This document shows, one piece after another, positions 1 to 59,702 of a stretch of DNA of 59,702 nt. The DNA is taken from assembly GCA_964531285.1 (NCBI GenBank), contig CAZHDI010000010.1, positions 1 to 59,702 on the forward strand. Reading direction: 5' to 3'. The notes below the pieces were generated by a model that ran no database searches, was not told where the DNA came from, and saw only the letters and a program-made list of their open reading frames with translations. This stretch comes from an uncultured Alphaproteobacteria bacterium (GTDB lineage: Bacteria > Pseudomonadota > Alphaproteobacteria > JAJFIK01). Numbering within the stretch: the stretch's first letter is position 1; each line of letters opens with the position of its first letter. A program made the translations under genes and the position numbers.

Positions 1-19
1 TGGCCCGACGGAGCGTTTC

Positions 20-535
20 ATGATTATCGACGACCTGAGTGCCCCTCATCCAATGGCCCGTTGTGGGGCCGCGTGGCGATTATCGACCGACCAGGTCATG
101 GGCGGTGTATCGTCAGGCACGCTCACCCGAGAAACCGTGGCCGGTCGGACCGCGCTGCGGATGCGGGGCACGGTGCGCCTGGAAAATAATGGCGGCTTCG
201 TGCAGGCCGGGATCGATCTGCAGGCGGATGGCCGTTCGATCGATGTGAGCGGGTTCACGGGCTTGACGCTGGATGTGTACGGCAACGGTGAAACCTATGG
301 GATTCATGTGCGGACCGATGACACCGTGCGCCCCTGGCAGTCGTACCGGCAGAGCTTCATGGCTCTGCCGGCGTGGCGGACGATCCGCCTCCCCTTCACA
401 GGCTTCACGCCTCACCGGGTGGATGCCGCCTTAGACCTCACCCGGATACGCCGGATCGGGTTGGCCGCAATCGGGTCAGCCTTCGAGGCCGATGTGGCCC
501 TGGGGCGGCTGGTGCTCGACACGGCGCCGTCCTAG
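20..535 (+). CDS. CIA30-family (complex I intermediate-associated protein 30-like) domain protein
   Basis: 171-aa ORF with DQVMGGVSSG and ENNGGFVQ motifs typical of bacterial CIA30-family proteins. Overlapping antisense ORFs are Arg/Pro-rich artefacts. Confidence 0.65.
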   Translation: MIIDDLSAPHPMARCGAAWRLSTDQVMGGVSSGTLTRETVAGRTALRMRGTVRLENNGGFVQAGIDLQADGRSIDVSGFTGLTLDVYGNGETYGIHVRTDDTVRPWQSYRQSFMALPAWRTIRLPFTGFTPHRVDAALDLTRIRRIGLAAIGSAFEADVALGRLVLDTAPS

Positions 536-562
536 CGCCTCTGGAAAGCCCCGCAACCTGTC

Positions 563-1174
563 TTACTTGGTGGACATGGCCTTCTGGAACGCAGGGCGTG
601 CCGCGACACGGCCAACATAGGCCTTGAGATCGGCCATCTCGTCCGGCACGCAACCCAGCATATTGCTCATGAAGCTTGCATGGCCGAGCATGATGTCGGC
701 GCCGGAGAAATTGCCGATAAGATAGTCCTTGCCCGCCAGGGTCTCGTTGACCGGCTCGAGCGCCTTGGTCAAGAGCCGCTTAGCCTGTCCGAGGACGGTC
801 TCATCGCGCCGTTCCGGCGGCAGGAGAATCGTCTGTACAACGATGGTATTGACGGGCGGCATCACCATGCCTTCGCAATAGTGGAACCATTGCAAGTAAG
901 CCGGGAACTCGGGTGCCGATACGGCGGGCTTGAGGCCGCCGTTCTTGTGGCGCTCAAGGATGTAGTCAACGATTGCCCCGGATTCGTAGAGGATGACGTC
1001 TCCGTCCTCCAAGACCGGCACGCGGCCCAGCGGATGGCGTGCACGGTGCGCATCCGATTTCAGATCCTTGGGATGAAACGCCATCGTGTTGAGTTCATAG
1101 GGCAGTCCGAGTTCCTCGAGCAGCCAGACGATCCGGCCCGCACGGGAATTCGGTGCAAAGTGAAGCTTGAGCAT
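563..1174 (-). CDS. glutathione S-transferase family protein
   Basis: 203 aa. N-terminal thioredoxin-like GST fold (RVPVLEDGDVILYESGAIVDYI) and a helical C-terminal domain. Confidence 0.9.
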   Translation of the reverse strand: MLKLHFAPNSRAGRIVWLLEELGLPYELNTMAFHPKDLKSDAHRARHPLGRVPVLEDGDVILYESGAIVDYILERHKNGGLKPAVSAPEFPAYLQWFHYCEGMVMPPVNTIVVQTILLPPERRDETVLGQAKRLLTKALEPVNETLAGKDYLIGNFSGADIMLGHASFMSNMLGCVPDEMADLKAYVGRVAARPAFQKAMSTK

Positions 1175-1215
1175 GGGATGGGTCCTCTCTCACGGTTGCA
1201 ATACGGCCGGCCGGC

Positions 1216-1617
1216 TTAGTCTCTTTCGTCCGGCGTAATTTGGCCGTCGTCGTTCTGATCGGCATTGTCGAACGCGCGCGGCGGGATGGCATCCCATTCC
1301 TCCGGCGAAAGACTGTCATCGCCATCGGCATCGACCCGATTGAACACACGCCGGGCAATGAAGGCGCTACTGATCGCACCCGACATGGCGTCGACAAATT
1401 CATCGTCTGACAAGCCGCCGCTGTTATCCGCGTCGAACCGGGGGAAAAACGTCGCCCGCGCGGCGATGAATTCCTCACGCGTGACGATGCCGTCTTCGTT
1501 CGCGTCCGACAATGCCAGCATACCTGCAAAATCGGGCATCGCGGTTTCCGGCGTATCGGAGGCGTGAGCGAGGACCGGCAGGAGCAGGGCCGTGGCCAGG
1601 GTCAGGATCGATCTCAT
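1216..1617 (-). CDS. secreted EF-hand calcium-binding protein
   Basis: Signal peptide (LLLPVLAHA) followed by four D-x-[DN]-x-[DG] loops: DANEDGIVTREEF, DADNSGGLSDDEF, DADGDDSLSPEEW, DQNDDGQITPDE. Confidence 0.8.
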   Translation of the reverse strand: MRSILTLATALLLPVLAHASDTPETAMPDFAGMLALSDANEDGIVTREEFIAARATFFPRFDADNSGGLSDDEFVDAMSGAISSAFIARRVFNRVDADGDDSLSPEEWDAIPPRAFDNADQNDDGQITPDERD

Positions 1618-1671
1618 AAGGGGGTCTCCGTGGTTGGGTGCAGACAGGTGCCCGGCGCCGCCGCCGTGGGA

Positions 1672-2739
1672 TCAGCGCGTGGCACGAATGAAATCCAGAA
1701 TCACTTGGGCGACCTGATCGGGGGCGTTTTCCTGTACGAAATGGCCGCCGCCTTTGATTGTGGTGTGGGGGTGTCCCCTGGCGCCGGGAACCCGCTCGAT
1801 AAAGGCTTGATCGCCGCCTTTGGTCACGGGGTCATCATCGGCGAAGGCGCAAAGAAACGGCTTCTCGAACGTTTCATAGAAAGCCCAGGCGCGCCGTTGC
1901 GCATCGAGTGCCGGATCGGTGGGCAAGGTCGGCACGCGGCTCGGCATGGCGCGCGGCCCCATTTTGTAAGCCGGCGACGGGAAGGGGGCGTCATAGGCCT
2001 TGGCCAGCGGGGTCGCCATGAGCGTGCCAAGCCCGATCTTGTAAGCCAGAAACGTCAATGCCTGTTGGGGGCGGCTCATGGGATCCAGCGACATGGACAT
2101 CATGAGTCCGACGGGCAGATCCTCCGTTTCCCAACAGAATTTCTGCCAATAGGCGAATTTGAGGGCCGGTTCCTCGCTGGACATTTTGGAAAGAGCGTTC
2201 GCCATTTGAGGAAGGGTCGGTGTCCTGGCTTCGGCGCGGAAGGCCTCAACCGCTCGGACTGTGTCTTCACCGATGTCGGGATTATACGGAAGACCCGTGT
2301 TCGATATGACCACCCGATCAAAACGGTCGGGATGGTCAGCGATCATCCGTAGGCCGATCAGTCCACCCCAGTCCTGACCGAAAAATGTGATGTTCCGAAA
2401 GTCATTCGCTGTCAACCAGGCGCCCATCCAGTCCACCTGTCGCTGATAGGTGAAATCCTCTCGGGCCGCTGGCTTGTCGGACTTGCCATAGCCGGGCAGA
2501 TCCGGCGCGATCACGCGGCATCCTTCGGCCGTGAGCGGCGGGATCATCTTGCGATAGAGATAGCTCCAAACCGGCTGGCCGTGCATGCACAAAACCAGGG
2601 GGCCATCGCGCGGGCCCTCATCCAGATGATGAATGCGCAGATCGGTACCGTCATCGGTTCGAATGGTGGTGTAGTGCGGGGCGAAGGGATAATCGGCGAG
2701 GCCCGCGAAGCGTTCGTCCGGCGTGCGCACGAGTTTCAT
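1672..2739 (-). CDS. haloalkane dehalogenase-like alpha/beta hydrolase (DhlA/HLD-I type)
   Basis: HGQPVWSYLYRKMIPPL and FFGQDWGGLIGL (nucleophile elbow) closely resemble Xanthobacter DhlA. Start moved to the internal ATG at 2739, which is preceded by GGAGGGG. The track ORF extends to 2790. Confidence 0.85.
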   Translation of the reverse strand: MKLVRTPDERFAGLADYPFAPHYTTIRTDDGTDLRIHHLDEGPRDGPLVLCMHGQPVWSYLYRKMIPPLTAEGCRVIAPDLPGYGKSDKPAAREDFTYQRQVDWMGAWLTANDFRNITFFGQDWGGLIGLRMIADHPDRFDRVVISNTGLPYNPDIGEDTVRAVEAFRAEARTPTLPQMANALSKMSSEEPALKFAYWQKFCWETEDLPVGLMMSMSLDPMSRPQQALTFLAYKIGLGTLMATPLAKAYDAPFPSPAYKMGPRAMPSRVPTLPTDPALDAQRRAWAFYETFEKPFLCAFADDDPVTKGGDQAFIERVPGARGHPHTTIKGGGHFVQENAPDQVAQVILDFIRATR

Positions 2740-3069
2740 AGACCCCTCCATCTTGCGGGCCGTCTGCGCGGCACCCCAATATATTGTCATGGTGACTGAC
2801 AGTATTCAATCCACCCTCAAGCGGCATGTCAATGTCGGTGGCGTCACCCGAGTGGCCATTCGAAGTTGCGGCGGTGACATCCGTCGTGAGACCGGCGGGC
2901 GATTTTCATTTGGCGTTCATTTTTTGACACAACGAGTGTTACGATCATGCCAAGAAGAGCATTCCTTGGCGGTACCGAGCGGTTTGCGCGTGGTGCCGGG
3001 GGGATCGTTGTTCGCATGCTGGGGCAAAGCGCGGGACAACCGGGCCGATGAGAGCGGGAGGCAAGTGAG

Positions 3070-4755
3070 ATGATACGGAAGATCGCATTGGGGTTTGTGG
3101 CGGTGATCCTCATCAGCGCAGCGGTTGTGTGGTTCAACCGTGAAGCGATCGTCATGTTTGTGGTGGCCAATACCGGCAAAGAGGATGTGGCCGAGAACCG
3201 CGCGGTCGAATGGGAGCAGGGCCCCTCAACGCCCGCTACGCTCTCCGGCGAACGGCCACCCAATATCGTTTTCATCCTCGCGGACGATCTCGGCATCAAC
3301 GATATCTCGACCTTCGGTGGCGGTGTGGCCGGCGGCGCCGTCCCGACACCGAATATCGACCGTCTTGCGGCCGAGGGTGCCATCTTCAGCCAAGCCTATT
3401 CGGGCACCGGTACGTGCGCGCCGTCGCGCGCCATGCTCATGACGGGGCGTTATCCGACACGGACCGGATTTGAGTTCACGCCGACACCGCCGGGTATGGG
3501 ACCCATCATGGAGATGCTCGGCAATGCCATGCGGGAAGACTCCGGCCTGCCCGGCGTTGTCTTCAATGAAGAGGCTGCGGACAGTCAGCCAGCGTTCGAG
3601 GACATGGGACTGCCTGCGGACGAAGTGACCATTGCGGAACTTCTGAAGGAGGCGGGCTACCACACGGTTCATATCGGCAAATGGCATCTGGGACGCAACA
3701 CGCCGTTCCGCGCCGTTTCGCAGGGCTTCGACGAAAGCCTGCTGATGGCCAGCGGTCTGTTTCTGCCCGAAGATGATCCGAATGTGGTCAATGCAAAGCT
3801 GCCCTTCGATCCGATCGACCGATTCCTTTGGGCGCGTATGCAGTTTGCCGCCGATTTCGACCATGCCGGTGAGGAGCCCGTCGAGGAGTGGTTCGAGCCG
3901 GGCGGTTATCTGACCGATTATTGGACCGATGAGGCGTTGAAGGTCATCGAGGCCAATAAGAACCGGCCGTTCTTCCTTTATCTCGCCCATTGGGCCACCC
4001 ACACACCGCTTCAGGCAACGCGGGACGACTATGAGGCGGTTGGCGAACTGGAACCGCATCGCCTGCAGGTCTATGCCGCCATGATCCGCGCGCTCGACCG
4101 GAGCGTTGGACGTGTGATGGACAAGCTCGAGGCCGAAGGTCTCGCCGACAATACGATCATCGTGTTTTCATCGGACAACGGAGGGCCTGGCTATATCGGT
4201 CTGCCGGAGGTCAATGCGCCCTATCGGGGCTGGAAGATCACGCTGTTCGAGGGCGGTATTCGTGTCCCGATGTTTGTCAAATGGCCGGGCCGTATCGCCC
4301 CCGGCACGGTGATCGATACACCGGTCGCTCATATCGATGTCATGCCGACTTTGGCCGCGGCCGGCGATGCACCGCTGCCGCAAGGCGTCGAGATCGATGG
4401 CCGCAATATGCTGCCCGCGGCCTTCGGCACGGGGGACATCGATCGGCCGAATGACGCGATTTTCTGGTCCAGCGGCTTTTACAAGGTCGTTCGCGCGGGG
4501 GATTGGAAACTTCAGGTCAATGAGCGCCAGGATAAAGTCTGGCTGTACAATCTAGCGCAAGATCCATCGGAGCAGACCAACCTGGCCGATAGCCGTCCCG
4601 ATAAACGGGCCGAACTGGAGGCCCTGATCGAAGCGCATTGGGCCGATGCCCGCCCGCCGCTTTATCAGCACACGCTGGAAAGCCCTATTCGGCTCGATAA
4701 AACAAATGCCGATCCGGTCAGAGACGACGATGCTTATATCATCTGGCCGAATTGA
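3070..4755 (+). CDS. membrane-anchored sulfatase (arylsulfatase family)
   Basis: N-terminal TM helix. PNIVFILADDLG and the formylglycine motif C-A-P-S-R (TGTCAPSRAMLMTGRYP). Confidence 0.9.
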   Translation: MIRKIALGFVAVILISAAVVWFNREAIVMFVVANTGKEDVAENRAVEWEQGPSTPATLSGERPPNIVFILADDLGINDISTFGGGVAGGAVPTPNIDRLAAEGAIFSQAYSGTGTCAPSRAMLMTGRYPTRTGFEFTPTPPGMGPIMEMLGNAMREDSGLPGVVFNEEAADSQPAFEDMGLPADEVTIAELLKEAGYHTVHIGKWHLGRNTPFRAVSQGFDESLLMASGLFLPEDDPNVVNAKLPFDPIDRFLWARMQFAADFDHAGEEPVEEWFEPGGYLTDYWTDEALKVIEANKNRPFFLYLAHWATHTPLQATRDDYEAVGELEPHRLQVYAAMIRALDRSVGRVMDKLEAEGLADNTIIVFSSDNGGPGYIGLPEVNAPYRGWKITLFEGGIRVPMFVKWPGRIAPGTVIDTPVAHIDVMPTLAAAGDAPLPQGVEIDGRNMLPAAFGTGDIDRPNDAIFWSSGFYKVVRAGDWKLQVNERQDKVWLYNLAQDPSEQTNLADSRPDKRAELEALIEAHWADARPPLYQHTLESPIRLDKTNADPVRDDDAYIIWPN

Positions 4756-4850
4756 CCTGAGCCGCATAGATTGGACCGGTGCGGGCCGCCGCCTTGGCCC
4801 GTGCCATAATGAATGAAGATCCAATTGCCGCTGACAGAGGAGCGCACGCC

Positions 4851-6020
4851 ATGACTCCGAATGCCGAGTTCGATGTGGTCATTTATGGGGCCACCGGCTT
4901 CACGGGTAAGCTTGTCGTGGAGTATATGGCGGCGCACTATCCGCCGGGTTCCGGTGTCACCTGGGCGATGGCGGGGCGGTCCGAGGACAAACTGAAGACC
5001 GTCCGCAGCGAATGGGGCGCGTCGTCGGATACGCCGCTGATCGTGGCCGATGCGTCGGATCCCGGCTCAATCGACGCTATGGTTCGGCGCGCGAAATGCG
5101 TTTTGACGACGGTCGGTCCGTATACGCATTACGGTGAGCCGGTGGTCGCGGCCTGTGCCCGGGCGGGAACCGACTATGTCGATCTGTCGGGCGAGGTCCT
5201 CTGGATGAAGGACATGATCGACCAGTATTCGGATGCGGCACAGACGTCCGGCGCGCGGATCGTCCATTCCTGCGGTTTCGATTCCATTCCCTTCGATCTG
5301 GGCGTTCAGTTTCTCCAGGAAGAAGCCATCAAGCGGTTCGGCGGACCGTGTCCACGGGTGCGCGGCCGGATGCGGGCCATGCAGGGGACGTTTTCAGGCG
5401 GCACCGCGGCATCGGGCGCGGCGACCTTTGCGGCCGTCCAGAAAGATCCCTCCTTGTTCAATATTCTGGTTGACCCGTTCTCCCTGGCCGGCGGATTTCA
5501 AGGACCGGAGCAACCCGCGGGCAACAAGCCCATGGAAGAAGACGGCGTCTGGCTGGCGCCATTCATCATGGCACCGATCAATACTAAGAATATTCATCGC
5601 TCCAATATGCTGTCAGGCCATCCCTATGGAGAAGATTTCGTCTATGACGAGATGATGGTGGCCGGCACCGGCGATCAGGGCAAAGCGGTGGCCGAGGCTA
5701 TCGCGGGGATGCAGATGGGTGGCGATGATGGGCCCAAGCCCGGCGAAGGCCCTTCAAAACAGGAGCGCGACGCGGGCCACTACGACTATCTGGCGATTGG
5801 AACCGCTGCCGATGGCCGCGAGATTCGCATCGCCGTCACCGGGGATAAGGATCCCGGCTATGGCTCGACCTCCAAGATCATCTCCGAGGCTGCGATCTGC
5901 CTTGTGAAGGATTGCGCGGGTCTGCCGGGCGGCATTTATACGCCGGCGCCGGCTATGGGCGCCAAGCTGCGGGAGCGCCTCGTCGCCAAGGCTGGATTGA
6001 CCTTCACCGTTGAGGCGTGA
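4851..6020 (+). CDS. saccharopine dehydrogenase-like NAD(P)-binding protein
   Basis: FDVVIYGATGFTGKLV Rossmann motif at the N-terminus. ATG at 4851 is preceded by GAGGAG. The track ORF starts at 4779. Confidence 0.8.
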   Translation: MTPNAEFDVVIYGATGFTGKLVVEYMAAHYPPGSGVTWAMAGRSEDKLKTVRSEWGASSDTPLIVADASDPGSIDAMVRRAKCVLTTVGPYTHYGEPVVAACARAGTDYVDLSGEVLWMKDMIDQYSDAAQTSGARIVHSCGFDSIPFDLGVQFLQEEAIKRFGGPCPRVRGRMRAMQGTFSGGTAASGAATFAAVQKDPSLFNILVDPFSLAGGFQGPEQPAGNKPMEEDGVWLAPFIMAPINTKNIHRSNMLSGHPYGEDFVYDEMMVAGTGDQGKAVAEAIAGMQMGGDDGPKPGEGPSKQERDAGHYDYLAIGTAADGREIRIAVTGDKDPGYGSTSKIISEAAICLVKDCAGLPGGIYTPAPAMGAKLRERLVAKAGLTFTVEA

Positions 6021-6030
6021 TTGAGGCGTT

Positions 6031-7356
6031 TCAGTCGGCCTGGAACGCCCGGCGCATGCTGTTCGACAGCGGCGACATCAGATATTGCAGCGGGCTCATG
6101 CGCTCGTCATTGATAAAGACCTCGACCGGCATGCCGGCAACAAGCCGGATCGGATGATCAAGTCGGGTCCGGACGATGTCGATCGCTACGTCGCTCAATG
6201 TCAGGCGGGCCCGGTAGTAAGGTTCGCCGGATACTGGATCCACGCTGAGGTCTGTCGCGATGCTCTCAAGCAAGGCGGATAGCTCAGGTAGATTGCGCTG
6301 GGGCAATGCCGACAGAACGATCTTCGACGTCATGCCTGCCGTCACCGCATCAATGTCCTTCGGCCGCACCCGAGCCTCAATGACAAGCTCTTCCTGGTGC
6401 GGAACGACCTGGAGCAGAATCTGGCCGGGCGCGGCAACGCCGCCAACGGTGTTCACTGCTAGGTCGATGACCTGACCAGCCACCGGTGCACGGACGATGG
6501 CTGCAGCGAGGTCGCGGTCGACACGGGCCAGTTGACGGGATGTGTCGGCGATTTGCCGCGACAGCGCGGCGATGCGCTCCAGCCGGTCGATATCATCCTC
6601 TATGTCGATTTCCACGGTTTGGCGCTCAAGTTGCTCGATCTCATTCGCGGTACGGTGAATATCAGCGGCGAATTCCTCCAACTCGCCCAGAATGGCCGCT
6701 TCCTGCATGGCGAGTTCGTCGATTTCTCCGGACGCGGCGATGCCCCGGTCGGCGAGGGATCGGCGCCGATTAATCACAGTACGGAGAATGCGAAGCTGTT
6801 CGCCCTTGGCATCGCGGGCTTTCGTATAGGCCTTATGTTGAGCCGACAGAGTGCGATGGCTCCGGTCGATCTGGTCAAGAATGGCTGTACGCCGCTCCGA
6901 GCGCCGTCCTATCTGAGCCGCACGGCGGTCCAGAATGTCTTCAAGACGCGCCGCCCTCGCCTGGTCCATCAATCGGTTCGAGAATGCCGGAGGGGCCGTT
7001 CCGGCGGGATCCATCAGAAGTCCTTCCTTCTCCGCCTGGAGAACGATCAAGGAGGTGATCAAGGCATTATATTCCGCTCTTAGGACCGTGGTGTCGAAAG
7101 ATACTAAGGCGTCTCCTGCCGAGACTTCAGAGCCTTCCGTCACATGGATGGTGTCGATCCGGCCGCCTGTCTCATGCTGGATCGTCCGTGTCTCGCCGCG
7201 CGGCATCAATGTGCCCGAGGCAACGACGGGTCGTGGCAAAGAGACCATACTTGCAAATATGCCGGCAAGGACAAGGAAGATCGTTGCCGATATCAAGCCG
7301 ACACGGATAATTGAGGCAGCGAATGTTTGAAATGTCTCTGGAAATGGAGAGGTCAT
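6031..7356 (-). CDS. HlyD-family type I secretion periplasmic adaptor (MFP)
   Basis: N-terminal TM anchor, a long coiled-coil middle and a C-terminal beta-barrel region. The start overlaps the ABC stop (ATGA at 7353-7356). Confidence 0.9.
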   Translation of the reverse strand: MTSPFPETFQTFAASIIRVGLISATIFLVLAGIFASMVSLPRPVVASGTLMPRGETRTIQHETGGRIDTIHVTEGSEVSAGDALVSFDTTVLRAEYNALITSLIVLQAEKEGLLMDPAGTAPPAFSNRLMDQARAARLEDILDRRAAQIGRRSERRTAILDQIDRSHRTLSAQHKAYTKARDAKGEQLRILRTVINRRRSLADRGIAASGEIDELAMQEAAILGELEEFAADIHRTANEIEQLERQTVEIDIEDDIDRLERIAALSRQIADTSRQLARVDRDLAAAIVRAPVAGQVIDLAVNTVGGVAAPGQILLQVVPHQEELVIEARVRPKDIDAVTAGMTSKIVLSALPQRNLPELSALLESIATDLSVDPVSGEPYYRARLTLSDVAIDIVRTRLDHPIRLVAGMPVEVFINDERMSPLQYLMSPLSNSMRRAFQAD

Positions 7357-9506
7357 CCGTTTGCTGCCAGTTTTTGTAAGGTGGTGACGGTCATACGTTC
7401 GAGCAGCAGTTTGGCCTCAAGGGACAGGCGTCCGTCCTTCAGCGTTTGATGAATTTCGTCAACAGCCGATGCGGCCACGGCCAAGCCGAGCTCGGCTGAG
7501 GTCATGCGGCTGGTGTCTTGCGGCATGGAATCGACCAACGCTTGCACGCTGCAGGGCTCAGGGAAGAGATGGTGATCGTACTCGGTGGTTACGACCCAGC
7601 GGATATGTGTTTGCGCAACCTTCAGATGGATCGCGATGGGAGCATCCGTGGGCGACTCCGGTTGGACGTCCGCAATCAGCAGTTTGAAGACCTCTACAAG
7701 GAACAATTCGGAGCGTGCACAGAATTCTTCATCATCGAGATGATTGAGTTGAACTTCCACCCATCGGATGAGCCGTGGCACTTCTCCCAATGTTGGTTGA
7801 AGGTCGATTTGGCTCCGCTTCAAGCTCAAGCGGGCGAGGACTTGCCCCCGGTCCCCAAAGTCCCTCAGCCGCCCGTTGTCGAGCATCATGAGTTTGTCGG
7901 CAACGGCGAGCAACCCGGCCCGCTGAGCGATCAGGACAACGGCGGTACCCTCGCGTTTCAGCGTACCGATCGCCCGGATCAACGCCTGTTCCCCATCTCC
8001 ATCGAGATCTGACGCCGGTTCGTCGAGAACGACGAGACGTGGGCGGCCGAAAAGAGCGCGGGCGAGGGCAAGGCGTCGCAATTGTCCGCTCGAAAGCGGT
8101 GCACCGCTCGCATCGACCGGGGTTGCGAAGCCCTGTGCTGTGTCTCGGATCAATGGCTCCGTCTCGGATCGGATCACAGCATCGAGAATGTCGGCCGGAT
8201 CGGGTGCCGCTGCGAAGCTGGCGATATTCTTGCCGATATCACCTGGAAAAAACACCGGCTGTTGAGGGGCATAGCCGACCATAGCGGCGACTTGGCGCCG
8301 CGAAAGCTGCGTATACGGGACACCGTCGATGGCCATCGATCCCATAGGCGGTGGGCGTATCCCAGCAATTATCTCAGCAAGAATAGATTTCCCGGCACCG
8401 CTGGGCCCTCCAATCGCGAGGCACTCCCCGGGCGCCAAATCGAAGCTGATTCGATCCAACAGGGGTGGCATACCGGGACTGCTCGGTACGGAGATCATCC
8501 GGCCCTGAATATATCCCTTGATCACACCTTTTGCGATCTGGTCCGGACGATCGTCAATAAGCGTGGTGCTGAAGAAGGCCGCGATGCGGCGCCAAGCGTC
8601 GAGCGATGACGACAGGCCGGCCCATGATGCGGCAATCTGTTCACTGGGCGCGAGGGCCTTACCCAGAATGATCGACGCGGCAATCATCGCGCCGCTGCTC
8701 AATTCTCCTCGCAAGACTAGATAGGCGCCGAGCGCCAACACTATGATCTGCACAGATTGCCGCAGAAACCGGGCGAACTGAGATGTTAACGTCTGGCGCG
8801 CAACCGCCTGATAACTCGTACGTAAGCTGGTGTCGGTATCGCGGGCAAAGGTGGACGCCAGATTGCGTTCCAAACCCATTGCTGTGGCGACTGGGCCGGC
8901 TTTCGTCAGGGCATCGACGATTCCCAGAGCTTCCTTTTTTGCAACGATCGCATCGCTTGTCAGCTGTTTCGCTGAATACCATCCCACAACGGACAGCCCG
9001 ACCAGGCTCGCTGAGGCGACCAAGGCGATCACGAGAAAGAGAGGGTGGATTGCCCAGAGTACAATCATGAAAATGATCGACCAGGGTGCATCAATAACGA
9101 TAACGGCGCTTTGCCGGATAAAGGCCGAAACAGTACCAATGTCCTGGAGCGCGATCTTCGTTTGTATCGGATCGCTGGCCATGCGGTCATAGGCATCCCT
9201 GGAGAGGTTCTGCTCGAGCCACATGGCCATCCGGGTCATGAGCATCTGGCGAGTTCCCTCCATCCAGCTCATAATCAGAAAGGCAAGACAGGCAAAGACC
9301 AGAAGTACACCAAGTGTGTCGATATCCTGACTCGGAATGATCCGATCCATGATCTGCATCAGGAAGAGCGGGTTGGTGAGAGCAAGAATATTGACGATTC
9401 CGCCCAAAATCATTGCAACTGCGAATGCCAGCCGTGTGCCTGTCAGGTGATCCCCATACCAACGGCCATGGGGCGGAGTTCGCTGGGGCATGCAACTACC
9501 GATCAA
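7353..9506 (-). CDS. type I secretion system permease/ATPase with atypical C-terminal extension
   Basis: Six-TM ABC exporter domain. Walker A GPSGAGKS, signature LSSGQ, Walker B LVVLDEP. About 157 extra residues follow the NBD. The H-loop reads LIAQR. Confidence 0.9.
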   Translation of the reverse strand: MIGSCMPQRTPPHGRWYGDHLTGTRLAFAVAMILGGIVNILALTNPLFLMQIMDRIIPSQDIDTLGVLLVFACLAFLIMSWMEGTRQMLMTRMAMWLEQNLSRDAYDRMASDPIQTKIALQDIGTVSAFIRQSAVIVIDAPWSIIFMIVLWAIHPLFLVIALVASASLVGLSVVGWYSAKQLTSDAIVAKKEALGIVDALTKAGPVATAMGLERNLASTFARDTDTSLRTSYQAVARQTLTSQFARFLRQSVQIIVLALGAYLVLRGELSSGAMIAASIILGKALAPSEQIAASWAGLSSSLDAWRRIAAFFSTTLIDDRPDQIAKGVIKGYIQGRMISVPSSPGMPPLLDRISFDLAPGECLAIGGPSGAGKSILAEIIAGIRPPPMGSMAIDGVPYTQLSRRQVAAMVGYAPQQPVFFPGDIGKNIASFAAAPDPADILDAVIRSETEPLIRDTAQGFATPVDASGAPLSSGQLRRLALARALFGRPRLVVLDEPASDLDGDGEQALIRAIGTLKREGTAVVLIAQRAGLLAVADKLMMLDNGRLRDFGDRGQVLARLSLKRSQIDLQPTLGEVPRLIRWVEVQLNHLDDEEFCARSELFLVEVFKLLIADVQPESPTDAPIAIHLKVAQTHIRWVVTTEYDHHLFPEPCSVQALVDSMPQDTSRMTSAELGLAVAASAVDEIHQTLKDGRLSLEAKLLLERMTVTTLQKLAANG

Positions 9507-9583
9507 AGGAGACTAGGGCGTGGAGCAGGCGTGGGCACTCCTGGACCATACGATCCAGGAGCCATAAATATGGCGGCCGTTGA

Positions 9584-11476
9584 TTAGCTGCCGAGATTAA
9601 AACTCTCGTCACTCAGGTCGTCCTTCGCGACGTTTGCCAGAACAATTCTGTCGCCGCTCTGGCCACCAAGGGTCGACAGGTCGATCATGGTCGCCCATCC
9701 CTGATCCTGCATGCTGGCTTGAACGTCCTCCCAGCTGACGTTGTACACAGACAGATCGATGACGTCGCGGCCGACCTCGAAGTCGTGGATCATGTCCTCG
9801 CCCGAACCCGGCTTGAAGACATAAAGGTCGGTTTCGCCGTCGGCAGACCAGTTGCCGCCCCACATGTGATCGTTTCCGGCGCCGCTCTCAATACGATCCG
9901 CGCCGGCGCCGCCGACCAGCTTGTCCGTACCGGCTCCGCCTTTGATTGTATCCGCGCCGCTGCCCGCAATGATTACATCGTTCCCGGCATCGCCGCTCAA
10001 TGTATCCTTGCCAAGACCGCCTTCGATATGATCGTTACCGCTGCCTCCACTGATCGTGTCGTCGCCATCCGCGCCGAATGCCTTGTCATCACCGGAACCG
10101 CCGGTCATGGTGTCGCGGCCGGCGCCACCGAAGAGTTCATCCGTACCGGCATCACCGGCGAGTGTGTCGTCACCGTCGCCGCCGCGCAGGCTGTCCGCAC
10201 CGTCACCGCCGGAGGCGGTATCATTGCCGGCTCCAGCATTGATAATATCATCGCCTGTCCCGCCGAAGCCCGTATCATTTCCGTGTTCGAGGTTGATGAC
10301 GTCGTTGCCATCGTCTCCATACGCGGTATCGTCATCGCGCCCAGCGTTTAGCCTATCTTCTCCGCCGCCGCCTCGTAGCACGTCGTTTCCGGCGTCACCC
10401 AGAAGGACATCCTTCCCCGATCCGCCTTCGATCGTGTCGGCCGCCTTGTCCTGGAGGGCCGGCCCCGCATTCGGATCGACACCCTTGAAGACCCACTCGC
10501 CGTTTTCAAAGGCCCATTCCTTGCCGACCCCGCCGCCGGCCAGCAGGTCGTTACCCTGCATTCCATAGATTGTATCCTCACCCCCCTGGCCTTGAATTTT
10601 ATCGGCGGTTTCCGCCACATCCATCTTGGAGTGAGGGTTCCGGACCTCAAGCGCTTCGGTTTCGGACACGAGATTTTGCTGGAAGTGTGCATTGAGCACT
10701 GTTGCAGTCGACTCGCCGACGTCGACTGTGAAGACGGCGTCATCGTAATCCTTGTCACCCCCGCGGTAGAGGTCTTCAAAGCCGAGCTGAATTGTACCCT
10801 CGTCGGTCTGTGCATAGCCGACAGTATGCGGAATACCGTCCGAGTTCAGTTTGGCTCGGTCACCATAGGCCGCCGTATGATAGGTTGGGTTGTTGAGACG
10901 CGTCTGCGTGCCGTCGTCGCCGACGAAATAGAGGCGCGGGCCGGCATCATCAACGGTGGCCGGTTCGCCTGCATGATTGCGGAACTCGAACTGCCCGTCT
11001 TCAAACTTAGAAAAGTCGTTGGCACTGAATCCGTTGCCGATGATGAAAAAGCCGAGTTGATCCCCGGCTTCGGCTTCGATCGTTGTGCTGCTGACTCCGC
11101 CGATCAAATCACCGCCGCTTCCTTTCAGAGAGGCGTTCTCCCACAAGATTCCAACGTCGTAGATCTCGCCGGTTTCGGCGTCGACCTTGTAGTAGCCCAG
11201 CGTATTGCGATAGCCGGCTTCTTCATAGTCGAAGGTCACCGTGACATCGCGGGCTTCCTGCATCACAATGAGATCTGCAACCGAGATCGTCGCATCCTCG
11301 CTGTCGCCGACAAGCACATCCGCGCCGCGCCCGCCGTCTATGATGTCATTGCCAATGCCGCCTTGGAGTGTATCTTCGCCATCTTGGCCACTCAGATAAT
11401 CGTTTCCGCGGCCAGCAGTATGCTGATCGTCATCATCCGTTCCCACGAAAACCGTGTTCTGATTGCTCGATGCCAT
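9584..11476 (-). CDS. RTX (hemolysin-type calcium-binding repeat) protein with central DUF4114-like domain; probable T1SS substrate
   Basis: Many GGxGxDxUx nonapeptides (GGSGNDHIEGGLGKDTLSGDAGNDVI and others). The central GFFIIGNGFS ... GFEDLYRGGDKDYDDAVF block is DUF4114-like. Acidic C-terminus with no N-terminal signal peptide. Confidence 0.9.
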   Translation of the reverse strand: MASSNQNTVFVGTDDDDQHTAGRGNDYLSGQDGEDTLQGGIGNDIIDGGRGADVLVGDSEDATISVADLIVMQEARDVTVTFDYEEAGYRNTLGYYKVDAETGEIYDVGILWENASLKGSGGDLIGGVSSTTIEAEAGDQLGFFIIGNGFSANDFSKFEDGQFEFRNHAGEPATVDDAGPRLYFVGDDGTQTRLNNPTYHTAAYGDRAKLNSDGIPHTVGYAQTDEGTIQLGFEDLYRGGDKDYDDAVFTVDVGESTATVLNAHFQQNLVSETEALEVRNPHSKMDVAETADKIQGQGGEDTIYGMQGNDLLAGGGVGKEWAFENGEWVFKGVDPNAGPALQDKAADTIEGGSGKDVLLGDAGNDVLRGGGGEDRLNAGRDDDTAYGDDGNDVINLEHGNDTGFGGTGDDIINAGAGNDTASGGDGADSLRGGDGDDTLAGDAGTDELFGGAGRDTMTGGSGDDKAFGADGDDTISGGSGNDHIEGGLGKDTLSGDAGNDVIIAGSGADTIKGGAGTDKLVGGAGADRIESGAGNDHMWGGNWSADGETDLYVFKPGSGEDMIHDFEVGRDVIDLSVYNVSWEDVQASMQDQGWATMIDLSTLGGQSGDRIVLANVAKDDLSDESFNLGS

Positions 11477-11632
11477 TGCATCCTCCTACGATCAGACTTG
11501 AGACCTGATCATGTCATCATATGACTGATTAACATCGCCTCTCGCGTGCCGGTACAAATTTCGAGACTTCTGCCAAATTAACCGATGGGAAAGCGTAATC
11601 CGGCAAGGTGGGCCGTGCCGATAGGAGGGCAG

Positions 11633-13114
11633 ATGAAAGTTCTGTTTGCTGCATCCGAGCTTTACCCGGTGGCGAAGACGGGCGGACTTGGCGATGTCGC
11701 CCATGCGTTACCGTGCGGGCTTCATCGTCTCGGTAAGGATATCCGGCTTGTTCTTCCGGGTTATCCCCAGGTGCTGGACAGCCTGCGAAACTGGCAGGCC
11801 GAAGAGACGGTTTATTTGAGCGCGGGGTTGACTTATCAACCGCTCCTGGGGCGGATCGATGACATTCCTTTTCCTGTTTGGGTCGTTCGCGCTGATCGTA
11901 TCTACCGGACGACTTCTGATCTTTACCCCGCCGATCCGTTGAACCGCTTTCACCGGTTCCTGACCCTGTCCCATGCCTCGGCTCATCTGGCGGCAGGTGG
12001 ATCGCGCACCGGTTGGCGCCCCGACGTTCTTCATGCCAACGACTGGCATACCGGGATGGCCTTCAATATGCTCGACGCCCTAAGCTGTGACGATGTCGCG
12101 CGTGTCTTCTCGCTTCACAATATCGCGTTTGCCGGGGATTTTCCGCTATCTTACGCGGCGCTCTTTTTATCCGAGACGGGTCCGCTGCGCGGCACGCTTT
12201 ATCGCAAATGGGACAAAGTGTCGTTCCTCGAGGAAGCTTTCATCGCTGCTGACAAGATCGTTACGGTCAGTCCGCGGTATGCGGAGGAAATAACCGGCCC
12301 GGAGTTCGGTTTTGGTTTCGAAACACTGTTGCGTCGGCGGCGCCGCGATCTGTCCGGCATATTGAACGGTGTGGATTATGGTGTCTGGCACCCTGAACAG
12401 GACCCGGCGCTCCCGTTTCCGGGTGCCTCGTTTGGCGGGGACGACAAGCGTGCCGCGAAGCGGCTCATTCAGCAGCGCTTTGGGTTGCCGCTGCGGCCCG
12501 ATTCCGTTCTATGCAGTTTCACCAATCGCCTTACGCATCAGAAGATGATCGATGTGGTGATGGCCGCGGCCGAGCGTCTGGCCGGTACGAGATTTCAATT
12601 TGTCTTCCACGGTATGGGTGAGCCTCAGTATCAGGATCACCTCAAGGCGCTGTCCGGCCGGTATCCGGAGGCAATCGCCTATGTGCCAGGGTTCAATGAA
12701 ACACTTGAGCATATGATGCTTGCGGGGGCTGATCTTTGTTTGTCACCGTCCCGATTCGAGCCATGCGGGCTGAATGCTCTTTATGCGATGCGTTATGGCG
12801 CGGTGCCGGTCGTTTGTCCGGTCGGGGGATTTCGCGATACGATCCGGAATGAGTTTTCCGTCAAGCAGAAGGCCACCGGCAATGGGTTCTATATGGACGG
12901 TGAAACCGGGGCGGATCTTGCGGACGTTCTGATCCGGATCGAACGCCTGATGGACGACGGGCCGTACTGGTCTCAGCTTGTTGATACCGTCAAACGGCAG
13001 CACTTTTCGTGGCGCCATGCGGCGCAGCGTTATGTTGCTCTGTACACCGCGGCGATCGAGGCGAGACGGCTGCGTGCGCCGGAGGCCGCCAACCGCCTTG
13101 CCCAGGCCGTGTGA
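11633..13114 (+). CDS. glgA: glycogen/starch synthase (GT5)
   Basis: MKVLFAASELYPVAKTGGLGDV (KTGGL motif) and RFEPCGL. ATG at 11633 is preceded by GGAGGG. The track ORF starts at 11585. Confidence 0.85.
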   Translation: MKVLFAASELYPVAKTGGLGDVAHALPCGLHRLGKDIRLVLPGYPQVLDSLRNWQAEETVYLSAGLTYQPLLGRIDDIPFPVWVVRADRIYRTTSDLYPADPLNRFHRFLTLSHASAHLAAGGSRTGWRPDVLHANDWHTGMAFNMLDALSCDDVARVFSLHNIAFAGDFPLSYAALFLSETGPLRGTLYRKWDKVSFLEEAFIAADKIVTVSPRYAEEITGPEFGFGFETLLRRRRRDLSGILNGVDYGVWHPEQDPALPFPGASFGGDDKRAAKRLIQQRFGLPLRPDSVLCSFTNRLTHQKMIDVVMAAAERLAGTRFQFVFHGMGEPQYQDHLKALSGRYPEAIAYVPGFNETLEHMMLAGADLCLSPSRFEPCGLNALYAMRYGAVPVVCPVGGFRDTIRNEFSVKQKATGNGFYMDGETGADLADVLIRIERLMDDGPYWSQLVDTVKRQHFSWRHAAQRYVALYTAAIEARRLRAPEAANRLAQAV

Positions 13115-13141
13115 TCCCGCCGGCGGGGAGCCCGTCCGGCC

Positions 13142-13180
13142 GTACGTCAGGTTAACACCTGTTTAGGTGTTCTGACGTAC
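13142..13180 (+). terminator. imperfect hairpin between glgA and glgP (possible attenuator/terminator)
   Basis: GTACGTCAG(gtt)AACACCT-gttt-AGGTGTTCTGACGTAC, 16 paired bases with a 3-nt bulge. Only a weak T-run follows. Confidence 0.35.
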
Positions 13181-13220
13181 TTCTGATCCTCGAGCCGTTC
13201 TCTCAAACTCGGGGTCGTTC

Positions 13221-15704
13221 ATGTCGGGACCTGCACTTTCGCACCAGCCCATGCCGTCAATGATGCCCGGCGATCTCGCCGGACAAATCGCATATACACT
13301 GAAATATGTTCTGTGTATCAATGACGCTGAGATCAGCTTAGGCGACCTCTATGTCGCCTTGGCGCTGAGTGTCCGGAATACCCTTGTTGACGGCCTTGCC
13401 CAGAGCCGGTTGCGCGACCGCAGTCAGGGATGCAAGAAAGTCCATTATCTGTCGATGGAGTTCTTGGTCGGCAAGTGTACGGAGAATAATCTACTCAATC
13501 TGGGTCTCTACGGTGAAGCGGAAACGGCCATCGGTTCTTATGGCTATGCCCTTCCCGATGTCTTGCACATGGAGCATGATCCGGCGCTAGGGAATGGCGG
13601 TCTCGGGCGCCTGGCGGCCTGCTTCCTCGACTCGATGGCGACGCTGGATATCGCCGGGTTTGGTTATGGAATCAACTATGACTATGGCCTGTTCCGGCAG
13701 TCCATATCGAACGGGTATCAGAAGGAGTCGCCGGATGCTTGGCGATCCGATGGGGCGCCCTGGCTTATTGAGCAGCACCACAAGACCAAGATCGTGCCGA
13801 TTTTTGGGAATGTTCTGTCTACGACAGACGGGAATGGTGCCTATAATCCGAGTTGGATGAACTGGCAGACGATTTTGGGTGTGCCATATGATATGCCAAT
13901 CGTCAGCGGAAACGGCACACGGACGAATTTTCTTCGGCTATACTCGGCAAAGGCTTCGGACGAATTCGACATCAAAGTCTTCAATGACGGCGATTATTTC
14001 AAGGCCATAGAGAATAAGATTGACTCGGAGCGGATCTCCAAAATTCTCTATCCTGAGGATAGTCGGGAGGAGGGCAAGGAGCTGCGCCTTCTTCAGGAAT
14101 ACTTCTTTGTTGCATGCGCCATTCGCGACATTGTGGACGACCATCGCCAGCAGGATGGCACGCTGGAGACATTCGCACGTTATAACGCCATTCAGCTCAA
14201 CGACACCCATCCCGCCTTGGCCATTGCAGAGCTCATGCGGCTTATGGTTGACGAACATCGTCTGCCCTGGGAACTCGCCTGGGAGCAAACCCAAGCGGCT
14301 TGTTCCTACACAAACCATACGCTGCTTCCTGAAGCCCTTGAACGGTGGTCCGAACCGCTTCTTGCGCGGGTTCTGCCGCGCCATAATCAGATCATTCGGG
14401 AGATCGACCGGCGCTTTGTTGACGCCATGCTGGCCCGAGGCATCGACCGGGCGGCTATCGATAAAATGTGCATCATCAAAGATAGTAACGATGGCAGCAC
14501 GTCCGAGATCCATATGGCGAATCTGTCGATTATCGGCAGCCATGCGACCAATGGCGTTGCAGCGCTCCATACGGATCTCATCAAGTCGGACCTCGTGCCT
14601 GAGTTCTATCGCGTCTGGCCGGAGCGATTTCAGAACAAGACCAATGGCGTGACGCCGCGCCGCTGGTTGAAGCAAGCCAACCCGCGCCTGGCGGCGCTTA
14701 TCACCGACGCGATTGGGCCCGGATGGATGGACGACCTTTCGGCGCTCCGCGGGCTCGAAGTATTTGCTACGGACAGTCCGTTTCAGGAGAAGTTTCGTGT
14801 CGTGAAGGATAGCGCGAAGCGGGACTTGGCGGCGCTGATCTATACGACAACCCGGATTCGCGTCGATCCCGACACCATCTTCGATATTCAGGTGAAGCGC
14901 ATCCATGAGTATAAGCGGCAGCTGCTCAATGTGCTCCAGATCATCGATACCTATCTTGAGATCAGCGACGGGGGAGCCGTACCGCGAACGCCGGCAACCT
15001 ATGTCTTCTCGGGTAAGGCGGCGCCGGGCTACTTTATGGCCAAGCGCATTATCAAGCTGATCAACGCTGTCGCGACCGTGGTCAATCAAGATCCGACAGT
15101 TTCGCAGCATTTGAAGGTGGCCTATGTGCCCGACTATCGGGTTTCGGTTGCTGAGCGGATCTTTCCGGCGGCAAATCTCAGTGAGCAGATCTCCACCGCC
15201 GGTTTCGAAGCGTCGGGGACCGGCAACATGAAGTTCATGATGAACGGTGCTCTTACGATCGGTACGATGGATGGCGCAAATGTGGAGATTTGCGAAGAGG
15301 CGGGTTCGGAGAATATCTACATCTTCGGTAAATCTGTAGATGAGATCGCCGCCCTCAAAACCGGCGGCTACAATCCGTGGGACTTCTATCATAACAATCC
15401 GCGGATCCAGCGTGTTCTCGATGCCCTCAATAGCGATTTGTTTGCACCGGGAGAGCCGGGTCTGTTCGAGCCGATCTACTATAGCCTGTTGAGCGGCGGC
15501 GATTACTTCTGTTTGCTGGCCGATTTTCAGGATTACGTGGATTGCAAGACCCGCGTCTTGGAGGATTTCCAGGATCAGCAGGACTGGACACGAAAGGCGA
15601 TCCTGAACATCGCCCGATCGGGGAAGTTTTCCTCCGATCGGACGATTGCGGAATATGCGCGGGACATCTGGGGGATTGATCCTTCCAATGCCGGGGCGGC
15701 TTAG
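13221..15704 (+). CDS. glgP: glycogen/maltodextrin phosphorylase (GT35)
   Basis: 827 aa. EASGTGNMKFMMNGALTIGTMDGANVE pyridoxal-phosphate lysine motif, with phosphorylase-like sequence over the full length. Confidence 0.95.
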   Translation: MSGPALSHQPMPSMMPGDLAGQIAYTLKYVLCINDAEISLGDLYVALALSVRNTLVDGLAQSRLRDRSQGCKKVHYLSMEFLVGKCTENNLLNLGLYGEAETAIGSYGYALPDVLHMEHDPALGNGGLGRLAACFLDSMATLDIAGFGYGINYDYGLFRQSISNGYQKESPDAWRSDGAPWLIEQHHKTKIVPIFGNVLSTTDGNGAYNPSWMNWQTILGVPYDMPIVSGNGTRTNFLRLYSAKASDEFDIKVFNDGDYFKAIENKIDSERISKILYPEDSREEGKELRLLQEYFFVACAIRDIVDDHRQQDGTLETFARYNAIQLNDTHPALAIAELMRLMVDEHRLPWELAWEQTQAACSYTNHTLLPEALERWSEPLLARVLPRHNQIIREIDRRFVDAMLARGIDRAAIDKMCIIKDSNDGSTSEIHMANLSIIGSHATNGVAALHTDLIKSDLVPEFYRVWPERFQNKTNGVTPRRWLKQANPRLAALITDAIGPGWMDDLSALRGLEVFATDSPFQEKFRVVKDSAKRDLAALIYTTTRIRVDPDTIFDIQVKRIHEYKRQLLNVLQIIDTYLEISDGGAVPRTPATYVFSGKAAPGYFMAKRIIKLINAVATVVNQDPTVSQHLKVAYVPDYRVSVAERIFPAANLSEQISTAGFEASGTGNMKFMMNGALTIGTMDGANVEICEEAGSENIYIFGKSVDEIAALKTGGYNPWDFYHNNPRIQRVLDALNSDLFAPGEPGLFEPIYYSLLSGGDYFCLLADFQDYVDCKTRVLEDFQDQQDWTRKAILNIARSGKFSSDRTIAEYARDIWGIDPSNAGAA

Positions 15705-15721
15705 CCCGCATACGGGGTGTC

Positions 15722-16684
15722 ATGCGGTTCAAGGCTTTCGATAGGCGGTGCGGAGGGCGAGGCCTTTCGCATGCCGCCATTGGTGTGATCGCCATTGCGT
15801 GTACCGCGTGTGCGTCGCCCCGTCATGACGGCGAGTCGTCTCTGGTCGCCCAGGGGATCCTGTCATCATTCGATGTTCCGCTTAAAGATTTGAGAGAGCG
15901 GCCCGAAGGAGGTGTTATGCGGCGCCTTCTGCACGGCTTTAGTGGCAGTTTGTCTGCCGGCATGCCGCTGGATCTGTCACAGGCAGAAACCACAGAAGGT
16001 GAGGGGCAGCGGGCGCGTGTCGGTAACACGCCGACCCTCAAGGCGACGGTGAAGTACAACCCTGTGAGTGCGTGGTTCGCGACGGGTACGGCCTATATCT
16101 ATCTTGATCGTGATCTTCAGGAGGAGTGGAATCCCGACTTCTCTTATGTCTTCGGGTATGACGATTGGCGCCCTTATACGTTCAGCTTGGTTTATTCGAA
16201 CTATGGCGGCAATCGCTTCAGCCCTGATCGGGCTCAAGGGGCGGAGGTGACCGAGTTCGATGAGGGTACGGTTTCACTGGGATGGAAGTTTCCCATTCCG
16301 GACCGGCTGGCAAAGCCCTTCGTTGTGGCATCAGATGGCGGTATCGGTTGCATCATCGGTTATAACGTCAGTCCACGGTATTTTGACTTGAGATCGTCGG
16401 AGAACCGGTCGTGGAAACAGGCTGCCTCGCTCGGCTGCAAATACATCATCACGGGGAATTGGTATCTCAACTGGACGGCGTTCTATTATCCCAAAGAGTA
16501 TCAACAACAGCCCTGGGACCCGGATTATACCTACGGATTTGGCTACTTCGACTGGCGGCCGGGAACGATTAGTCTTCAGTATAACAATTATTCGGGTAAC
16601 CGTTTTCCAGGGCGGCAGCGCGGTGACGAGACTGGGCGGTTCATCGATGGTGAATTGTCAGTTTCTTGGAGCTGGAGTTTCTGA
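15722..16684 (+). CDS. hypothetical outer-membrane beta-barrel protein with internal duplication
   Basis: Signal or possible lipobox (AIACTAC). Alternating aromatic/Gly-rich strands. Two homologous ~55-aa blocks (W[ND]PD[FY][ST]Y.FGY.DWRP...S[LV].Y[SN]NY[GS]GNRF). C-terminal Phe. The stop lies 2 nt before the next gene. Confidence 0.6.
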   Translation: MRFKAFDRRCGGRGLSHAAIGVIAIACTACASPRHDGESSLVAQGILSSFDVPLKDLRERPEGGVMRRLLHGFSGSLSAGMPLDLSQAETTEGEGQRARVGNTPTLKATVKYNPVSAWFATGTAYIYLDRDLQEEWNPDFSYVFGYDDWRPYTFSLVYSNYGGNRFSPDRAQGAEVTEFDEGTVSLGWKFPIPDRLAKPFVVASDGGIGCIIGYNVSPRYFDLRSSENRSWKQAASLGCKYIITGNWYLNWTAFYYPKEYQQQPWDPDYTYGFGYFDWRPGTISLQYNNYSGNRFPGRQRGDETGRFIDGELSVSWSWSF

Positions 16685-16686
16685 TC

Positions 16687-17934
16687 ATGACGACCGCATT
16701 CTCCTCCATGCTCATCGGACGGCGGAAAAACCTCCTGATCGTTGATGATAGCCAAAGCTTCCGCTTTGTTTTGAAAAAACTGCTGTCCCGCCTCGGTTTC
16801 ACGGTGTTTGAGGCCGGCGACGGCCAGGCCGCGCTTGATATTCTTGCATCCGAGGACATCCCTGTCGTGATCTGCGATTGGGAAATGCCGGGCATGGATG
16901 GTATCGAATTCTGCAGAACGGTGCGGCGTGCCTATCCGGATGACTATAAATATATCCTGATGCTGACGTCCCATGATGAAAGTACGGCCATTGAAGTCCT
17001 TTTCGATGCCGGAGCAGACGATTATATCACCAAGCCACCGGCGATGACGGCTCTGCGTGCCCGTCTTCTGGGCGCCCTGAGGATCGTTTCGCGCTATGAC
17101 GATCTGCGATGGTTCAATAGGGAGCTTCAGGAAAAGAAGGACGCCATCGATAAGTCCTTCGCCAGTATCCGGGACGATCTGCTGGTCGCTGAAACGATCC
17201 AACGTCAATATCTGCCGAATGACTTCGACCCTATTGGTGCGGTTCGCTTCGCCGGGGAATTTTTGCCCGCGTTCCATACGTCAGGCGATATCTTCAATTA
17301 CGTCCCGATCAACGAGACGCAGATTTGTCTGTTTTCGGCCGATGTATCCGGGCATGGCGTGGCGTCGGCCCTCCTTGCCATCACAATCGGTCAAACACTG
17401 TGCTTCGATGGAGATGCGTCGGATGCCACCTTTGTGGTGGATCGGGCCGGCAAGCGCAGAGCGCGTGATCCGGCAGAGGTCGTTGATTGGCTCAATCAAC
17501 GTTTCGCCAATGGCCAGACGGATCATTATTTTACGATAACCTATTGTGTTTTGGACTTGGAAACCTCTGCCCTGCGATATTGTCAGGCAGGGCATTGCCC
17601 GATCATTCGGGTGAATGCGGCCGGTGAGGCATCATTGATCGGGGCCGGGGGGCTGCCGGTTGGAATGCTACCAACCGCCCGATATGAGACCTGTACGATC
17701 GATCTTGAACCTGGTGACCGGATCTATCTCTACTCGGATGGTATCTCGGAAGCCGAGAACGAAACAGATGATATGTACGGACCTGAGTCTATGATGGCAT
17801 CCTTGTCCCAATCGCGGACGGCGTCGCTTGAAGGATCGATCGAACGGCTCTTGCAAGCGGTACAGAGCTGGCAGGCCGCACAGTCTTTCCTTGATGACGT
17901 GTCGATCATCAGTTTCGAATACCAGGCCGCATGA
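16687..17934 (+). CDS. response-regulator receiver fused to PP2C/SpoIIE phosphatase (RsbU-like)
   Basis: REC: LLIVDDSQSF ... VVICDWEMPGMDG ... DDYITKP. PP2C: SGDIFNY ... FSADVSGHGVASAL ... LYSDGISEA. Confidence 0.9.
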   Translation: MTTAFSSMLIGRRKNLLIVDDSQSFRFVLKKLLSRLGFTVFEAGDGQAALDILASEDIPVVICDWEMPGMDGIEFCRTVRRAYPDDYKYILMLTSHDESTAIEVLFDAGADDYITKPPAMTALRARLLGALRIVSRYDDLRWFNRELQEKKDAIDKSFASIRDDLLVAETIQRQYLPNDFDPIGAVRFAGEFLPAFHTSGDIFNYVPINETQICLFSADVSGHGVASALLAITIGQTLCFDGDASDATFVVDRAGKRRARDPAEVVDWLNQRFANGQTDHYFTITYCVLDLETSALRYCQAGHCPIIRVNAAGEASLIGAGGLPVGMLPTARYETCTIDLEPGDRIYLYSDGISEAENETDDMYGPESMMASLSQSRTASLEGSIERLLQAVQSWQAAQSFLDDVSIISFEYQAA

Positions 17935-17960
17935 GCCTGGAAAATGAGGAGATTTGACGA

Positions 17961-18293
17961 ATGCTTATGACCAAGCGGCAGGAAGGCCAGCGTTTGATCC
18001 TGGCTTTGCATGAAAAACGTCTTGATGCGGCCGTTGCGGTCGATTTCAAGGAGCAGGTTGTTCAAGACGTCGACAGCATTGGGACTGATGTCGTCATCGA
18101 TCTTACGGATGTCGAATTCATCGACAGCTCAGGGCTGGGTGCTCTCGTTGCCGTGCTGAAACATGTGAGCGGGAAGGGCCGACTCGTTCTGACGGGGTTG
18201 CGCACGAAGACCGAGCAGATCTTCAAACTGACCCGCATGGACACGGTCTTCGAAATTTATCCGTCCATTGACGAAGCGCTTGAGGCGGCTTGA
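17961..18293 (+). CDS. STAS-domain anti-sigma-factor antagonist (RsbV/SpoIIAA-like)
   Basis: 110 aa. FIDSSGLGALV contains the canonical phosphorylatable Ser. Confidence 0.9.
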   Translation: MLMTKRQEGQRLILALHEKRLDAAVAVDFKEQVVQDVDSIGTDVVIDLTDVEFIDSSGLGALVAVLKHVSGKGRLVLTGLRTKTEQIFKLTRMDTVFEIYPSIDEALEAA

Positions 18294-18314
18294 TCCTTCA
18301 GCAGAGAGAGTGTC

Positions 18315-19505
18315 ATGAAAGCCATGATCCTGTGCGCCGGTCAAGGAACGCGGTTGCGCCCCCTGACTTATGCGGTGCCCAAGCCGATGGTACCCCTCGT
18401 CGACCGGCCCGTGCTGCAGTACATCGTAGAGCACTTGCGCGATCAAGGTGTCGACGATCTCGCGATAAATCTGAGTTATCTGCCGGAGGCGATTCAAAAC
18501 TACTTCCGGGATGGGTCGGCTTATGGCGTGGACGTGACATACTCCTATGAGGGACGGCTCGTCGATGGCGAGTTTAAGGGCGCGGCCATCGGGTCGGCCG
18601 GAGGGCTGCGAAAGGTTCAGGACGAGCTTGATTTCTTTGATGACACGTTTCTGGTGCTCTGCGGCGATGCGGTTATCGATCTCGATATTCGCGCGGCTGT
18701 CCGGCAACACAAAGAGCGCCGGGCCTTAGCGACGATCGTGCTCGCGGATGTGCCGCAGCATGCCGTCTCGAAATACGGGATTGTCGATATGGCCAGTGAC
18801 GGCCGTATATCGGCGTTTCAGGAGAAGCCGGAGATTGCCGAGGCCGTCAGTACGCTGGCAAATACCGGTATTTACATCTTCGAGCCGGAAATCTTCGACC
18901 ATATCCCGACCGGACAAACCATGGACTTGGGCGGGGATCTGTTTCCAAAGCTTACCGAGGGCGGACATGCGATCTATGGCGGGGTCGCCCCCCTTACTTG
19001 GCTCGATATCGGAACCCTTCAAGACTACGCCGCCGCTTCTTTTCGTCTGTTGACTGACCGGTCGGCCGGTATTGATATTCCGGGGCGTGTCGTCGATGAT
19101 CGTTTGCGCACGGGGCCACATGTCACCATGGATCGGAAGGCGGTTACGCTTGAGGGACCGATCTATTTAGGCGGTGGGACGGTTATCGAGGCCGGGGCCC
19201 GCATTATCGGACCGGCGGTCATCGGGCAGAATTGCCGCATCAGCGCGAATGCCGTCGTGCACCAGTCGGTCTTGGGCGATCATGTTCATGCCCGGTCCGG
19301 TGCGATGATCTCGAATGCGGTCATTTCCGGTGGATACTTCATCAATGAAGCCGGTGAATTCATTCATCTGCGCAAATCGGGACCTGTCGGCGACGTGCGT
19401 GAGCCGGCCGGTTCCGGCGCCGATGATATGGCTAGTGACGTTGTCGGCTCTGCGGACGGCGACAGCGCCGTCATCCGTCGGCCGCGACAAGCAAGCGGCC
19501 ATTAG
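18315..19505 (+). CDS. NDP-sugar pyrophosphorylase (sugar-1-phosphate nucleotidyltransferase with C-terminal left-handed beta-helix)
   Basis: MILCAGQGTRLRPLTYAVPKPMVP nucleotidyltransferase signature. C-terminal hexapeptide-like repeats (IGPAVIGQNCRISANAVV). Confidence 0.85.
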   Translation: MKAMILCAGQGTRLRPLTYAVPKPMVPLVDRPVLQYIVEHLRDQGVDDLAINLSYLPEAIQNYFRDGSAYGVDVTYSYEGRLVDGEFKGAAIGSAGGLRKVQDELDFFDDTFLVLCGDAVIDLDIRAAVRQHKERRALATIVLADVPQHAVSKYGIVDMASDGRISAFQEKPEIAEAVSTLANTGIYIFEPEIFDHIPTGQTMDLGGDLFPKLTEGGHAIYGGVAPLTWLDIGTLQDYAAASFRLLTDRSAGIDIPGRVVDDRLRTGPHVTMDRKAVTLEGPIYLGGGTVIEAGARIIGPAVIGQNCRISANAVVHQSVLGDHVHARSGAMISNAVISGGYFINEAGEFIHLRKSGPVGDVREPAGSGADDMASDVVGSADGDSAVIRRPRQASGH

Positions 19506-19506
19506 G

Positions 19507-19974
19507 ATGATGCCGGCCGGGCCGATCGCACAATACCGGATCGCCAGCACATTTCATGCTGTTCGCACCTTGCTCACTGATCTGGGTGACCGTCTTTCCG
19601 GGCAGGTCGATGAAGCAACACTTGCGCGGCTTGAACTATGCTTGGCCGAAGCGCTGAACAACATAGTCGAGCACGGATATCAGGAAAATCCGAATGGCGA
19701 GATCCTGGTGGATACGGACTGGGACGGCGAGGCGGTGCGGACCCGTATCACGGATTTTGGCCGATCCAGTCAAGACGCAAACGGAGCATATCCGGAACCG
19801 GTCCAGGGGCAGCCGGACGATTTGAAAGAGGGTGGGTATGGACTGTCCCTCATTCATACGATTGCCTCGCGCATTGACTATAACTCCGAGGGCGGCCGGA
19901 ATACAACGACGATCTGGCAATCCATAGGGGCAGTGTACCCCGATACGCAGACGGAACGCTTCCCGCAAGCTTAG
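19507..19974 (+). CDS. GHKL anti-sigma-type serine kinase (RsbW/SpoIIAB-like)
   Basis: N-box EALNNIVEHG and G-box GGYGLSLI. ATG at 19507 lies 1 nt after the upstream TAG. The track ORF (19315) overlaps the previous gene out of frame. Confidence 0.85.
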   Translation: MMPAGPIAQYRIASTFHAVRTLLTDLGDRLSGQVDEATLARLELCLAEALNNIVEHGYQENPNGEILVDTDWDGEAVRTRITDFGRSSQDANGAYPEPVQGQPDDLKEGGYGLSLIHTIASRIDYNSEGGRNTTTIWQSIGAVYPDTQTERFPQA

Positions 19975-20064
19975 CGTTTCAAGCTGTGGGTGTTTGTATC
20001 AAGCCGGCGGTCCGGCATGCCGTTTCGTATATCCCCCAACCGGTTTATGCGTCCGGCTGAACCC

Positions 20065-20408
20065 GATGAACTCTTTCCGCTAATACGCGGCCGGATTGCA
20101 AAGACCCATTTGCGGGACGGCGGCGGCGTCGATGCGGTCAGTACGTGACGGTGACGTCATCGGGACGTCGTGCTGACGGACTGGTCCATGCCGGCTATGG
20201 GCGGTTTTAGGGCAACTGTCCGGATACGCCAATATAAAGCCGAGCACGACTACAGGCCGGCGAAAATCCTTGATCTGAGTGCCAATGCCATAACCGAGTA
20301 ACGGGAAGAAGGTCTTGCGGTTGGAATGGACCGGTATCTGAGCAAGCCTATTGTGAAGGGGGATCTGCTCGCCGCGTCTACGCCGCCCAACATCCATCGT
20401 TCGCTTAA
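20065..20408 (+). pseudogene. decayed response-regulator receiver domain (three in-frame stops)
   Basis: One frame reads ...GVDAVST*R*RHRDVVLTDWSMPAMGGFRATVRIRQY...ILDLSANAITE*REEGLAVGMDRYLSKPIVKGDLL. The REC hallmarks (acceptor D, S/T, K) are kept. The frame is broken by TGA at 20146, TGA at 20152 and TAA at 20299, and the N-terminal DD strand is missing. Confidence 0.6.
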
Positions 20409-20471
20409 CCCTCTATTCTCCGCTGGCGTCTTATCCTTTGAGGGCAGGACATTATCGACCGGCGGGCGAGG

Positions 20472-22313
20472 GTGCGCGTGACGCAGTTTTACTTTGAGGC
20501 CTATGAGGACCGGGTGCCGGACCCACCGGTGCCCTACTCGATGATACGCGAGATGCTTTGGCAGTTTCTCGCGACCCTGAGTCTTGCAGTCGGAGGATGG
20601 TACATCCTGTGGCGGTGGACCGAGTCGCTCAATATGGACGCACTTTGGTTTGCCATTCCGCTCGCGACTGCCGAGACTTGCGCATTTATCGGTCTCATCC
20701 TGTTCTATATCAATCTGTGGTCGACAAGAGATCCGGAGCGTCAGCCTGCGCCCTATCTGAAAAGCGAATGCGGTATCGCCAACAGTGCGCCGGATGAGCC
20801 GATCTCGGTCGATATCTTTTTTACGAGCTATGATGAGGATCCCGAACTTGTTCGGTTGAGCCTTCGGGACGCGAAGCGCGTCTATTATCCGCATCCCATC
20901 GATATTCGCATTCATGTCCTGGACGATGGTCGCCGTGAGGCCATGCGGACGGTTGCCGAGGAAGAGCAGGTCGGCTACATCACCCGATCGAACAATGTTG
21001 GGTTCAAGGCTGGAAATCTGCGTAATGGCCTTGAGAAAACATCGGGTGATTTCATCGTGATCTGCGACGCGGACACCCGCCCGTTTCCCACGCTTCTTGA
21101 TCACACCCTGGGGTATTTCAGAGATCCAAATGTCGCTTGGGTTCAAACCCCGCAATGGTTTTTCGACCTTCCTGCAGGCCGTACCCTTGACCGAATCTGG
21201 GAGGATTATGCCGGTCCGCTCGGCCGGGTCGCGGGAAAAGGTATTCAGTCGATCTTTGGGCAGATCACTTTGGGCAAGGATCCTTTCGATAACGATCCCA
21301 AGATGTTTTATGATGTGATCCAGCGCCGCAGGAATGCGCATAACGCCTCATTCTGTTGCGGGGCAGGGTCGATCCATCGCCGGGAAGCCGTGATGGATGC
21401 CGCTTTGAAGGCCTATGCTAACCAAATCGGCCGGTCGGTCGACACGGTGGCCCAAACGGTGGACGATCCGGACCTGCGCCGGGCTCTGCGCAGCGAAATG
21501 GTTCGGGCTCATGTTCGCGACACGGAGTTTACCCCCTACAAGTTTCACGTTTCCGAGGATATCTACACGTCAATTGTGCTCCACGGTGACAAGGATCGGC
21601 GCTGGAAGTCCGTTTTTCATCCAGATGTCGAAACCAAGATGCTCTCGCCGCAGGACCTGCAAGCCTGGACCGTACAGCGCTTCAAATATGCCGGCGGCTC
21701 CCTCGACATCGCTCTTCATGACAACCCGATCCTGACATCCGATATGACGGTCGGCCAGAAACTCATGTATGCCGCGACGTTCTGGTCTTATCTGTCGGGG
21801 CTTTGGAACATCGTGTTTTTATCCGCACCGATCATTTATTTGTTTACCGGTATCGCTCCGGTGGAGGCCTATTCCCACGACTTTTTTGTCCGCATTATTG
21901 CCTTTCTGATTCTGAATGAACTGGCCATGATGGTCGGCACTTGGGGCGTGGAAAACTATCGCGGCAAAGCATATTATCTGGCGTTCTTCCCCCTCAACCT
22001 TCGCGCGCTCTGGACCGTTCTGCGCAGCCAAAAGATCAAGTTCCCGACGACGCCTAAGGAGCGTCAGGACGGGACCTTCCTTTTTCTTGTCCGCCCCCAG
22101 CTGGCTGTCATGATCCTGACGGCCATTGCGATCGTCTACGGCTTCTTCTCATGGCTACAATCGGGGTCCTATAGCGATCTGAGCGCCTATATCGCGAATG
22201 TATTCTGGGGACTGAACAACATTCTTTCATTGGGCGTGATCGTGACAGCCGCACTTTGGAAGCCGCCGACTGAGAAGCCCGAGTTCGCGCCTCTGGCGCT
22301 GAAAGAGGTTTGA
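20472..22313 (+). CDS. processive family-2 glycosyltransferase, cellulose-synthase (BcsA)-like, no PilZ domain
   Basis: TM helices flank a GT-A domain: FFTSYDEDP, VLDDG, ICDADT, QTPQWF, FCCGAGSIHRR, SEDIYTS (the TED equivalent), QRFKYAGG (the QxxRW equivalent), FPTTPKE. GTG start. Ends right after the last TM helix. Confidence 0.9.
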   Translation: MRVTQFYFEAYEDRVPDPPVPYSMIREMLWQFLATLSLAVGGWYILWRWTESLNMDALWFAIPLATAETCAFIGLILFYINLWSTRDPERQPAPYLKSECGIANSAPDEPISVDIFFTSYDEDPELVRLSLRDAKRVYYPHPIDIRIHVLDDGRREAMRTVAEEEQVGYITRSNNVGFKAGNLRNGLEKTSGDFIVICDADTRPFPTLLDHTLGYFRDPNVAWVQTPQWFFDLPAGRTLDRIWEDYAGPLGRVAGKGIQSIFGQITLGKDPFDNDPKMFYDVIQRRRNAHNASFCCGAGSIHRREAVMDAALKAYANQIGRSVDTVAQTVDDPDLRRALRSEMVRAHVRDTEFTPYKFHVSEDIYTSIVLHGDKDRRWKSVFHPDVETKMLSPQDLQAWTVQRFKYAGGSLDIALHDNPILTSDMTVGQKLMYAATFWSYLSGLWNIVFLSAPIIYLFTGIAPVEAYSHDFFVRIIAFLILNELAMMVGTWGVENYRGKAYYLAFFPLNLRALWTVLRSQKIKFPTTPKERQDGTFLFLVRPQLAVMILTAIAIVYGFFSWLQSGSYSDLSAYIANVFWGLNNILSLGVIVTAALWKPPTEKPEFAPLALKEV

Positions 22314-22315
22314 CA

Positions 22316-23644
22316 ATGACATTCACCAAAGGCGTTATGCGTGCCCGCAGTCACATCGTCTTTCTGGTCGGTCTGTGTGCGGCCTTCACACTGATTGTCC
22401 ATCTCGATGCTCTTGGTGCCCGGCAGCGTCCGATCTCGATTGATGTCTTCGAGATTGCTACATCGGAGCAGTCGGCTCCGGCGAAGCCGGTCGGTGCACT
22501 GACCGCTCAGGAAGAAGCGGCTGCGCAAACAGCATGGGTTTACTTCGAGAATAACCTCCAACCGGAGACAGGATTGGTAAACTCCGTTGACGGATATCCG
22601 TCGACGACCATGTGGGACCAGGCCTCCTACATGCTCGCGCTGATTTCGGCGTATCGGCTTGATGTCATCGACTCGAGCATGTTCGACCGGCGAATGACGA
22701 GCCTTTTGACGGCCCTTGCGGCGCTTCCCTTGTTCGACGGCGCGCTCCCGAACAAGGCGTACTCAACCACGTCACTCGCCATGACCGATTATGAAGGTCA
22801 AGTCAGTGAACGGGGCATTGGCTGGTCGGCGCTGGATATCGGACGGATCATGGTGCCGCTCAATATTGTGGTCTGGAATTATCCGCGCTATGCCGGCCTC
22901 GTCAAAGACGTCGTCCAGCACTGGCAGATCGACGCTATGCTGGATGATGGATTTATGATTGGAACACGGACCGATGCGAGTGACAGAACGGAGCGCGTTC
23001 AGGAGGGTCGGATCGGATACGAGGAGTATGCCGCCGCGTCTCTGGGGCTTCTGGGCTATGACGCGAAGCGAGCCGGCAGCTACACGGACTTTCTCCAATT
23101 CGAGCCGATTTACGGTGTCGATGTACCGGTCGATGTGCGCGACGTCAGGAGCTATGGGGCTCATAACTATGTGGTGAGTGAGCCCTACATTCTGGCCGCA
23201 CTGGAATATGGGTGGACATCGGATATGCAGGAATTTGCCTATCGCGTTTATGCGGCGCAGGAACAGCGCTTCCGCCGGACAGGACAACTCACTGCGGTCA
23301 GTGAGGACAATGTCGATCGGCCGCCGTATTTTGTCTACAACACGGTTTTTGCGAATGGGCGGCGCTGGAACACGATCTCCGAGGACGGAGAAGATGTGAG
23401 CGACTTACGCTCTGTTAGCACTAAGGCAGCATTCGGTTGGTACGTTCTTTATCCTAATGACTATACCACCCGGCTCGTCGAAAAGGTCATTGCGCTGTCC
23501 GATCCGGAGAAGGGCTTCTATTCCGGGTGGTATGAAGTGCTCGATGAACCGAACACGGCCATCACGGCCAACACCAATGGAATCATTCTGCAAAGCTTGC
23601 ACTTCAAGAAGTTCGGCAAGCTCGTTCAGCTTTATACGGACTAA
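22316..23644 (+). CDS. periplasmic (alpha/alpha)6-glycosidase-like / DUF3131-like protein, paralogue 1
   Basis: Signal anchor. AWVYFENN...TGLVNSVDGYPSTTMWDQASY ... LPNKAY ... QEGRIGYEEYAA ... AHNYVVSEPY ... PPYFVYNTVF. ATG lies 2 nt after the GT2 stop, with RBS GAAAGAGG. Confidence 0.75.
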   Translation: MTFTKGVMRARSHIVFLVGLCAAFTLIVHLDALGARQRPISIDVFEIATSEQSAPAKPVGALTAQEEAAAQTAWVYFENNLQPETGLVNSVDGYPSTTMWDQASYMLALISAYRLDVIDSSMFDRRMTSLLTALAALPLFDGALPNKAYSTTSLAMTDYEGQVSERGIGWSALDIGRIMVPLNIVVWNYPRYAGLVKDVVQHWQIDAMLDDGFMIGTRTDASDRTERVQEGRIGYEEYAAASLGLLGYDAKRAGSYTDFLQFEPIYGVDVPVDVRDVRSYGAHNYVVSEPYILAALEYGWTSDMQEFAYRVYAAQEQRFRRTGQLTAVSEDNVDRPPYFVYNTVFANGRRWNTISEDGEDVSDLRSVSTKAAFGWYVLYPNDYTTRLVEKVIALSDPEKGFYSGWYEVLDEPNTAITANTNGIILQSLHFKKFGKLVQLYTD

Positions 23645-23656
23645 AGGATAGCGCGG

Positions 23657-25153
23657 ATGCGGGGCAGTCTGAAACAGGCGGCGAACGCTTTGTCTTGTAC
23701 ACGCCGCATTGGTGCGCTTGGTGCGCTCGCTCTGCTCATTGCCTGTACCGGACCCGATGCGTGGTTACTTGACGAAAGTGATGACCTCATACCGCACGCG
23801 GCTGACCTGAGACGGGATGGCTTCGGTCCGCGACGGTCTTATCCAACGCGGCGGGGGCCGTTGACCGAGCGCGAGATGGACATGGCTCGGATCGCCTGGA
23901 CCTATTTCGAGAATAACATGCAGGAGGCAACGGGCCTCGTAAACGCCGTGAATGATTATCCGTCTACAACTCTTTGGGATACAGCATCCTATCTTGGCGG
24001 CATGGTGGCGGCCTACGAATTGGGCATCATCGATCGAAACGAGTTTTCACGGCGTCTTGTGAAGATACTCGGTACACTGAACAGTATGGACTTCTTCCGA
24101 GGGGAGCTTCCCAATAAGGTCTACAATACCCAAACGGCCGAGAAGGTGAATTACGCCAATCAACCGGGCGAGATCGGGTTCTCGGCGCTCGATCTTGGCC
24201 GGCTGCTGATTTGGCTCGAGATCATCAAGAACCGCTATCCGGAACGGGCCAATGCGATCGATACCTTTGTCCTGCGCTGGAATTTCTGTAACGTCGTCGA
24301 TAATCGCGGCATGATGTACGGCGCCATCGTCGGCCCTGATAATGAGACACAGTATGTCCAGGAAGGCCGGCTCGGTTATGAAGAGTATGCGGCGAAGGGA
24401 TTTCAGCTTTGGGACATCGATACCGATCTTGCCTCCCGTCCGGAACCCTACAGCATTCTGACGACGTATGGCGTCAAAGTCCCCTATGATTCGCGGGATC
24501 CACGCACGTTGGATGCGCATAACTATGTGGTGTCGGAAAGTTATGTGCTGGACGGTATTGAGCTGAACTGGGATCACGCAGACGACACGACGTCCAGCGA
24601 CCGGCATCACAGCGATCGTATCGCCGAGAAGTTCGGCAATCTCATCTATGAAGCCCAGGTTGCCAGATACCGGGCGACAGGCATCTTAACGGCGCGTACC
24701 GAGCATCAACTCGCCGAGCCGCCCTACTTCGTTTATGATACGATCTATACGGACGGCTATGCGTGGAACACTATCACCGAAGACGGAAAGCATGTCCCGC
24801 AATTCGCTGCGATAGCGCTAAAGGGGGCCCTTGGGATGTGGGCGGTTTGGGAGACGGAGTACACGGACCTCCTGTTCGATACGATTGCCGATCTTTATCA
24901 TCCTGAGAAGGGATTCTACGAGGGCATCTTTGAAAATGGCAGTGGGGTGATCGAGACATATACGTCCAATAATAACGGTATCATGCTCGAGGCGCTTCTT
25001 TATAAGGCGCAGGGGAAGCTTTTACGTCCGTCAACGGAGAAGACAATCTGGGATCAGACGATGCGGGACAACTTCCTGTGGGACCGGCACAATGGTAAAG
25101 CCAAGTGCTATCCGCGCAAGAGGTTGGAGGGCACGAATGAGCCGGAGAATTAA
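23657..25153 (+). CDS. DUF3131-like lipoprotein, paralogue 2
   Basis: Lipobox LLIAC. AWTYFENN...TGLVNAVNDYPSTTLWDTASY ... QEGRLGYEEYAA ... AHNYVVSESY ... PPYFVYDTIY. Confidence 0.75.
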   Translation: MRGSLKQAANALSCTRRIGALGALALLIACTGPDAWLLDESDDLIPHAADLRRDGFGPRRSYPTRRGPLTEREMDMARIAWTYFENNMQEATGLVNAVNDYPSTTLWDTASYLGGMVAAYELGIIDRNEFSRRLVKILGTLNSMDFFRGELPNKVYNTQTAEKVNYANQPGEIGFSALDLGRLLIWLEIIKNRYPERANAIDTFVLRWNFCNVVDNRGMMYGAIVGPDNETQYVQEGRLGYEEYAAKGFQLWDIDTDLASRPEPYSILTTYGVKVPYDSRDPRTLDAHNYVVSESYVLDGIELNWDHADDTTSSDRHHSDRIAEKFGNLIYEAQVARYRATGILTARTEHQLAEPPYFVYDTIYTDGYAWNTITEDGKHVPQFAAIALKGALGMWAVWETEYTDLLFDTIADLYHPEKGFYEGIFENGSGVIETYTSNNNGIMLEALLYKAQGKLLRPSTEKTIWDQTMRDNFLWDRHNGKAKCYPRKRLEGTNEPEN

Positions 25154-26546
25154 AGTACTCTGGCTGGTTGTTGTCCTGTCAATGGGTGTGTCGTTGACCG
25201 GATGCGGTGTTGCCTATCGCGGACTGGAGACAGCAGCCACGAGCCTTGCGCAGTCGTCGCTCTGGTATGTTGGCCGCCGAGGACCGCTGTCGGAGAAGGA
25301 ACTGTCCTGGGCTCGAACGGCCTGGACATATTTCGAGAACAATTACCATCCGCAAACCGGGCTCGTCAATGGCGCCGACCGCTACCCGGTCGTCAGTATG
25401 TGGCATGTCGGCGATTATCTCGCCGCGCTCCATAGCGCCCGCCAACTTGGTATCATTGAAGAGCGGATATACGATCAGCGTTTGAGTGCTGTCCTGGCCC
25501 GTCTCTCCGGACTGCCGCTGGCCTTCGGCGAATTGCCGAACACGCTCTACAATGCGCAAAGCGGAGTGATGGTGAACTATGCCAATCAACCGGAGGAAAT
25601 CGGTTGGGCGATTATCGATATTGGCAGGGTCCTCATATGGCTGAGTATCGTGAAAGCGGATGTTCCTCATTTCGCGGAGTATATCGACAGGATTGTCTTG
25701 CGATGGTCGTTCTGCAAGGCCCTTGACGATGAGGGGCGTCTTCAAAGCGCCGTAAAGATCAATGACCGCCTACAGACGATCCCTGAGACAACCATCGGAT
25801 ATACCGATTACGCACAAACGGGCTTCAGGCTCTGGGGACTTTCGACGGTGCCCCGCTTGATGTCAGACCCGGATAACCGCGTCGATATTTTTGGTATCTC
25901 CTTTCCGCTCGACAGTGATTGGGCCCGCCAGTCCGGTACCTACGGGGCGCTGGTATCGGCGCCGTTTCTTTATGCGGGCCTTGAGACACATTGGGATTTT
26001 CCGGTGGCGTTGGGAGCGGCCGATGCTCAGAGTGCCTTCTTTCGTGATCTTGCCAACCGGGTCTATGATGTTCAGGAAAGCAGGTTCGAGCTTGAAGGTA
26101 TCTCAACAGCACGAACCGACCATCAACTCAGCCGTCCGCCATTCTATGTGCAGGATTCCATTTTCGGGGCCGGTTATCCGTGGTCGACATTATCCGATAA
26201 CGGGGAGAACAGACCAGACCTCGCCCTTGTGTCGACACGGGCCGTATTCGGCATGTGGGCACTGTGGAATACATCCTATACCGATCATCTCATGCGGCTG
26301 ATTGAGCCGCTTTTCGATCCGCAACGCGGTTGGTTCGAGGGTCGATACGAGAACAGCGCGGGGTATGAACCCATGATCACCTTATCGACCAATACAATGG
26401 TGCTCCAGGCGCTTGCCTTTAAACAGAACGGTCGCCTGTTTCAGCCGGTTCGCAAGAAGAGCCTCATCGGTCATGTCCTATCCGATGCATTCCGGGTTAC
26501 CGGACAGTGTCTTGCGAATCGTCGGGAGGATGACGACGATGCGTAA
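25137..26546 (+). CDS. DUF3131-like lipoprotein, paralogue 3 (most divergent)
   Basis: Lipobox SLTGC. AWTYFENN...TGLVNGADRYPVVSMWHVGDY. Conserved acidic blocks are altered (PETTIGYTDYAQ, LVSAPF). The start overlaps the paralogue 2 stop by 17 nt. Confidence 0.75.
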   Translation: MSRRIKVLWLVVVLSMGVSLTGCGVAYRGLETAATSLAQSSLWYVGRRGPLSEKELSWARTAWTYFENNYHPQTGLVNGADRYPVVSMWHVGDYLAALHSARQLGIIEERIYDQRLSAVLARLSGLPLAFGELPNTLYNAQSGVMVNYANQPEEIGWAIIDIGRVLIWLSIVKADVPHFAEYIDRIVLRWSFCKALDDEGRLQSAVKINDRLQTIPETTIGYTDYAQTGFRLWGLSTVPRLMSDPDNRVDIFGISFPLDSDWARQSGTYGALVSAPFLYAGLETHWDFPVALGAADAQSAFFRDLANRVYDVQESRFELEGISTARTDHQLSRPPFYVQDSIFGAGYPWSTLSDNGENRPDLALVSTRAVFGMWALWNTSYTDHLMRLIEPLFDPQRGWFEGRYENSAGYEPMITLSTNTMVLQALAFKQNGRLFQPVRKKSLIGHVLSDAFRVTGQCLANRREDDDDA

Positions 26547-28578
26547 TGGCGTACTGATTGTCCTGACCTGGCTTTTCGTTTCGATGCCATGGTCCGGTTC
26601 GCTGTCTTGGGCGCGGACGGACGCTTATCTCGATGTCTTGCGTCAGGGGGTGGTGCTGTCACAAGTCGGCCGGTGGGAGCAGGCCGCTGATCATTGGGCA
26701 AAGGGCCGGACCGCGCTCGATGCGACGGAAGGAATGTCGGATCAGGATCTGGCGCTGCTTGGCATTCTCCAGGCAATGGCTCTTGAGAAGACAGGCAATG
26801 CTCAGGCCTACGAGGTCTGGACGGATGCCCTGGCGGCCTTTCTGAAAGCGGGAACGCGATGGGAGGATTTTCGCGCCACGCTGGCAGGTCACTTGCGCGG
26901 AATGCAAATTTCGCGCGGATCCACCTTCTCGACTGAGGGCGTCATTACCGCCGATCAGAAGCCCGGTGACTTAATCCTTTCAAGCTTGGATTCCCTTCTT
27001 CAGTTCACGACTTATGACGGGCCAGCCCCGGGGCTTCAGCCGGTTCAACATCGCGTGGAAGAGCCTCTGACGGTTGCCCGATCGTATTTTCCGAGACCAC
27101 CCGCTATCTTGGCTGAGGACAATTCCACGGGCCCCAGGGGGCGGACCATCAGCGCTCCACAGGCTGGCGAGGGCGAGCGGTCGTCATCGAGAGTGATGCG
27201 CGGCGTACCCGAGATAGGGCCGGATGAGCTGAGTTCTGATCCAACGCAAAATCAATCGAAAACGGACGAATTTTCAGCAGGGTCGGGGGCACTCAATGGC
27301 GAGAGCGCCTTCAGTATGCGTTTCCCACCGGCGAGAAGCGGGGCCGAGGGTCCATCCGGGATGCTTTCGGGACCGACGCTAAGCCGTCGCCTCGATCGTC
27401 GTTCAGCCGGTGCTTTGAGCGAGGCTGATCGGGACGCCGCACGCCGGGCCTGGCGGTATATCGTAATGAACCGTCAGTCGAACACGGGGCTCGTGAACTC
27501 GGTTCAGACGTATCCCTATACGACCATGTGGGATCTGGGCAGCAGCATTGCGGCGATCGTCAGTGCTTTCCGGATTGGGATCATTGATGAGTGGGTGGTC
27601 GAAGACTATCTCGATAGAATGCTCCGCACATTAAGCGACATACCGCTTTATGACGGTGTCCTTCCGAACAGGGAATACGATACGCGTTCGGCGATGATGA
27701 CCGACCTGCGCAATCGGCAATCGTCCGTCGGCAGCGGGTATTCGTCCATCGATGTGGCGAGGCTATTGGTCTGGCTGGCTGTCATCAAGGAGCATTTTGA
27801 CACTTTTGCCGAACGGGTTGAGTCCATCGTGAGCCGATGGGATCTGACGCGCGTACATGACGGCGACGAATTTTACCGGGAGCTTCTCACGGCGGAAGGC
27901 ATCGACCGCAAGCAGGAAGGCCGGATGGGATATGAGCAGTATACGGCTCTTGCGTTTGCCCATTGGGGGATCGTTGTCCCTGGTGCGCATGACACTATGG
28001 AGTCGCGAACCGTGCGCCTCCACGATATTCCGATTCTCAAGGATACCCGGACGCCGAACCACCTCAATCTGGAACCGTTCCTGCTGGCCTTGATGGAGTT
28101 CGAAACACGGATGCCCGTGGTCGAAACACAGGCGGCGCGTCTGCTTGCGGCGCATGTAAAGCGGTACGAAGATACCGGCATTCTGTCCCTGTATACGGAG
28201 GATTCCATCGATCAAGCGCCGTGGTTTCTGTACAACACGGTCCTCGCAGATGCAGGGCCCTGGCGCTGCTTGACCTCCGCCGGGAAAGAGGCCGACCGGT
28301 GTCAAAGGCTGTCGACAAAGGCGGCGTTTGCGGCAGAGGCAGTCTTCGATTTGGACTACACGCGCATCGCCCGGCAACAGGTCATCGAGGGTGTGGATAT
28401 GCGCCGGGGCTATTATGCGGGCATCTATGAAGACGGAACGATGAACCGTGTTTTGACGGTCAATACCAATGCCATCATTCTCGAAGCGCTCGCTTTCAAA
28501 GCAGGTGGATCGAGGGCGTTCCTCGCCAATGCGTATGCGGATCCTGGCACAGCGACGGGCAGCCGTGCAGCGCGCTGA
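26539..28578 (+). CDS. DUF3131-like protein, paralogue 4, with N-terminal helical (TPR-like) region and low-complexity linker
   Basis: Signal peptide (SGSLSWA), ~130 aa helical region, ~150 aa Pro/Ser/Gly-rich linker. Then AWRYIVMN...TGLVNSVQTYPYTTMWDLGSS ... QEGRMGYEQYTA ... APWFLYNTVL. ATG overlaps the previous stop (ATGCGTAA). Confidence 0.75.
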   Translation: MRNGVLIVLTWLFVSMPWSGSLSWARTDAYLDVLRQGVVLSQVGRWEQAADHWAKGRTALDATEGMSDQDLALLGILQAMALEKTGNAQAYEVWTDALAAFLKAGTRWEDFRATLAGHLRGMQISRGSTFSTEGVITADQKPGDLILSSLDSLLQFTTYDGPAPGLQPVQHRVEEPLTVARSYFPRPPAILAEDNSTGPRGRTISAPQAGEGERSSSRVMRGVPEIGPDELSSDPTQNQSKTDEFSAGSGALNGESAFSMRFPPARSGAEGPSGMLSGPTLSRRLDRRSAGALSEADRDAARRAWRYIVMNRQSNTGLVNSVQTYPYTTMWDLGSSIAAIVSAFRIGIIDEWVVEDYLDRMLRTLSDIPLYDGVLPNREYDTRSAMMTDLRNRQSSVGSGYSSIDVARLLVWLAVIKEHFDTFAERVESIVSRWDLTRVHDGDEFYRELLTAEGIDRKQEGRMGYEQYTALAFAHWGIVVPGAHDTMESRTVRLHDIPILKDTRTPNHLNLEPFLLALMEFETRMPVVETQAARLLAAHVKRYEDTGILSLYTEDSIDQAPWFLYNTVLADAGPWRCLTSAGKEADRCQRLSTKAAFAAEAVFDLDYTRIARQQVIEGVDMRRGYYAGIYEDGTMNRVLTVNTNAIILEALAFKAGGSRAFLANAYADPGTATGSRAAR

Positions 28579-29143
28579 TTCAGCGGCCGAGTACTGCCTT
28601 GTGTTCGGCGGTCAGTCGCTTGATATGAGAGGTCGGAGACCATCATCGGATATCGAAGAACTGATTGGCAAAAGAGTATGTACGGCATACGGATAATAAT
28701 GCGCCGCTGCCATCGCGGCTTGCTGTCAGATCGAGGCTTTCGTCGGCCGACATGACCCTGATACTGCGCAGGGCGGATCCGGCACGAGTATATGGTCCGC
28801 CTATGGTCGATCAGATCCCCCGGGTCAAGCCTCCCAGGTCGAGACCCGCGGGCCATGGCTTCGAGCGATGATCCAGCGGCTGTCATCAGCACCGGGCGAA
28901 CCGGCATTGTGCCAAGAACCGTTCGGGCGCCGCAACGAGCGATATGACGGGCAAGGGACGAAACACAATCCCCGATGGCGCGATTGGTTAGCAATTAATT
29001 CCATCATGAGGGCTTCAAGGCGTTCAATCGCGACTGCGCGCGGTTGGCCCGCTGGCGGATTTCTGCAATTCTCCCGGTTAGAGGCGATGGGGGCATGTTG
29101 AGGCATGGTCGCCGCGCCAGACAAACAGCGAAGGGGAGTGGCT

Positions 29144-31219
29144 ATGCTCACGACATTCTCACGCCGGGTGCATGGGGTGTGCGCCGCCGCGCTTGGTGCC
29201 GCGATGCTCTGTGCCGTGCCGGCGATGGCGGATCCAATGACCATTGAGGACCTGGCCAAAATCCGGAGCGTGACCGGCGCGGTTGTATCGCCGGACGGGC
29301 AGCGCGTGGCGTACACGCTGGCCACACCGCGCGATGTGCTGAAGGGCGAGGAGGATGGACCGGCCCATCGGCATCTTTATATCGCGGGCGATGAGCCGGG
29401 CGATGGCCGGGCTTTCGTGACGGCGAAGAGTGGTGTCGGCGGGGTCCAATGGACACCGGATGGCACGATGATCACGTTCCGCGCCAAACGCGATGGCGAC
29501 ACGCATGGCGCGGTATACGGCATTCCGGTCGATGGCGGCGAGGCGACCCGGCTCTTCGCGCACAGTGCCGGGATCGGAGATTATCTGTGGGCGGATGACG
29601 GCGACCGGCTGTTTTTCGTCGCCACGGATAAGGCCGATCCGGTGGAAAAGCAACTGAAAGAGAAGGGCTTCAAAGCCCGTATCTATGAAGAAGATATTCC
29701 CTTCGGTCAGGTCTGGTCGGTCGATCTCACGGCCGATGAGCCGGCGGCGGAGCCGCTGCCACTGGAGGGACATGCGTCGTCGATCGAACTCTCGCCCGAC
29801 GGTGAAATGCTTGCGGTCGTGCTCGCGCCGACGCCGCTGGTCGATGACTCTCTGATGAGCCAGCGTATTCATCTGGTCTCGGTCGATGACCCCACCCAGA
29901 CCACGGTGATCGACACGCCCGGGAAGATTGGGCCCTACCGGTTTTCTCCGGATGGTGAGCATCTCGCCTTTCTGGCGGCCATCGACCGGGCCGACCCGAC
30001 TGCGGGCACGCTGATGATCGCCGATATCGGCACCGGCGCCTATGAGGCCCTTGACGCCGAGGCGCAAGCCCATGTGATGGATCTCGAATGGCTCGATAAC
30101 ACGACGGTTCTGGGCCTTCAGCATCGGGGCGTTCAAAGCGCGTTGATGGCCTATGGTCTTGATGGGTCGGTCACGGAGCGTGTCGTCCATGAGGATATGG
30201 TGGCGTTTTCCTTGGATTTGGCCACGCCCGACGGTATTCTGGCCATGACGGCCAGCGCACCGGATCATCCGTTTGCCCTCTATCTTGCGCAAAGCGATTT
30301 AGAGGCCCGGAAGTGGACGGCATATAATACGTGGCTGGAAGAGCGTGATCTGGCCGCTCAGACGGTCGTACGGTATGAAGCGCGCGATGGCGTTGAGATC
30401 GAAGGTCTTCTGATCACACCGAATGGGCGCAAGCCCCGGCGCGGTTGGCCGTTGATCATGGTGGTCCATGGCGGCCCGGAAGCCCATTATTCCAATAGCT
30501 GGCTGACCGGGTACAGCTCAGGCGGTCAAATCGCGGCGGGCGAAGGCTTTGCGCTCTTCTACCCGAACTATCGCGGGTCCACCGGGCGGGGCACGGCCTT
30601 TGCCAAGCTTGACCATCTCGATCCGCCTGCGGCGGAATTCAACGATGTCGTCGATGCCATCGGCGTGCTGGCCGAAGACGGACTGATCGACGAAACCAAG
30701 GTCGGTATCACCGGCGGGTCCTATGGCGGCTATGCCTCGGCATGGGGCGCAACAGCGTTGTCGGAGCATTTCGCGGCCAGCGTCGCGTTCGTTGCTCTGA
30801 CGGATCTGGTGTCGTTCGGCGGTACCACCGATATTCCCGTCGAAATGGTCGATGTTCATTTCATGGAATATCCGTGGGAAGATTGGCAACGAACCCTGGA
30901 GTCGAGCCCGATCTACCACGCGGGCAACTCCAAGACGCCCACGTTGATTCTGCACGGCGAAGCCGATCCCCGGGTGCATCCGGCCCAATCGCTGGAACTC
31001 TATCGGTATCTCAAGCTGCGGTCCGCAGCGCCGGTTCGGCTGGTGACCTATCCGGGCGAAGGACACGGCAACCGGATGGCTGCCGCGCGGATCGATTATG
31101 CCAAGCGGTTGATGCGGTGGATGACCCATTATCTGAAGGGACCGGGCGGGGAACCGCCGGCGGCGGATTTGGGTCTGGCCGAAACGCTGGGGCTCGAAAC
31201 CGGCGAAGGTGAAGACTGA
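29144..31219 (+). CDS. S9-family serine peptidase (prolyl oligopeptidase / dipeptidyl aminopeptidase type)
   Basis: Signal peptide, N-terminal beta-propeller region, C-terminal hydrolase with GGSYGGYAS nucleophile elbow and an HG...D...H pattern. Confidence 0.9.
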   Translation: MLTTFSRRVHGVCAAALGAAMLCAVPAMADPMTIEDLAKIRSVTGAVVSPDGQRVAYTLATPRDVLKGEEDGPAHRHLYIAGDEPGDGRAFVTAKSGVGGVQWTPDGTMITFRAKRDGDTHGAVYGIPVDGGEATRLFAHSAGIGDYLWADDGDRLFFVATDKADPVEKQLKEKGFKARIYEEDIPFGQVWSVDLTADEPAAEPLPLEGHASSIELSPDGEMLAVVLAPTPLVDDSLMSQRIHLVSVDDPTQTTVIDTPGKIGPYRFSPDGEHLAFLAAIDRADPTAGTLMIADIGTGAYEALDAEAQAHVMDLEWLDNTTVLGLQHRGVQSALMAYGLDGSVTERVVHEDMVAFSLDLATPDGILAMTASAPDHPFALYLAQSDLEARKWTAYNTWLEERDLAAQTVVRYEARDGVEIEGLLITPNGRKPRRGWPLIMVVHGGPEAHYSNSWLTGYSSGGQIAAGEGFALFYPNYRGSTGRGTAFAKLDHLDPPAAEFNDVVDAIGVLAEDGLIDETKVGITGGSYGGYASAWGATALSEHFAASVAFVALTDLVSFGGTTDIPVEMVDVHFMEYPWEDWQRTLESSPIYHAGNSKTPTLILHGEADPRVHPAQSLELYRYLKLRSAAPVRLVTYPGEGHGNRMAAARIDYAKRLMRWMTHYLKGPGGEPPAADLGLAETLGLETGEGED

Positions 31220-31241
31220 CCAGCCTCAGGATATCCTGCGG

Positions 31242-31268
31242 GGGCGCGGCCATGGTGCCGCGCCCTTT
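31242..31268 (+). terminator. Rho-independent terminator after the S9 peptidase gene
   Basis: GGGCGCGGC-catggt-GCCGCGCCC followed by TTT. Confidence 0.6.
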
Positions 31269-31326
31269 GCTATCCGGGCCGGCACATGCACCGCATGCGG
31301 TATAACATCGTTCAAAGAGGTGCGGC

Positions 31327-33027
31327 GTGACGGCCATCGAAACCCTAATCACGCTGGGCACCTGTGCCGTGTTCATGGCGCTGGTCGCGTGGTATTCCTA
31401 TCTCAAAACCCGGGGTGAGGTTCAAACCAAGGAAGGCTACTTCCTGGCCGGTCACGGGCTGAGCGCCACCTTCATCGCAGGGTCGCTGTTGCTGACCAAT
31501 CTGTCGGCGGAGCATATGGTCGGCCTGAACGGGTCGGCTTACAGCGCCAATATGAGCAGCATGGCCTGGGAGGTCACCGCGGCGGTGGCCACCATCCTGA
31601 TGGCGATGTTCTTTTTGCCGCGCTATCTCGCCGGCGCCTTCACAACGCTACCCGAATTTCTCGACACGCGCTTTGATGCCGATGTGCGGCGCATGACGGT
31701 CGTCCTGTTCATGGCCGGATACGGACTGATCACAATCCCATCGGTTCTGTATGCCGGATCAGTCGCGATTCTACAGATCTTTGACGTTGAAGCGTTGACG
31801 GGCTTGGCTTATTTCCCGGCGCTGGCATTGACCATTGCGGCCATTGCCGCGGTCGGCGCGCTCTATGCGATCTTTGGCGGCCTGCGGGCCGTGGCAATCT
31901 CGGATACGCTCAACGGCGTTGGCCTCCTGATCATCGGCGTGATCACGCCGGTTATGGGCCTCCTCGCCCTTGGCGGCGGCGATATCGGCGCTGGGCTGAC
32001 GATCCTGACAACGGCGTATCCGGAGAAGCTCGATGCCATTGGCAAGGCGTCCGATCCCATTCCGTTTGGGACCATTTTCACCGGTATGCTATTCGCCAAT
32101 CTCTTTTATTGGTGTACCAATCAGTATGTGATCCAGCGGACGTTGGGTGCGGCTTCCCTCAAAGAGGGCCAGAAAGGCGTTCTCGTGGCGGGCTATTTCA
32201 AGGTGCTCGTGCCGTTCATGCTGATGGTCCCGGGGGTGATCGCCTTTCATCTTTATGGGCCGGGCCTGTCATCCGTCGATCAGGCCTATCCCCGGCTGAT
32301 CCGCGACACGATGCCGGTTTATTTGACCGGGTTCTTCCTGGCTGTCTTTCTGGGCGCGGTGTTCAGTTCCTTCAATTCACTGCTCAACAGTGCGGCAACA
32401 CTGTTCACGCTCGACATCTATGCACCGATGAAGAAGACGACTTTGAGCGATGCCGACCTTATTCGCGTCGCCAAGCGGGTCAGCATCGTGATCGCCATAT
32501 TCTCGATCATGGCCGCGCCGATGCTCCATTTCGCCGAAGAAGGGCTGTGGCAGGTCGTCCGCGTCTTCACGGGGTTTTACAATATTCCGATCATCGCGAT
32601 TGTGCTGACCGGCCTTCTGACCCGTCATGTGCCGGCCATCGGCGCCAAGATCGCGATCATGTTTCATGTGGTCGCTTATGGTCTGCTGCGTTTTGTCTTT
32701 GAGGATACGATAACGCTCCATTTCCTCCATCAGTATGCGATCCTATTTGCGATCGAAGTCGGGATCATGCTTGTGGCCGGCCATTTGCGTCCGCGGACGG
32801 ATGTCCGGGAGACCAAACCGGCACGGGTGGTCGATCTGACGCCGTGGCGCTTTGCCATGCCGTGCTCGGTGACCCTCATGTCCTGCGTCTTCGCGCTGTA
32901 TCTGCTGTTGTCGGACTTCGGCGTCGCTTCGGGCCAGGGCTTATCGGTGGAATTCGGTGCAGCGATCGCCGGTCTGGCCGTGGTCAATGGGATGATCTGG
33001 CTGCGGACGGCCCGGCGCGTCATTTGA
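31327..33027 (+). CDS. sodium:solute symporter (SSF/SGLT family)
   Basis: 566 aa polytopic protein. YFLAGHGLSATFIAGSLLLTNLSAEHMVGLNGSAY is an SSF signature region. GTG start. Confidence 0.85.
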   Translation: MTAIETLITLGTCAVFMALVAWYSYLKTRGEVQTKEGYFLAGHGLSATFIAGSLLLTNLSAEHMVGLNGSAYSANMSSMAWEVTAAVATILMAMFFLPRYLAGAFTTLPEFLDTRFDADVRRMTVVLFMAGYGLITIPSVLYAGSVAILQIFDVEALTGLAYFPALALTIAAIAAVGALYAIFGGLRAVAISDTLNGVGLLIIGVITPVMGLLALGGGDIGAGLTILTTAYPEKLDAIGKASDPIPFGTIFTGMLFANLFYWCTNQYVIQRTLGAASLKEGQKGVLVAGYFKVLVPFMLMVPGVIAFHLYGPGLSSVDQAYPRLIRDTMPVYLTGFFLAVFLGAVFSSFNSLLNSAATLFTLDIYAPMKKTTLSDADLIRVAKRVSIVIAIFSIMAAPMLHFAEEGLWQVVRVFTGFYNIPIIAIVLTGLLTRHVPAIGAKIAIMFHVVAYGLLRFVFEDTITLHFLHQYAILFAIEVGIMLVAGHLRPRTDVRETKPARVVDLTPWRFAMPCSVTLMSCVFALYLLLSDFGVASGQGLSVEFGAAIAGLAVVNGMIWLRTARRVI

Positions 33028-33985
33028 TCAGCGAGGCCAGGACCCGCCGCTTGCCCTCGAACGGTCTGCGTCCGTGCATGACGAGGAAATTATCGATCAA
33101 CGCGACATCGCCCGTCTGCCACTCAAGGTCCCAGCTGAGGCGGTCGGACAGATCGATGGCGGTGGCCATATCCTCGGCCTGTAGCGGTGTGCCATCGCCG
33201 AAGGTAATGGCTTTGGAAGGATCGTTGCGTCCGTCCGCCCAGCCCCGATAGGCTGCAATCAACTGATTGAAGAAGACGCGGCGGCCATCGGGAAGGGTCC
33301 GCACGGCCGACAGAACCGGGGACGTGACACGCAGCGTATCACCCGATTGCCATGTCCAATCATAGCCGAGAGCCGAAAGGCGGGCCTCGGCGGCCGCTTT
33401 GGTTTCGGCGCCGAGTGTGCTTTTCCAACTGCGCCCCTGGCCGGATTGGGCGTCATTCTCCGCAGGCATCGTATTGCTGTAGCGCACGCCGAGGCGCTCG
33501 AAACGCGCCATGAGGTCCGGCGCCTGGGTCCACAAGTCGTCCAGAAGGATGTCCGAGCGGCACAGGGGCGTTGCACCGCCCTGGCCCGGGGCCTGTTCGC
33601 AGTAGAAAAACAGCTTGCTTGGATAGACCGGTGTCTGCGCCATTTCATGGTGCAGATAAATGCTCGTGGTGGGCGGGGCTTCATTGGCAGTGAAAACGCG
33701 CGGGGTGACATTGACCCTGACAGCGTTCGATAACGACTCCGCATAAGGAAAATTCTCGGCGCCATAGGCGAGAACCGCCTGATCGAAGGCTGTAGATTCC
33801 GGGACATCGAACCCGCGAAACAGGACCGCGCCCGTTGCGGCCAGCGCCGTGTCGATCCGCGCGCGCTCAGTCTCGATGAATTCCGGCAATACCCCGCCTC
33901 GTCCGGCCGAAAAAATCTCCGGGAAGGCATGTCCCTTCCAGGTCTGCTGCTGCGGTGCGCTTGGCGATGCGGCGGTCTCGGCCAT
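33020..33985 (-). CDS. Fe(II)/2-oxoglutarate dioxygenase, TauD/TfdA superfamily (H-x-E type)
   Basis: 321 aa. LHHEMAQ (the facial triad appears as H-x-E) and C-terminal NFLVMHGR. Confidence 0.8.
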   Translation of the reverse strand: MAETAASPSAPQQQTWKGHAFPEIFSAGRGGVLPEFIETERARIDTALAATGAVLFRGFDVPESTAFDQAVLAYGAENFPYAESLSNAVRVNVTPRVFTANEAPPTTSIYLHHEMAQTPVYPSKLFFYCEQAPGQGGATPLCRSDILLDDLWTQAPDLMARFERLGVRYSNTMPAENDAQSGQGRSWKSTLGAETKAAAEARLSALGYDWTWQSGDTLRVTSPVLSAVRTLPDGRRVFFNQLIAAYRGWADGRNDPSKAITFGDGTPLQAEDMATAIDLSDRLSWDLEWQTGDVALIDNFLVMHGRRPFEGKRRVLASLIK

Positions 33986-33995
33986 GGAGGACCCC

Positions 33996-34952
33996 TCAGT
34001 CGTAAATGGTACAAAAGGTGTTGAAGGCAGCTTCGCAGAACACGCCGGGATCGTTGAAACGTCGGTTTTTGTTCAGTCCCGAGATGGCTGCCATGTCCTG
34101 GTCCGATAGCGTGAAGTCCTGTATGTCGAGATTCTCACGCATCCTGGCGGGTTTGCTGGTCTTGGGAATCACGCCGAGCCCGCGTTGGATATTCCAACGC
34201 AAGACGATCTGCGCGGGGGTCTTGCCATGCGCCTGCGCGGCCGCGCGCACGGGTGCGGCGTTCAGCGCCGTTTCGCTCTCCTTGGCCATGTCGAGTTCAA
34301 CATAAGACAGGGCGCCCAGGGGCGAGAAGGCCGTGACGTTGAGGCCGAAAGTCTGGGCAAGGCGGACGAGTTTGTCCTGGGTGAGAAAGGGGTGCGCTTC
34401 AATCTGAAGAGTCGACGGGGCGGTACGCGCATAATTCATCAGATCGGTCAGGAGCGCCGCGTTGTAGTTGCACACGCCGATCTGCCGGACAAGCCCCTCG
34501 TCGACCAGTGCCTCCATGGCGGCCCAGGTTTCGTGAAGGGGCACTTTGGCGAACTGCATATTCGGTTTCTGTACGGATGGATCGGCGATCCATTCGGGCG
34601 GATAGCGCTCCTCGAAGGGAACATAGGCGAGGGCGATGGGAAAGTGGATCAAATAGAGATCGAGATAGTCGAGCCCCAGATCGCTCAGTGTGCGCATGAG
34701 AGCGGGCCGGACATGATCGGGGTGATGATAGGTGTTCCACAGCTTCGATGTGATCCACAAGTCGTCCCGCGTGCTCAAGCCGTCCGCCATGACGGCGGCA
34801 AGCCCTTCGCCGACCTCTCGTTCGTTGCCGTAATCTGCCGCACTGTCGAAATGCCGGTAGCCGGCGGCGGCGGCTTCTGTCACGAGGCGCGCGCAATCCG
34901 GTTTGGGCACCTTCCAAAGGCCAAAGCCGACGGGGGGGATGGTCGCGGGCAC
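33996..34952 (-). CDS. aldo/keto reductase (xylose/aldose-reductase-like)
   Basis: GFGLWKV ... AGYRHFDSAADYGNE ... IPKTSKPARMRENL. GTG start at 34952 is preceded by AGGAGG. The track ORF N-terminal extension (to 35408) is non-protein-like. Confidence 0.85.
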   Translation of the reverse strand: MPATIPPVGFGLWKVPKPDCARLVTEAAAAGYRHFDSAADYGNEREVGEGLAAVMADGLSTRDDLWITSKLWNTYHHPDHVRPALMRTLSDLGLDYLDLYLIHFPIALAYVPFEERYPPEWIADPSVQKPNMQFAKVPLHETWAAMEALVDEGLVRQIGVCNYNAALLTDLMNYARTAPSTLQIEAHPFLTQDKLVRLAQTFGLNVTAFSPLGALSYVELDMAKESETALNAAPVRAAAQAHGKTPAQIVLRWNIQRGLGVIPKTSKPARMRENLDIQDFTLSDQDMAAISGLNKNRRFNDPGVFCEAAFNTFCTIYD

Positions 34953-34974
34953 AAGGCGCCTCCTGCTGGCTGGA

Positions 34975-36045
34975 TTAGGGACGGAGAAAGTCGAGGGCAA
35001 CGGGTTGTCCGGTTTCGATGGAATGCTGTGCGGCAAGGCCCATCTGCACCGAGCGCAGACCATCAAGCGCGGAGACATCCGGGTCAAGACCCTGGTCAAG
35101 CGCCCGGTCAAAACGGCGGAGTTGATAATAGGTGGCACCGTGGTGACTACCGGCGGCGAGGGCCTCGGCGGGGACGGCGACATGCTCCAGTGTGGTGCCT
35201 TGCCGGTCGCGGGGATGCCAACCCAGCATGCCGGACGGTATCTTGACTTCCCATTTGCCGTGAGGGCCGACGGCGTAGATCTCCTCTTGTTCGGGCGATC
35301 CCTCCGCAAACATGCATAGATCGAGTACTGCTCTGGCCCCGCCCGCAAAATCGACGATGACATAGGCATTGTCCAGAATATCAGGCGCCCTACCGTCATA
35401 GCGTTCATGGAGATGATTCACATCCTGACCGCCGCTCGCGTAAACGCGGACGGGTTCATCGCGCAGAATGTGGCGCATCAGATCGAAAAAGTGACAGCAT
35501 TTTTCAACCAGCGTGCCGCCGGTGTTCGCGTTGAAGCGGTTCCAGTCACCGACTTTCGGCAGGAACGGGAAACGGTGTTCACGGATCGTCAGCATTTTGA
35601 CCGGTCCGGCCGGGCCGGTGTGGACCCGCTCGATGAACGCGGTCACCGGCGGCATGAAGCGGTATTCCAGCCCGACCCAGAACAGACCGGAATAGGTGTC
35701 TGCCTCCCGGCAGAGCGCCACAGCGTCCGGTTCCGTCGTGCACATCGGTTTTTCCAGCAGGATCGCCTTGCCGGTGCGCATCAGCATGCGCGCGATTGTG
35801 TAATGGGTATGGTTGGGCGCGGCAACAATGAAGGCGTCGATGTCCTGACGATCGAGCAGCGCCGCGATATGCTGCACCGCATCGACGGGACCGATCAGGC
35901 GCTCGGCGAGGGTCCGGGCCGTGTCGAGCGATCCGCGGTCGGGATCGGCCAATGCAACGACCTGAACATCTGGCAGGAGCGCGGCATTACACAAATGTTC
36001 GCATCCCATCATGCCGGTCCCGATAATGGCATATCTGCGCGGCAT
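34975..36045 (-). CDS. Gfo/Idh/MocA-family NAD(P)-dependent oxidoreductase
   Basis: MPRRYAIIGTGMMGCEHL Rossmann N-terminus. ATG at 36045 is preceded by AAGGAG. Confidence 0.85.
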   Translation of the reverse strand: MPRRYAIIGTGMMGCEHLCNAALLPDVQVVALADPDRGSLDTARTLAERLIGPVDAVQHIAALLDRQDIDAFIVAAPNHTHYTIARMLMRTGKAILLEKPMCTTEPDAVALCREADTYSGLFWVGLEYRFMPPVTAFIERVHTGPAGPVKMLTIREHRFPFLPKVGDWNRFNANTGGTLVEKCCHFFDLMRHILRDEPVRVYASGGQDVNHLHERYDGRAPDILDNAYVIVDFAGGARAVLDLCMFAEGSPEQEEIYAVGPHGKWEVKIPSGMLGWHPRDRQGTTLEHVAVPAEALAAGSHHGATYYQLRRFDRALDQGLDPDVSALDGLRSVQMGLAAQHSIETGQPVALDFLRP

Positions 36046-36209
36046 ATCCTGCTCCTTGATGCGCGTGTGCACAGGTGCAGGCCTTATAGCAGATGGGCGA
36101 TCCCGAGGGCGGCACGATCTTGCGAGCGACGCGATCCGACGTAAGCGGTGTCCGGGCGGGCACGGACGCTGAGGGGGTAGAACAGTTTGATGGATATGGC
36201 GCCGGTGGC

Positions 36210-37700
36210 TTAATGCATTATGTTTGCGTCCGGCCACATGTTGGCAATCAGGACGGCAAGGTCCTGCACCACGTCGCCGTAGCTTGGATCTTCGGCCAGA
36301 TTATGGTGCTCGCCAGGGTCGGCGGCGAGATCGTACAACTCGCGGTCGACGGTCCCGGCGCCATGCCATTCCGTGTACCGATAAGGGCCTGACCGGACAC
36401 TGCGGCCATGAATCGATCCGTTGACGATTTCGCTGAAAGCAGCGGTCTCACCAGGCGCATCCGGGTCAGCAATCTGGCCGGCGAAGCTCGTGCCCTCCAA
36501 ATGCGCCGGTGCTGGCAAACCGGCCAGGTCAAGCAAAGTGGGATAAAGATCGACCAGTTCCACGAACGCGTCTGAGACCGCGCCATGCGGGCCATCGGGC
36601 AGCGCCACGATCAAGGGAACGCGGGTGGCTTCCTCGAACAGCATATGTTTGGACCACAGCCCGCCATGCTCGCCGAGCAGGAAGCCGTGATCGCTGAAGA
36701 ACACGACAATCGTGTTATCCGCCAATCCGGACGTCTCCAGAGCATTCAGAACCAGTCCCACCTGGGTATCGACGAGGCTCACGGTCGCATGATAGGCGGC
36801 GCGGGCCTGGCGGACCTGCTCCGGCGTGTGAGCGAGATAATCCGGTACCAGCCGATAGGCGGCGCGCGGCATGTCGGCGCGATCGTTTTCGACCGTCACG
36901 GGCAGGCCGACAGTGTCGAGCGGATGCTGATCGAAATAGGTCCGCGGTGCAACCCAGGGCAGGTGCGGCTTGTGAAACCCGGCGGCGATGAAGAACGGCT
37001 CGCCGGTGCCGCTCTCGCCATGGGCCGTCAGAAGATCGGCGACCCGGCGCGCGGTGCCGCCATCGGGCGTTTGTGCATCGGTCTGATCGGTGGCGCGCCA
37101 CACAAGGGGCAGTCCGGCCCGGCGGCCGAGCCGCCGAAGCATCTGATCCCGGGTCAATCCGTCCTCTGCGCCATCGACCCAGGTGTTGTCGCGCACCTGT
37201 GAACGATCCGTTCCCGGCATGTCATAAGGATTGACCGGTGTATTCTCGGAGATGTCCCAAGAGACCGAGTCGTTGAAACGGTCATGGGACACTTTGCCGA
37301 TGCGGGCCGTGCGGTAGCCGTGATCAGCGAAATGCTCCGGCAGCATACGGATGGCGCCAACAGCCTCGCGCGGCGGTGTGCCGCCCGTGTAGACCCGTGT
37401 GGTACCCGGCCGCGTGCCACTCAGAAAGGACGCGCGGGAGGGATTGCATAACGGGTACTGAACATAGGCCCGTTCGAAGCGGACGCCGCGCGCGGCCAGC
37501 GCATCCATATGGGGAGTGACGGCGGTGGGATGGCCATAACTGCCGAGCGCCGTGTTGAGATCGTCGACGATGATCATCAGGACATTGGGACGCGTCTCGG
37601 CCGCCGACGCGGACGGCTGCATGCCAAGCATCAGCGACATCGACAGGACCGCCAGACAGGCGCGGCGCGGGATCGCGGCGGTTGGACCGTGACAGGGCAT
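36210..37700 (-). CDS. secreted sulfatase (iduronate/choline-sulfatase-like)
   Basis: Signal peptide (possibly Tat, with RR). PNVLMIIVDDLN and C-N-P-S-R (PLCNPSRASFLSGTRPG). ATG at 37700 is preceded by AGGGAG. Confidence 0.9.
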   Translation of the reverse strand: MPCHGPTAAIPRRACLAVLSMSLMLGMQPSASAAETRPNVLMIIVDDLNTALGSYGHPTAVTPHMDALAARGVRFERAYVQYPLCNPSRASFLSGTRPGTTRVYTGGTPPREAVGAIRMLPEHFADHGYRTARIGKVSHDRFNDSVSWDISENTPVNPYDMPGTDRSQVRDNTWVDGAEDGLTRDQMLRRLGRRAGLPLVWRATDQTDAQTPDGGTARRVADLLTAHGESGTGEPFFIAAGFHKPHLPWVAPRTYFDQHPLDTVGLPVTVENDRADMPRAAYRLVPDYLAHTPEQVRQARAAYHATVSLVDTQVGLVLNALETSGLADNTIVVFFSDHGFLLGEHGGLWSKHMLFEEATRVPLIVALPDGPHGAVSDAFVELVDLYPTLLDLAGLPAPAHLEGTSFAGQIADPDAPGETAAFSEIVNGSIHGRSVRSGPYRYTEWHGAGTVDRELYDLAADPGEHHNLAEDPSYGDVVQDLAVLIANMWPDANIMH

Positions 37701-37876
37701 GGCGTTCTCCCTGAGCTGCGGCTCGATGGCCGGCACTCGTTTGCTTGTTTATGCCTGTCAGCTTAGCGGCGATGGAGCGCGCCGGTCCACACGTCCGTCG
37801 GACGGGTCGTCTTTGGCCCGCCGTGGTGCGCATGATACGGTCCCGCCGCGCGAGCGCACAGGCGGGGCTCTGATCC

Positions 37877-38743
37877 ATGACACGACAGTTTCATTTCATC
37901 TCAGGTTTGCCGCGATCCGGCTCGACATTGCTTGCAGCCCTGCTGCGCCAGAACCCGCGCTTTTACGCCGGCATGTCGGGGCCGGTCGCGAGCCTGTTCG
38001 AGGGTGTGGTCGGGCAGGTGTCGGCCGGGTCGGAACTGTCCAGCATGGTCAATGACGAGCAGCGCGCGCGCATCCTGAAGGGGCTGTTCGACAGTTATTA
38101 TGCCGACCGCCGGGAACCGGTAATTTTCGACACCAACCGCGCCTGGACTGCCAAGATGCCGGCGCTCATGTCGCTGTTTCCCCAGGCCAAGCTGATCTGC
38201 TGCGTGCGGGATATCGCCTGGATCATGGATTCAATGGAGCGCCAGTTCCGGGGCAATGCGTTCGAGAATACCCGGCTCTTCAACAATCCCGGGGAGCGGG
38301 CAACCGTTTACACCAGGGTTGAGGCGCTTGCGCATGCGAACCGGCTGGTCGGTTTTCCGTATCATGCCTTGCGGGAGGCCTGCTGGGGCGAGTTCGCCGA
38401 GCAACTGGTGATCGTCGATTACGATCTCTTGGTGGCGCGGCCTCGGGACGTACTGAGTCTCATCTACCAATTCCTCGGCGAAGAGCCGTTCGAGCATGAC
38501 TTTGACGCGGTCGATTATGATGCACCGGAATTCGACACCCAACTCGGCGTGTCGGGTCTGCATAAGGTCCATCCCAAGGTTGGGCCGCGGCCGCGCCAAA
38601 CCATTCTCCCGCCCGATCTCTTCGAGCGTTACGCGAATATGGCATTCTGGCGGGACCTGAAAAACTGTAAGGCCTACCGCATCGTCAGCCAGCCCTCCCC
38701 GGCGGCGGGGGAACCGCTCGCGCCGTCCCCATCCGTCCTGTAG
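37877..38743 (+). CDS. sulfotransferase family protein
   Basis: N-terminal PAPS-binding loop SGLPRSGSTLL. 288 aa. Divergent from the sulfatase operon. Confidence 0.8.
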   Translation: MTRQFHFISGLPRSGSTLLAALLRQNPRFYAGMSGPVASLFEGVVGQVSAGSELSSMVNDEQRARILKGLFDSYYADRREPVIFDTNRAWTAKMPALMSLFPQAKLICCVRDIAWIMDSMERQFRGNAFENTRLFNNPGERATVYTRVEALAHANRLVGFPYHALREACWGEFAEQLVIVDYDLLVARPRDVLSLIYQFLGEEPFEHDFDAVDYDAPEFDTQLGVSGLHKVHPKVGPRPRQTILPPDLFERYANMAFWRDLKNCKAYRIVSQPSPAAGEPLAPSPSVL

Positions 38744-39051
38744 GTGACCGGCTGTCAGCGCGTCCCCCGTGCGTGAAGGCCCTCTAAACAATTGCCAGTC
38801 GTTTAACAGTTTGGTGATTTCCAAGCTGGGGTCTCCCGGTTTGCGTGCACACGCGCCGGGACGGGTCGGCACGCCGTTCGTCCGCACAGCAAAGCCCAGA
38901 TGACCGCGTCCGGGCCGGGGGTCATCCACGCGGCCTCTCGGCTGTGCTCAGGACGATGGCCATGTGCGTCGCGGCCCTCCGAAATTCGCTCCTAAGCCTG
39001 CCATGGGCCGGTCGTGTCCCAAGCATCGGGGCGGAACATCCAACGAGGGGG

Positions 39052-39969
39052 ATGGAGAGTATGACTGCACTATCGAAACATTTGCTGGGCACCGTGGCGG
39101 GGGCGATCGCCCTCGGTGCGGCGGCGTCCTTGTCGGCGGCGGATGCCCGGCCGATGGATTATGACGCCTCCGGCAGTGGGTTCTTCGTCAATACCGACGG
39201 CGACGTGGTGACCAATCATCATGTGATCGACGGCTGTACGCGGGTGCGTCTGGCGGTCGGCACTCAGATCACGGGCGGGCGCGTGCTGGCGTCCTCTCCG
39301 GTCAACGATCTGGCCGTGGTGCGCGCCGACAATCCGTCCGCTCTGGTAAGCGCGAGCCGGACCCCAGAGACCCCGGCTCCAACTGCGGCACGGGTCCAGT
39401 CCGCGCCGCGTCCGTCCGGCGGTATGGTCGCGATTACGGGCGACAACGATTATCAGTATGGCAACAGTTATCGGGACGAGCGCCCGGGCGGGTCCTACGG
39501 GTCCGGCAGTACCGGAGCGGCTGCCGCTTCCGGCGGTTTGAAGCCTTATGCGGTCTTTCGGGCCGGTCGGCTCACCCAGGGTGAACCGGCGATTGCGCTT
39601 GGTTATCCGTATGCGCCGGCTTTATCGGACCAAGTGAAGATCACCTCCGGGCTGGTCTCAAGCACCGCTGGCTTGCTTAACGACACGACGCGGTTTCAGG
39701 TGTCGACCCCCATCAATCCGGGAAACAGCGGCGGTCCGATCTACGGCAAGGACGGTCTGGTGATCGGGGCATCGGTCTCGGGGCTGAACAACGAAGTCTT
39801 CTCGGCCACCCAGAACAATAATTTCGGGATCAAGACGACCACGATCCTCCAATTCCTGGGCGATCACGGCATCCGGTATCACACCGCAAATGGCGGCACG
39901 GACGTTTCGACCGAAGATCTGTTGAAAACGGCCGGACCGACCACGGTGCATATTTTGTGCAACCAGTGA
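39052..39969 (+). CDS. secreted trypsin-like (S1/S1C) serine protease with low-complexity insert
   Basis: Signal peptide. His in VVTNHHVIDG, Asp in NDLAVVRAD, Ser in NPGNSGGPIY. An alternative ATG exists at 39061. Confidence 0.8.
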   Translation: MESMTALSKHLLGTVAGAIALGAAASLSAADARPMDYDASGSGFFVNTDGDVVTNHHVIDGCTRVRLAVGTQITGGRVLASSPVNDLAVVRADNPSALVSASRTPETPAPTAARVQSAPRPSGGMVAITGDNDYQYGNSYRDERPGGSYGSGSTGAAAASGGLKPYAVFRAGRLTQGEPAIALGYPYAPALSDQVKITSGLVSSTAGLLNDTTRFQVSTPINPGNSGGPIYGKDGLVIGASVSGLNNEVFSATQNNNFGIKTTTILQFLGDHGIRYHTANGGTDVSTEDLLKTAGPTTVHILCNQ

Positions 39970-39998
39970 CCGGCCGGAGTGTGTGGGGAGATCGGGCC

Positions 39999-41396
39999 AT
40001 GATCATCCGGATCGTGATGAGTATCCTGCTCATGCTTGGCGGCGTGGCCGGCGCGGGAACCGCCTGGGCCGCCGACGGGCACGACCGGGCGGAGACGCTC
40101 GTGGTGTGGGGCCATTGGGGATATCTCAAGCGCGATGCCCAGGCCAGCCTGGCGGCCATCCTTGATGCTGGACGCGGCACGGCGCTTGGACGGGAACGCG
40201 ATGCGCTTGCTTCGTTTTCCGATGATTTGGTGAGCCGGCCAGCGGTCGGTCAGGTGCTGAACCAGTGGTCGAGCCATCCTCTGGTGCGCGGCGAGTCCGA
40301 TGTGGCCGCCGCTTATCAGCGGGCTCACGGGCGCCCCGCGCAACCGAAGCATCTGGAGAATCCGGAACGGTATTTCGACCGGGCCTATGCGCTCATTCTG
40401 ATTGGCGGGTTCGAGGATCACTCGCCACTCAAGACCTCGGTTGATATCCGCGGGCAGGTGGTCGATCTGCACCATGATTATTTCACCGCGACCGTGACCG
40501 CCGTTCTCTTCGACCTGAAATCCGATGAGATCGTCCTGTCGGCCACGGCAACGACCGTGCGGCCCGTCAAGGAGCAGGACCGGCCCGTCACCGGTCCGGT
40601 GCGGATTGCCGGATTCTTCCGGGAGGCCTATCAGGGCGCGGCCGACAAAGCGCTCACGCGTCTGACCCGGATTATGGGCCAGACCGCGCCGGATACCGTG
40701 GCGGACCGGTTCGACACCTATATGGTGACCAGCGTGGATATGGCGCCAGCGACGGGGCGCGAAGGCCTTATCAATCCGCGTGCGGTGTTCCAGTTCGATG
40801 GTTACAATGCGCAGGACGATGACTTTTGCCCGCGCCAGGCCCTGTGCCGGAACCGGGATCCAGCTTGCAAATCCTTCGTCAGCATGATGGCCAACGGTGT
40901 CACCAGCGCCTTGTCCCAGGCCGGTCATTTGACCATGCCGCCCTGGGGCGTTTCGGACTGGCGGGCGCGGAGCAATCACAAGATTTCCGTCTCGCTGGCC
41001 TTGCCGCAATTCGATTCGCCGATGGCCAAGCGGGCGCTTGAGTTCACCATCGATCCGCGAAAGGCCCGCTACAAGGTGCGCGCCCGCCTTGACGGCATCA
41101 CCCTGCGCCAGCCCGACAGCGGGTCGCGCTATGTCACCCACAACCGCTATTTTGCGCTTGTCAGCCATACGGCCACCAAGACGCGGATGTCGGCGGACGG
41201 CGCGGCCTGTATTCCGCGCGGTGACCCGGTGGAGGCCGCCGGCGCGGATTTCGTTGGTGTTTATGCGGACAATCCGCCGAGCCATCTGCCGCCGGTCACC
41301 GGCAAAATGGAACGGATGTTCTATTTTGCCGCCATCAACTGTTCCCTGCGCAAGCACGGCGATCCCAATGAGGTGTGCGATGCCCGGCAAAACTGA
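39999..41396 (+). CDS. secreted hypothetical protein
   Basis: Signal peptide (GAGTAWA), protein-like composition, RBS GGGGAG. The long antisense ORF is Arg-rich. Confidence 0.6.
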   Translation: MIIRIVMSILLMLGGVAGAGTAWAADGHDRAETLVVWGHWGYLKRDAQASLAAILDAGRGTALGRERDALASFSDDLVSRPAVGQVLNQWSSHPLVRGESDVAAAYQRAHGRPAQPKHLENPERYFDRAYALILIGGFEDHSPLKTSVDIRGQVVDLHHDYFTATVTAVLFDLKSDEIVLSATATTVRPVKEQDRPVTGPVRIAGFFREAYQGAADKALTRLTRIMGQTAPDTVADRFDTYMVTSVDMAPATGREGLINPRAVFQFDGYNAQDDDFCPRQALCRNRDPACKSFVSMMANGVTSALSQAGHLTMPPWGVSDWRARSNHKISVSLALPQFDSPMAKRALEFTIDPRKARYKVRARLDGITLRQPDSGSRYVTHNRYFALVSHTATKTRMSADGAACIPRGDPVEAAGADFVGVYADNPPSHLPPVTGKMERMFYFAAINCSLRKHGDPNEVCDARQN

Positions 41397-42327
41397 CCGT
41401 TTTATATCCCGTCTTGTCATCGGCGCGGGGCTTTTGATCGGTGCCCTGGTACCGGCGAGCGCTTTGGCGCACAAACATGAGATCATGGTGACGCTGCCGC
41501 CTTCGGGTGATGCTGCGGCTTGTGAGCGCGCCGCGGAGAAAGCGGCGGGGCGCGATGCGGTGGCACAGTCCGTCGCCTGGATCGACGATGCGTACACGAA
41601 CACTGCCAAGATGCAGGCCATGGCCGGGCGGTTCGTCGAGCGGACCATTGTCGAGACGGTCGATGCCTCGGCGGGCGCCTGCTCGGCAACCGTCCTGGTG
41701 CAGATCGACGGCGCGGAATTGGAAGATGCGATGGTCGATGCGGTCGATGTTGGCGGCCGCGACATCGGCATTCTGGTGCACTTTTCGCGGGACGGGGAAC
41801 CGGTGAGCCTGGGCGCCAGCGATGTCTATCTCCCGACCGTGGCGTTCCAGGATGCGCTGGCCCAGACGGGGTTCGAGACCATTCCTTTGGGCGAGATGCA
41901 CAAGGGCTTTCAGTCCATGCAGGATGCCAAGCGCTGTGCTGTCACCGGCGGTGACTTCAAGTTCTGCTACGAGGATCAGGGCCTTGTGGACAGCGTGCTC
42001 GATCTGTTGGACGGGCTGCGGCAGGCCTATCGGGATGCCGGCAACCCGAACATGACCTTCGATACCGCGCCGAAATTCATTCGGCTTTGGAAGGGCAATC
42101 TCGTGGCCGTCGGTACGCTGAGCACCGTCTTGTCGCCGGACGGTTATGCAATGACCGGCACCGCGGCGATCGAGTTTTACTCGGTCAAGGATTCCGGCGC
42201 GGCCGCCGCTCCCTTCGAAAAGCAGTTCAAGATCAATGTTCACGGCGCGCGCGCGGATGCCGAGCGGGCGGTGATCAACAAGCTTGGCGATGCGCTGGCC
42301 CGGCATGCCGCCCAAAATCTGCCCTGA
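41380..42327 (+). CDS. secreted hypothetical protein (two alpha/beta modules)
   Basis: Signal peptide (VPASALA). The start overlaps the previous gene by 17 nt. The track ORF (41038) N-terminus is out of phase with the upstream gene. Confidence 0.6.
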   Translation: MPGKTDRFISRLVIGAGLLIGALVPASALAHKHEIMVTLPPSGDAAACERAAEKAAGRDAVAQSVAWIDDAYTNTAKMQAMAGRFVERTIVETVDASAGACSATVLVQIDGAELEDAMVDAVDVGGRDIGILVHFSRDGEPVSLGASDVYLPTVAFQDALAQTGFETIPLGEMHKGFQSMQDAKRCAVTGGDFKFCYEDQGLVDSVLDLLDGLRQAYRDAGNPNMTFDTAPKFIRLWKGNLVAVGTLSTVLSPDGYAMTGTAAIEFYSVKDSGAAAAPFEKQFKINVHGARADAERAVINKLGDALARHAAQNLP

Positions 42328-42396
42328 TCCGGCAATGGGGCGAAAAGAAGGTCACGGATCTTCGATTTCTTTCACATCCAATCAACGGGGGATGAG

Positions 42397-43338
42397 ATGA
42401 CACAGTTCCGCACCACGACACTCGCCGGGCTCGCGACCGCTGCCGTCCTGGCGTTCGGCACGCTGACCGCCGCACCGGCGCCGGCCCAGGCCAACATGTT
42501 CGGCAAGCTGTTCGCCGGCATGGCCGATGGCATGGAAGAACACGGACCGTGCCTGGCGTTCGGCGACAAACAGATGGATTTTGGGAATTCCCATCAGCGT
42601 GATGACGCCATGGGTCTGCTCAAGGGCTTCGGCGAGCAGTTGGCCGAGGGGGTTGTGAATGACGTCATTCGCGGCTTGGCCGGCAAGTCGCCCTATTGCC
42701 GGACGCAGGACCCGGTCGAAAAGATGATGCTGATGGGCGTCGCGATGGACAATGCGACGTTCCATATCGGCCAGGGTCTGGTCGATGCCGAGTCGGCGCT
42801 GGGGCTGAAAAGCGATCTCCACCGCCAGGTCGCCTCGTTCGACCGGGCGCGTAATGGTGCGACGCTGGCCGAGCAGTTGGGGACGTCGCGGCAGCAGATC
42901 ACCAGTTCCCTGTCCGATGGTGCGGCCAAGGTGTCGCTGGAAATCAAGCGTCTCCAGGCAAGCGGGGGGCTGACCCCGGAAATCCTGACGCGCCTGGATG
43001 CGGCCGACGCCAAGATGCAACGCGGGATTTACTACTACATGATGGCCGGCGCCGGGGCCTATGTGTTCCAGGATCAGCTCAAGAACAATCAGCGGGAGCT
43101 GACCAATGCGCTGCGCAGCTCCGGCCAGTCGGATCTGACACAGGATTTCCTGGTCAGCGTGCCCCGCCGGGCCCTGGCCATCTTCGGCAATCTCGATGGC
43201 GTGGGCGATGTGTCCGGCTCCATCCGGGAAGGCCGGTCGAAAAAAGAATTGAAGAAGCTCAAAAAGGCGACCAAGGCCCAGCACAAGGTGAGCCGCAAGG
43301 AGGCTCAGGAGATCGCTGAACTGTTCGGTCAGGTCTGA
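42397..43338 (+). CDS. secreted hypothetical helical protein with Lys-rich C-terminus
   Basis: Signal peptide (APAPAQA). Helical composition. KKELKKLKKATKAQHK tail. Confidence 0.6.
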   Translation: MTQFRTTTLAGLATAAVLAFGTLTAAPAPAQANMFGKLFAGMADGMEEHGPCLAFGDKQMDFGNSHQRDDAMGLLKGFGEQLAEGVVNDVIRGLAGKSPYCRTQDPVEKMMLMGVAMDNATFHIGQGLVDAESALGLKSDLHRQVASFDRARNGATLAEQLGTSRQQITSSLSDGAAKVSLEIKRLQASGGLTPEILTRLDAADAKMQRGIYYYMMAGAGAYVFQDQLKNNQRELTNALRSSGQSDLTQDFLVSVPRRALAIFGNLDGVGDVSGSIREGRSKKELKKLKKATKAQHKVSRKEAQEIAELFGQV

Positions 43339-43398
43339 TGGACGGCGGGCGGGGCGCGCTCAGCGGTCCGCTCAATCCGTCCCGCTAACCGGCATCGC

Positions 43399-43443
43399 GC
43401 CGAAAAAATATCGAAAAAACAAGGCTTTGCAGATTTTTTCGGC
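43399..43443. promoter_or_regulatory. A/T-rich 11-bp perfect inverted repeat in an intergenic region
   Basis: GCCGAAAAAAT (43399-43409) and ATTTTTTCGGC (43433-43443) separated by 23 nt, about 100 nt upstream of the 43549 gene. Confidence 0.3.
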
Positions 43444-43548
43444 CGCGACGGGAAAAAAGATCCCTGATCTGTCCATAAGCCAGCATGCGAGTTCCAAAGC
43501 TGGTTTTCCGATCCCCGAGGGGGGACGCACTGAAGAAAGGGCGTAGCT

Positions 43549-44514
43549 ATGAAATCTCTTCTGACTGCGGCGGGTATCGCCGTTTCGGCCCTGGCCTGGG
43601 CCTTCACTGCCGCTCCGGCGGCTGCCTATAACGGCGAAGGCCTGTCGCTCGTCGTTCTCGCTGAAGATGCCGACCGTAATTCGGTGCGGGCCGACAGCGA
43701 TATCTTCCGCCGAGTCACCTCGGAGCTGCAACAGCAGTTCGCCGACTACGACTTCAATGTGATCGACGAGGAATTGTGGCTGGCGCGGATGCGCTGGACC
43801 CGCGACACCCGTCTGTCCAAGGGCGATCTGGCCGGACGCATCATGAATGCCTGTAATCAGGGCGACGACATCACCTGCCCGCGGGCGATGGCGGCCATCA
43901 AGATCCGGGCGTATGCGGAGGATCTGGGGTATGGCAGCCGGGCCCAGGTCCGGGTGATGGGCGATGTGCTCGATGCCGAGACCGGACAGTTCCTGGGCAG
44001 CTGGGAGCATCCGCTGATGGAATTCCCGGCGCCGCGCGGGTGCGACGGTGTGTGTATCGAGGAAATCATCGGCAAGAACGCCCGCGATATCGCGACTGTG
44101 CTGGGCGACACGCTCCGAGTGAAGCTTGCGGTCCTGGAGCGCGGCGAAGCGCGGCCGACGCATTCGGGCTACACCTCGGACGATGCTGGCCTCATCAACC
44201 GCTATCTCTTGACCTTCAAGAACTTCAGCCTGCGGGAATATCTGGCGATCGTCGATATGATGTCGTCGGACTTCCCCAAGGGGGTCGGGTTCGGCAAGCA
44301 GACCGGTGCGGTGCCGCTCATCAAGGTGAACTACAACACCCGGGCGAGCAATGAAGAGATCAACCGCTGGCTGAACATTCTCCTCCTGGAGATGGATTAC
44401 CCCGAGACCCACTTTAAGGTTCTCACCCAGCGCAATGGCCGTGAGATCCTGGTGGAAAAGGTCGTGGCCAACGCGCAAGGCCGGCGCAGCAACCCTAGCG
44501 ATCTGTATCACTGA
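43549..44514 (+). CDS. secreted hypothetical protein
   Basis: Signal peptide (TAAPAAA). Protein-like composition. Confidence 0.6.
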   Translation: MKSLLTAAGIAVSALAWAFTAAPAAAYNGEGLSLVVLAEDADRNSVRADSDIFRRVTSELQQQFADYDFNVIDEELWLARMRWTRDTRLSKGDLAGRIMNACNQGDDITCPRAMAAIKIRAYAEDLGYGSRAQVRVMGDVLDAETGQFLGSWEHPLMEFPAPRGCDGVCIEEIIGKNARDIATVLGDTLRVKLAVLERGEARPTHSGYTSDDAGLINRYLLTFKNFSLREYLAIVDMMSSDFPKGVGFGKQTGAVPLIKVNYNTRASNEEINRWLNILLLEMDYPETHFKVLTQRNGREILVEKVVANAQGRRSNPSDLYH

Positions 44515-44623
44515 GGTCTGCAGGGGAGGGGCCCGCCCGGCACCTCCCCCCACCGTCTTTATCGCTTCTGTCAGGTCTGCGTCAGGGCCGCCCGGTGCGG
44601 CTCAACAGGGAAGGAGTGCCCCC

Positions 44624-44953
44624 ATGGCTCCCATCATCAGACTGCTCCTCGTTGGTTTTGCCGCCGTTTCCATCTCGGCTTGCGCCACCGCTCACGGCGA
44701 CGTCCCCAGCGACATCAGCCAATACGATCAGCCGCTGGGCGATGGTTACGGGGAGACCCGCTTTGTGGTCTCGCGTGATTTCAAACTGCGGACCTCGCCG
44801 AATGTGAATGCCCGCGTGATGGACCGGATCCCGGAATCGACCCGGCTGACCGCACGGGTCACACAGGTGGACGATGTCTGGTACCACATCGACATCACCG
44901 GCGGTCCCGATGGCTATATGTTCGGCTTGCCGCTTCAACACGATCCGTATTGA
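44624..44953 (+). CDS. small lipoprotein with bacterial SH3-like domain
   Basis: Lipobox ISAC. C-terminal LRTSPNVNARVMDRIPESTRLTARVTQVDDVWYHI resembles SH3b. ATG at 44624 is preceded by AAGGAG. Confidence 0.65.
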   Translation: MAPIIRLLLVGFAAVSISACATAHGDVPSDISQYDQPLGDGYGETRFVVSRDFKLRTSPNVNARVMDRIPESTRLTARVTQVDDVWYHIDITGGPDGYMFGLPLQHDPY

Positions 44954-45036
44954 TGCGCAAGGCCGGATCTTAGGGCGTTGACAAACCGAGCGTTTTAGCA
45001 AGATAGCCGAAGAAGCACGAAAACCCATCAGTACCC

Positions 45037-45146
45037 GTCATGCCCGCGGACGCGGGCATCCAGCACCGCACGGCACTCACTCCAAGCGGAGACCTGAAAC
45101 CGTCGCCCCTGGATGCCGGATCTGCGCTGCGCTTGTCCGGCATGAC
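45037..45146. repeat. MITE/REP-like intergenic element made of two hairpin modules
   Basis: GTCATGCCCGCG-ga-CGCGGGCATCCAG (45037-45063) and CTGGATGCCGGA...TCCGGCATGAC (45109-45146). The ends are mutually inverted. Resembles the widespread GTCAT[TG]CCCGCG...GGGA/CATCCAG alphaproteobacterial repeat family. Confidence 0.6.
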
Positions 45147-45181
45147 GACCTCTGGAGAAAATGACGTTCTCATCAGTCTGA

Positions 45182-45207
45182 GACCCGGCCCAGCCGGGTC
45201 TTTTTTT
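45182..45207 (+). terminator. Rho-independent terminator
   Basis: GACCCGGC-cca-GCCGGGTC followed by TTTTTTT. Confidence 0.8.
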
Positions 45208-45291
45208 ATGGCGTTTGAGCCGTACCGGGAAAATTTGGGCCTGATCCGTCCATACGCCGTTACAGCGGATCCATTTGAAGGGAACAGGGCG

Positions 45292-46257
45292 ATGATGAAC
45301 GGGATTTGGGTGCGGTGCGGCGTTTTCGCCGTTGGCTTTGCCGGCCTGACACTGCTGGCGATGGCGACGGCCATGGCGTCGCACGGGCCGCGCGTCGAAG
45401 TGCAATACAAGAAAACGGATATCAAGGAGATGGTCCGGGCCGAGGCGATGCGTCAGGGCACCGTTCCGATCGCGCTCGCGCTCGGCGTGGCCCGGGTGGA
45501 ATCCAATTTCAATGCCAACGCGCTGAGCTCAGCCGGCGCCCGCGGGGTGATGCAGATCATGCCGCGGACCGCGCGCACCGAATTCGGGGTCGATCCGGAC
45601 GATCTTTGGGACCCGGCGTTGAATATCCGCCTGGGGATCAGATTTCTGTCCCGCCTCTATGCCATCTACGGCAACCGGTGGGACGCGGCCCTGTCGCATT
45701 ACAATGGCGGAACCCTGGACGGCGATCCCTTGACCGCGCCGCCCCATGGCTACACCCGGGGGTATGTCGCGTCCGTGCTCAAATGGGCCGACCGCTATGA
45801 GGCCGAAACCGGCGTCGCGCTCGCGGGCGGTGAGCGCTACAGCGATCCGGCGCCCGTGACCGCCACGTCCGATGCCGCGCTTGCCGCGCGGTTCCGGGCC
45901 CGGCTTGATGCGCAAAACGGCAGCGCGCCGCAGCCCGTGTCCGAAACACAGGCGCCGGAGCCCCACGTAATCGACGTCGGCTCCGCGGTGACCGCTGCCG
46001 GTGTTGCGCCGGTCTGGGCATACCGGTCGACTGAACCGCGGATGACCCTCAATGCGGGCCCGGCGGCGGCGCAGCCCGCCTATCGGACGGCGCAAGTGGC
46101 GCCGCAGAACGCACAGGATTGGCGCGCGGCGCAGCCGGTCTCTGCCGCCGCCGTCTATCCCAATGACCCGGGGTCGTCCTTCGATCGGGTCGTGCGCCGC
46201 GACATGGGTGAATTGCGCGCCCGTTTCCGGGGCGCTATTCGTAGGGATCGCAACTGA
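45292..46257 (+). CDS. lytic transglycosylase (SLT domain) with Ala/Pro-rich C-terminal tail
   Basis: Signal anchor. ALGVARVESNFNANALSSAGARGVMQIMPRTA with the catalytic Glu. The track ORF N-terminus (45040-45291) is a translation of the repeat element. Confidence 0.85.
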   Translation: MMNGIWVRCGVFAVGFAGLTLLAMATAMASHGPRVEVQYKKTDIKEMVRAEAMRQGTVPIALALGVARVESNFNANALSSAGARGVMQIMPRTARTEFGVDPDDLWDPALNIRLGIRFLSRLYAIYGNRWDAALSHYNGGTLDGDPLTAPPHGYTRGYVASVLKWADRYEAETGVALAGGERYSDPAPVTATSDAALAARFRARLDAQNGSAPQPVSETQAPEPHVIDVGSAVTAAGVAPVWAYRSTEPRMTLNAGPAAAQPAYRTAQVAPQNAQDWRAAQPVSAAAVYPNDPGSSFDRVVRRDMGELRARFRGAIRRDRN

Positions 46258-46305
46258 GTGGAGACGGCGCGGCGGCGCTTTGGGCTGCGCGGGGGGCAGC
46301 AGGAC

Positions 46306-48000
46306 ATGGCGGACACGAGACCCGGAGTGCGCAAGCTTGTCGTGCTGTCCTTTCCGAAGGGCGAATTGCTCGATGCCCTGAAGCATCTGGAGATCGCCAG
46401 GACCCATCCCGGCGATGCGCCGCTGGTCTTCAAGCCCAAGACCATCCTGCGGATCACCCAGTTGCTGGTCGGCGGACCGGTGGATTTCGGGGTCTTGCGT
46501 CTGTGCCACTTTCTTGTGGCGGTGGCGGCCACCGATGAGGATCTGGGCAGCTTCCCCATGATGTTCCGGGGATCGCCGCGCGATGCGCGGGCGATCTTCA
46601 CCCGCGAGGCCCTGCAGCCCGTGATGGGTGCCCGCGTCAGTGCCTCCAAAGCGGGCATTGAACTGTCTTATCCAGACGGCGATTTTACCATCGATTACAG
46701 CGCCGTGCCGGAACTGCTGGCTCTGGCCGAGGTGCTGGCCAACGGCCTCGGCTATCACACGATCGGCGGGCTGATCGACGCGGTGCATGAGAGCCCGGTG
46801 TCGATGCAGCGGGTGAAAGACATCGCTCAATCGGTGATGCCGGAGTTCCGCACCTGGATCGAGCGCAATATGGCGGTGTCGCGCCAGAGCCGTCAAAAGT
46901 TCAAGAAGATGATCGATTTTCTGGAACGGTTCCGAGGTGCCGATTTCAGTACGGACGATATCGACGATGAAGCCGTTCTTGAGCTGTGGAAAGAGCATGC
47001 CGGCTCGGACGACGATTTCAAATTGTTCGGTACCGCGCTCGACAGTCTTCTGTTTCTCATCCGGCAGGCCCATGAGGGCCAGCGGCGCCTTGAGGAAGAT
47101 CGAATGGGCGGCCTCGATTTCGCTTACGAGGATGGCCGCTACACGATTGATCCGGGCTATGATCCTGAAGCCGACGATTTCGATACGTTCGCATCGTGGT
47201 TTGTCTTTATCAACGGGTCCGATGACGACGATGCGGATTTCGTCGCGCCGTTGAAAGATGCTGGCAATATTCTGTTCGCCAAGCAATGGGCCTGGCTGGA
47301 CCCTTATTGGCCCGCGCCGGACGGTCCGCATCTGATGCGCTCTCGCCTGCGGGCCGACGCCTTCGGAGCGCTTCAGCGGCGAATCGTTCAGGCACTGCGC
47401 CGCAATGCCAGCCGTACAGAGATCTGCGGGCTGATCGGCGTGGCGCCGGAGGAAACATATGATGTGATCGCCGGCCGGGCGGAAAAGGCGCATTCGGATA
47501 TTTGGACCGCGGCCCACGCGATCCTCCATGTCCTGATCGCGAGCGAACATGAAAATGCGCTGCATCTTCTGTACACGCTGCGTCAGCGGGATGTCGATCT
47601 GCGCAGTTTTGTCCAGACACTCGTTCTCGAAGATCTGGTCGACACCGAGGCCCTGGCCCGGGACGGGCTCGACGCGCTGGCCGATGCCTTTTTCGAGGCC
47701 CTGCGGCGCGGAGATATCACGCCCGATGACGTAGCGACGGTCGTGCGTCAGTCGGAGGGCTTCTGGCGTAAGCTTAAAGATCGGGCTGGTTTCAAGCCCG
47801 CCGAGATTGAAGACCCCGTCCGTGTGGAAAGCTTTGCCGAGGTGACGGGCGATTTGACGAAGGCCGTGACCCGGATCGGATCCGTGCGCACCATGATCGA
47901 TCGCGCGTGCCCGGCGGGGGAGCGGGAAAATCTGTTCAAATCCGACTATCAGAGTTTTGCGGGGCTGTTCCTGCGTCTCTATGTGGACGGTATTGAGTAG
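46306..48000 (+). CDS. hypothetical cytoplasmic protein (~565 aa, acidic, no recognisable motifs)
   Basis: Protein-like composition versus an Arg-rich 678-aa antisense ORF. An alternative GTG start at 46258 abuts the SLT stop. No Walker A motif seen. Confidence 0.65.
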   Translation: MADTRPGVRKLVVLSFPKGELLDALKHLEIARTHPGDAPLVFKPKTILRITQLLVGGPVDFGVLRLCHFLVAVAATDEDLGSFPMMFRGSPRDARAIFTREALQPVMGARVSASKAGIELSYPDGDFTIDYSAVPELLALAEVLANGLGYHTIGGLIDAVHESPVSMQRVKDIAQSVMPEFRTWIERNMAVSRQSRQKFKKMIDFLERFRGADFSTDDIDDEAVLELWKEHAGSDDDFKLFGTALDSLLFLIRQAHEGQRRLEEDRMGGLDFAYEDGRYTIDPGYDPEADDFDTFASWFVFINGSDDDDADFVAPLKDAGNILFAKQWAWLDPYWPAPDGPHLMRSRLRADAFGALQRRIVQALRRNASRTEICGLIGVAPEETYDVIAGRAEKAHSDIWTAAHAILHVLIASEHENALHLLYTLRQRDVDLRSFVQTLVLEDLVDTEALARDGLDALADAFFEALRRGDITPDDVATVVRQSEGFWRKLKDRAGFKPAEIEDPVRVESFAEVTGDLTKAVTRIGSVRTMIDRACPAGERENLFKSDYQSFAGLFLRLYVDGIE

Positions 48001-48015
48001 ACTGGAGGCATTGAC

Positions 48016-48576
48016 ATGGCGGTTACGTGGAGCAAGTTGCCCCCCCGCACGAGAACCGAGATCGAACAGGCATTCGGTGTTATGGACACCGCGAAGACCC
48101 TACTGGACGAGGTGAGCGCGATGGATGCGCCGTCGCGTCCGGGTATTCGCGATCTCTATCACTTTATGCTCCGCCCGCAGAGCGATGTGTCGGGCCGGGT
48201 CCAGCGTGCGCTGCGCGACGATCCGCGGGTGCAGCGGGATTTCGACAGCCTTCTGGAGCGCAATGGCGCCTTTGCGTTTCCGCAAGCCGCGGCGGCCAGT
48301 TCGACCCAGATCGAGGAACGCACCGACGTGGAAGGGTTGGCGCGGCTTCGGCTCCTGCCGTCGGATTCTCTGCCCGACGAGGCCTATCTGCTGATCGACC
48401 TCGATCCGTCGAACGGGCTGGAGCCGAAATGCCTCTATGTGAGCGGGACCGATGTCGGCTACATTGCGATACCGCTTGCGCCGCCGGAAAATGATACGAT
48501 CAGCATGATCCTGTCGTCGTCCAGCGACGAGGCGCGCGCGCTGTGGGACCCCAAGGCGAAGGTCCATCTGAAATAG
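48016..48576 (+). CDS. hypothetical protein (186 aa)
   Basis: RBS GGAGG. 15 nt after the upstream stop. Protein-like composition. Confidence 0.6.
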   Translation: MAVTWSKLPPRTRTEIEQAFGVMDTAKTLLDEVSAMDAPSRPGIRDLYHFMLRPQSDVSGRVQRALRDDPRVQRDFDSLLERNGAFAFPQAAAASSTQIEERTDVEGLARLRLLPSDSLPDEAYLLIDLDPSNGLEPKCLYVSGTDVGYIAIPLAPPENDTISMILSSSSDEARALWDPKAKVHLK

Positions 48577-48588
48577 ACGGTCGAGGCC

Positions 48589-49977
48589 ATGACGGATATT
48601 GCGGTCTATATTCCGACAACGAACGGGGCGAGCCAGGTCTTGAGTCTGACCAAGATCGGGCTCGATGGGTCGGACCGTGATTATCCGTCAATGATCGGCG
48701 TCAATCACACGACCCGGTCGATTTCCGGTTTACGGATTCGCTATGACGAGTTCGTCCGCGAGCCGACGGGCGTTATCGAGCGGCATACCGATCACCGGTC
48801 GTACCGGGTCGATGTGTCGGGCGATATCAGCCATGGCGACAGCTGGCAGCTCGGCTTGTTCATTGCTCATGCCCTGGCCGAAAGCGGTGCGGTCGGTCTT
48901 CAAGGCGATCGCGGGGAAAGTCTGACTCTCAAAGGCGGTCTTCACACCCGGTCCCAGAAGGCATCGGAAACCGCGCAGCAGGGCGAGGCCGGGATCGTCG
49001 TCTGGGCGACCGGGATCGTAACCTCCGGCCTTCATGTGCGCAGCGTCGGAGAAATCCTCTGTAAACTCGATCAGTCAGCGGATTTGTTTGAGGTAGCGCG
49101 TAAAGCAGGCGCCCGTGTTGTGTTTGCTCTGCCGGCGGAAAATCGTACGCCGGAGCTAGAAGCTTATTTCAAGACCCTGTCCGGTCATTTCTCAGAGTGC
49201 GATGTGGTTTTTGTCGATGACGTTGTTTTTGGCGAGCCTGCCGGTGGTGCGCAAACCGCGGTGACGGCGATGCCGTCCGCGGCATCTCCGGGCGCGCGCC
49301 CCGCCGCTGGTACGTCAGGTTTACCGATCAAAGCTGGCGCCATGGTGGCTGCAGGCGTTGCCGGGGCCGCGGTTCTGGCTTATGCGCTTTCGGGGCCGGA
49401 TGAAACAACGATGCCGGCCGCTGACGATCAGGCGGCGGCGGCATTCACGTCATCTGACCCTGTGCCGGAGCCCGCCGGCGGTTGGTCCCCGGCTCAAGCC
49501 GGCCGTTTGATCACCCATGTGGATGTGGATTTGCGGTTTCGCGATGATGTCTCCTTAAGCCTGCCGTGGGCCGGGGCGCCGTCGGCCGTCCTGCCGAGGG
49601 ATGCCGGGCGGATCGTGACCCATCGGGCGGGTGTCGATGTTGTGCTGGAAAATCCGAGTACGGAGCGCCTGGATGTTGCCTATGCGATCATTGACCAGCA
49701 ATCGGGGCTTTTGGCGTCCGGCCATGGTCAAGTTCAGCCGGTTGGCCGCTGGTCCGTGCCTTTGGAGGGCGACATAGGCGATCTTGAGGAGCGGGCTGTT
49801 TGGCTCTTTGCGGCGCCTCACCTGGCCGTGGATTTTTCCGAGGTCTTGGGAGGCGGTCTGTCGGACGGGACGGTTCGCGATATCCGGCAGTGGGCGGAGG
49901 ATCGCAATGTGGCGAGCTTCCGACTCGGCCGCAACACGCTGGCTGGCGATGTTCCGGCGACATCGTATACACCTTGA
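48589..49977 (+). CDS. bitopic membrane protein with N-terminal Lon-protease-like (S16-like) domain
   Basis: VDVSGDISHGDSWQLGLFIAHALA and VVWATGIVTSGLHVRSVGEILCKL...ARKAGARVVFALPAEN parallel the Lon GPSAG...MTGEI..G.V..IGG..EK...A...G...V.IP..N pattern. One TM helix (AGAMVAAGVAGAAVLAYAL). Confidence 0.55.
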   Translation: MTDIAVYIPTTNGASQVLSLTKIGLDGSDRDYPSMIGVNHTTRSISGLRIRYDEFVREPTGVIERHTDHRSYRVDVSGDISHGDSWQLGLFIAHALAESGAVGLQGDRGESLTLKGGLHTRSQKASETAQQGEAGIVVWATGIVTSGLHVRSVGEILCKLDQSADLFEVARKAGARVVFALPAENRTPELEAYFKTLSGHFSECDVVFVDDVVFGEPAGGAQTAVTAMPSAASPGARPAAGTSGLPIKAGAMVAAGVAGAAVLAYALSGPDETTMPAADDQAAAAFTSSDPVPEPAGGWSPAQAGRLITHVDVDLRFRDDVSLSLPWAGAPSAVLPRDAGRIVTHRAGVDVVLENPSTERLDVAYAIIDQQSGLLASGHGQVQPVGRWSVPLEGDIGDLEERAVWLFAAPHLAVDFSEVLGGGLSDGTVRDIRQWAEDRNVASFRLGRNTLAGDVPATSYTP

Positions 49978-49992
49978 CGGGGAGGACATGAG

Positions 49993-50535
49993 ATGAGCCT
50001 GCATCGGATCACATTACGCGCTAGGGGCGGCACTCTTGCCGCGGCCGTCGCGGTGCTGGTTGTTGCCGCGCCGGCGGGTGCAACAACAAGCGAGCGCTAT
50101 GACCGGGAGGGTTACATCTCGGCGTTGACGCCCATTACCGGCGACGAGACGCCGGCGAAGGTCGATCTCTATCTGACCTTCGCGTTCGGGTCTGCCGCAC
50201 TCACCGGCGACGCCCGGAACCAGCTTGACGTGCTGGCCGAGGCGATCCTGTCGGACGGCTTGCAGAGGGCGCGCTTCGGTCTCTACGGGCATACCGATGC
50301 CGTCGGTTCGGCGGCTTATAACGAGGATCTCTCAGCCCGCCGCGCCCGCGCCGTGCGGGATTATCTTGTTGGCCAAGGGGTCACGCCAGACCGGCTCGAT
50401 AGCCGTGGTTTCGGGGAAACCCGGCCGAAAAATCTGCTGGACCCTGAAGCCGCCGAGAACCGCCGGGTCGAGGTTGTCAATCTGACACCGCCGCCGGCGC
50501 CCGCCGGGTCTATGACGCCCATTACCGGCGATTGA
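49993..50535 (+). CDS. OmpA/MotB-family peptidoglycan-binding protein
   Basis: Signal peptide. FAFGSAALT ... GHTDAVGSAAYNEDLSARRARAV ... NRRVEV. Confidence 0.9.
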   Translation: MSLHRITLRARGGTLAAAVAVLVVAAPAGATTSERYDREGYISALTPITGDETPAKVDLYLTFAFGSAALTGDARNQLDVLAEAILSDGLQRARFGLYGHTDAVGSAAYNEDLSARRARAVRDYLVGQGVTPDRLDSRGFGETRPKNLLDPEAAENRRVEVVNLTPPPAPAGSMTPITGD

Positions 50536-50716
50536 ACGAAGCCCCTCGGGCCCCCGTTCATCGGCCCGCCTCCTCCCGCTGTCCCCCGATAGTGCGCGAC
50601 CCATTCTCATTCGCGACAGGTTTCAAGTGTGATGAGCCGATAGTTGAGTGGCGCCGGAACCCGGCGTAGCATCACGCGGAGAGATATCACCGACGATCCC
50701 TTGAGGAGGGGCTGGA

Positions 50717-51169
50717 ATGACCAAGCTGAATGTCAATGGCCAGGCCATGGAGGTCGAGGCTGACGAAAACACGCCGTTGCTCTGGGTCCTCAGGGAACAG
50801 TTGGGCCTCACCGGAACGAAATATGGCTGCGGCATCGCACAATGCGGTGCCTGTACCGTTCATGTCGACGGAATGGCCGTCCGCGCCTGTGTTTATCCGC
50901 TGGCCGCGGTCGCCGAGGGCAGCCAAATCACGACTATCGAAGGATTGTCCGAAGACGGCAGCCATCCGGTACAGGAAGCGTGGGCGGAACTCGACATTCC
51001 ACAATGCGGCTATTGCCAGCCCGGTATGATCATGGCGGTGTCCGCTCTGCTTGCGGAAAATCCGAATGCGACCGATGACGATATCGACGCGCAGATTACC
51101 AATATCTGCCGCTGCGGGACCCTGGCTCGGGTCCGCAAGGGCATCCATTTGGCAAAAACCAAGATTTGA
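50717..51169 (+). CDS. (2Fe-2S)-binding small subunit of a xanthine-oxidase-family molybdo-hydroxylase (IorA-like)
   Basis: [16 protein letters not shown] and CGYCQPG cluster motifs. 150 aa. Confidence 0.9.
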
Positions 51170-51183
51170 GGCGGAGAGAACCT

Positions 51184-53400
51184 ATGGTCGATACACAGTC
51201 GATTTCCCGGCGCCGCTTCATGATCAGTGCCGGTGCGGCAGGCGCGGGCCTGACGATCACCCTTATGGGCGGATGCTCCGAAGCGCAGGACGGACCGGTT
51301 GAGACGGCCTCAGCACCGGAAGTGCCCGCGGGCCCGGCGCCGGAAGTCAATGCCTGGGTCCATATCGGAACGGACGATACGGTCACGATACGGATCGCCC
51401 GTTCGGAGATGGGGCAGGGCACGCTGACCGGTCTGGCCCAACTCGTCGCCGAAGAGCTTCAGTGCGATTGGGACAAGGTGGTCACCGAATATCCGACGCC
51501 GGGGCAAAATCTCGCTCGGGAGCGCGTGTGGGGCAGTTTCTCCACCGGCGGGAGCCGCGGCATCCGCGACAGCCATCAATATGTCCGCGAAGGCGGTGCT
51601 GCCGCGCGCATGATGCTGATCGAAGCAGCAGCGGCTGAATGGGATGTTCCGGCAACGGAGTGCTCAGCCAAGGACAGCATCATCACCCATGGGCCGTCCG
51701 GCCGCACAACGACCTATGGTGCGGTGGCCACGGCGGCGGCCTCCCTGGCTCCGCCGATTGAAATCACGCTCAAGGATCCGTCGGAATGGACCATCGCCGG
51801 TCAGCCGAAGGCGCGTCTCGACACGGCGGATAAGCTCACCGGCAAGCAGATCTATGGCGCGGATTTGACCCTACCGGGCATGCTGAATGCCAGCATCCGG
51901 CAGGCGCCAATGATCGGCGGCACCCTGGCGTCCTATGACGAAGCCGCCGTCCTGTCGATGCCGGGTGTCAAGAAAGTCGTTCCGGTCGGCGATAACGCGG
52001 TGGCCGTCGTGGCCGACACCTGGTGGCAGGCCAACACGGCACTCGATGCGCTGCCGATGGACTGGACGCCGGGCGAAGGATCGGATTATTCGAGTGCGGC
52101 CTTCGATGCTGAACTGGATGATGGTCTGACCGCTGACGAAACTTTCGTCGGCAACGCGATCGGTGATGTAAAGGCGGCCCTTGAAGGGTCGGCGCAGGTC
52201 GTTGAAGCGACCTATAATATGGCTCATCAGAACCACGCCTGCATGGAGCCGATGAATGCCACTGCGGTGTGGACGGAAGACAAGTGTGAGGTCTGGTGCC
52301 CCACGCAGAACGGTGAGGGGGCACTGGCGGCTGTCGCCGATGCGGCCGGTCTCGATATCCAGAACTGCGATGTGCACAAGATTCACCTGGGCGGCGGTTT
52401 CGGACGCCGGGGCATGAACGATTACGTCGCTCAGGCGGTGGAGATTGCCAAAGCCATGCCCGGCACGCCGGTCAAGCTTCTGTGGACCCGTGAAGAAGAC
52501 ATGGTGCACGGATTTGTGCACCCGACCACCAAGGCGCGCATGACCGGCGGTCTTGATGCGGAGGGTAATCCCACCGGGCTGCATCTTCGGATCTCGGGAC
52601 AATCCATCCTCGCCGCGTTGATGCCGCAGGCGCTGAACGATGGTATGGACTTCGCCACCTTTCAGGGCCTTCTGCCGTCCGGTGTCGATCCGCGGGTGGA
52701 AGATCAGACTCTGAAGCATACGTTCCCGACACTGCTGGTCGATCACGCCATGCGCAATCCTCCGGTTCGGCCGGGGTTCTGGCGCGGCGTCAATGCCAAT
52801 CAGAATGCCATCTATCTGGAATGTTTCGTCGATGAAATGGCCCATGCGGCGGGACGGGACCCGCTGGAGTTCCGGCTGTCGTTGATGGGCGATGCGCCGC
52901 AACTGGCCGCAGTGTTGCAGGCGGTCGCGGACAAGTCCGGTTGGGGCGCGGATGATGGCAAGGCGCGGGGTCTGTGTGCGTTCTATTCCTTCGGGGCTTA
53001 CACCGCCGCCTGTGCGGAAGTGACGGTCGATGACAATGGCCACTTGAAGATGGACCGCATCGTCGCGGCTACGGACCCGGGGATGGCCGTCAACCCGCAA
53101 CAGATCGAGGCGCAGGTCGAAGGGTCCTTCGTGTACGGATTGTCGGCGATGCTGTTCGGCGAGATCACGGTTGAGAATGGTGAGGTTCAGCAGCGCAATT
53201 TCGACACGTTCGACTCGCTGCGTCTGGCGGACATGCCGGAAGTCGAGACCATCGTCATGCCGTCGGGCGGCTTCTGGGGCGGGGTTGGTGAGCCGACCAT
53301 CGCCGTGGCGGCACCGGCCGTGCTCAATGCGATCTTTGCCGCGACCGGCAAGCGCATCCGGCAATTGCCGATCAAGGATCAGGATTTGCGACCGGCATGA
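51184..53400 (+). CDS. molybdopterin-binding large subunit (IorB / membrane-bound aldehyde dehydrogenase-like), Tat-exported
   Basis: Twin-arginine signal SRRRFMISAGAAGAGL. Sequence resembles xanthine dehydrogenase family MoCo subunits. ATG at 51184 is preceded by GGAGAG. Confidence 0.85.
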   Translation: MVDTQSISRRRFMISAGAAGAGLTITLMGGCSEAQDGPVETASAPEVPAGPAPEVNAWVHIGTDDTVTIRIARSEMGQGTLTGLAQLVAEELQCDWDKVVTEYPTPGQNLARERVWGSFSTGGSRGIRDSHQYVREGGAAARMMLIEAAAAEWDVPATECSAKDSIITHGPSGRTTTYGAVATAAASLAPPIEITLKDPSEWTIAGQPKARLDTADKLTGKQIYGADLTLPGMLNASIRQAPMIGGTLASYDEAAVLSMPGVKKVVPVGDNAVAVVADTWWQANTALDALPMDWTPGEGSDYSSAAFDAELDDGLTADETFVGNAIGDVKAALEGSAQVVEATYNMAHQNHACMEPMNATAVWTEDKCEVWCPTQNGEGALAAVADAAGLDIQNCDVHKIHLGGGFGRRGMNDYVAQAVEIAKAMPGTPVKLLWTREEDMVHGFVHPTTKARMTGGLDAEGNPTGLHLRISGQSILAALMPQALNDGMDFATFQGLLPSGVDPRVEDQTLKHTFPTLLVDHAMRNPPVRPGFWRGVNANQNAIYLECFVDEMAHAAGRDPLEFRLSLMGDAPQLAAVLQAVADKSGWGADDGKARGLCAFYSFGAYTAACAEVTVDDNGHLKMDRIVAATDPGMAVNPQQIEAQVEGSFVYGLSAMLFGEITVENGEVQQRNFDTFDSLRLADMPEVETIVMPSGGFWGGVGEPTIAVAAPAVLNAIFAATGKRIRQLPIKDQDLRPA

Positions 53401-53747
53401 CCTCACACCGTATCCGACCGGTTTCGGGATGGGCGCTGGCAGCCGTTCTGGTTGCCGGCGTTGCCGTTTCGGGATGCCGGTCGGATGCGGCGGACACAAC
53501 GGATGCCAGTGGTCCGGGGCTCGGCTCGCCGGCCCTCCTGGCGGCGTCCTGTTCGGGGTGTCACGGGACGGACGGAGCTGCCATTCCGGTTCTGGATGAT
53601 CTGACGGCGGACATGATTGCCGCCTCCTTAAAGACCTATCGGGACGACGCTGCTGGTAGCACGGTCATGCACCGCCTGACGCGTGGCTACAGCGATGCCG
53701 AGATCGATGCCATTGCCGCGTATCTCGCGGCGGAAGGCGGTGGCTGA
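53397..53747 (+). CDS. monohaem c-type cytochrome (flavocytochrome c cytochrome subunit-like, FccA/SoxE type)
   Basis: Single CSGCH haem motif and a signal or possible lipobox (VSGC). The start overlaps the Mo-subunit stop (ATGA). Confidence 0.75.
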   Translation: MTSHRIRPVSGWALAAVLVAGVAVSGCRSDAADTTDASGPGLGSPALLAASCSGCHGTDGAAIPVLDDLTADMIAASLKTYRDDAAGSTVMHRLTRGYSDAEIDAIAAYLAAEGGG

Positions 53748-53748
53748 C

Positions 53749-55020
53749 ATGACCTTCGTCACGCGGCGGGCACTGATGGCTGGACTGTCGGCGGCCGGCT
53801 TGACCGTCGCCGCGCCGGCTATCGTGCGGGGTGCGACCAGTGCGCGCGTCGCCGTGATCGGCGGCGGGTTCGGCGGGGCGATCGCAGCGCGCATGGTCAA
53901 GCGTCTGATGCCGTCGGCGAGCGTGACTCTGATCGAGCCGAACCGGACTTATACGGCCTGTCCGTTTTCCAATCTTGTCATCGGCGGTTTGCGCGATCTG
54001 GCGGATCAAGCGTTTTCCTACGCGGCTTTGGCCGACGAGGGGATCGCGCTCATTGCACAAGCCGCTCGCGATGTGGACCCGGCGGCCCATACGATCACCT
54101 TGGCCGATGGCGCCGCTCTTGGCTATGACCGCCTCATCCTGTCGCCGGGTATCGATATTCGCTGGGGAGCCTTGGCGGGATATGATCCGTCGGCGGCCGA
54201 TGTAATGCCTCATGCCTGGAAGGCCGGCCCGCAGACCCAGTTGCTGCGCCGTCAGCTTGAAGCCATGGATGACGGCGGGCTCGTGGTGATGACTGCGCCG
54301 GCGGCGCCCTTTCGCTGCCCGCCGGGGCCGTATGAGCGCGCGAGTTTGATTGCTCACTATCTGAAGACGTACAAGCCGCGCGCCAAGCTCCTTGTTCTGG
54401 ATGCCAAGGACCAATTCTCTAAACAACCCCTGTTTCTTGAGGCGTGGGCTGCTCATTATCCGGATCATTTGGAATGGCGCGGTGCGTCCGATGACGGGCG
54501 GGTCTCCCGTGTCGATGGCGGTGCGATGACCGTTGACACCGATTTCGAAACGATCCAGGGCGATGTGATCAACGTCATTCCGCCGCAGCGCGCCGCGCTC
54601 ATCGCGGACCGGGCCGGTGTTGCGGATGCCACCGGATGGTGCCCTGTCGATGCTGTTGCATTTGAGTCGACCCTTCAGCCGCATGTTCACGTGATTGGAG
54701 ACGCCTCCATCGCCGCGCCCATGCCGAAATCCGCCTTCTCGGCCAATCTGCAAGGCAAGCTGTGTGCCATCCATGTCGTCCGTTTGCTGACGGGGCGTGA
54801 GCCCGAGCCGACGGTGCTTGCCAACACTTGTTACTCCTATATCACGCCCGAGGAAGCCGTATCGATTACCGGGGTTTACAGCAATGAAGGCGGGCGGTTT
54901 GCCAATGTGCGCGGCGCGGGCGGTCTGAGTCCCCTTGGGGCCGGTGCTGACCTCCGGGCCGCAGAAGCGGGGCAGGCGGACGATTGGTTCCGCACCATCA
55001 CACGCGAGACATTCGGATGA
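53749..55020 (+). CDS. flavocytochrome c sulfide dehydrogenase flavoprotein subunit (FccB/SoxF-like)
   Basis: Tat signal TRRALMAG. FAD fold VAVIGGGFGGAIAA. ATG lies 1 nt after the upstream TGA. Confidence 0.85.
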   Translation: MTFVTRRALMAGLSAAGLTVAAPAIVRGATSARVAVIGGGFGGAIAARMVKRLMPSASVTLIEPNRTYTACPFSNLVIGGLRDLADQAFSYAALADEGIALIAQAARDVDPAAHTITLADGAALGYDRLILSPGIDIRWGALAGYDPSAADVMPHAWKAGPQTQLLRRQLEAMDDGGLVVMTAPAAPFRCPPGPYERASLIAHYLKTYKPRAKLLVLDAKDQFSKQPLFLEAWAAHYPDHLEWRGASDDGRVSRVDGGAMTVDTDFETIQGDVINVIPPQRAALIADRAGVADATGWCPVDAVAFESTLQPHVHVIGDASIAAPMPKSAFSANLQGKLCAIHVVRLLTGREPEPTVLANTCYSYITPEEAVSITGVYSNEGGRFANVRGAGGLSPLGAGADLRAAEAGQADDWFRTITRETFG

Positions 55021-55466
55021 TGGTCCGGGGGGCAGCCGGGCTACTTATGGTCGGGCTGATAGCGGCCTGCACCGATGCCGCACCGCTTGTTGATCCGGCT
55101 CAGATCGACGGCGATGCCATCCCAGCCGCGCTGAGCGGCGTCTCGGGAGATGCGGCCATCGGCAAAGCCGTCTTCGTTGAGCGTGAGCAAGGGCACTGTG
55201 TCCTATGCCATCAAATCGACGGCCTGGAGGCGCCCTTTCAAGGGAATGTCGGTCCTGCTTTGACAGGACTTGGCAGCCGGTTAAACAAGGGGCAGATCCG
55301 CCTGCGGATTGTCAATGCTTCTGTGCTTAATCCGTCGACGATTATGCCGCCCTACTATCGTATCCGCGGCCTGAACCAAGTGGCCGATGAGCATCGGGGC
55401 GCGCCAGTTCTGACGGCGGATCAGATCGAACACTTGGTTGCGTATCTGTCATCATTGAAAGGGTAG
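55017..55466 (+). CDS. soxX: sulfur-oxidation c-type cytochrome SoxX-like
   Basis: Single CVLCH haem motif and a lipoprotein-like signal (IAAC). ATGA overlap with the upstream gene. Confidence 0.75.
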   Translation: MMVRGAAGLLMVGLIAACTDAAPLVDPAQIDGDAIPAALSGVSGDAAIGKAVFVEREQGHCVLCHQIDGLEAPFQGNVGPALTGLGSRLNKGQIRLRIVNASVLNPSTIMPPYYRIRGLNQVADEHRGAPVLTADQIEHLVAYLSSLKG

Positions 55467-55470
55467 GTTC

Positions 55471-55941
55471 ATGCCGGATCGGATCCATCCGATGCTGACG
55501 CGGCGCACGGTTTGCGCTGGCCTTGCCGTCGCTGCCATTGCCGCGCCGATTGCACGGGCCCGAGCGATCGAGATGCCGGAAAAGACGCGCGCCGCGATTC
55601 TTGAGTTATTCGGTGACCGGCCCCTTGAGGAGGCACGCGTCACGATCACCATGCCGCCGATTGCCGAGAACGGATTTTCCGTACCCGTTGCGGTCGATGT
55701 GGACAGTCCCATGAGTGAAGCGGACCATGTGCGCCGAATTGCGCTGGTCGCCGAACGCAATCCCATTGCGACGCTGTTTCAGTGTCACCTTGGGCCTCGA
55801 GCCGGTCGGGCCAGTGTCGCGACAAGGGTGCGCCTTGCAGGAACACAGACGATCCGCGCGATTGCTGAAACCAACGATGGGCGGCTTTGGGTTGCCGGCA
55901 CGGAAGTTGTCGTGACGCTTGCCGCCTGTGTGGTGTTGTAG
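55471..55941 (+). CDS. SoxY-related carrier protein with non-canonical C-terminal arm (…LAACVVL)
   Basis: Tat signal TRRTVCAGLA. PPIAENGFSVPVAV SoxY core. The C-terminus lacks GGCGG and ends in AACVVL. Confidence 0.75.
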   Translation: MPDRIHPMLTRRTVCAGLAVAAIAAPIARARAIEMPEKTRAAILELFGDRPLEEARVTITMPPIAENGFSVPVAVDVDSPMSEADHVRRIALVAERNPIATLFQCHLGPRAGRASVATRVRLAGTQTIRAIAETNDGRLWVAGTEVVVTLAACVVL

Positions 55942-55950
55942 GGGACGGTC

Positions 55951-56274
55951 ATGGCCAATACCATTCGTATCCTGGTACCCGAAACCGCCGCGGCGGGCGA
56001 GGTTATCGAACTCAAGGCGTTGATCCGCCATCCGATGGAAAGCGGATTTCGGCGCGGCTCGCGTGGTGAGGTGATCCCGCGCGACATCATCACGGACTTT
56101 GTGTGCCTTTATGATGGTGAAGAAATCTTCCGCGCGGACTTCTTCCCGGCCGTTGCGGCCAATCCCTTTCTGACCTTCTATACTGTCGCCATGAACAGCG
56201 GCACGCTGGAGTTTCGCTGGACCGATCAAAATGGTGAGACCTGGTCGCAGACGGCGGAGTTGATCGTTACATGA
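55951..56274 (+). CDS. soxZ: SoxZ-like carrier complex subunit
   Basis: 107 aa. GEVIELKALIRHPMESGFRR is typical of SoxZ. Confidence 0.8.
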   Translation: MANTIRILVPETAAAGEVIELKALIRHPMESGFRRGSRGEVIPRDIITDFVCLYDGEEIFRADFFPAVAANPFLTFYTVAMNSGTLEFRWTDQNGETWSQTAELIVT

Positions 56275-57062
56275 TCCGGAAGGCGGTCATGGGGATGCTG
56301 TTTGGCTTCCTGGCGGCGTGCAGCCCGCAATCGGATCCGGTTGAGCCCGCTTCTCTCGATGCGGATGAAAAGCGATCCGGCTACAGCTTTTTGACGCCCG
56401 ACACCCAGGCTTTGCAAGACGACGATTTTGCCAATCCTGGTTATCTCTGGGTGGATCGCGGTGAGGCTTTGTTCCATGAAGCATCGGCAGGCGGGCCGTC
56501 TTGCGGGTCCTGCCATGAAGGGGAGACTGGCCATCTGAAGGGTGTCGCGGCGCGCTATCCGGCCATGGATAGGCAGAGCGATACATTGGTCAATCTTGAA
56601 GGCCGGATCAATTTGTGCCGGACACGGCATCAGAATGCGCCGGCGCTGGACTATGAGAGCGATGGGCTTCTCGCACTCACCGCCTATGTGGCATCCTTAT
56701 CACGCGGGATGCCGCTTTCGGTTTCCGTCAGTGAGCAGACCAGATCGTTCTACACTCAAGGCGAGGTGTATTTCTTCACGCGGCGCGGCCAGCTCAATCT
56801 CGCATGCAGTCAGTGTCACAACGAAAATTGGGGTAAGCGACTGCGCGGCGACACAATCAGCCAAGGGCATGGAACGGGCTTTCCGGCCTACCGGCTGGAA
56901 TGGCAAACCCTAGGGTCCCTGCACCGCCGGCTTTACGATTGCGATGCCGGGGTTCGGGCGGAACCAAAGGACCTGGGGTCGCCCGTTTATACGGCCCTGG
57001 AATATTACCTTGCCGTCCGGGCATCGGGCCTCACGGTCGAGGCGCCCGGTGTGCGGCGGTAG
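56271..57062 (+). CDS. soxA: dihaem sulfur-oxidation cytochrome SoxA-like
   Basis: Two haem motifs (CGSCH, CSQCH) and an RRLYDCDAGVRAEP block carrying the conserved Cys. ATGA overlap with soxZ. Confidence 0.8.
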   Translation: MIRKAVMGMLFGFLAACSPQSDPVEPASLDADEKRSGYSFLTPDTQALQDDDFANPGYLWVDRGEALFHEASAGGPSCGSCHEGETGHLKGVAARYPAMDRQSDTLVNLEGRINLCRTRHQNAPALDYESDGLLALTAYVASLSRGMPLSVSVSEQTRSFYTQGEVYFFTRRGQLNLACSQCHNENWGKRLRGDTISQGHGTGFPAYRLEWQTLGSLHRRLYDCDAGVRAEPKDLGSPVYTALEYYLAVRASGLTVEAPGVRR

Positions 57063-57081
57063 CTTCTCTGCCTTCAGCGCA

Positions 57082-58554
57082 TTATTCCCAGGGATTGATC
57101 GGCGGCAGAATGGTCGGCAATGGCTGCTCGAGGCTATCCGTCTGGCGCGCGGGTCTGAAAGCCGCCAGCGGTTCCTCGGTTCGTTGCTGCTCCAGCCAAA
57201 AGACCCCGTCAAAGGGTTCGCTGTTCCCCCGTGTACCGATGAAATCCAAATCGCCGTCCCGATCGAGATCGCGGGCAATGAATTTGTCGAACATGCCGCG
57301 CGTGCGGCGGCTGATGTCATGGCGCACCCAGGGTTGGCCCGGTTCGCCGGTATTCTGGAACCAGCCCAGGCGGCCAAGCGCATCATTCCGGCCGATATCC
57401 GCGCCGTCGCGATCACGGGGACCGCGGCTGTAACTCCCGGCAAAGACATCGCCGTCGCCATCGCCATCGATGTCGGCGGCAATCAGTCCAACGACCATAT
57501 CGGGAAAAAACGTGCCGATTGGGTGTGCCGTCCATGTCTCGCCGAGATTCGCCGGTTGCTCCAACCAGGCAATACCGCCCGTGGTGGCCGCAACAATATC
57601 CAGCCGGCCGTCACCATTGAGATCGTCGTAAGCCAGATTGAAGCCGCCCGCCTTGACACGGTCAATCGTTATCGGGTGCTCCGTAAAGGCAAGTGCATTC
57701 GGCGTACTGACATTCTCAAAAAGGACGATCCGATTATCGACCCGAAGACCTCCAATGACATCGAGATCGCCATCGCCATCAAGGTCCACCGGTTCGGCAT
57801 TCTGCGGGATTCGATACCGGCCGAGTACGTGCTCCGACCAGCTTGCCTGCGCCAGGGGATCACCAGTGATCTTGAAAACGGAAATGGCAGTCGGCTTTGC
57901 CGTCGCCCGGTCCGGGTTTTGCTTTCCCTTGTTCGCCGCCGACACCTCAGGGCGGCCGTCCCCGTCAAAATCGGCGAAAAATACGCGGATCCAGGATCCG
58001 CGATCCTGCGTGATCGCTGGGATGATGTGGTCCCAAGGACGTGTGCGACTATCCGCTCCCGGATTCTGAAAGTAGGCCAGATGCGCCAACTCCGACGCGA
58101 TGATGATATCCGGCCAGCCATCGCCATTCAGATCCGCAATCGACGCGTCCTCTGGTGCGGCGGCGAGCGGGCCGTCCGCAAGCGTCACATTCACCCACTT
58201 GGTAGGGTCATCAGTCGCGAAGGCAATCCGGACATGGCCGTTCGGGACCCCATCATAGACGGTGTCCGACTCATGGACCGAGACGATATCCTCTCGGCCG
58301 TCGCCGTCGAGATCGGCCATAACAAGGCCATCACTGCCGCTAATGGCCTCCCCGCTCAAGGCCACATCGTCGATTACGTGCTCCTGCCAGGAGATGAAAT
58401 GGCCATCGTCTGCTATTGCGGACGTCGGCGTATCGGCGACCGTGGGAGCGTGATCCTCGGTGGCCATGAGCGGGAATATCCAAGCACTGCCAACAAAAAT
58501 GGCCAGGAACCCAGCGATCAGAGGCATTCTGTTGCGCCAAAACCGTCCGGTCAT
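57082..58554 (-). CDS. FG-GAP/VCBS-repeat beta-propeller protein (secreted or membrane-anchored)
   Basis: N-terminal TM/signal. Seven D-x-[DN]-x-D-G-x-x-D blocks (DLDGDGREDIV, DLNGDGWPDII, DFDGDGRPEV, DLDGDGDLDVI, DLNGDGRLDIV, DIDGDGDGDVF, DLDRDGDLDFI). Confidence 0.85.
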   Translation of the reverse strand: MTGRFWRNRMPLIAGFLAIFVGSAWIFPLMATEDHAPTVADTPTSAIADDGHFISWQEHVIDDVALSGEAISGSDGLVMADLDGDGREDIVSVHESDTVYDGVPNGHVRIAFATDDPTKWVNVTLADGPLAAAPEDASIADLNGDGWPDIIIASELAHLAYFQNPGADSRTRPWDHIIPAITQDRGSWIRVFFADFDGDGRPEVSAANKGKQNPDRATAKPTAISVFKITGDPLAQASWSEHVLGRYRIPQNAEPVDLDGDGDLDVIGGLRVDNRIVLFENVSTPNALAFTEHPITIDRVKAGGFNLAYDDLNGDGRLDIVAATTGGIAWLEQPANLGETWTAHPIGTFFPDMVVGLIAADIDGDGDGDVFAGSYSRGPRDRDGADIGRNDALGRLGWFQNTGEPGQPWVRHDISRRTRGMFDKFIARDLDRDGDLDFIGTRGNSEPFDGVFWLEQQRTEEPLAAFRPARQTDSLEQPLPTILPPINPWE

Positions 58555-58760
58555 TGATGGTCCTCCCTCGGTTTATACGCTGTTCCGCTTTAGTCTCAAG
58601 CATAGTCGAGTGCGGCCATGAGCAGAAGGGGGCCGTGACAGGGCATGGGGTGCGTTCTTACCATCCGCTGCATGGGATCATGCTATACTCATGCTACAAG
58701 CTCAGTCGATGAGATCAGAAGGTCTATGGCCGCGAGGCTGGTGGAAGCGCGAGGGTACCG

Positions 58761-59702
58761 GTGACAGCAAAACGCATCCTTCTCTTGGGCGCGACGGGCA
58801 CCATAGGGCGTGCCGCGGCGGCGGCCTTGGCCGGGCGTGGCCATGACCTGACGTGCATTATCCGTCCGTCTCAGGACCGACAGCATGGGGATGATCTCGC
58901 CGGTTTCGAGGGCATCAAGAACGGTGCAACTATACGGCTTGCGGATGTGACCGATCCGATGGATCTGCGCCGAAATGGTATCTGCGGTGACCCATTCGAC
59001 GTTTTGGTGTCCTGTCTTGCATCCCGCACGGGTGCGCCGAAGGATGCCTGGGCCATCGATTATCAAGCCCACATGGATGCTTTGGAGGCCGCCCGTGAAG
59101 CGGGCGTATCCCAAATGGTTTTGTTGTCGGCCTTGTGCGTTCAAAAGCCCCGGCTCGCGTTCCAGCAAGCTAAACTGGCGTTTGAACGGCAGTTGATGGA
59201 CTCCGGCATCACCTATTCGATTGTCCGGCCGACCGCCTTCTTCAAGTCATTGTCCGGCCAGATCGAACGGGTCCGGCGCGGCAAGCCTTTCCTGATTTTC
59301 GGAGATGGAAACCGGACGGCCTGCAAACCGATCAGCGACGCCGATCTGGCGACCTATATGTCGGATTGTCTGAATAAGGAGGATCGGTGGAACCGCATCT
59401 TGCCCATTGGCGGGCCTGGACCGGCGATCACGCCGCGCGATCAGGGGGAGGCCCTGTTCCGGCTGTTGGGACGGGACGCTCGCTTCCAAAGCGTCCCGGT
59501 GGCCTTGTTTCGCGGGCTTGCCGGCGTGCTTGGCTTGGCGGGCCGGGCCATCCCGCCGCTCGCCGAGAAAGCAGAACTCGCGCGCATTGCTCACTATTAT
59601 GCGACTGAGTCCATGTTGGTGCTGGATCCTGTCACAGGCCGGTACGACGCTGATGCCACGCCGTCTTTTGGAACGCAGACCTTGATCGATCATTATGATC
59701 GG
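58761..59702 (+). CDS. NAD(P)-binding SDR/NmrA-like protein (divinyl-reductase BciA-like family), 3' end outside the window
   Basis: Not in the ORF track because there is no stop in the window. My translation from GTG 58761 gives VTAKRILLLGATGTIGRAAAAAL... IVRPTAFFKSL ... with no stop to 59702. The two antisense track ORFs here are artefacts. Confidence 0.7.
   Translation, partial: MTAKRILLLGATGTIGRAAAAALAGRGHDLTCIIRPSQDRQHGDDLAGFEGIKNGATIRLADVTDPMDLRRNGICGDPFDVLVSCLASRTGAPKDAWAIDYQAHMDALEAAREAGVSQMVLLSALCVQKPRLAFQQAKLAFERQLMDSGITYSIVRPTAFFKSLSGQIERVRRGKPFLIFGDGNRTACKPISDADLATYMSDCLNKEDRWNRILPIGGPGPAITPRDQGEALFRLLGRDARFQSVPVALFRGLAGVLGLAGRAIPPLAEKAELARIAHYYATESMLVLDPVTGRYDADATPSFGTQTLIDHYDR

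What the first reader, a model, noticed from the sequence alone, without database searches (positions are those of the whole stretch)
20065..20408. Receiver-domain relic with three in-frame stops between the kinase gene and the synthase gene
The ~500-bp apparent intergenic region is not featureless. One frame translates to a near-complete REC domain that keeps the phospho-acceptor context (DVVLTDWSMP), the S/T position (LSANA) and the conserved Lys (YLSKPI). It is interrupted by TGA (20146), TGA (20152) and TAA (20299), and it lacks the N-terminal acidic strand. This suggests a response regulator or hybrid-kinase C-terminus was recently lost from the cluster, possibly the original partner of the REC-PP2C pathway. 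The remaining DNA now forms the leader of the GT2 gene.
Basis: seen in the sequence. Interest (0 to 1): 0.5.

Follow-up and report, generated by a model that had tools for sequence, protein, structure and literature searches.

The report
Dead fragment of a receiver domain
The gap between the kinase gene and the glycosyltransferase gene holds a dead, truncated piece of a two-component receiver domain, most likely left when a different gene at this spot was replaced, so it is an ordinary pseudogene fragment.

Summary
It matches Pfam Response_reg (E=1.3e-11, 45 bits, profile 31-109 of 111). The phospho-acceptor Asp, the Ser/Thr position and the conserved Lys are kept. The first third of the domain (beta1-alpha1-beta2) is undetectable in any frame.

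Its nearest relatives are C-terminal receivers of hybrid histidine kinases with a HisKA-HATPase_c-REC-REC layout, at no more than 51% identity.

The evolutionary story is only partly supported. The four closest relatives of this cluster (GT2 68-76% identical) carry a roughly 730-aa GH2 hydrolase at this position, not a regulator. None of 54 classifiable related loci has a gene ending in a receiver domain next to the GT2 gene. The fragment resembles the hybrid kinases linked to this cluster in Rhodobacterales (31-38%) less than it resembles kinases found in other contexts. It also resembles the window's own REC-PP2C poorly (33%).

The kinase gene has a 14-16 aa tail that relatives lack. A motif conserved upstream of GT2 in relatives survives at 20405-20433, downstream of the fragment.

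Best reading: about 480 bp of foreign DNA replaced GH2, and the fragment is non-functional. Interest is low.

The parts
19507..19974 (+). RsbW-like anti-sigma-type serine kinase gene (HATPase_c_2). The start is ATG 19507 or 19510. The last 14-16 codons (about 19927-19971, IGAVYPDTQTERFPQA) have no counterpart in relatives.
   Evidence: Pfam PF13581, E=2.1e-23. Alignment with four orthologues shows the C-terminal extension.
19975..20124 (.). Spacer of unknown origin between the kinase stop codon and the receiver fragment.
   Evidence: No GH2, hybrid-kinase or receiver N-terminal remnant in any frame. The weak terminator-like hairpin at 20005-20022 is at chance level.
20125..20376 (+). Pseudogene fragment of a receiver (REC) domain covering alpha2 to alpha5. 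It is in one frame with no indels relative to homologues.
   Evidence: Pfam Response_reg profile 31-109 of 111. Subfamily HMM positions 35-117 of 123, 94 bits. 50.6% identity over 83 aa to P0129.
20146..20154 (+). Two in-frame TGA stops (20146-20148 and 20152-20154) inside the imperfect 6-bp repeat TGACGG/TGACGT, within alpha2.
   Evidence: Palindrome I2.
20179..20181 (+). Codon of the phospho-acceptor Asp (LTD|WSMP).
   Evidence: Aligned to the conserved D of lmD.
20278..20280 (+). Codon of the conserved Ser/Thr position (LSANA).
20299..20301 (+). Third in-frame stop (TAA).
20344..20346 (+). Codon of the conserved Lys (SKP).
20405..20433 (+). Conserved motif TTAAC-N5-ATTC-N9-CG-N2-T upstream of GT2. 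It lies 73 nt before the GTG start, against 69-71 nt in L001, L081 and L082. It is probably the ancestral GH2-GT2 spacer and a promoter-like element.
   Evidence: Function is inferred only. The sigma-70 scan found nothing.
20478..22313 (+). GT2 cellulose-synthase-like glycosyltransferase. The GTG start at 20478 matches the 611-aa database entry and the M-x-x-F-Y-F starts of relatives.

Best explanation
Nucleotides 20125-20376 are a non-functional internal fragment of a gene. They correspond to alpha2 through alpha5 of the C-terminal receiver domain of a hybrid histidine kinase with a sensor-HisKA-HATPase_c-REC-REC layout.

The fragment has no start codon. It lacks the first third of the domain and all of the kinase. 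It carries three in-frame stops.

It sits in a slot that, in the lineage's closest relatives, holds a roughly 2.2-kb GH2 glycoside hydrolase gene whose start overlaps the stop of the RsbW-like kinase gene. I infer that one or more illegitimate recombination or deletion events removed GH2 and left about 480 bp of other DNA (about 19927-20404).
- The left junction destroyed the kinase gene's original stop, which gave the protein a 14-16 aa tail.
- The right junction lies just upstream of the conserved motif that precedes GT2.

The fragment then drifted neutrally and does nothing today.

Shown: its identity as a receiver fragment, the truncation, the stops, the hybrid-kinase affinity, GH2 in the slot of relatives, and the kinase tail. 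Inferred: the replacement event, its direction, and the lack of function.
For: - Receiver identity: Pfam E=1.3e-11. PDB best hits are all hybrid-kinase receivers, including 8phn at 3.3e-14 and RcsC at 4e-11.
- Closest relatives: of the 150 best hits from a phmmer search of 1.84 billion representatives with the 48-aa stop-free piece, the closest by blastp are second, C-terminal REC domains of HisKA-HATPase_c-REC-REC proteins. They share the DWSMP and LSANA motifs.
- Truncation: the N-terminal third is absent in all six frames and no kinase remnant is present.
- Synteny: L081, L001, L082 and L002 (GT2 76-68% identical) all have HATPase-GH2-GT2. GH2 is absent from the whole window and leaves no trace in the gap.
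- Left junction: the kinase has a C-terminal extension unique to the window.
- Right junction: the conserved TTAAC...ATTC motif lies at the same distance from the GT2 start in the window and its relatives.
- No sign of function: no Rfam family, no unusual RNA fold (z=-0.59), and no Pfam hit for the small or antisense ORFs.
- Not random sequencing error: neighbouring genes are intact, tightly packed ORFs.
Against: - No relative closer than 76% (GT2) exists in any collection searched. The order of events therefore cannot be reconstructed, and GH2 as the ancestral state rests on parsimony.
- Six Rhodobacterales loci have a hybrid kinase directly after the RsbW-like gene. A kinase in this slot is therefore not unprecedented.
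- The 150 bp left of the fragment have no identifiable origin.
- The 252-nt fragment has no frameshifting indel despite three stops. That is slightly fewer indels than I would expect for an old bacterial pseudogene.
- Lack of function is inferred from the anatomy and was not tested.
Confidence: 0.72

Rival explanations
1. A hybrid kinase or response regulator belonging to this cluster, the phosphodonor for REC-PP2C, once sat between the RsbW-like gene and GT2. It decayed in place, leaving only its last receiver domain.
For: - The receiver is of the hybrid-kinase type.
- Hybrid kinases with a PAS-HisKA-HATPase_c-REC-Hpt layout follow the RsbW-like gene directly in six Rhodobacterales loci. One lies upstream of the STAS gene that precedes GT2 in an Ignavibacteriales locus.
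- The REC-PP2C in the window has no kinase in the cluster.
Against: - The four closest relatives have GH2 in the slot and no kinase.
- The relic is only 31-38% identical to the cluster-linked kinases' receivers. These rank at the bottom of the list, below about 150 other proteins from the library search.
- Those kinases have an Hpt domain after the REC and are separated from GT2 by DUF3131 and acyltransferase genes.
- There is no HisKA, HATPase_c or Hpt remnant around the relic.
- Genes for the three relic-like REC proteins whose contexts I looked up lie in unrelated surroundings.
Confidence: 0.17
2. Sequencing or assembly artefact. An intact receiver gene is present and the stops are errors.
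For: The source is a single contig with no second copy in any collection, so there is no independent check.
Against: - All three stops lie in one gapless frame, so they are base substitutions relative to homologues, not indels.
- The first third of the domain and any start codon are missing.
- More than 15 neighbouring genes are intact.
- Conserved family positions are also degraded: M to T, D/N to G, G to D.
Confidence: 0.02
3. The fragment is retained because it now has a function. It could be part of the GT2 leader or promoter region, or it could encode a small peptide such as the GTG ORF 20170-20301 (43 aa), which contains the DWSMP segment.
For: - The gap is the largest in the cluster and lies directly upstream of GT2.
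- The frame stays open from 20302 to a TGA at 20479 that overlaps the GT2 GTG start.
Against: - No Rfam family, and the fold energy is not different from shuffles.
- No promoter-like sigma-70 site.
- The motif conserved in relatives lies downstream of the fragment.
- Relatives do without this DNA.
- A receiver piece lacking beta1-beta2 cannot form the phosphorylation pocket. This rests on established knowledge of CheY-like receivers.
Confidence: 0.06
4. The fragment is a decayed duplicate of the receiver domain of the neighbouring REC-PP2C gene (16666-17934).
For: A receiver domain lies 3 kb upstream in the same cluster.
Against: tblastn of the relic against the window finds no second hit. Identity to that domain is 33% at 35 bits, the weakest match in the whole comparison.
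Confidence: 0.01

Closest known systems
Receiver (REC, CheY-like) domain, Pfam PF00072, hybrid-kinase subtype (for example PDB 8phn, RcsC 2ayz/2ayx, 7qz2)
   Same: Sequence match over alpha2 to alpha5. The phospho-acceptor Asp, the Ser/Thr position and the Lys sit in their usual motifs (D-x-x-MP, L-S/T-A-x-A, KP).
   Different: No beta1-alpha1-beta2, so no acidic pair. Three stop codons and no start codon. It cannot fold or be phosphorylated as a receiver.
Second (C-terminal) receiver of sensor-HisKA-HATPase_c-REC-REC hybrid histidine kinases (database proteins P0129, P0259, P0179, P0225, P0239, P0213)
   Same: These include most of the best matches, at 40-51% identity. They share the uncommon MDWSMP and I-x-GLSANA signatures.
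   Different: Members are 48-57% identical to each other but only 40-50% identical to the relic. None of the rest of such a protein is present. The three relic-like REC proteins I looked up lie in unrelated genomic contexts.
Cluster-linked PAS-HisKA-HATPase_c-REC-Hpt hybrid kinases in Rhodobacterales versions of this GT2/DUF3131 cluster (L018, L035, L049, L052, L064, L070)
   Same: A hybrid kinase gene directly downstream of the RsbW-like gene in the same type of cluster.
   Different: Only 31-38% identity to the relic. An Hpt domain follows the REC. These kinases are separated from GT2 by DUF3131 and acyltransferase genes.
Partner-switching control of a GT2 beta-glucan synthase (Bgr system and BgsA in Sinorhizobium meliloti; Baena et al. 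2019, as cited in PMC13438883)
   Same: The surrounding cluster has a PP2C phosphatase, a STAS protein and an RsbW-like kinase next to a cellulose-synthase-like GT2. A partner-switching system of this general kind is reported to control a glucan synthase.
   Different: This concerns the neighbourhood, not the relic. I did not test orthology with the Bgr proteins.

Membership tests
Response_reg (PF00072) receiver domain | Profile match above the curated threshold | tested here: met
   45.1 bits against a gathering score of 30.2, E=1.3e-11.
Response_reg (PF00072) receiver domain | Complete (beta-alpha)5 domain including beta1 with the acidic pair | tested here: not met
   Only profile positions 31-109 match. 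The N-terminal model finds nothing in six frames and scores no better than shuffles.
Response_reg (PF00072) receiver domain | Phospho-acceptor Asp, conserved Ser/Thr and conserved Lys | tested here: met
   D 20179-20181, S 20278-20280 and K 20344-20346 align to the conserved columns.
Response_reg (PF00072) receiver domain | Intact open reading frame (a functional gene) | tested here: not met
   Stops at 20146, 20152 and 20299, and no start codon in context.
Hybrid histidine kinase (HisKA-HATPase_c-REC-REC) | The receiver is most similar to the terminal receivers of this architecture | tested here: met
   Top single-domain hits and their Pfam architectures.
Hybrid histidine kinase (HisKA-HATPase_c-REC-REC) | HisKA and HATPase_c domains, or their remnants, upstream of the receiver | tested here: not met
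   tblastn of eight full-length family members finds only the REC piece.
Cluster-native hybrid kinase (PAS-HK-REC-Hpt) of GT2/DUF3131 clusters | Specific similarity to those kinases' receivers, and an Hpt remnant downstream | tested here: not met
   31-38% identity, the lowest-ranked matches. Nothing beyond the REC piece matches.
GH2 hydrolase occupying this slot in the closest relatives | Any GH2-derived sequence in 19850-20520 or elsewhere in the window | tested here: not met
   No tblastn hit in the window at E<=0.01. Only noise appears in the gap.
Known structured RNA (riboswitch or leader) upstream of GT2 | Rfam covariance-model match or unusually stable fold | tested here: not met
   No Rfam match at E<=1. 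Fold z-score is -0.59.

The most novel reading that the evidence does not exclude
The slot between the RsbW-like kinase gene and the GT2 synthase gene may be a recurrent exchange point. Signalling genes (hybrid kinases) and glucan-processing genes (GH2, GH9, DUF3131, acyltransferase) replace each other there. On this reading the fragment records that this Parvularculaceae-like lineage once wired a hybrid kinase into the partner-switching pathway and later lost it.
Probability: 0.15. Interest if true: 0.35.

Novelty: new member of a known kind. Interest (0 to 1): 0.15.

Why it matters
It matters little beyond annotation. The 500-bp 'intergenic' region should be labelled as a receiver-domain pseudogene fragment and not searched for a missing regulator.

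The comparison does show that the slot between the RsbW-like kinase and the GT2 synthase varies widely between lineages. It holds nothing, GH2, GH2+GH9, or a hybrid kinase with DUF3131 and an acyltransferase. This organism has lost the GH2 hydrolase that its closest relatives keep, which could affect how the glucan product is processed.

Tried and rejected
- Word-indexed homologue search with the full relic found nothing.
I used the 48-aa stop-free piece instead.
- A profile search seeded with the relic plus six relatives returned only short receiver proteins at no more than 53% identity. The contexts of three of them were unrelated to the cluster.
- An exact 22-mer scan of metagenome contigs gave three chance matches. 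None is a close relative.
- I first thought 'RPAEPDELFPLIRGRIAKTHL' might be a decayed beta1-alpha1 (AED...N...LVIR). An N-terminal model scored it no better than shuffles, so I dropped the idea.
- I also first thought alpha2 carried a deletion. The PDB and HMM alignments are gapless there.
- The inverted repeat 20122-20137 / 20372-20387 sits at the edges of the fragment. However, a 14-of-16 inverted repeat occurs in 56% of resampled sequences, so I treat it as chance.
- The source organism's name could not be obtained. The clusters are unnamed singletons.

Full report
**1. Observation**

TGA 20146, TGA 20152 and TAA 20299 are in frame.

With stops masked, the translation hits Pfam Response_reg at E=1.3e-11 and 45.1 bits against a gathering score of 30.2. 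The match covers profile positions 31-109 of 111, which is nt 20125-20376. A phmmer search of PDB sequences gives E=3.3e-14. The match is not chance.

The phospho-acceptor Asp (20179-20181), the Ser of LSANA (20278-20280) and the Lys of SKP (20344-20346) align to the conserved columns.

**2. Extent of the fragment**

I built an HMM from 60 related receivers. The relic aligns to positions 35-117 of 123 at 94 bits, without any gap.

A separate model of the N-terminal third (beta1-alpha1-beta2) scores none of the six frames of 19900-20140 better than 200 shuffled controls. Full-length relatives match nothing else in 19850-20520. The 200 bp to the left of the fragment match nothing in the window or in any fetched locus.

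So this is an internal fragment covering alpha2 to alpha5. It is about 70% of a domain, with no start codon and no kinase part.

**3. Kind of receiver**

The six best PDB hits are receivers of hybrid histidine kinases, including 8phn, RcsC, 7qz2, 7c1j, 3c97 and AHK5.

I ran an exhaustive phmmer search of 1.84 billion representatives with the 48-aa stop-free piece, then compared the hits locally with the whole relic. Most of the best matches belong to a subgroup of second, C-terminal REC domains in sensor-HisKA-HATPase_c-REC-REC proteins. The subgroup is P0129 (50.6% over 83 aa), P0259, P0179, P0225, P0239 and P0213. These proteins share the uncommon MDWSMP and GLSANA motifs with the relic.

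Nothing in the searched collections exceeds about 53% identity to the relic.

Within that subgroup, members are 48-57% identical to each other (mean 52%). The relic is 40-50% identical to them (mean 44%). From this and the three stops I infer roughly 0.07-0.2 substitutions per site since constraint was lost. That is moderate decay, neither fresh nor ancient. It is an estimate, not a measurement.

**4. Surroundings**

| Window coordinates | Gene |
|---|---|
| 11585-13114 | glycogen synthase-like (by sequence resemblance; no family search run) |
| 13221-15704 | glycogen phosphorylase-like (by sequence resemblance; no family search run) |
| 15722-16684 | possible porin (no Pfam match) |
| 16666-17934 | REC-PP2C phosphatase |
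| 17961-18293 | STAS protein |
| 18315-19505 | nucleotidyl transferase |
| about 19507-19974 | RsbW-like HATPase_c_2 serine kinase |
| 19975-20477 | the gap |
| 20478-22313 | cellulose-synthase-like GT2 |
| 22310-28578 | four DUF3131 paralogues (the first by Pfam; the others by similarity to it and to relatives' DUF3131 genes) |

A partner-switching module next to a GT2 glucan synthase is a known arrangement. The Bgr system controls the BgsA mixed-linkage glucan synthase in Sinorhizobium meliloti (Baena et al. 2019, cited in PMC13438883). I did not test orthology with it.

**5. Synteny**

The window is a whole 59,702-bp NCBI contig. Its proteins are singletons, and the nearest GT2 is 76% identical.

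The four closest relatives all show HATPase - GH2 (729-737 aa) - GT2:
- L081, a TARA contig (76%).
- L001, a Parvularculaceae MAG (74%).
- L082 (72%).
- L002, a Caulobacterales MAG (68%).

In L001 and in the gene calls for L081 and L082, the GH2 start overlaps the kinase stop. In L002 the longest ORF of the kinase gene overlaps the GH2 start in the same way.

GH2 is absent from the whole window and leaves no trace in the gap.

Slot content in the 54 related loci where I could classify it:

| Slot content | Loci |
|---|---|
| GH2 + GH9 | 16 |
| nothing (genes adjacent) | 16 |
| GH2 alone | 9 |
| hybrid kinase + DUF3131 + acyltransferase | 6 |
| DUF3131 + acyltransferase | 6 |
| acyltransferase alone | 1 |

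No locus has a gene ending in a receiver domain next to GT2.

The six kinase-bearing loci are all Rhodobacterales. Their kinases have a PAS-HisKA-HATPase_c-REC-Hpt layout. Their receivers are only 31-38% identical to the relic. They rank below roughly 150 other proteins from the library search.

The window's own REC-PP2C receiver is 33% identical to the relic, the weakest match of all.

**6. Junctions**

Left junction. The window's RsbW-like protein runs 14-16 residues (IGAVYPDTQTERFPQA) past the point where its four orthologues stop. This places the left junction near 19927.

Right junction. A motif TTAAC-N5-ATTC-N9-CG-N2-T lies 69-71 nt before the GT2 start in L001, L081 and L082. It lies 73 nt before the GTG at 20478 in the window, at 20405-20433. 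A TTAAC at a similar distance also occurs in L012, L045 and L062.

I take 20405-20477 to be the ancestral GH2-GT2 spacer. The motif resembles an ECF-type promoter (AAC ... CGT), but that is inference only. The sigma-70 scan found nothing.

The non-ancestral DNA is therefore about 19927-20404, roughly 480 bp, with the receiver fragment in its right half.

**7. Tests for function**

- No Rfam family at E<=1.
- The RNA fold energy is indistinguishable from shuffles, z=-0.59.
- No Pfam match for the antisense 105-aa ORF or for the two small sense ORFs that I scanned (19990-20148 and 20326-20481).
- The one terminator-like hairpin on the coding strand is at chance level.
- A receiver lacking beta1 and its acidic pair cannot form the phosphorylation site. 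This rests on established knowledge of CheY-like domains.

**8. Artefact check**

All three stops lie in one gapless frame, so they are substitutions relative to homologues, not indels. Several family-conserved residues are also degraded (M to T, D/N to G, G to D). The N-terminus is missing. More than 15 neighbouring genes are intact and tightly packed. Sequencing error does not explain the anatomy.

No independent copy of this DNA exists in the collections. The exact 22-mer scan gave only chance hits.

**9. Conclusion**

The proposal that it is the recently lost original partner of the REC-PP2C pathway is not supported by synteny or by sequence affinity. It is not excluded either, because no close relative is available and kinases do occupy this slot in Rhodobacterales.

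The most economical model is that GH2 was replaced by about 480 bp of DNA containing an internal piece of an unrelated hybrid kinase gene, which has since drifted. This is an ordinary pseudogene fragment, and interest is low.

Noticed in passing
window 20405-20433; L001 about 5932-5960; L081 about 3627-3655; L082 about 5930-5958: A motif TTAAC-N5-ATTC-N9-CG-N2-T lies 69-73 nt upstream of the GT2 start in the window and its three closest relatives. A TTAAC at a similar distance also occurs in L012, L045 and L062. It looks like an ECF-type promoter (AAC ... CGT), but nothing was tested.
   Followed up: partly
window 19927-19974: The RsbW-like kinase carries a 14-16 aa C-terminal tail (IGAVYPDTQTERFPQA) that is absent from four orthologues. 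Their stop codons overlap the start of the GH2 gene that is missing here.
   Followed up: yes
loci L001-L082, slot between the HATPase_c_2 gene and the GT2 gene: The slot content varies by lineage: GH2+GH9 (16 loci), nothing (16), GH2 (9), hybrid kinase+DUF3131+acyltransferase (6), DUF3131+acyltransferase (6), acyltransferase (1). The rest of the cluster (REC-PP2C, STAS, NTP transferase, GT2, DUF3131 repeats) is conserved across Alpha-, Beta- and Gammaproteobacteria.
   Followed up: partly
protein P0096 (756 aa, ENA contig of 3584 bp): One database GT2 homologue carries a HATPase_c_2 (PF13581) domain in the same predicted protein. This is either a real fusion of the RsbW-like kinase to the synthase or a gene-calling merge. 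If it is real, it argues for direct kinase-synthase coupling.
   Followed up: no
window 20122-20137 and 20372-20387: A 16-nt inverted repeat (14 of 16 complementary) sits at the two edges of the receiver fragment. An inverted repeat of this strength occurs in 56% of resampled sequences, so it is probably chance.
   Followed up: yes
window 19892-19910 and 20087-20105: An imperfect 19-nt direct repeat (16 of 19). One copy lies at the 3' end of the kinase gene and the other lies 20 nt before the receiver fragment. It could be microhomology left by the rearrangement, or it could be chance.
   Followed up: no
window 20143-20168: Both TGA stops lie in an imperfect 6-bp tandem repeat TGACGG/TGACGT that overlaps the palindrome TGACGTCA. 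Alignment to homologues shows no length change here.
   Followed up: partly
window 20302-20481: After the TAA, the relic frame stays open for 59 codons to a TGA at 20479-20481. That TGA overlaps the GT2 GTG start (GTGA). The chance of an open stretch this long is about 0.1-0.3, so I do not consider it significant.
   Followed up: partly
window 22310-28578: Four consecutive DUF3131 paralogues (444, 498, 484 and 721 aa) follow GT2, some with overlapping ends. The arrangement is conserved in relatives. The literature library has almost nothing on DUF3131 (4 papers, passing mentions).
   Followed up: no
window 20472 vs 20478: The longest ORF starts at GTG 20472. The database entry (611 aa) and the M-x-x-F-Y-F starts of relatives point to GTG 20478 as the real GT2 start.
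   Followed up: yes

What the first reader, a model, noticed from the sequence alone, without database searches (positions are those of the whole stretch)
20472..22313. BcsA-like GT2 with Q-R-F-K-Y instead of QxxRW, S-E-D instead of T-E-D, an extra ~45-aa insert, and no PilZ
The catalytic core is clearly cellulose-synthase-like (DDG, CDAD, QTPQWF, FPTTPKE). The acceptor-gripping QxxRW reads TVQRFKYAGG, with Tyr where the invariant Trp normally sits. The TED base motif reads SED. A segment (MDAALKAYANQIGRSVDTVAQTVDDPDLRRALRSEMVRAHVRDTEFTPYKF) is inserted between the FCCGAGSIHRR block and SED. The protein ends a few residues after its last TM helix, so c-di-GMP gating through PilZ is impossible. 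These changes point to a different polymer or linkage and a different regulatory input than canonical BcsA.
Basis: seen in the sequence. Interest (0 to 1): 0.5.

Follow-up and report, generated by a model that had tools for sequence, protein, structure and literature searches.

The report
Tyr-variant glucan synthase with partner-switch control
This gene encodes a cellulose-synthase-like membrane enzyme from a large, uncharacterised bacterial family that replaces the otherwise invariant tryptophan with tyrosine, and its conserved neighbours suggest it makes a non-cellulose (probably beta-1,2) glucan switched on by protein phosphorylation rather than by c-di-GMP.

Summary
ORF 20472..22313 (+), 613 aa, has a BcsA fold (AlphaFold pLDDT 90.9; TM 0.74 to E. 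coli BcsA). All catalytic motifs are present, but it reads SED for TED and QRFKY for QxxRW. It carries two helical inserts and has no PilZ domain.

The Ser and Tyr are not private mutations. They are 100% fixed in a large clade that runs from 76% down to about 33% identity and spans several phyla. All 63 canonical relatives compared keep Thr and Trp.

In 80 genome loci the gene sits in a conserved operon:
- 2-4 periplasmic DUF3131 proteins (78/80), whose model matches only beta-1,2-glucanases and the Cgs cyclase domain in its top 19 PDB hits
- a response-regulator PP2C phosphatase, a STAS protein and an RsbW-like kinase (72-75/80)
- a UDP-glucose pyrophosphorylase (50/80)
- an outer-membrane-like protein (55/80)

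A sigma factor is nearby in only 3/80 loci, and a natural RsbW::synthase fusion exists.

Best reading: this is the synthase of an undescribed periplasmic beta-glucan system. The linkage is probably beta-1,2, and control is by partner switching. The linkage and the direct regulation are inferred, not shown. GH9 endoglucanase genes in 27/80 loci keep a beta-1,4 or mixed product possible.

The parts
20472..22313 (+). BcsA-fold processive GT2 synthase of the 'Tyr clade', 613 aa. It has 6 TM helices (24-50, 55-82, 427-459, 469-489, 537-564, 567-594) and interface helices. There is no PilZ domain.
   Evidence: ORF; Pfam GT2; PDB sequence hits to BcsA and CesA; AlphaFold pLDDT 90.9; Foldseek to BcsA TMq 0.74, E=5e-29
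20922..20930 (+). DDG motif (D151 D152 G153), the nucleotide-binding Asp pair.
   Evidence: Invariant in the 54-sequence clade alignment and shared with canonical relatives
21063..21074 (+). CDAD motif (DxD = D199, D201).
   Evidence: Invariant
21162..21281 (+). Insert 1 (residues 231-270): helix 239-262 plus a short strand.
   Evidence: Gap in the BcsA alignment; secondary structure; low conservation (0.51)
21351..21368 (+). FCCGAG motif (BcsA has FFCGS).
21381..21527 (+). Insert 2 (residues 304-352): helical hairpin H304-327 plus H333-350.
   Evidence: It is the least conserved cytosolic segment, and its length varies from 27 to 100 residues across the clade.
21552..21560 (+). SED motif (S361 E362 D363). 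D363 is the equivalent of the BcsA catalytic base.
   Evidence: Aligned to TED. Ser is 100% fixed in the clade against Thr 100% in canonical relatives.
21675..21689 (+). QRFKY motif (Q402 to Y406). Tyr occupies the acceptor-stacking Trp position of QxxRW.
   Evidence: Aligned to QRIRW. Y406 is invariant. Tyr is 100% against Trp 100%.
22038..22058 (+). KFPTTPK, the FxVTxK gating loop (F524, T527, K529).
   Evidence: Conserved in both clades. The model is locally flexible here, pLDDT 67 for 521-530.
22310..23644 (+). DUF3131 paralogue A, 444 aa, with an N-terminal signal anchor. Predicted periplasmic (alpha/alpha)6 barrel.
   Evidence: Pfam E=3e-146; hydrophobic segment 16-34; model pLDDT 91.7; the Foldseek top 19 hits are all beta-1,2-glucan enzymes
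23657..25153 (+). DUF3131 paralogue B, 498 aa, with a lipoprotein-type signal (LLIAC).
25092..26546 (+). DUF3131 paralogue C, 484 aa, with a lipoprotein-type signal (SLTGC).
26413..28578 (+). DUF3131 paralogue D, fused to an N-terminal helical domain of about 300 aa. That domain is a separate gene in 37-38 of 80 other loci. The likely start is Met43 at 26539.
19507..19974 (+). RsbW-like serine kinase (HATPase_c_2). Its start lies 1-4 nt after the stop of the upstream gene.
   Evidence: Pfam E=2e-23; NCBIfam RsbW/SpoIIAB; start site; present in 72-73 of 80 loci; fused to the synthase in P0096
18315..19505 (+). Sugar-1-phosphate nucleotidyltransferase, most likely a UDP-glucose pyrophosphorylase.
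   Evidence: PDB 8x7s 'UTP--glucose-1-phosphate uridylyltransferase', E=1e-108 over residues 1-354; present in 50 of 80 loci
17961..18293 (+). STAS anti-anti-sigma-type protein, 110 aa, with a DSSG phosphorylation motif.
   Evidence: ORF; Pfam STAS E=5e-17; present in 74-75 of 80 loci
16666..17934 (+). Response regulator with a PP2C (SpoIIE-type) phosphatase domain.
   Evidence: Pfam; present in 72-73 of 80 loci
15722..16684 (+). Conserved 320-aa protein of unknown family. It has a signal or lipoprotein-like N-terminus, internal repeats and a C-terminal ...SWSWSF. It may be an outer-membrane beta-barrel; that is inference only.
   Evidence: No Pfam or NCBIfam hit; sequence; present in 55 of 80 loci
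19975..20471 (+). Decayed receiver-domain gene (three in-frame stops) in the gap between the kinase gene and the synthase gene.
   Evidence: Translation; Pfam Response_reg E=5e-12
11585..15704 (+). Glycogen synthase (GT5) and glycogen phosphorylase genes directly upstream on the same strand. They are a possible glucose-1-phosphate supply and are linked only in the closest relatives.
   Evidence: Pfam; GlgP in 4 of 80 loci and GlgA in 1 of 80

Best explanation
**What it is.** The gene encodes the inner-membrane synthase of a widespread, so far uncharacterised, synthase-dependent beta-glucan system.

**Proposed pathway.**
1. The co-encoded pyrophosphorylase makes UDP-glucose. In this genome the substrate may come from glycogen through the adjacent phosphorylase.
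2. The BcsA-fold GT2 polymerises glucose and threads the chain through its own six-helix channel into the periplasm.
3. In the periplasm, two to four membrane-anchored or lipoprotein DUF3131 (alpha/alpha)6-barrel enzymes cut or transglycosylate the chain, and possibly cyclise it. These enzymes are structural relatives of beta-1,2-glucanases and of the Cgs cyclisation domain.
4. A conserved outer-membrane-like protein may let the product out.

**Linkage.** The active site keeps every catalytic residue. The residues that hold the acceptor sugar are changed: Trp to Tyr in QxxRW, Thr to Ser in TED, and FFCGS to FCCGAG. This fits an acceptor presented through a different hydroxyl. The product is therefore most likely a beta-1,2-linked glucan (about 50% for that linkage) and not cellulose.

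**Regulation.** Activity is set by a partner switch rather than by c-di-GMP/PilZ. A signal phosphorylates the response-regulator PP2C phosphatase. The phosphatase dephosphorylates the STAS protein. STAS then captures the RsbW-like kinase. That step relieves or creates a contact on the synthase itself.

**Shown here:** fold, motifs, clade-wide substitutions, operon conservation, predicted periplasmic location of the partners, and fold class of the partners.

**Inferred:** donor sugar, linkage, processing chemistry, and direct protein-level regulation.
For: **Fold and motifs.** AlphaFold pLDDT is 90.9. Foldseek gives BcsA TMq 0.74 and plant CesA 0.65-0.70, against 0.35-0.45 for the hyaluronan and chitin synthases and 0.47-0.51 for Cgs. 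D151/D152, K179-A-G-N, D199xD201, Q225xP, E362-D363, Q402-R403 and F524/T527/K529 are conserved in both clades.

**Clade signature.** Ser361 and Tyr406 are 100% fixed in 35 members, against Thr and Trp 100% in 63 canonical relatives. The pattern holds down to about 33% identity. The family is large and spans Alpha-, Beta-, Gamma- and Deltaproteobacteria, Acidobacteria and Ignavibacteria at 56-76% identity.

**Partners.**
- DUF3131 is present in 78 of 80 loci, and also next to members at 41-50% identity.
- All four window paralogues have signal, anchor or lipobox N-termini.
- The DUF3131 profile hits the GH189 cyclisation domain 8wy1 at E=1e-4, and Cgs residues 972-1093 at E=0.29.
- The top 19 Foldseek hits are all beta-1,2-glucan enzymes of GH144, GH192, GH194, GH189 and GH162 (E from 6e-11 to 2e-6). 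Other (alpha/alpha)6 enzymes appear only above 1e-5.

**Donor.** The nucleotidyltransferase matches PDB 8x7s 'UTP--glucose-1-phosphate uridylyltransferase' at E=1e-108 and is present in 50 of 80 loci.

**Periplasmic-glucan flavour.** An Acyl_transf_3 gene lies next to the synthase in 19 of 80 loci, all Rhodobacterales-type. This is the family of the OPG succinyltransferase OpgC (my knowledge). Four DUF3131 genes of Shewanella piezotolerans form a module in a salt-shock network (PMC8371737).

**Regulation.**
- STAS is present in 74-75 of 80 loci, the RsbW-like kinase in 72-73 and RR-PP2C in 72-73. A sigma factor is present in only 3 of 80.
- The in-frame RsbW-like::synthase fusion P0096 is seen on four contigs.
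- A STAS gene lies 8 nt upstream of a 45%-identical member in a Bacteroidota-like contig.
- There is a precedent for a partner switch acting on a polysaccharide enzyme in Anabaena (bioRxiv 10.64898/2026.04.08.717354).
Against: - No product has been analysed, and linkage cannot be read from sequence.
- GH9 endo-beta-1,4-glucanase-like genes (27/80) and GH2 beta-mannosidase-like genes (30/80), both with signal peptides, sit in the same operon in many loci. This suggests beta-1,4 bonds or other sugars in at least some products.
- DUF3131 matches the beta-1,2 clan only at TM 0.54-0.62 and 9-15% identity. The three clan-defining residues could not be checked. One group of that clan (PgSGL4) has no known substrate (PMC12102758).
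- More distant Tyr-clade members lie in other contexts, for example UDP-GlcNAc 2-epimerase plus GDSL esterase. Tyr alone therefore does not specify beta-1,2-glucan.
- The UDP-glucose enzyme is missing from 30 of 80 loci.
- Direct regulation rests on gene order and one fusion family. Three Aliivibrio loci do have an adjacent sigma factor, which fits classical transcriptional control.
- The 3D position of the inserts could not be measured.
Confidence: 0.55

Rival explanations
1. The enzyme makes cellulose or another beta-1,4-containing glucan, for example a mixed-linkage or branched glucan. On this view the Tyr/Ser changes are neutral variants of the BcsA site, and the DUF3131 proteins act like BcsZ or KORRIGAN-type trimming enzymes.
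For: BcsA is by far the closest solved relative: E=4e-75 with the family profile and TMq 0.74. GH9 genes with signal peptides lie in the operon in 27 of 80 loci; their closest solved relatives are endo-1,4-glucanases (3x17, E=2e-97). Tyr can also stack on a sugar ring (general chemistry).
Against: - Trp is fully conserved in all characterised bacterial beta-glucan synthases whatever the linkage (PMC6821405). Tyr is 100% fixed here, which points to a selected difference.
- The score is far below the cellulose-synthase equivalog cut-off.
- No BcsB or BcsC-type gene was found among the neighbours scanned.
- GH9 is absent from this window and from 53 of 80 loci, whereas DUF3131 is nearly universal.
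- BcsZ ranks only 38th among the DUF3131 structural matches.
Confidence: 0.2
2. The product is not a glucan. It could be a mannan or an amino-sugar polymer, with the neighbouring nucleotidyltransferase making a different NDP-sugar.
For: - The best NCBIfam hit of the nucleotidyltransferase is a mannose-1-phosphate guanylyltransferase model, although below its cut-off (206.7 against 440 bits).
- GH2 genes related to beta-mannosidases are present in 30 of 80 loci.
- A 39%-identical Tyr-clade member sits next to a UDP-GlcNAc 2-epimerase.
Against: - The nucleotidyltransferase is much closer to a solved UTP--glucose-1-phosphate uridylyltransferase (E=1e-108) than to GDP-mannose enzymes (E=8e-39).
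- The nucleotide and donor-site motifs match UDP-glucose-using BcsA.
- Glycogen genes lie alongside in this window.
- All the closest structural relatives of DUF3131 act on glucans.
Confidence: 0.08
3. The partner-switching genes act in the classical way. They release an unlinked sigma factor that transcribes the operon, and the synthase itself is unregulated or regulated by something else.
For: RsbW-type kinases are classically anti-sigma factors (established knowledge; NCBIfam RsbW/SpoIIAB hits). Three Aliivibrio loci have a sigma-70-family gene directly upstream of the synthase.
Against: - 77 of 80 loci have no sigma gene within 10 kb.
- The RsbW-like domain is fused in frame to the synthase N-terminus in P0096, on four contigs.
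- A STAS gene alone abuts the synthase in a Bacteroidota-like contig.
- The synthase has a conserved cytosolic N-terminal peptide that BcsA lacks (Y7, E12 and P16 are at least 90% conserved).
Confidence: 0.3
4. The Tyr and Ser changes mark a catalytically dead or decaying enzyme.
For: The Trp of QxxRW is regarded as a signature residue of processive GT2 synthases (PMC6821405).
Against: Every catalytic and gating residue is invariant. The protein is 56-76% identical across several phyla. The operon is conserved and includes a dedicated sugar-activating enzyme.
Confidence: 0.02

Closest known systems
BcsA, bacterial cellulose synthase catalytic subunit (Rhodobacter sphaeroides 4hg6/4p00; E. coli 7lby/9b8v)
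   Same: - Same GT-A domain set in a TM channel, with interface helices.
- D, DxD, ED, KAGN and QxP motifs are present.
- The FxVTxK gating loop is present.
- It is the best sequence and structure match.
   Different: - Tyr replaces the acceptor-stacking Trp, Ser replaces Thr in TED, and FCCGAG replaces FFCGS.
- There are two extra helical inserts.
- Only 6 TM helices are present; the first two of BcsA are missing.
- There is no PilZ domain.
- No BcsB, BcsC or BcsZ partner was found.
- The score is 211.7 bits against a 699.1-bit equivalog cut-off.
Pseudomonad NdvB / 'Orphan' BcsA-like synthases (GH17-GT2 fusion, cyclic beta-1,3-glucan; PMC10237404)
   Same: The logic is the same: a BcsA-like GT2 without PilZ, coupled to a periplasmic glucan-remodelling enzyme, and proposed to make a periplasmic (cyclic) glucan.
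   Different: There the periplasmic partner is a fused GH17 TIM barrel. Here the partners are separate DUF3131 (alpha/alpha)6 barrels present in 2-4 copies. The family and the predicted linkage also differ.
[quoted passage not shown]
   Same: The neighbouring DUF3131 proteins share fold and weak sequence similarity with the GH189 cyclisation domain. Both systems pair a GT-A polymerase with such a domain.
   Different: - In Cgs all the domains are on one giant polypeptide, and the cyclase domain is cytoplasmic (my knowledge).
- Here the barrels are separate secreted proteins.
- The polymerase is BcsA-type, not Cgs-type: Foldseek TMq to Cgs is only 0.47-0.51.
- There is no GH94 domain.
OpgH/OpgG osmoregulated periplasmic glucan system
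   Same: It has a GT2 membrane synthase, periplasmic beta-1,2-glucan-acting proteins and (in some species) an OpgC-type acyltransferase. An Acyl_transf_3 gene accompanies the synthase in 19 of 80 loci.
   Different: The synthase is not OpgH-like: the NCBIfam MdoH model gives 17 bits against a cut-off of 884. The periplasmic partners are (alpha/alpha)6 barrels, not the GH186 OpgG/OpgD fold.
BgsA mixed-linkage glucan synthase with the Bgr partner-switching system of Sinorhizobium meliloti (Baena et al. 2019, cited), and HenR/All4160 of Anabaena
   Same: A partner switch (PP2C phosphatase, STAS protein, RsbW-type kinase) controls the production of a polysaccharide without a dedicated sigma factor. 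BgsA is also a BcsA-like synthase without PilZ.
   Different: - BgsA keeps QxxRW and is still activated by c-di-GMP; its partner switch acts upstream of that signal, as the title of the cited paper indicates.
- All4160 is a STAS-fused priming sugar transferase, not a BcsA-type synthase.
- In the present system no cyclase gene and no c-di-GMP site was found in the window.
Plant CesA class-specific region (CSR)
   Same: Insert 2 lies at the same place in the sequence, between the FxxGxG strand and the (T/S)ED helix (my knowledge of the CesA motif order). Plant CesA and CslF6 are the second-best structural matches.
   Different: The insert is much shorter, forms a simple helical hairpin, and shows no sequence similarity to the CSR. 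Its role is unknown.

Membership tests
BcsA (UDP-forming cellulose synthase catalytic subunit) | Reaches the curated equivalog score (TIGR03030 / PRK11498) | tested here: not met
   211.7 bits against a 699.1 cut-off, and 169.8 against 992
BcsA (UDP-forming cellulose synthase catalytic subunit) | D, DxD, (T)ED catalytic residues and KAGN/QxP nucleotide-site motifs | tested here: met
   D151/D152, K179-A-G-N, D199/D201, Q225/P227 and E362/D363 are invariant and shared with canonical relatives
BcsA (UDP-forming cellulose synthase catalytic subunit) | QxxRW with the acceptor-stacking Trp | tested here: not met
   QRFKY is aligned on QRIRW. Tyr is 100% fixed in the clade, against Trp 100% in 63 canonical relatives.
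BcsA (UDP-forming cellulose synthase catalytic subunit) | C-terminal PilZ domain for c-di-GMP activation | tested here: not met
   No PilZ hit in Pfam. The protein ends 19 residues after the last TM helix.
BcsA (UDP-forming cellulose synthase catalytic subunit) | Co-encoded BcsB (and usually BcsC and BcsZ) | tested here: not met
   The neighbours from 11585 to 31219 carry GT5, phosphorylase, PP2C, STAS, NTP transferase, HATPase_c_2, DUF3131 (four copies) and peptidase S9. No Bcs partner was found.
Membrane-integrated processive GT2 synthases (BcsA/CesA/Csl superfamily) | GT-A domain fused to a TM channel with interface helices and an FxVTxK gating loop | tested here: met
   High-confidence model; TMq 0.74 to BcsA and 0.65-0.70 to CesA/CslF6; F524, T527 and K529 conserved
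OpgH (MdoH) glucan synthase | Matches the OpgH family model | tested here: not met
   17 bits against a cut-off of 884
[quoted passage not shown] | Cgs-type GT domain on one polypeptide with GH189 and GH94 domains | tested here: not met
   The family profile gives no PDB sequence hit to Cgs at E<=0.01. Foldseek TMq is 0.47-0.51. The protein is a single-domain synthase of 613 aa.
SGL clan of beta-1,2-glucan-acting (alpha/alpha)6 enzymes (GH144/162/189/192/193/194), tested on the neighbouring DUF3131 proteins | (alpha/alpha)6-barrel fold closest to clan members | tested here: met
   The top 19 Foldseek hits are all clan members, E from 6e-11 to 2e-6, TMq 0.49-0.62. The profile hits GH189 8wy1 at E=1e-4.
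SGL clan of beta-1,2-glucan-acting (alpha/alpha)6 enzymes (GH144/162/189/192/193/194), tested on the neighbouring DUF3131 proteins | Clan-defining residues equivalent to XcSGL E239, F286 and Y367 (PMC12102758) | not tested
   No residue-level structural alignment or model coordinates were available. Invariant acidic residues do exist (D176, E232, D275, E299), but their equivalence is unknown.
SGL clan of beta-1,2-glucan-acting (alpha/alpha)6 enzymes (GH144/162/189/192/193/194), tested on the neighbouring DUF3131 proteins | Sequence membership of an existing CAZy family of the clan (GH192/GH194 of Photobacterium or Endozoicomonas; GH144) | tested here: not met
   phmmer and two profile searches of the PDB did not hit 8xuj, 8xuk, 8xul or 5gzh at E<=10. 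DUF3131 is a separate sequence family.
SGL clan of beta-1,2-glucan-acting (alpha/alpha)6 enzymes (GH144/162/189/192/193/194), tested on the neighbouring DUF3131 proteins | Activity on beta-1,2-glucan | not testable with these tools
   Needs enzymology
Partner-switching system (RsbU/RsbV/RsbW type) | PP2C phosphatase, STAS antagonist with a phosphorylatable Ser, and a GHKL serine kinase encoded together | tested here: met
   RR-SpoIIE; STAS with DSSG; HATPase_c_2 with RsbW/SpoIIAB hits; conserved together in 72-75 of 80 loci
Partner-switching system (RsbU/RsbV/RsbW type) | A cognate sigma factor as the output | tested here: not met
   No sigma-70-family ORF in the window matched, and only 3 of 80 loci have one nearby. 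An unlinked sigma factor cannot be excluded.

The most novel reading that the evidence does not exclude
This family would be a third, BcsA-type class of beta-1,2-glucan synthase, alongside Cgs and OpgH. The Tyr-for-Trp acceptor platform, together with Ser-ED and FCCGAG, would be what redirects glucosyl transfer to O2. The secreted chain would be cyclised or sized by periplasmic GH189-like DUF3131 enzymes. The synthase would be switched on and off post-translationally by direct binding of a partner-switch kinase or STAS protein. That would make it the first BcsA-fold synthase gated by serine phosphorylation signalling instead of c-di-GMP.
Probability: 0.3. Interest if true: 0.85.

Novelty: new variant of a known kind. 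Interest (0 to 1): 0.66.

Why it matters
**Linkage control.** Processive GT2 synthases (cellulose, curdlan, mixed-linkage glucan, chitin, hyaluronan) all keep the Trp of QxxRW. What sets linkage specificity in them is still an open question. A large natural clade with an invariant Tyr at that position, and a small set of co-varying active-site changes, is a ready-made experiment on linkage control.

**An unknown glucan pathway.** If the product is a beta-1,2-glucan, this would be a previously unknown and very widespread route to that polymer. It would cover Vibrio, Photobacterium, Shewanella, Rhodobacterales, Thiothrix, Desulfoluna and many uncultured lineages. It would also give a function to the DUF3131 family, which would become a candidate new glycoside hydrolase or transglycosylase family.

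**Regulation.** The system offers a tractable case of a partner-switching module that appears to control a membrane enzyme rather than a sigma factor.

Tried and rejected
1. **DUF3131 as an existing CAZy family.** I suspected the DUF3131 genes were the published Photobacterium/Endozoicomonas beta-1,2-glucanases (GH192/GH194). This was rejected: no sequence hit to 8xuj or 8xuk by phmmer or by profiles. The relation is only at fold level and through a weak GH189 profile match.
2. **Insert position in 3D.** I wanted to measure whether insert 2 covers the active-site cleft or gating loop. Model coordinates are not exposed to the script environment, so this was not possible. Only the secondary structure and the sequence position are reported.
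3. **RNA input.** I looked for an RNA element such as a c-di-GMP riboswitch. Rfam at gathering thresholds found nothing in the whole window.
4. **Promoters and terminators.** The scan found no more than expected by chance.
5. **Literature.** Searches for DUF3131, PF11329, partner-switching plus glycosyltransferase, and beta-1,2-glucan plus cellulose synthase found no paper characterising this operon. Absence from the held library is not proof of absence. A search for PDB code 8X7S found nothing. The 'CugP-type' label for the pyrophosphorylase therefore rests on my memory; only the depositors' molecule name is a tool result.
6. **Sigma-factor output.** A classical sigma factor as the output was considered and down-weighted, because only 3 of 80 loci have one nearby.
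7. **Missing DNA.** The contig of the most distant clade member, P0165, had no DNA available.
8. **Brucella lead.** Brucella BMEI1837, annotated 'DUF3131 domain-containing protein', is Cgs from memory. I used this only as a lead.

Full report
**1. The observation**

The ORF 20472..22313 (+) is present: GTG start, 613 aa. It corresponds to a public gene call of 611 aa on a contig of the same length as the window. Pfam sees only GT2-type domains and no PilZ. The NCBIfam cellulose-synthase equivalogs are hit far below their cut-offs, 211.7 against 699.1 bits.

phmmer against the PDB finds BcsA of E. coli (E=1e-33) and of Rhodobacter sphaeroides. In the printed alignment:
- 'vsed' lies on 'vted' and 'qrfkyagg' lies on 'qrirwarg', so the Trp is substituted, not shifted.
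- Residues about 308-359 are unaligned.
- Residues about 242-272 are also unaligned.

An AlphaFold model built on a 54-sequence family alignment is confident: pLDDT 90.9, pTM 0.88. It shows:
- two N-terminal and four C-terminal TM helices, plus interface helices
- insert 1 as a long helix (239-262)
- insert 2 as a helical hairpin (304-327 and 333-350)
- a flexible gating-loop region (pLDDT 67 at 521-530)
- a disordered tail after the last TM helix

Foldseek ranks E. coli BcsA first (TMq 0.74, E=5e-29). Plant CesA and CslF6 follow at 0.65-0.70. The hyaluronan and chitin synthases (0.35-0.45) and Cgs (0.47-0.51) are far lower.

**2. The substitutions define a clade**

Among the 120 closest database clusters, 110 read [VITL]QRFKY and 108 read HVSEDI. 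An exhaustive search of 1.84 billion cluster representatives gave 2384 hits at E<=1e-10. Their motifs fall into two clean classes:
- H-x-S-E-D, Q-x-x-[KR]-Y and FCCGA[GA], extending down to about 33% identity to the query
- [ST]-x-T-E-D, Q-x-x-R-W and FFCGS, the canonical BcsA-like proteins

I aligned 35 members of the first class with 63 of the second. Ser361/Thr and Tyr406/Trp are each 100% fixed within their class. Seven further positions also discriminate: D232/N, R287/K, A311/G, E387/L, M390/G, S392/A and D412/Q. All catalytic, nucleotide-site and gating-loop residues are shared between the classes.

A published comparison of BcsA, CrdS and BgsA reports the D,D,D,QxxRW signature as fully conserved. 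It also notes that the Thr of TED is not universal in GT2 (PMC6821405). The Tyr is therefore the remarkable change, and this clade lies outside the characterised bacterial beta-glucan synthases.

Insert 2 is the least conserved cytosolic segment (mean top-residue frequency 0.43). Its length ranges from 27 to 100 residues in the wider clade. It is a lineage feature rather than the defining one.

**3. The genomic context is a conserved operon**

In the window the gene order on the + strand is:
1. glycogen synthase
2. glycogen phosphorylase
3. a 320-aa unknown protein
4. response regulator with a PP2C domain
5. STAS protein
6. sugar-1-phosphate nucleotidyltransferase
7. RsbW-like kinase
8. the synthase
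9. four DUF3131 paralogues

A scan of one genome per species returned 80 loci, from Photobacterium, Vibrio, Aliivibrio, Shewanella, Ferrimonas, many Rhodobacterales, Noviherbaspirillum, Sphaerotilus, Caldimonas and various MAGs. Counts across these loci:

| Gene | Loci (of 80) |
|---|---|
| DUF3131 | 78 |
| STAS | 74-75 |
| RsbW-like kinase | 72-73 |
| RR-PP2C | 72-73 |
| 320-aa unknown protein | 55 |
| Nucleotidyltransferase | 50 |
| Second small GT2 | 34 |
| GH2 (beta-mannosidase-like lipoprotein) | 30 |
| GH9 (endoglucanase-like, secreted) | 27 |
| Acyl_transf_3 | 19 |
| Sigma factor | 3 |

The commonest order is: unknown(-), RR-PP2C, STAS, nucleotidyltransferase, RsbW-like, synthase, DUF3131 x3. 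The accessory genes were identified. None of them (second GT2, GH2, GH9, Acyl_transf_3, sigma factor) is present in the window.

The DUF3131 link persists for members at 41-50% identity. It does not hold for a 39% member, which sits next to a GDSL esterase and a UDP-GlcNAc 2-epimerase. It also does not hold for a 45% Bacteroidota-like member, which instead has a STAS gene 8 nt upstream.

**4. What the partners say about the product**

*Location.* All four DUF3131 paralogues begin with a signal anchor, a lipobox or a signal peptide. They therefore work outside the cytoplasm, where a BcsA-type channel would deliver its polymer.

*Sequence.* Single-sequence searches of the PDB found nothing. A 38-sequence profile hits the GH189 cyclisation domain of Thermoanaerobacter Cgs (8wy1, E=1e-4) and, weakly (E=0.29), the equivalent region of Agrobacterium and Brucella-type Cgs.

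*Structure.* The AlphaFold model of paralogue A has pLDDT 91.7. Its 19 best Foldseek hits are exclusively enzymes acting on beta-1,2-glucan:
- GH144, including Chitinophaga and Xanthomonas SGL
- GH192 EeSGL1
- GH194 PgSGL3
- the Cgs and TiCGS cyclase domain (GH189)
- fungal GH162

Unrelated (alpha/alpha)6 enzymes begin only at E>1e-5. All biochemically characterised families of this clan are specific for beta-1,2-glucan, although one group has no known substrate (PMC12102758).

*Donor.* The nucleotidyltransferase is a close homologue of PDB 8x7s, deposited as UTP--glucose-1-phosphate uridylyltransferase (E=1e-108). It is far closer to that entry than to GDP-mannose enzymes (E=8e-39). This points to UDP-glucose as the donor.

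*Other hints.* The Acyl_transf_3 genes in Rhodobacterales loci recall OpgC, the succinyltransferase of periplasmic glucans (my knowledge). A network study groups four Shewanella piezotolerans DUF3131 genes in a salt-shock module.

*Counter-evidence.* GH9 genes related to endo-1,4-glucanases are present in a third of loci.

**5. What the partners say about regulation**

The phosphatase has an N-terminal receiver domain. The STAS protein has the DSSG phosphorylation motif. The kinase matches RsbW/SpoIIAB models. Four observations argue that the output is the synthase itself rather than a sigma factor:
- A sigma gene is nearby in only 3 of 80 loci.
- P0096 is an in-frame fusion of the HATPase_c_2 domain (residues 15-143) to the complete synthase. 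It was seen on four independent contigs.
- The STAS gene abuts the synthase in a distant lineage.
- The synthase carries a conserved cytosolic N-terminal peptide that BcsA lacks.

Precedents exist for partner switches acting on polysaccharide production. They involve other enzyme types or act upstream of c-di-GMP.

**6. Verdict**

The gene is not a cellulose synthase by the family's own criteria, since three defining features fail. It clearly works like one mechanically.

It belongs to a large, conserved, apparently uncharacterised clade. I found no paper on it in the held library.

My best explanation is a UDP-glucose-dependent synthase of a periplasmic or secreted beta-glucan, processed by DUF3131 enzymes and gated by a partner switch. 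I put overall confidence at about 0.55, and about 0.5 on the beta-1,2 linkage specifically.

I rate it a new variant of a known kind, with interest 0.66. The Tyr clade is a natural handle on linkage specificity in processive GT2 enzymes. The operon may be a widespread unknown route to beta-1,2-glucans with an unusual mode of control.

Noticed in passing
window 19975-20471: The 497-bp gap between the RsbW-like gene and the synthase is not empty. One frame reads a receiver domain (…DVVLTDWSMPAMGGF…GMDRYLSKPI…) broken by three in-frame stops. Pfam Response_reg gives E=5e-12. It looks like a decayed response-regulator gene. At the same position, Rhodobacterales loci have an intact Hpt-domain gene (L027:6576-7136).
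   Followed up: partly
P0123 (59% identical clade member; not in the window): This Tyr-clade synthase carries a PilZ domain (PF07238, E=1.5e-4, residues 565-661) inserted just before the gating loop. Some members may therefore have acquired c-di-GMP control independently, at a different site from BcsA.
   Followed up: partly
P0096 and cluster members P0392-P0394 (not in the window): This is a natural in-frame fusion of the RsbW-like HATPase_c_2 domain to the N-terminus of the synthase, found on four contigs from two sources.
   Followed up: yes
L033:6055-9985 and 26-29 other loci: A GH2 (beta-mannosidase-like, lipoprotein signal) gene and a GH9 (endoglucanase-like, signal peptide) gene are inserted between the kinase gene and the synthase in Photobacterium, Ferrimonas, Shewanella and other loci. 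They are absent from this window. Their substrate is unknown, and they are the main argument against a pure beta-1,2-glucan.
   Followed up: partly
L081:1405-6433 (P0129, 39% identical): A distant Tyr-clade synthase sits with a GDSL esterase, a UDP-GlcNAc 2-epimerase and an unknown 458-aa protein, and has no DUF3131 partner. The Tyr/Ser signature is therefore older than the DUF3131 association and may serve other polymers.
   Followed up: no
window 26413-27430 (N-terminal third of DUF3131 paralogue D): The extra N-terminal domain of about 300 aa in the fourth paralogue is homologous to a free-standing gene of about 330 aa that follows the DUF3131 genes in 37-38 of 80 loci (E=4e-6 to 4e-7). It has no Pfam match. 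By eye it looks helical and TPR-like.
   Followed up: partly
window 15722-16684: This is a conserved 320-aa protein with no family match. It has a lipoprotein-like N-terminus, two internal repeats (…YVFGYDDWRPYTFSLVYSNYGGNRF… and …YGFGYFDWRPGTISLQYNNYSGNRF…) and a C-terminal …SWSWSF. It may be an outer-membrane barrel and is present in 55 of 80 loci.
   Followed up: partly
window 19503-19512 and 22310-22316: Gene junctions are tight, which suggests translational coupling. The kinase ATG lies 1-4 nt after the TAG of the pyrophosphorylase gene. The end of the synthase gene overlaps the first DUF3131 ORF by 4 nt.
   Followed up: yes
window 6031-11476 (- strand): This is a type I secretion set: a HlyD-family protein, an ABC transporter and a 630-aa RTX-repeat protein with a DUF4114 domain. 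It appears unrelated to the glucan operon.
   Followed up: no
window 3070-4755 and 36210-37736: Two sulfatase genes with SGSH_C domains flank the region, along with a TauD-family dioxygenase and a sodium:solute symporter.
   Followed up: no
L078:7372-9871 (Aliivibrio): In three Aliivibrio loci, a sigma-70-family gene and a GGDEF-EAL gene lie directly upstream of the synthase, and the partner-switch genes are downstream on the other strand. This is a different wiring of the same parts.
   Followed up: partly

What the first reader, a model, noticed from the sequence alone, without database searches (positions are those of the whole stretch)
22316..28578. Four tandem, translationally coupled paralogues with unequal conservation of acidic blocks
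All four share the same collinear motifs: W-x-Y-[FI]-x-x-N, T-G-L-V-N, Y-P-x-[TV]-[TS]-[ML]-W-[DH], L-P-N, [IL]-D-[ILV]-[GA]-R, G-Y-[ET]-[EDQ]-Y and P-[PW]-[YF]-[FL]-[VY]. From memory this looks like DUF3131, which I recall being grouped with six-hairpin glycosidases. That is a recollection and not a search result. Paralogues 1 and 2 keep QEGR[IL]GYEEYAA and AHNYVVSE[PS]Y. Paralogue 3 has PETTIGYTDYAQ and LVSAPF, so Glu residues are lost at both blocks. Paralogue 4 has QEGRMGYEQYTA and LNLEPF. Targeting also differs: signal anchor (P1), lipoboxes LLIAC (P2) and SLTGC (P3), and a cleavable signal plus extra domains (P4). The pattern suggests subfunctionalisation into catalytic and binding or scaffold copies, or a hetero-oligomeric periplasmic machine.
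Basis: partly seen in the sequence, partly recalled or inferred. Interest (0 to 1): 0.7.

Follow-up and report, generated by a model that had tools for sequence, protein, structure and literature searches.

The report
Four ancient DUF3131 glucan-processing paralogues
Four neighbouring genes encode periplasm-facing barrel proteins of an uncharacterised family (DUF3131) related to the enzyme domain that cyclises bacterial beta-1,2-glucans; they sit behind a cellulose-synthase-like gene in a widespread, unstudied sugar-polymer operon, and two copies look catalytic while two look degenerate.

Summary
Four collinear genes (22316-23644, 23657-25153, 25137-26546, 26539-28578) all match Pfam DUF3131 (E 1e-102 to 1e-146). 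Their junctions are +12, -17 and -8 nt, and the first starts 2 nt after a BcsA-like GT2 gene. They are not recent duplicates. Each belongs to its own orthogroup, kept in the order P1-P2-P3-P4 across phyla.

The P1 model is an (alpha/alpha)6 barrel. Its 19 best PDB matches are all beta-1,2-glucan enzymes. By sequence only GH189, the cyclising transglycosylase domain of cyclic glucan synthase, is detected (hhalign E about 3e-10). The GH189 nucleophile Glu aligns with a conserved DUF3131 Glu (E330).

P1, P2 and P5 keep every conserved carboxylate. All 40 P3 orthologues lack D101 and E289. The window's P3 has also lost E236, and E330 is Asp. P4 evolves fastest. It carries a system-specific N-terminal module that vibrios encode without the barrel.

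The cluster also holds GlgA, GlgP, an outer-membrane-barrel candidate, a partner-switching module and a nucleotidyltransferase. It points to regulated synthesis of a periplasmic or secreted beta-glucan. Chemistry and linkage remain untested.

The parts
22316..23644 (+). P1: DUF3131 barrel with an N-terminal signal anchor (442 aa). It is the universal partner of the GT2.
   Evidence: PF11329 E 3e-146. AF2 pLDDT 90.9, helix 2-36 followed by a barrel. Foldseek top hits are all SGL-clan enzymes. A GT2 lies directly upstream in 73/76 loci. All conserved carboxylates are 100% conserved.
23657..25153 (+). P2: DUF3131 lipoprotein (498 aa, lipobox LIAC). It is the most conserved copy.
   Evidence: PF11329 E 6e-124. 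Lipobox in 38/46 orthologues. Mean pairwise identity 64.6% in the same genomes. Carboxylates 97-100% conserved. Subfamily signature R-T-E-H-Q at positions 328-332.
25137..26546 (+). P3: DUF3131 lipoprotein (469 aa, lipobox LTGC), sister of P2, with a degenerate active-site set.
   Evidence: PF11329 E 4e-102. D101 and E289 are absent in all 40 orthologues, and W100, H283 and N419 are mostly lost. E330 is E in 50% and D in 47%. The window copy also has T236, D237, D330 and Q341.
26539..28578 (+). P4: signal peptide, a conserved N-terminal module of about 200 aa, a low-complexity linker, and a divergent DUF3131 barrel (679 aa).
   Evidence: PF11329 E 9e-102 at ORF residues 342-697. Mean identity is only 35.7%. 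Positions 282-283 are deleted, and position 237 is Q in 88%. The N-terminal module has only 77 cluster representatives in 1.84 billion, either fused or stand-alone, with no Pfam match in those scanned.
20472..22313 (+). BcsA-like membrane GT2 synthase without a PilZ domain. It has QRFKY in place of QxxRW.
   Evidence: Pfam GT2. Below the cut-off for CelA (211.7 against 699 bits). Best PDB sequence matches are BcsA 7LBY and 4HG6. The motifs are conserved in 77 orthologues.
19507..19974 (+). RsbW-like anti-sigma-type kinase (HATPase_c_2).
   Evidence: The start lies 1 nt after the stop of the upstream gene.
18315..19505 (+). Sugar-1-phosphate nucleotidyltransferase with a left-handed beta-helix domain.
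   Evidence: Pfam NTP_transferase 2.7e-52. No NCBIfam equivalog is reached.
17961..18293 (+). STAS anti-sigma-factor antagonist.
16666..17934 (+). Response-regulator receiver fused to a PP2C (SpoIIE) phosphatase.
15722..16684 (+). U320: conserved secreted protein with no family match. It has two internal repeats and ends in a C-terminal SWSF, so it is a candidate outer-membrane beta-barrel.
   Evidence: No Pfam or NCBIfam hit. Sequence. 40 homologues, 34 ending in F, including one beside opgC on a Salmonella plasmid (E 8e-54).
13221..15704 (+). Alpha-glucan (glycogen) phosphorylase.
11585..13114 (+). Glycogen synthase GlgA.

Best explanation
The four genes are the extracytoplasmic processing module of a conserved envelope system that makes a beta-glucan.

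Proposed pathway:
1. Glycogen phosphorylase and a sugar-1-phosphate nucleotidyltransferase supply an NDP-sugar.
2. A BcsA-like GT2 without PilZ polymerises the sugar and translocates the chain.
3. DUF3131 barrels act on the emerging chain in the periplasm.
4. An RR-PP2C / STAS / RsbW-like partner-switching module controls the system.

DUF3131 is a sister family of GH189. It has the same (alpha/alpha)6 architecture, and it keeps a Glu at the position of the GH189 nucleophile. I therefore predict anomer-retaining chemistry, meaning transglycosylation (cutting, cyclising or branching) or retaining hydrolysis, rather than the inverting chemistry of GH144/162/192-194.

Proposed roles of the four copies:
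- P1 is anchored in the inner membrane and always sits next to the GT2. It is the core enzyme.
- P2 is a lipoprotein, the most conserved copy, with the distinct pocket signature R-T-E-H-Q. It is a second active enzyme with a different specificity.
- P3 is the lipoprotein sister of P2. It has lost several invariant pocket residues in every orthologue, and more in this clade. It most likely binds glucan without normal catalysis.
- P4 is mainly a carrier of a system-specific N-terminal module (scaffold or adaptor). Its barrel is dispensable in some lineages.

Status of each step:
- Shown: family, fold, orthogroups, residue conservation, gene linkage.
- Inferred: catalysis, retaining mechanism, periplasmic location, division of labour.
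- Weakly inferred: a beta-1,2 linkage.
For: Family and fold:
- PF11329 matches all four proteins.
- The P1 model has pLDDT 90.9.
- The top 19 Foldseek PDB hits are all GH144, GH192, GH194, GH189 or GH162 (E 1e-10 to 2e-6).

Sequence link to GH189 only:
- HMM against 8WY1: E 4.8e-5 and 1.7e-5.
- hhalign: Prob 96.5-96.8, E 8.5e-10 to 2.6e-10, collinear over 336-346 columns.

Residue mapping:
- E330 pairs with the WGISE nucleophile (TiCGS E1442; identified) at high posterior.
- D174 pairs with the VDSGN Asp.
- Secondary-structure elements of P1 and of a GH189-like model are one-to-one collinear. This places the acid/base at E236/E237, and it places the nucleophile 8 residues after the long helix in both models.
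- In inverting relatives this site holds water. In EeSGL1 the weakly aligned residue is a Ser.

Conservation per orthogroup. Evolutionary rates. Tree.

Gene linkage:
- GT2 lies directly upstream of P1 in 73/76 loci, and the partner-switching genes recur in most of the 80 loci.
- OpgC, the OPG succinyltransferase, sits in the enterobacterial version (PMC12974863).
- DUF3131 genes form a co-expression module under salt shock in Shewanella (PMC8371737).

Targeting signals.
Against: - No biochemical data exist for any DUF3131 protein in the literature I could search.
- The acid/base assignment rests on topology and spacing. hhalign gave a different pairing there (D249) at low confidence.
- The GH189 His pair that tunes the nucleophile is N/T in DUF3131.
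- The only other non-beta-1,2-glucanase branch of the clan (Group 4, PgSGL4) had no detectable activity on beta-1,2-glucan and Sop2-5, and no substrate was found (PMC12102758). Clan membership therefore does not guarantee the substrate.
- The GT2 is BcsA-like, and some loci carry GH9 and GH2 genes. This fits a beta-1,4 or mixed polymer as well as a beta-1,2 one.
- If E237 rather than E236 is the acid/base, then P4 and P5 (Gln there) would be the inactive copies.
Confidence: 0.55

Rival explanations
1. All four barrels are active enzymes with different specificities, for example chain cutting, branching, cyclising and trimming. On this reading P3 and P4 use a shifted catalytic set rather than being pseudoenzymes.
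For: - P3 keeps E230, D174, E297 and E407 at high frequency, and E236/E237 in about 90% of orthologues. E330 is always E or D except in one orthologue.
- P3 has its own conserved features: R405 100%, H331 100%, E403 100%.
- Catalytic positions are known to vary between families of this clan (PMC12102758).
Against: - D101 and E289 are invariant in P1, P2 and P5 and are replaced by non-acidic residues in all 40 P3.
- W100, H283 and N419 are also mostly lost in P3.
- P3 and P4 evolve faster than P1 and P2 in the same genomes: 49% and 36% against 57% and 65% identity.
- Vibrios keep the P4 N-terminal module without any barrel.
Confidence: 0.2
2. The polymer is cellulose-like (beta-1,4) or mixed-linkage. 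On this reading the DUF3131 proteins play BcsB- or BcsZ-like roles, as obligate periplasmic partners and editing endoglucanases of a PilZ-less BcsA, and the system has nothing to do with beta-1,2-glucan.
For: - The best solved relatives of the GT2 are BcsA (E 1e-33), and its best NCBIfam match is CelA.
- GH9 genes sit in the Desulfoluna and Ferrimonas clusters.
- BcsZ-type barrels appear among the lower Foldseek hits.
- P4's N-terminal module plus a candidate outer-membrane barrel recall BcsC.
Against: - The GT2 scores far below the BcsA cut-offs, and it replaces QxxRW by a conserved QRFKY.
- No BcsB, BcsC or PilZ was detected among the cluster genes that I scanned.
- Every top structural match of P1 acts on beta-1,2-glucan. 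GH8 and BcsZ score 5-6 orders of magnitude worse.
- OpgC co-occurs in enterobacterial versions.
Confidence: 0.15
3. The barrels are degradative glucanases used to harvest external glucans, as GH144 enzymes are in Bacteroidota. Their position next to the GT2 would then be incidental.
For: - GH144, GH162 and GH192-194 are hydrolases (PMC12102758).
- GH2 and GH9 genes are nearby in some genomes.
Against: - The GT2 is directly upstream and co-oriented in 73/76 loci, and in this window the junctions are tiny or overlapping.
- No sugar-uptake genes were seen in the clusters I examined.
- An NDP-sugar-forming enzyme and a regulatory module are co-conserved.
- P1 is membrane-anchored.
Confidence: 0.05

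Closest known systems
[quoted passage not shown]
   Same: - GH189 is the only solved family detected by sequence.
- Secondary structure is collinear.
- The nucleophile Glu column is conserved (E330).
- The VDSGN/ALDIGR Asp is conserved.
- Both work together with a GT2-type glucan synthase.
   Different: - DUF3131 proteins are separate, exported proteins, whereas by established knowledge the CGS domain is cytoplasmic.
- They match PF11329, not PF10091.
- They lack the long alpha4-alpha5 insertion.
- The His-His pair is N/T.
- The partner GT2 is BcsA-like rather than the CGS synthase domain.
- There is no GH94 domain. An alpha-glucan phosphorylase is present instead.
Clan GH-S endo-beta-1,2-glucanases: GH144 (CpSGL 5GZK, XcSGL 8XUL), GH162 (6IMU), GH192 (8XUJ), GH194 (8XUK)
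   Same: - These are the best structural matches to the P1 model.
- They share the (alpha/alpha)6 barrel.
- An acidic residue is conserved at the start of helix 4 (D174, matching D149 of EeSGL1 and E142 of CpSGL).
   Different: - No sequence-level hit was found.
- They are inverting enzymes with water at the position where DUF3131 and GH189 carry a Glu.
- They are degradative, and as far as I know are not linked to a synthase gene.
OPG system OpgH / OpgG / OpgD / OpgC of Enterobacteria
   Same: - Same logic: an inner-membrane GT2 plus periplasmic glucan-processing proteins.
- OpgC is present in the Salmonella and Klebsiella versions of the cluster.
- There is a hint of a link to osmotic or salt response.
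   Different: - The GT2 is not OpgH (17 bits against a cut-off of 884).
- The processing proteins here are (alpha/alpha)6 barrels. OpgG and OpgD belong to a different family, GH186 (PMC10514313).
- Control is by a partner-switching module.
Bcs cellulose secretion complex (BcsA, BcsB, BcsZ, BcsC)
   Same: - A BcsA-like synthase.
- A periplasmic (alpha/alpha)6 protein.
- A candidate outer-membrane barrel and a helical adaptor module.
   Different: - No PilZ, BcsB or BcsC was detected.
- The QxxRW motif is altered.
- The barrels belong to the SGL-type clan, not GH8.
SGL-clan Group 4 (PgSGL4, Photobacterium gaetbulicola)
   Same: It is also an SGL-type barrel that is not a demonstrated beta-1,2-glucanase, it is multi-domain and secreted, and its function is unknown (PMC12102758).
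   Different: PgSGL4 has beta-propeller and CBM-like domains and forms a tiny group. I did not test whether it is related to DUF3131 more closely than at clan level.

Membership tests
Pfam PF11329 (DUF3131) | Whole-protein score above the gathering threshold (20.3 bits) with full-length profile coverage | tested here: met
   Scores of 487, 414, 342 and 341 bits, covering profile positions 2 to 365-367 of 367, for P1 to P4.
SGL clan (Nakajima 2025) | Single (alpha/alpha)6 barrel superimposable on GH144, GH162 and GH189 | tested here: met
   AF2 model with pLDDT 90.9. The top 19 Foldseek hits are all clan members, with TM 0.54-0.62.
SGL clan (Nakajima 2025) | Conserved general-acid Glu (XcSGL E239, CpSGL E211, TiCGS E1356) | tested here: inconclusive
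   Topology and spacing place it at E236/E237 of GYEEY. The hhalign posterior is low there and suggested D249, which I rejected because of its conservation pattern and the secondary structure.
SGL clan (Nakajima 2025) | Conserved Phe near the catalytic water (XcSGL F286) and stacking Tyr (XcSGL Y367) | tested here: inconclusive
   The candidates are Y291 (Y or F in all groups) and Y341 (82-100%). The alignment register is not resolved.
GH189 | Nucleophile Glu (TiCGS E1442, WGISE motif) | tested here: met
   E330 aligns with it at high posterior. Conservation is P1 100%, P2 97%, P5 100%, P4 82%, and P3 E 50% / D 47%.
GH189 | His-His pair next to the nucleophile (H1536/H1537), the long alpha4-alpha5 insertion, and a PF10091 match | tested here: not met
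   N419/T420 align with the His pair. The insertion is absent. Only PF11329 is hit.
GH189 | Anomer-retaining transglycosylation of beta-1,2-glucan | not testable with these tools
   This needs enzyme assays.
BcsA cellulose synthase (for the partner GT2) | Equivalog score, a C-terminal PilZ domain, and the QxxRW motif | tested here: not met
   TIGR03030 scores 211.7 bits against a cut-off of 699. There is no PilZ. QRFKY is conserved in 77 orthologues.
OpgH/OpgG OPG pathway | An OpgH equivalog and an OpgG/D (GH186) periplasmic protein | tested here: not met
   MdoH scores 17 bits against a cut-off of 884. None of the cluster proteins scanned had an MdoG-type Pfam hit.

The most novel reading that the evidence does not exclude
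DUF3131 is a new family of anomer-retaining beta-glucan transglycosylases, the long-sought structural and mechanistic sibling of GH189. Together with a QRFKY-type BcsA-like synthase it would form a third, unrecognised route to periplasmic or cyclic beta-glucans. That route would be switched on post-translationally by a partner-switching module that draws on glycogen. Pseudoenzyme paralogues (P3, P4) and an outer-membrane barrel (U320) would hand the product across the envelope.
Probability: 0.3. Interest if true: 0.8.

Novelty: new variant of a known kind. Interest (0 to 1): 0.6.

Why it matters
Periplasmic and cyclic beta-glucans shape osmoadaptation, symbiosis and virulence. Only the OpgGH, Cgs and NdvB-type routes are known (my own knowledge, and PMC11842490).

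This cluster occurs in at least 453 species representatives and on Salmonella, Pantoea and Klebsiella accessory DNA. No member has been studied in the searchable literature.

The review PMC11842490 states that a clan for GH189 awaits another family of similar structure with a retaining mechanism. DUF3131 is a concrete candidate, and it can be tested with simple enzymology.

The nested series P1, P1-P2, P1-P2-P3, P1-P2-P3-P4 also offers a natural experiment on how catalytic and degenerate paralogues are added to a polysaccharide machine.

Tried and rejected
- phmmer of P1 against PDB sequences found nothing relevant.
- The exact-sequence look-up of P1's own contig found nothing.
- Literature searches for DUF3131, PF11329 and IPR021478 gave only incidental mentions. 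A search on partner switching plus glucan found no study of this cluster.
- The word-index homologue search with the P4 N-terminal module returned nothing. The exhaustive search was used instead.
- The promoter and terminator scan gave counts equal to the shuffled expectation, so it was uninformative.
- hhalign of the C-terminal halves alone was not significant (E 0.28-0.39). The full-length alignment became collinear only after I excised the GH189 insertion, or used natural short GH189-like proteins.
- hhalign paired the GH189 acid/base with P1 D249. I rejected this for two reasons. D249 is D in only 47% of P2, and the pairing would align a P1 helix with coil in the GH189-like model.
- The idea that the four copies are recent tandem duplicates is rejected by the orthogroup analysis and the tree.
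- I could not obtain residue-level structural superpositions, because no coordinates or Foldseek alignments are returned.


Full report
**Observation**

The window carries four co-oriented ORFs between 22316 and 28578. All four proteins match Pfam PF11329 (DUF3131) over the whole profile, with E-values of 3e-146, 6e-124, 4e-102 and 9e-102. NCBIfam has no model for them.

Reading the junctions gives these starts:
- P1 at 22316, 2 nt after the stop of the upstream GT2 gene.
- P2 at 23657, 12 nt after the P1 stop.
- P3 at 25137, overlapping P2 by 17 nt, with GGAGG upstream.
- P4 at 26539, inside ATGCGTAA, an 8-nt overlap, with GGGAGG upstream.

The products of exactly these coordinates exist as called proteins in the public collection (442, 498, 469 and 679 aa). 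Translational coupling is a reasonable inference from this layout. It is not demonstrated.

**Fold and relatives**

An AlphaFold2 model of P1, built on 24 sequences, has mean pLDDT 90.9. It shows an N-terminal helix (residues 2-36) followed by an alpha-rich barrel.

Foldseek against the PDB gives 19 top hits, and all of them are enzymes acting on beta-1,2-glucan (E 1e-10 to 2e-6, TM 0.54-0.62):
- GH144: 4QT9, 3EU8, 5GZH/5GZK, 5Z06, 4GL3, 8XUL.
- GH192: 8XUJ.
- GH194: 8XUK.
- GH189: 8WY1, 8RF0, 8RF9.
- GH162: 6IMU.

Other six-hairpin enzymes follow only after these. They include alpha-mannosidase, YihS and GH8/BcsZ.

By sequence, only GH189 is reached:
- DUF3131 profiles hit 8WY1 at E 4.8e-5 and 1.7e-5.
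- A 200-sequence DUF3131 alignment against an 87-sequence GH189 alignment gives hhalign probability 96.5% and E 8.5e-10.
- After excising the GH189-specific insertion, or using 25 natural GH189-like proteins that lack it, the alignment is collinear over 336-346 columns (E 2.6e-10 and 3.3e-10).

GH189 proteins carry PF10091. One of 120 also has a PF11329 hit on record.

**Catalytic residues**

From the TiCGS paper (PMC10834661) and the alignment of NdvB to 8WY1, I located three residues in TiCGS:
- the acid/base E1356, in LLASEAR;
- E1400, in MFEY;
- the nucleophile E1442, in WGISES.

In the profile alignments the nucleophile column pairs with P1 E330 (T-A-V-S-E-D) at high posterior. The AHHQG His pair pairs with N419/T420. 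The VDSGN Asp pairs with D174; this Asp is the candidate general base D149/D148/E142 of GH192/GH194/GH144 (PMC12102758).

The acid/base region aligns poorly. A model of a GH189-like protein (P0151) shows that secondary-structure elements correspond one-to-one with P1.
- In both models the nucleophile lies 8 residues after the end of the long helix.
- In P0151 the acid/base sits at the N-terminus of the helix that follows a beta-hairpin. By that topology and by spacing, its P1 counterpart is E236/E237 of GYEEY. An insignificant but consistent HMMER stretch points the same way.

hhalign's alternative, D249, is poorly conserved in P2 and contradicts the secondary structure, so I rejected it.

The exact register there is unresolved.

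Inverting relatives have water at the nucleophile position. In EeSGL1 the (weakly) aligned residue is a Ser. A conserved Glu there therefore argues for retaining chemistry.

**Orthogroups**

A pattern scan of one genome per species found 453 species with a P1 relative, and 80 loci were fetched. I called ORFs in these loci and searched them with a DUF3131 HMM, which gave 200 barrels. They fall into five groups: P1 (82), P2 (46), P3 (40), P4 (17), and a fifth type, P5 (15).
- Each group has 100% NJ bootstrap support.
- The split (P2+P3) against (P1+P4+P5) has 97% support.

Gene order is nested and fixed: P1 alone, P1-P2 or P1-P5, P1-P2-P3, or P1-P2-P3-P4. The paralogues are therefore ancient, not local duplications.

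In the same 17 four-copy genomes, mean pairwise identity falls in this order:

| Copy | Mean pairwise identity |
|---|---|
| P2 | 64.6% |
| P1 | 56.5% |
| P3 | 49.4% |
| P4 | 35.7% |

Residue conservation per group:
- **P1, P2, P5.** D101, D174, E230, E236, E289, E297, E330, E407 and N419 are essentially invariant (97-100%).
- **P3.** D101 and E289 are absent in all 40 orthologues. W100, H283 and N419 are mostly lost. E330 is Glu in 50% and Asp in 47%. E236 and E237 are kept in about 90%.
- **The window's P3.** It and its two closest relatives have additionally lost E236 (T, T, K). The window copy also has D237, D330 and Q341.
- **P4.** It lacks positions 282-283. Position 237 is Q in 88%. D174 (70%) and E407 (41%) are variable.

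P1/P4/P5 and P2/P3 also differ in pocket-adjacent signatures: V-S-E-D-N against R-T-E-H-Q at positions 328-332, and S against E at position 403.

**Targeting and extra module**

Targeting is conserved within each orthogroup:
- P1: uncleaved-looking hydrophobic anchor in 80/80, preceded by a conserved RARSH motif.
- P2: lipobox in 38/46.
- P3: lipobox in 33/40, often as GCGV.
- P4: cleavable-type signal peptide plus an extension of about 290 aa.

The first 200 aa or so of mature P4 form a module with these properties:
- Only 77 cluster representatives exist among 1.84 billion proteins.
- It is always N-terminal.
- It is either fused to a DUF3131 barrel or stand-alone.
- None of the representatives scanned had a Pfam match for it.

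In Vibrio and Photobacterium the gene after P3 encodes this module without any barrel. This suggests that the barrel of P4 is the dispensable part.

**Context**

The GT2 (20472-22313) is BcsA-like, but it is not BcsA:
- It has no PilZ domain.
- It scores 211.7 bits against a cut-off of 699.
- It carries QRFKY instead of QxxRW, and this is conserved in 77 orthologues.
- It lies directly upstream of P1 in 73 of 76 informative loci.

The genes upstream of it in the window are, in order:
1. GlgA.
2. Glycogen phosphorylase.
3. U320.
4. Response regulator fused to a PP2C phosphatase.
5. STAS protein.
6. Sugar-1-phosphate nucleotidyltransferase.
7. RsbW-like kinase.

U320 is a conserved secreted protein with internal repeats and a C-terminal SWSF. 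It has 40 homologues, 34 of which end in F.

The partner-switching genes recur in most of the related loci. Some relatives add GH2 and GH9 genes. A Salmonella IncFIB plasmid and a Klebsiella accessory block add OpgC. DUF3131 genes form a co-expression module under salt shock in Shewanella piezotolerans.

**Interpretation**

The best reading is a regulated envelope system for a beta-glucan, in which DUF3131 barrels process the chain outside the cytoplasm.
- P1 and P2 look catalytic.
- P3 looks like a degenerate, probably binding-only sister of P2.
- P4 looks like an adaptor.

The Glu shared with the GH189 nucleophile makes retaining transglycosylation the most specific prediction. The linkage is open. 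The structural neighbours and OpgC favour a beta-1,2 or OPG-like product. The BcsA-like synthase and GH9 neighbours favour beta-1,4. None of this chemistry has been tested.

**Novelty**

No paper in the searchable library characterises DUF3131 or this cluster. The review PMC11842490 notes that a clan for GH189 awaits another family with similar structure and a retaining mechanism. DUF3131 is a candidate for that family.

Noticed in passing
window 15722-16684: U320 is a conserved secreted protein with no family match. It has two FGYxDWRPxTxSLxYxNYxGNRF-like repeats and ends in SWSF. It has 40 homologues in related loci, 34 ending in F, and one lies next to opgC on a Salmonella plasmid. It looks like an outer-membrane beta-barrel that belongs to the system.
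   Followed up: partly
window 26620-27228 (P4 N-terminal module); L062:14132-15118 and other Vibrio/Photobacterium loci: The module of about 200 aa at the N-terminus of P4 exists as a stand-alone gene after P3 in vibrios. It has only 77 cluster representatives in 1.84 billion proteins, and no Pfam match in those scanned.
   Followed up: partly
window 20472-22313: The GT2 subfamily replaces the processive-synthase motif QxxRW with QRFKY. This is conserved in 77 orthologues. It also lacks PilZ, so control may come from the adjacent STAS / RsbW / PP2C module instead of c-di-GMP.
   Followed up: partly
window 12000-28000: The whole cluster has lower G+C (0.54-0.58) than the flanks (0.60-0.64). Together with the patchy taxonomic spread and plasmid-borne copies in Salmonella and Pantoea, this hints at horizontal transfer.
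   Followed up: no
window 6031-11476 (- strand): This stretch encodes an RTX-repeat protein with a DUF4114 domain (9584-11476), followed by an ABC transporter (7353-9506) and a HlyD-type membrane-fusion protein (6031-7356). It appears to be a type I secretion unit next to the glucan cluster.
   Followed up: no
window 19975-20471: A 498-nt non-coding gap separates the RsbW-like gene from the GT2. Relatives carry a GH2 gene at this position (L001, Thiothrix). A weak terminator-like hairpin lies at 20005-20022.
   Followed up: no
L006, L008, L013, L026, L030, L032, L038, L045 and others: A fifth orthogroup (P5) is found in the Methylococcales, Methylobacillus, Halothiobacillaceae and related loci. 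It is signal-anchored, has a full carboxylate set but Gln at position 237, replaces or supplements P2, and is usually followed by U320.
   Followed up: partly
L086 (Salmonella plasmid CP053577) 13861-16973: In the enterobacterial version a globin gene and a large response-regulator / hybrid kinase gene follow the three DUF3131 genes. This suggests gas or redox sensing as an input.
   Followed up: no
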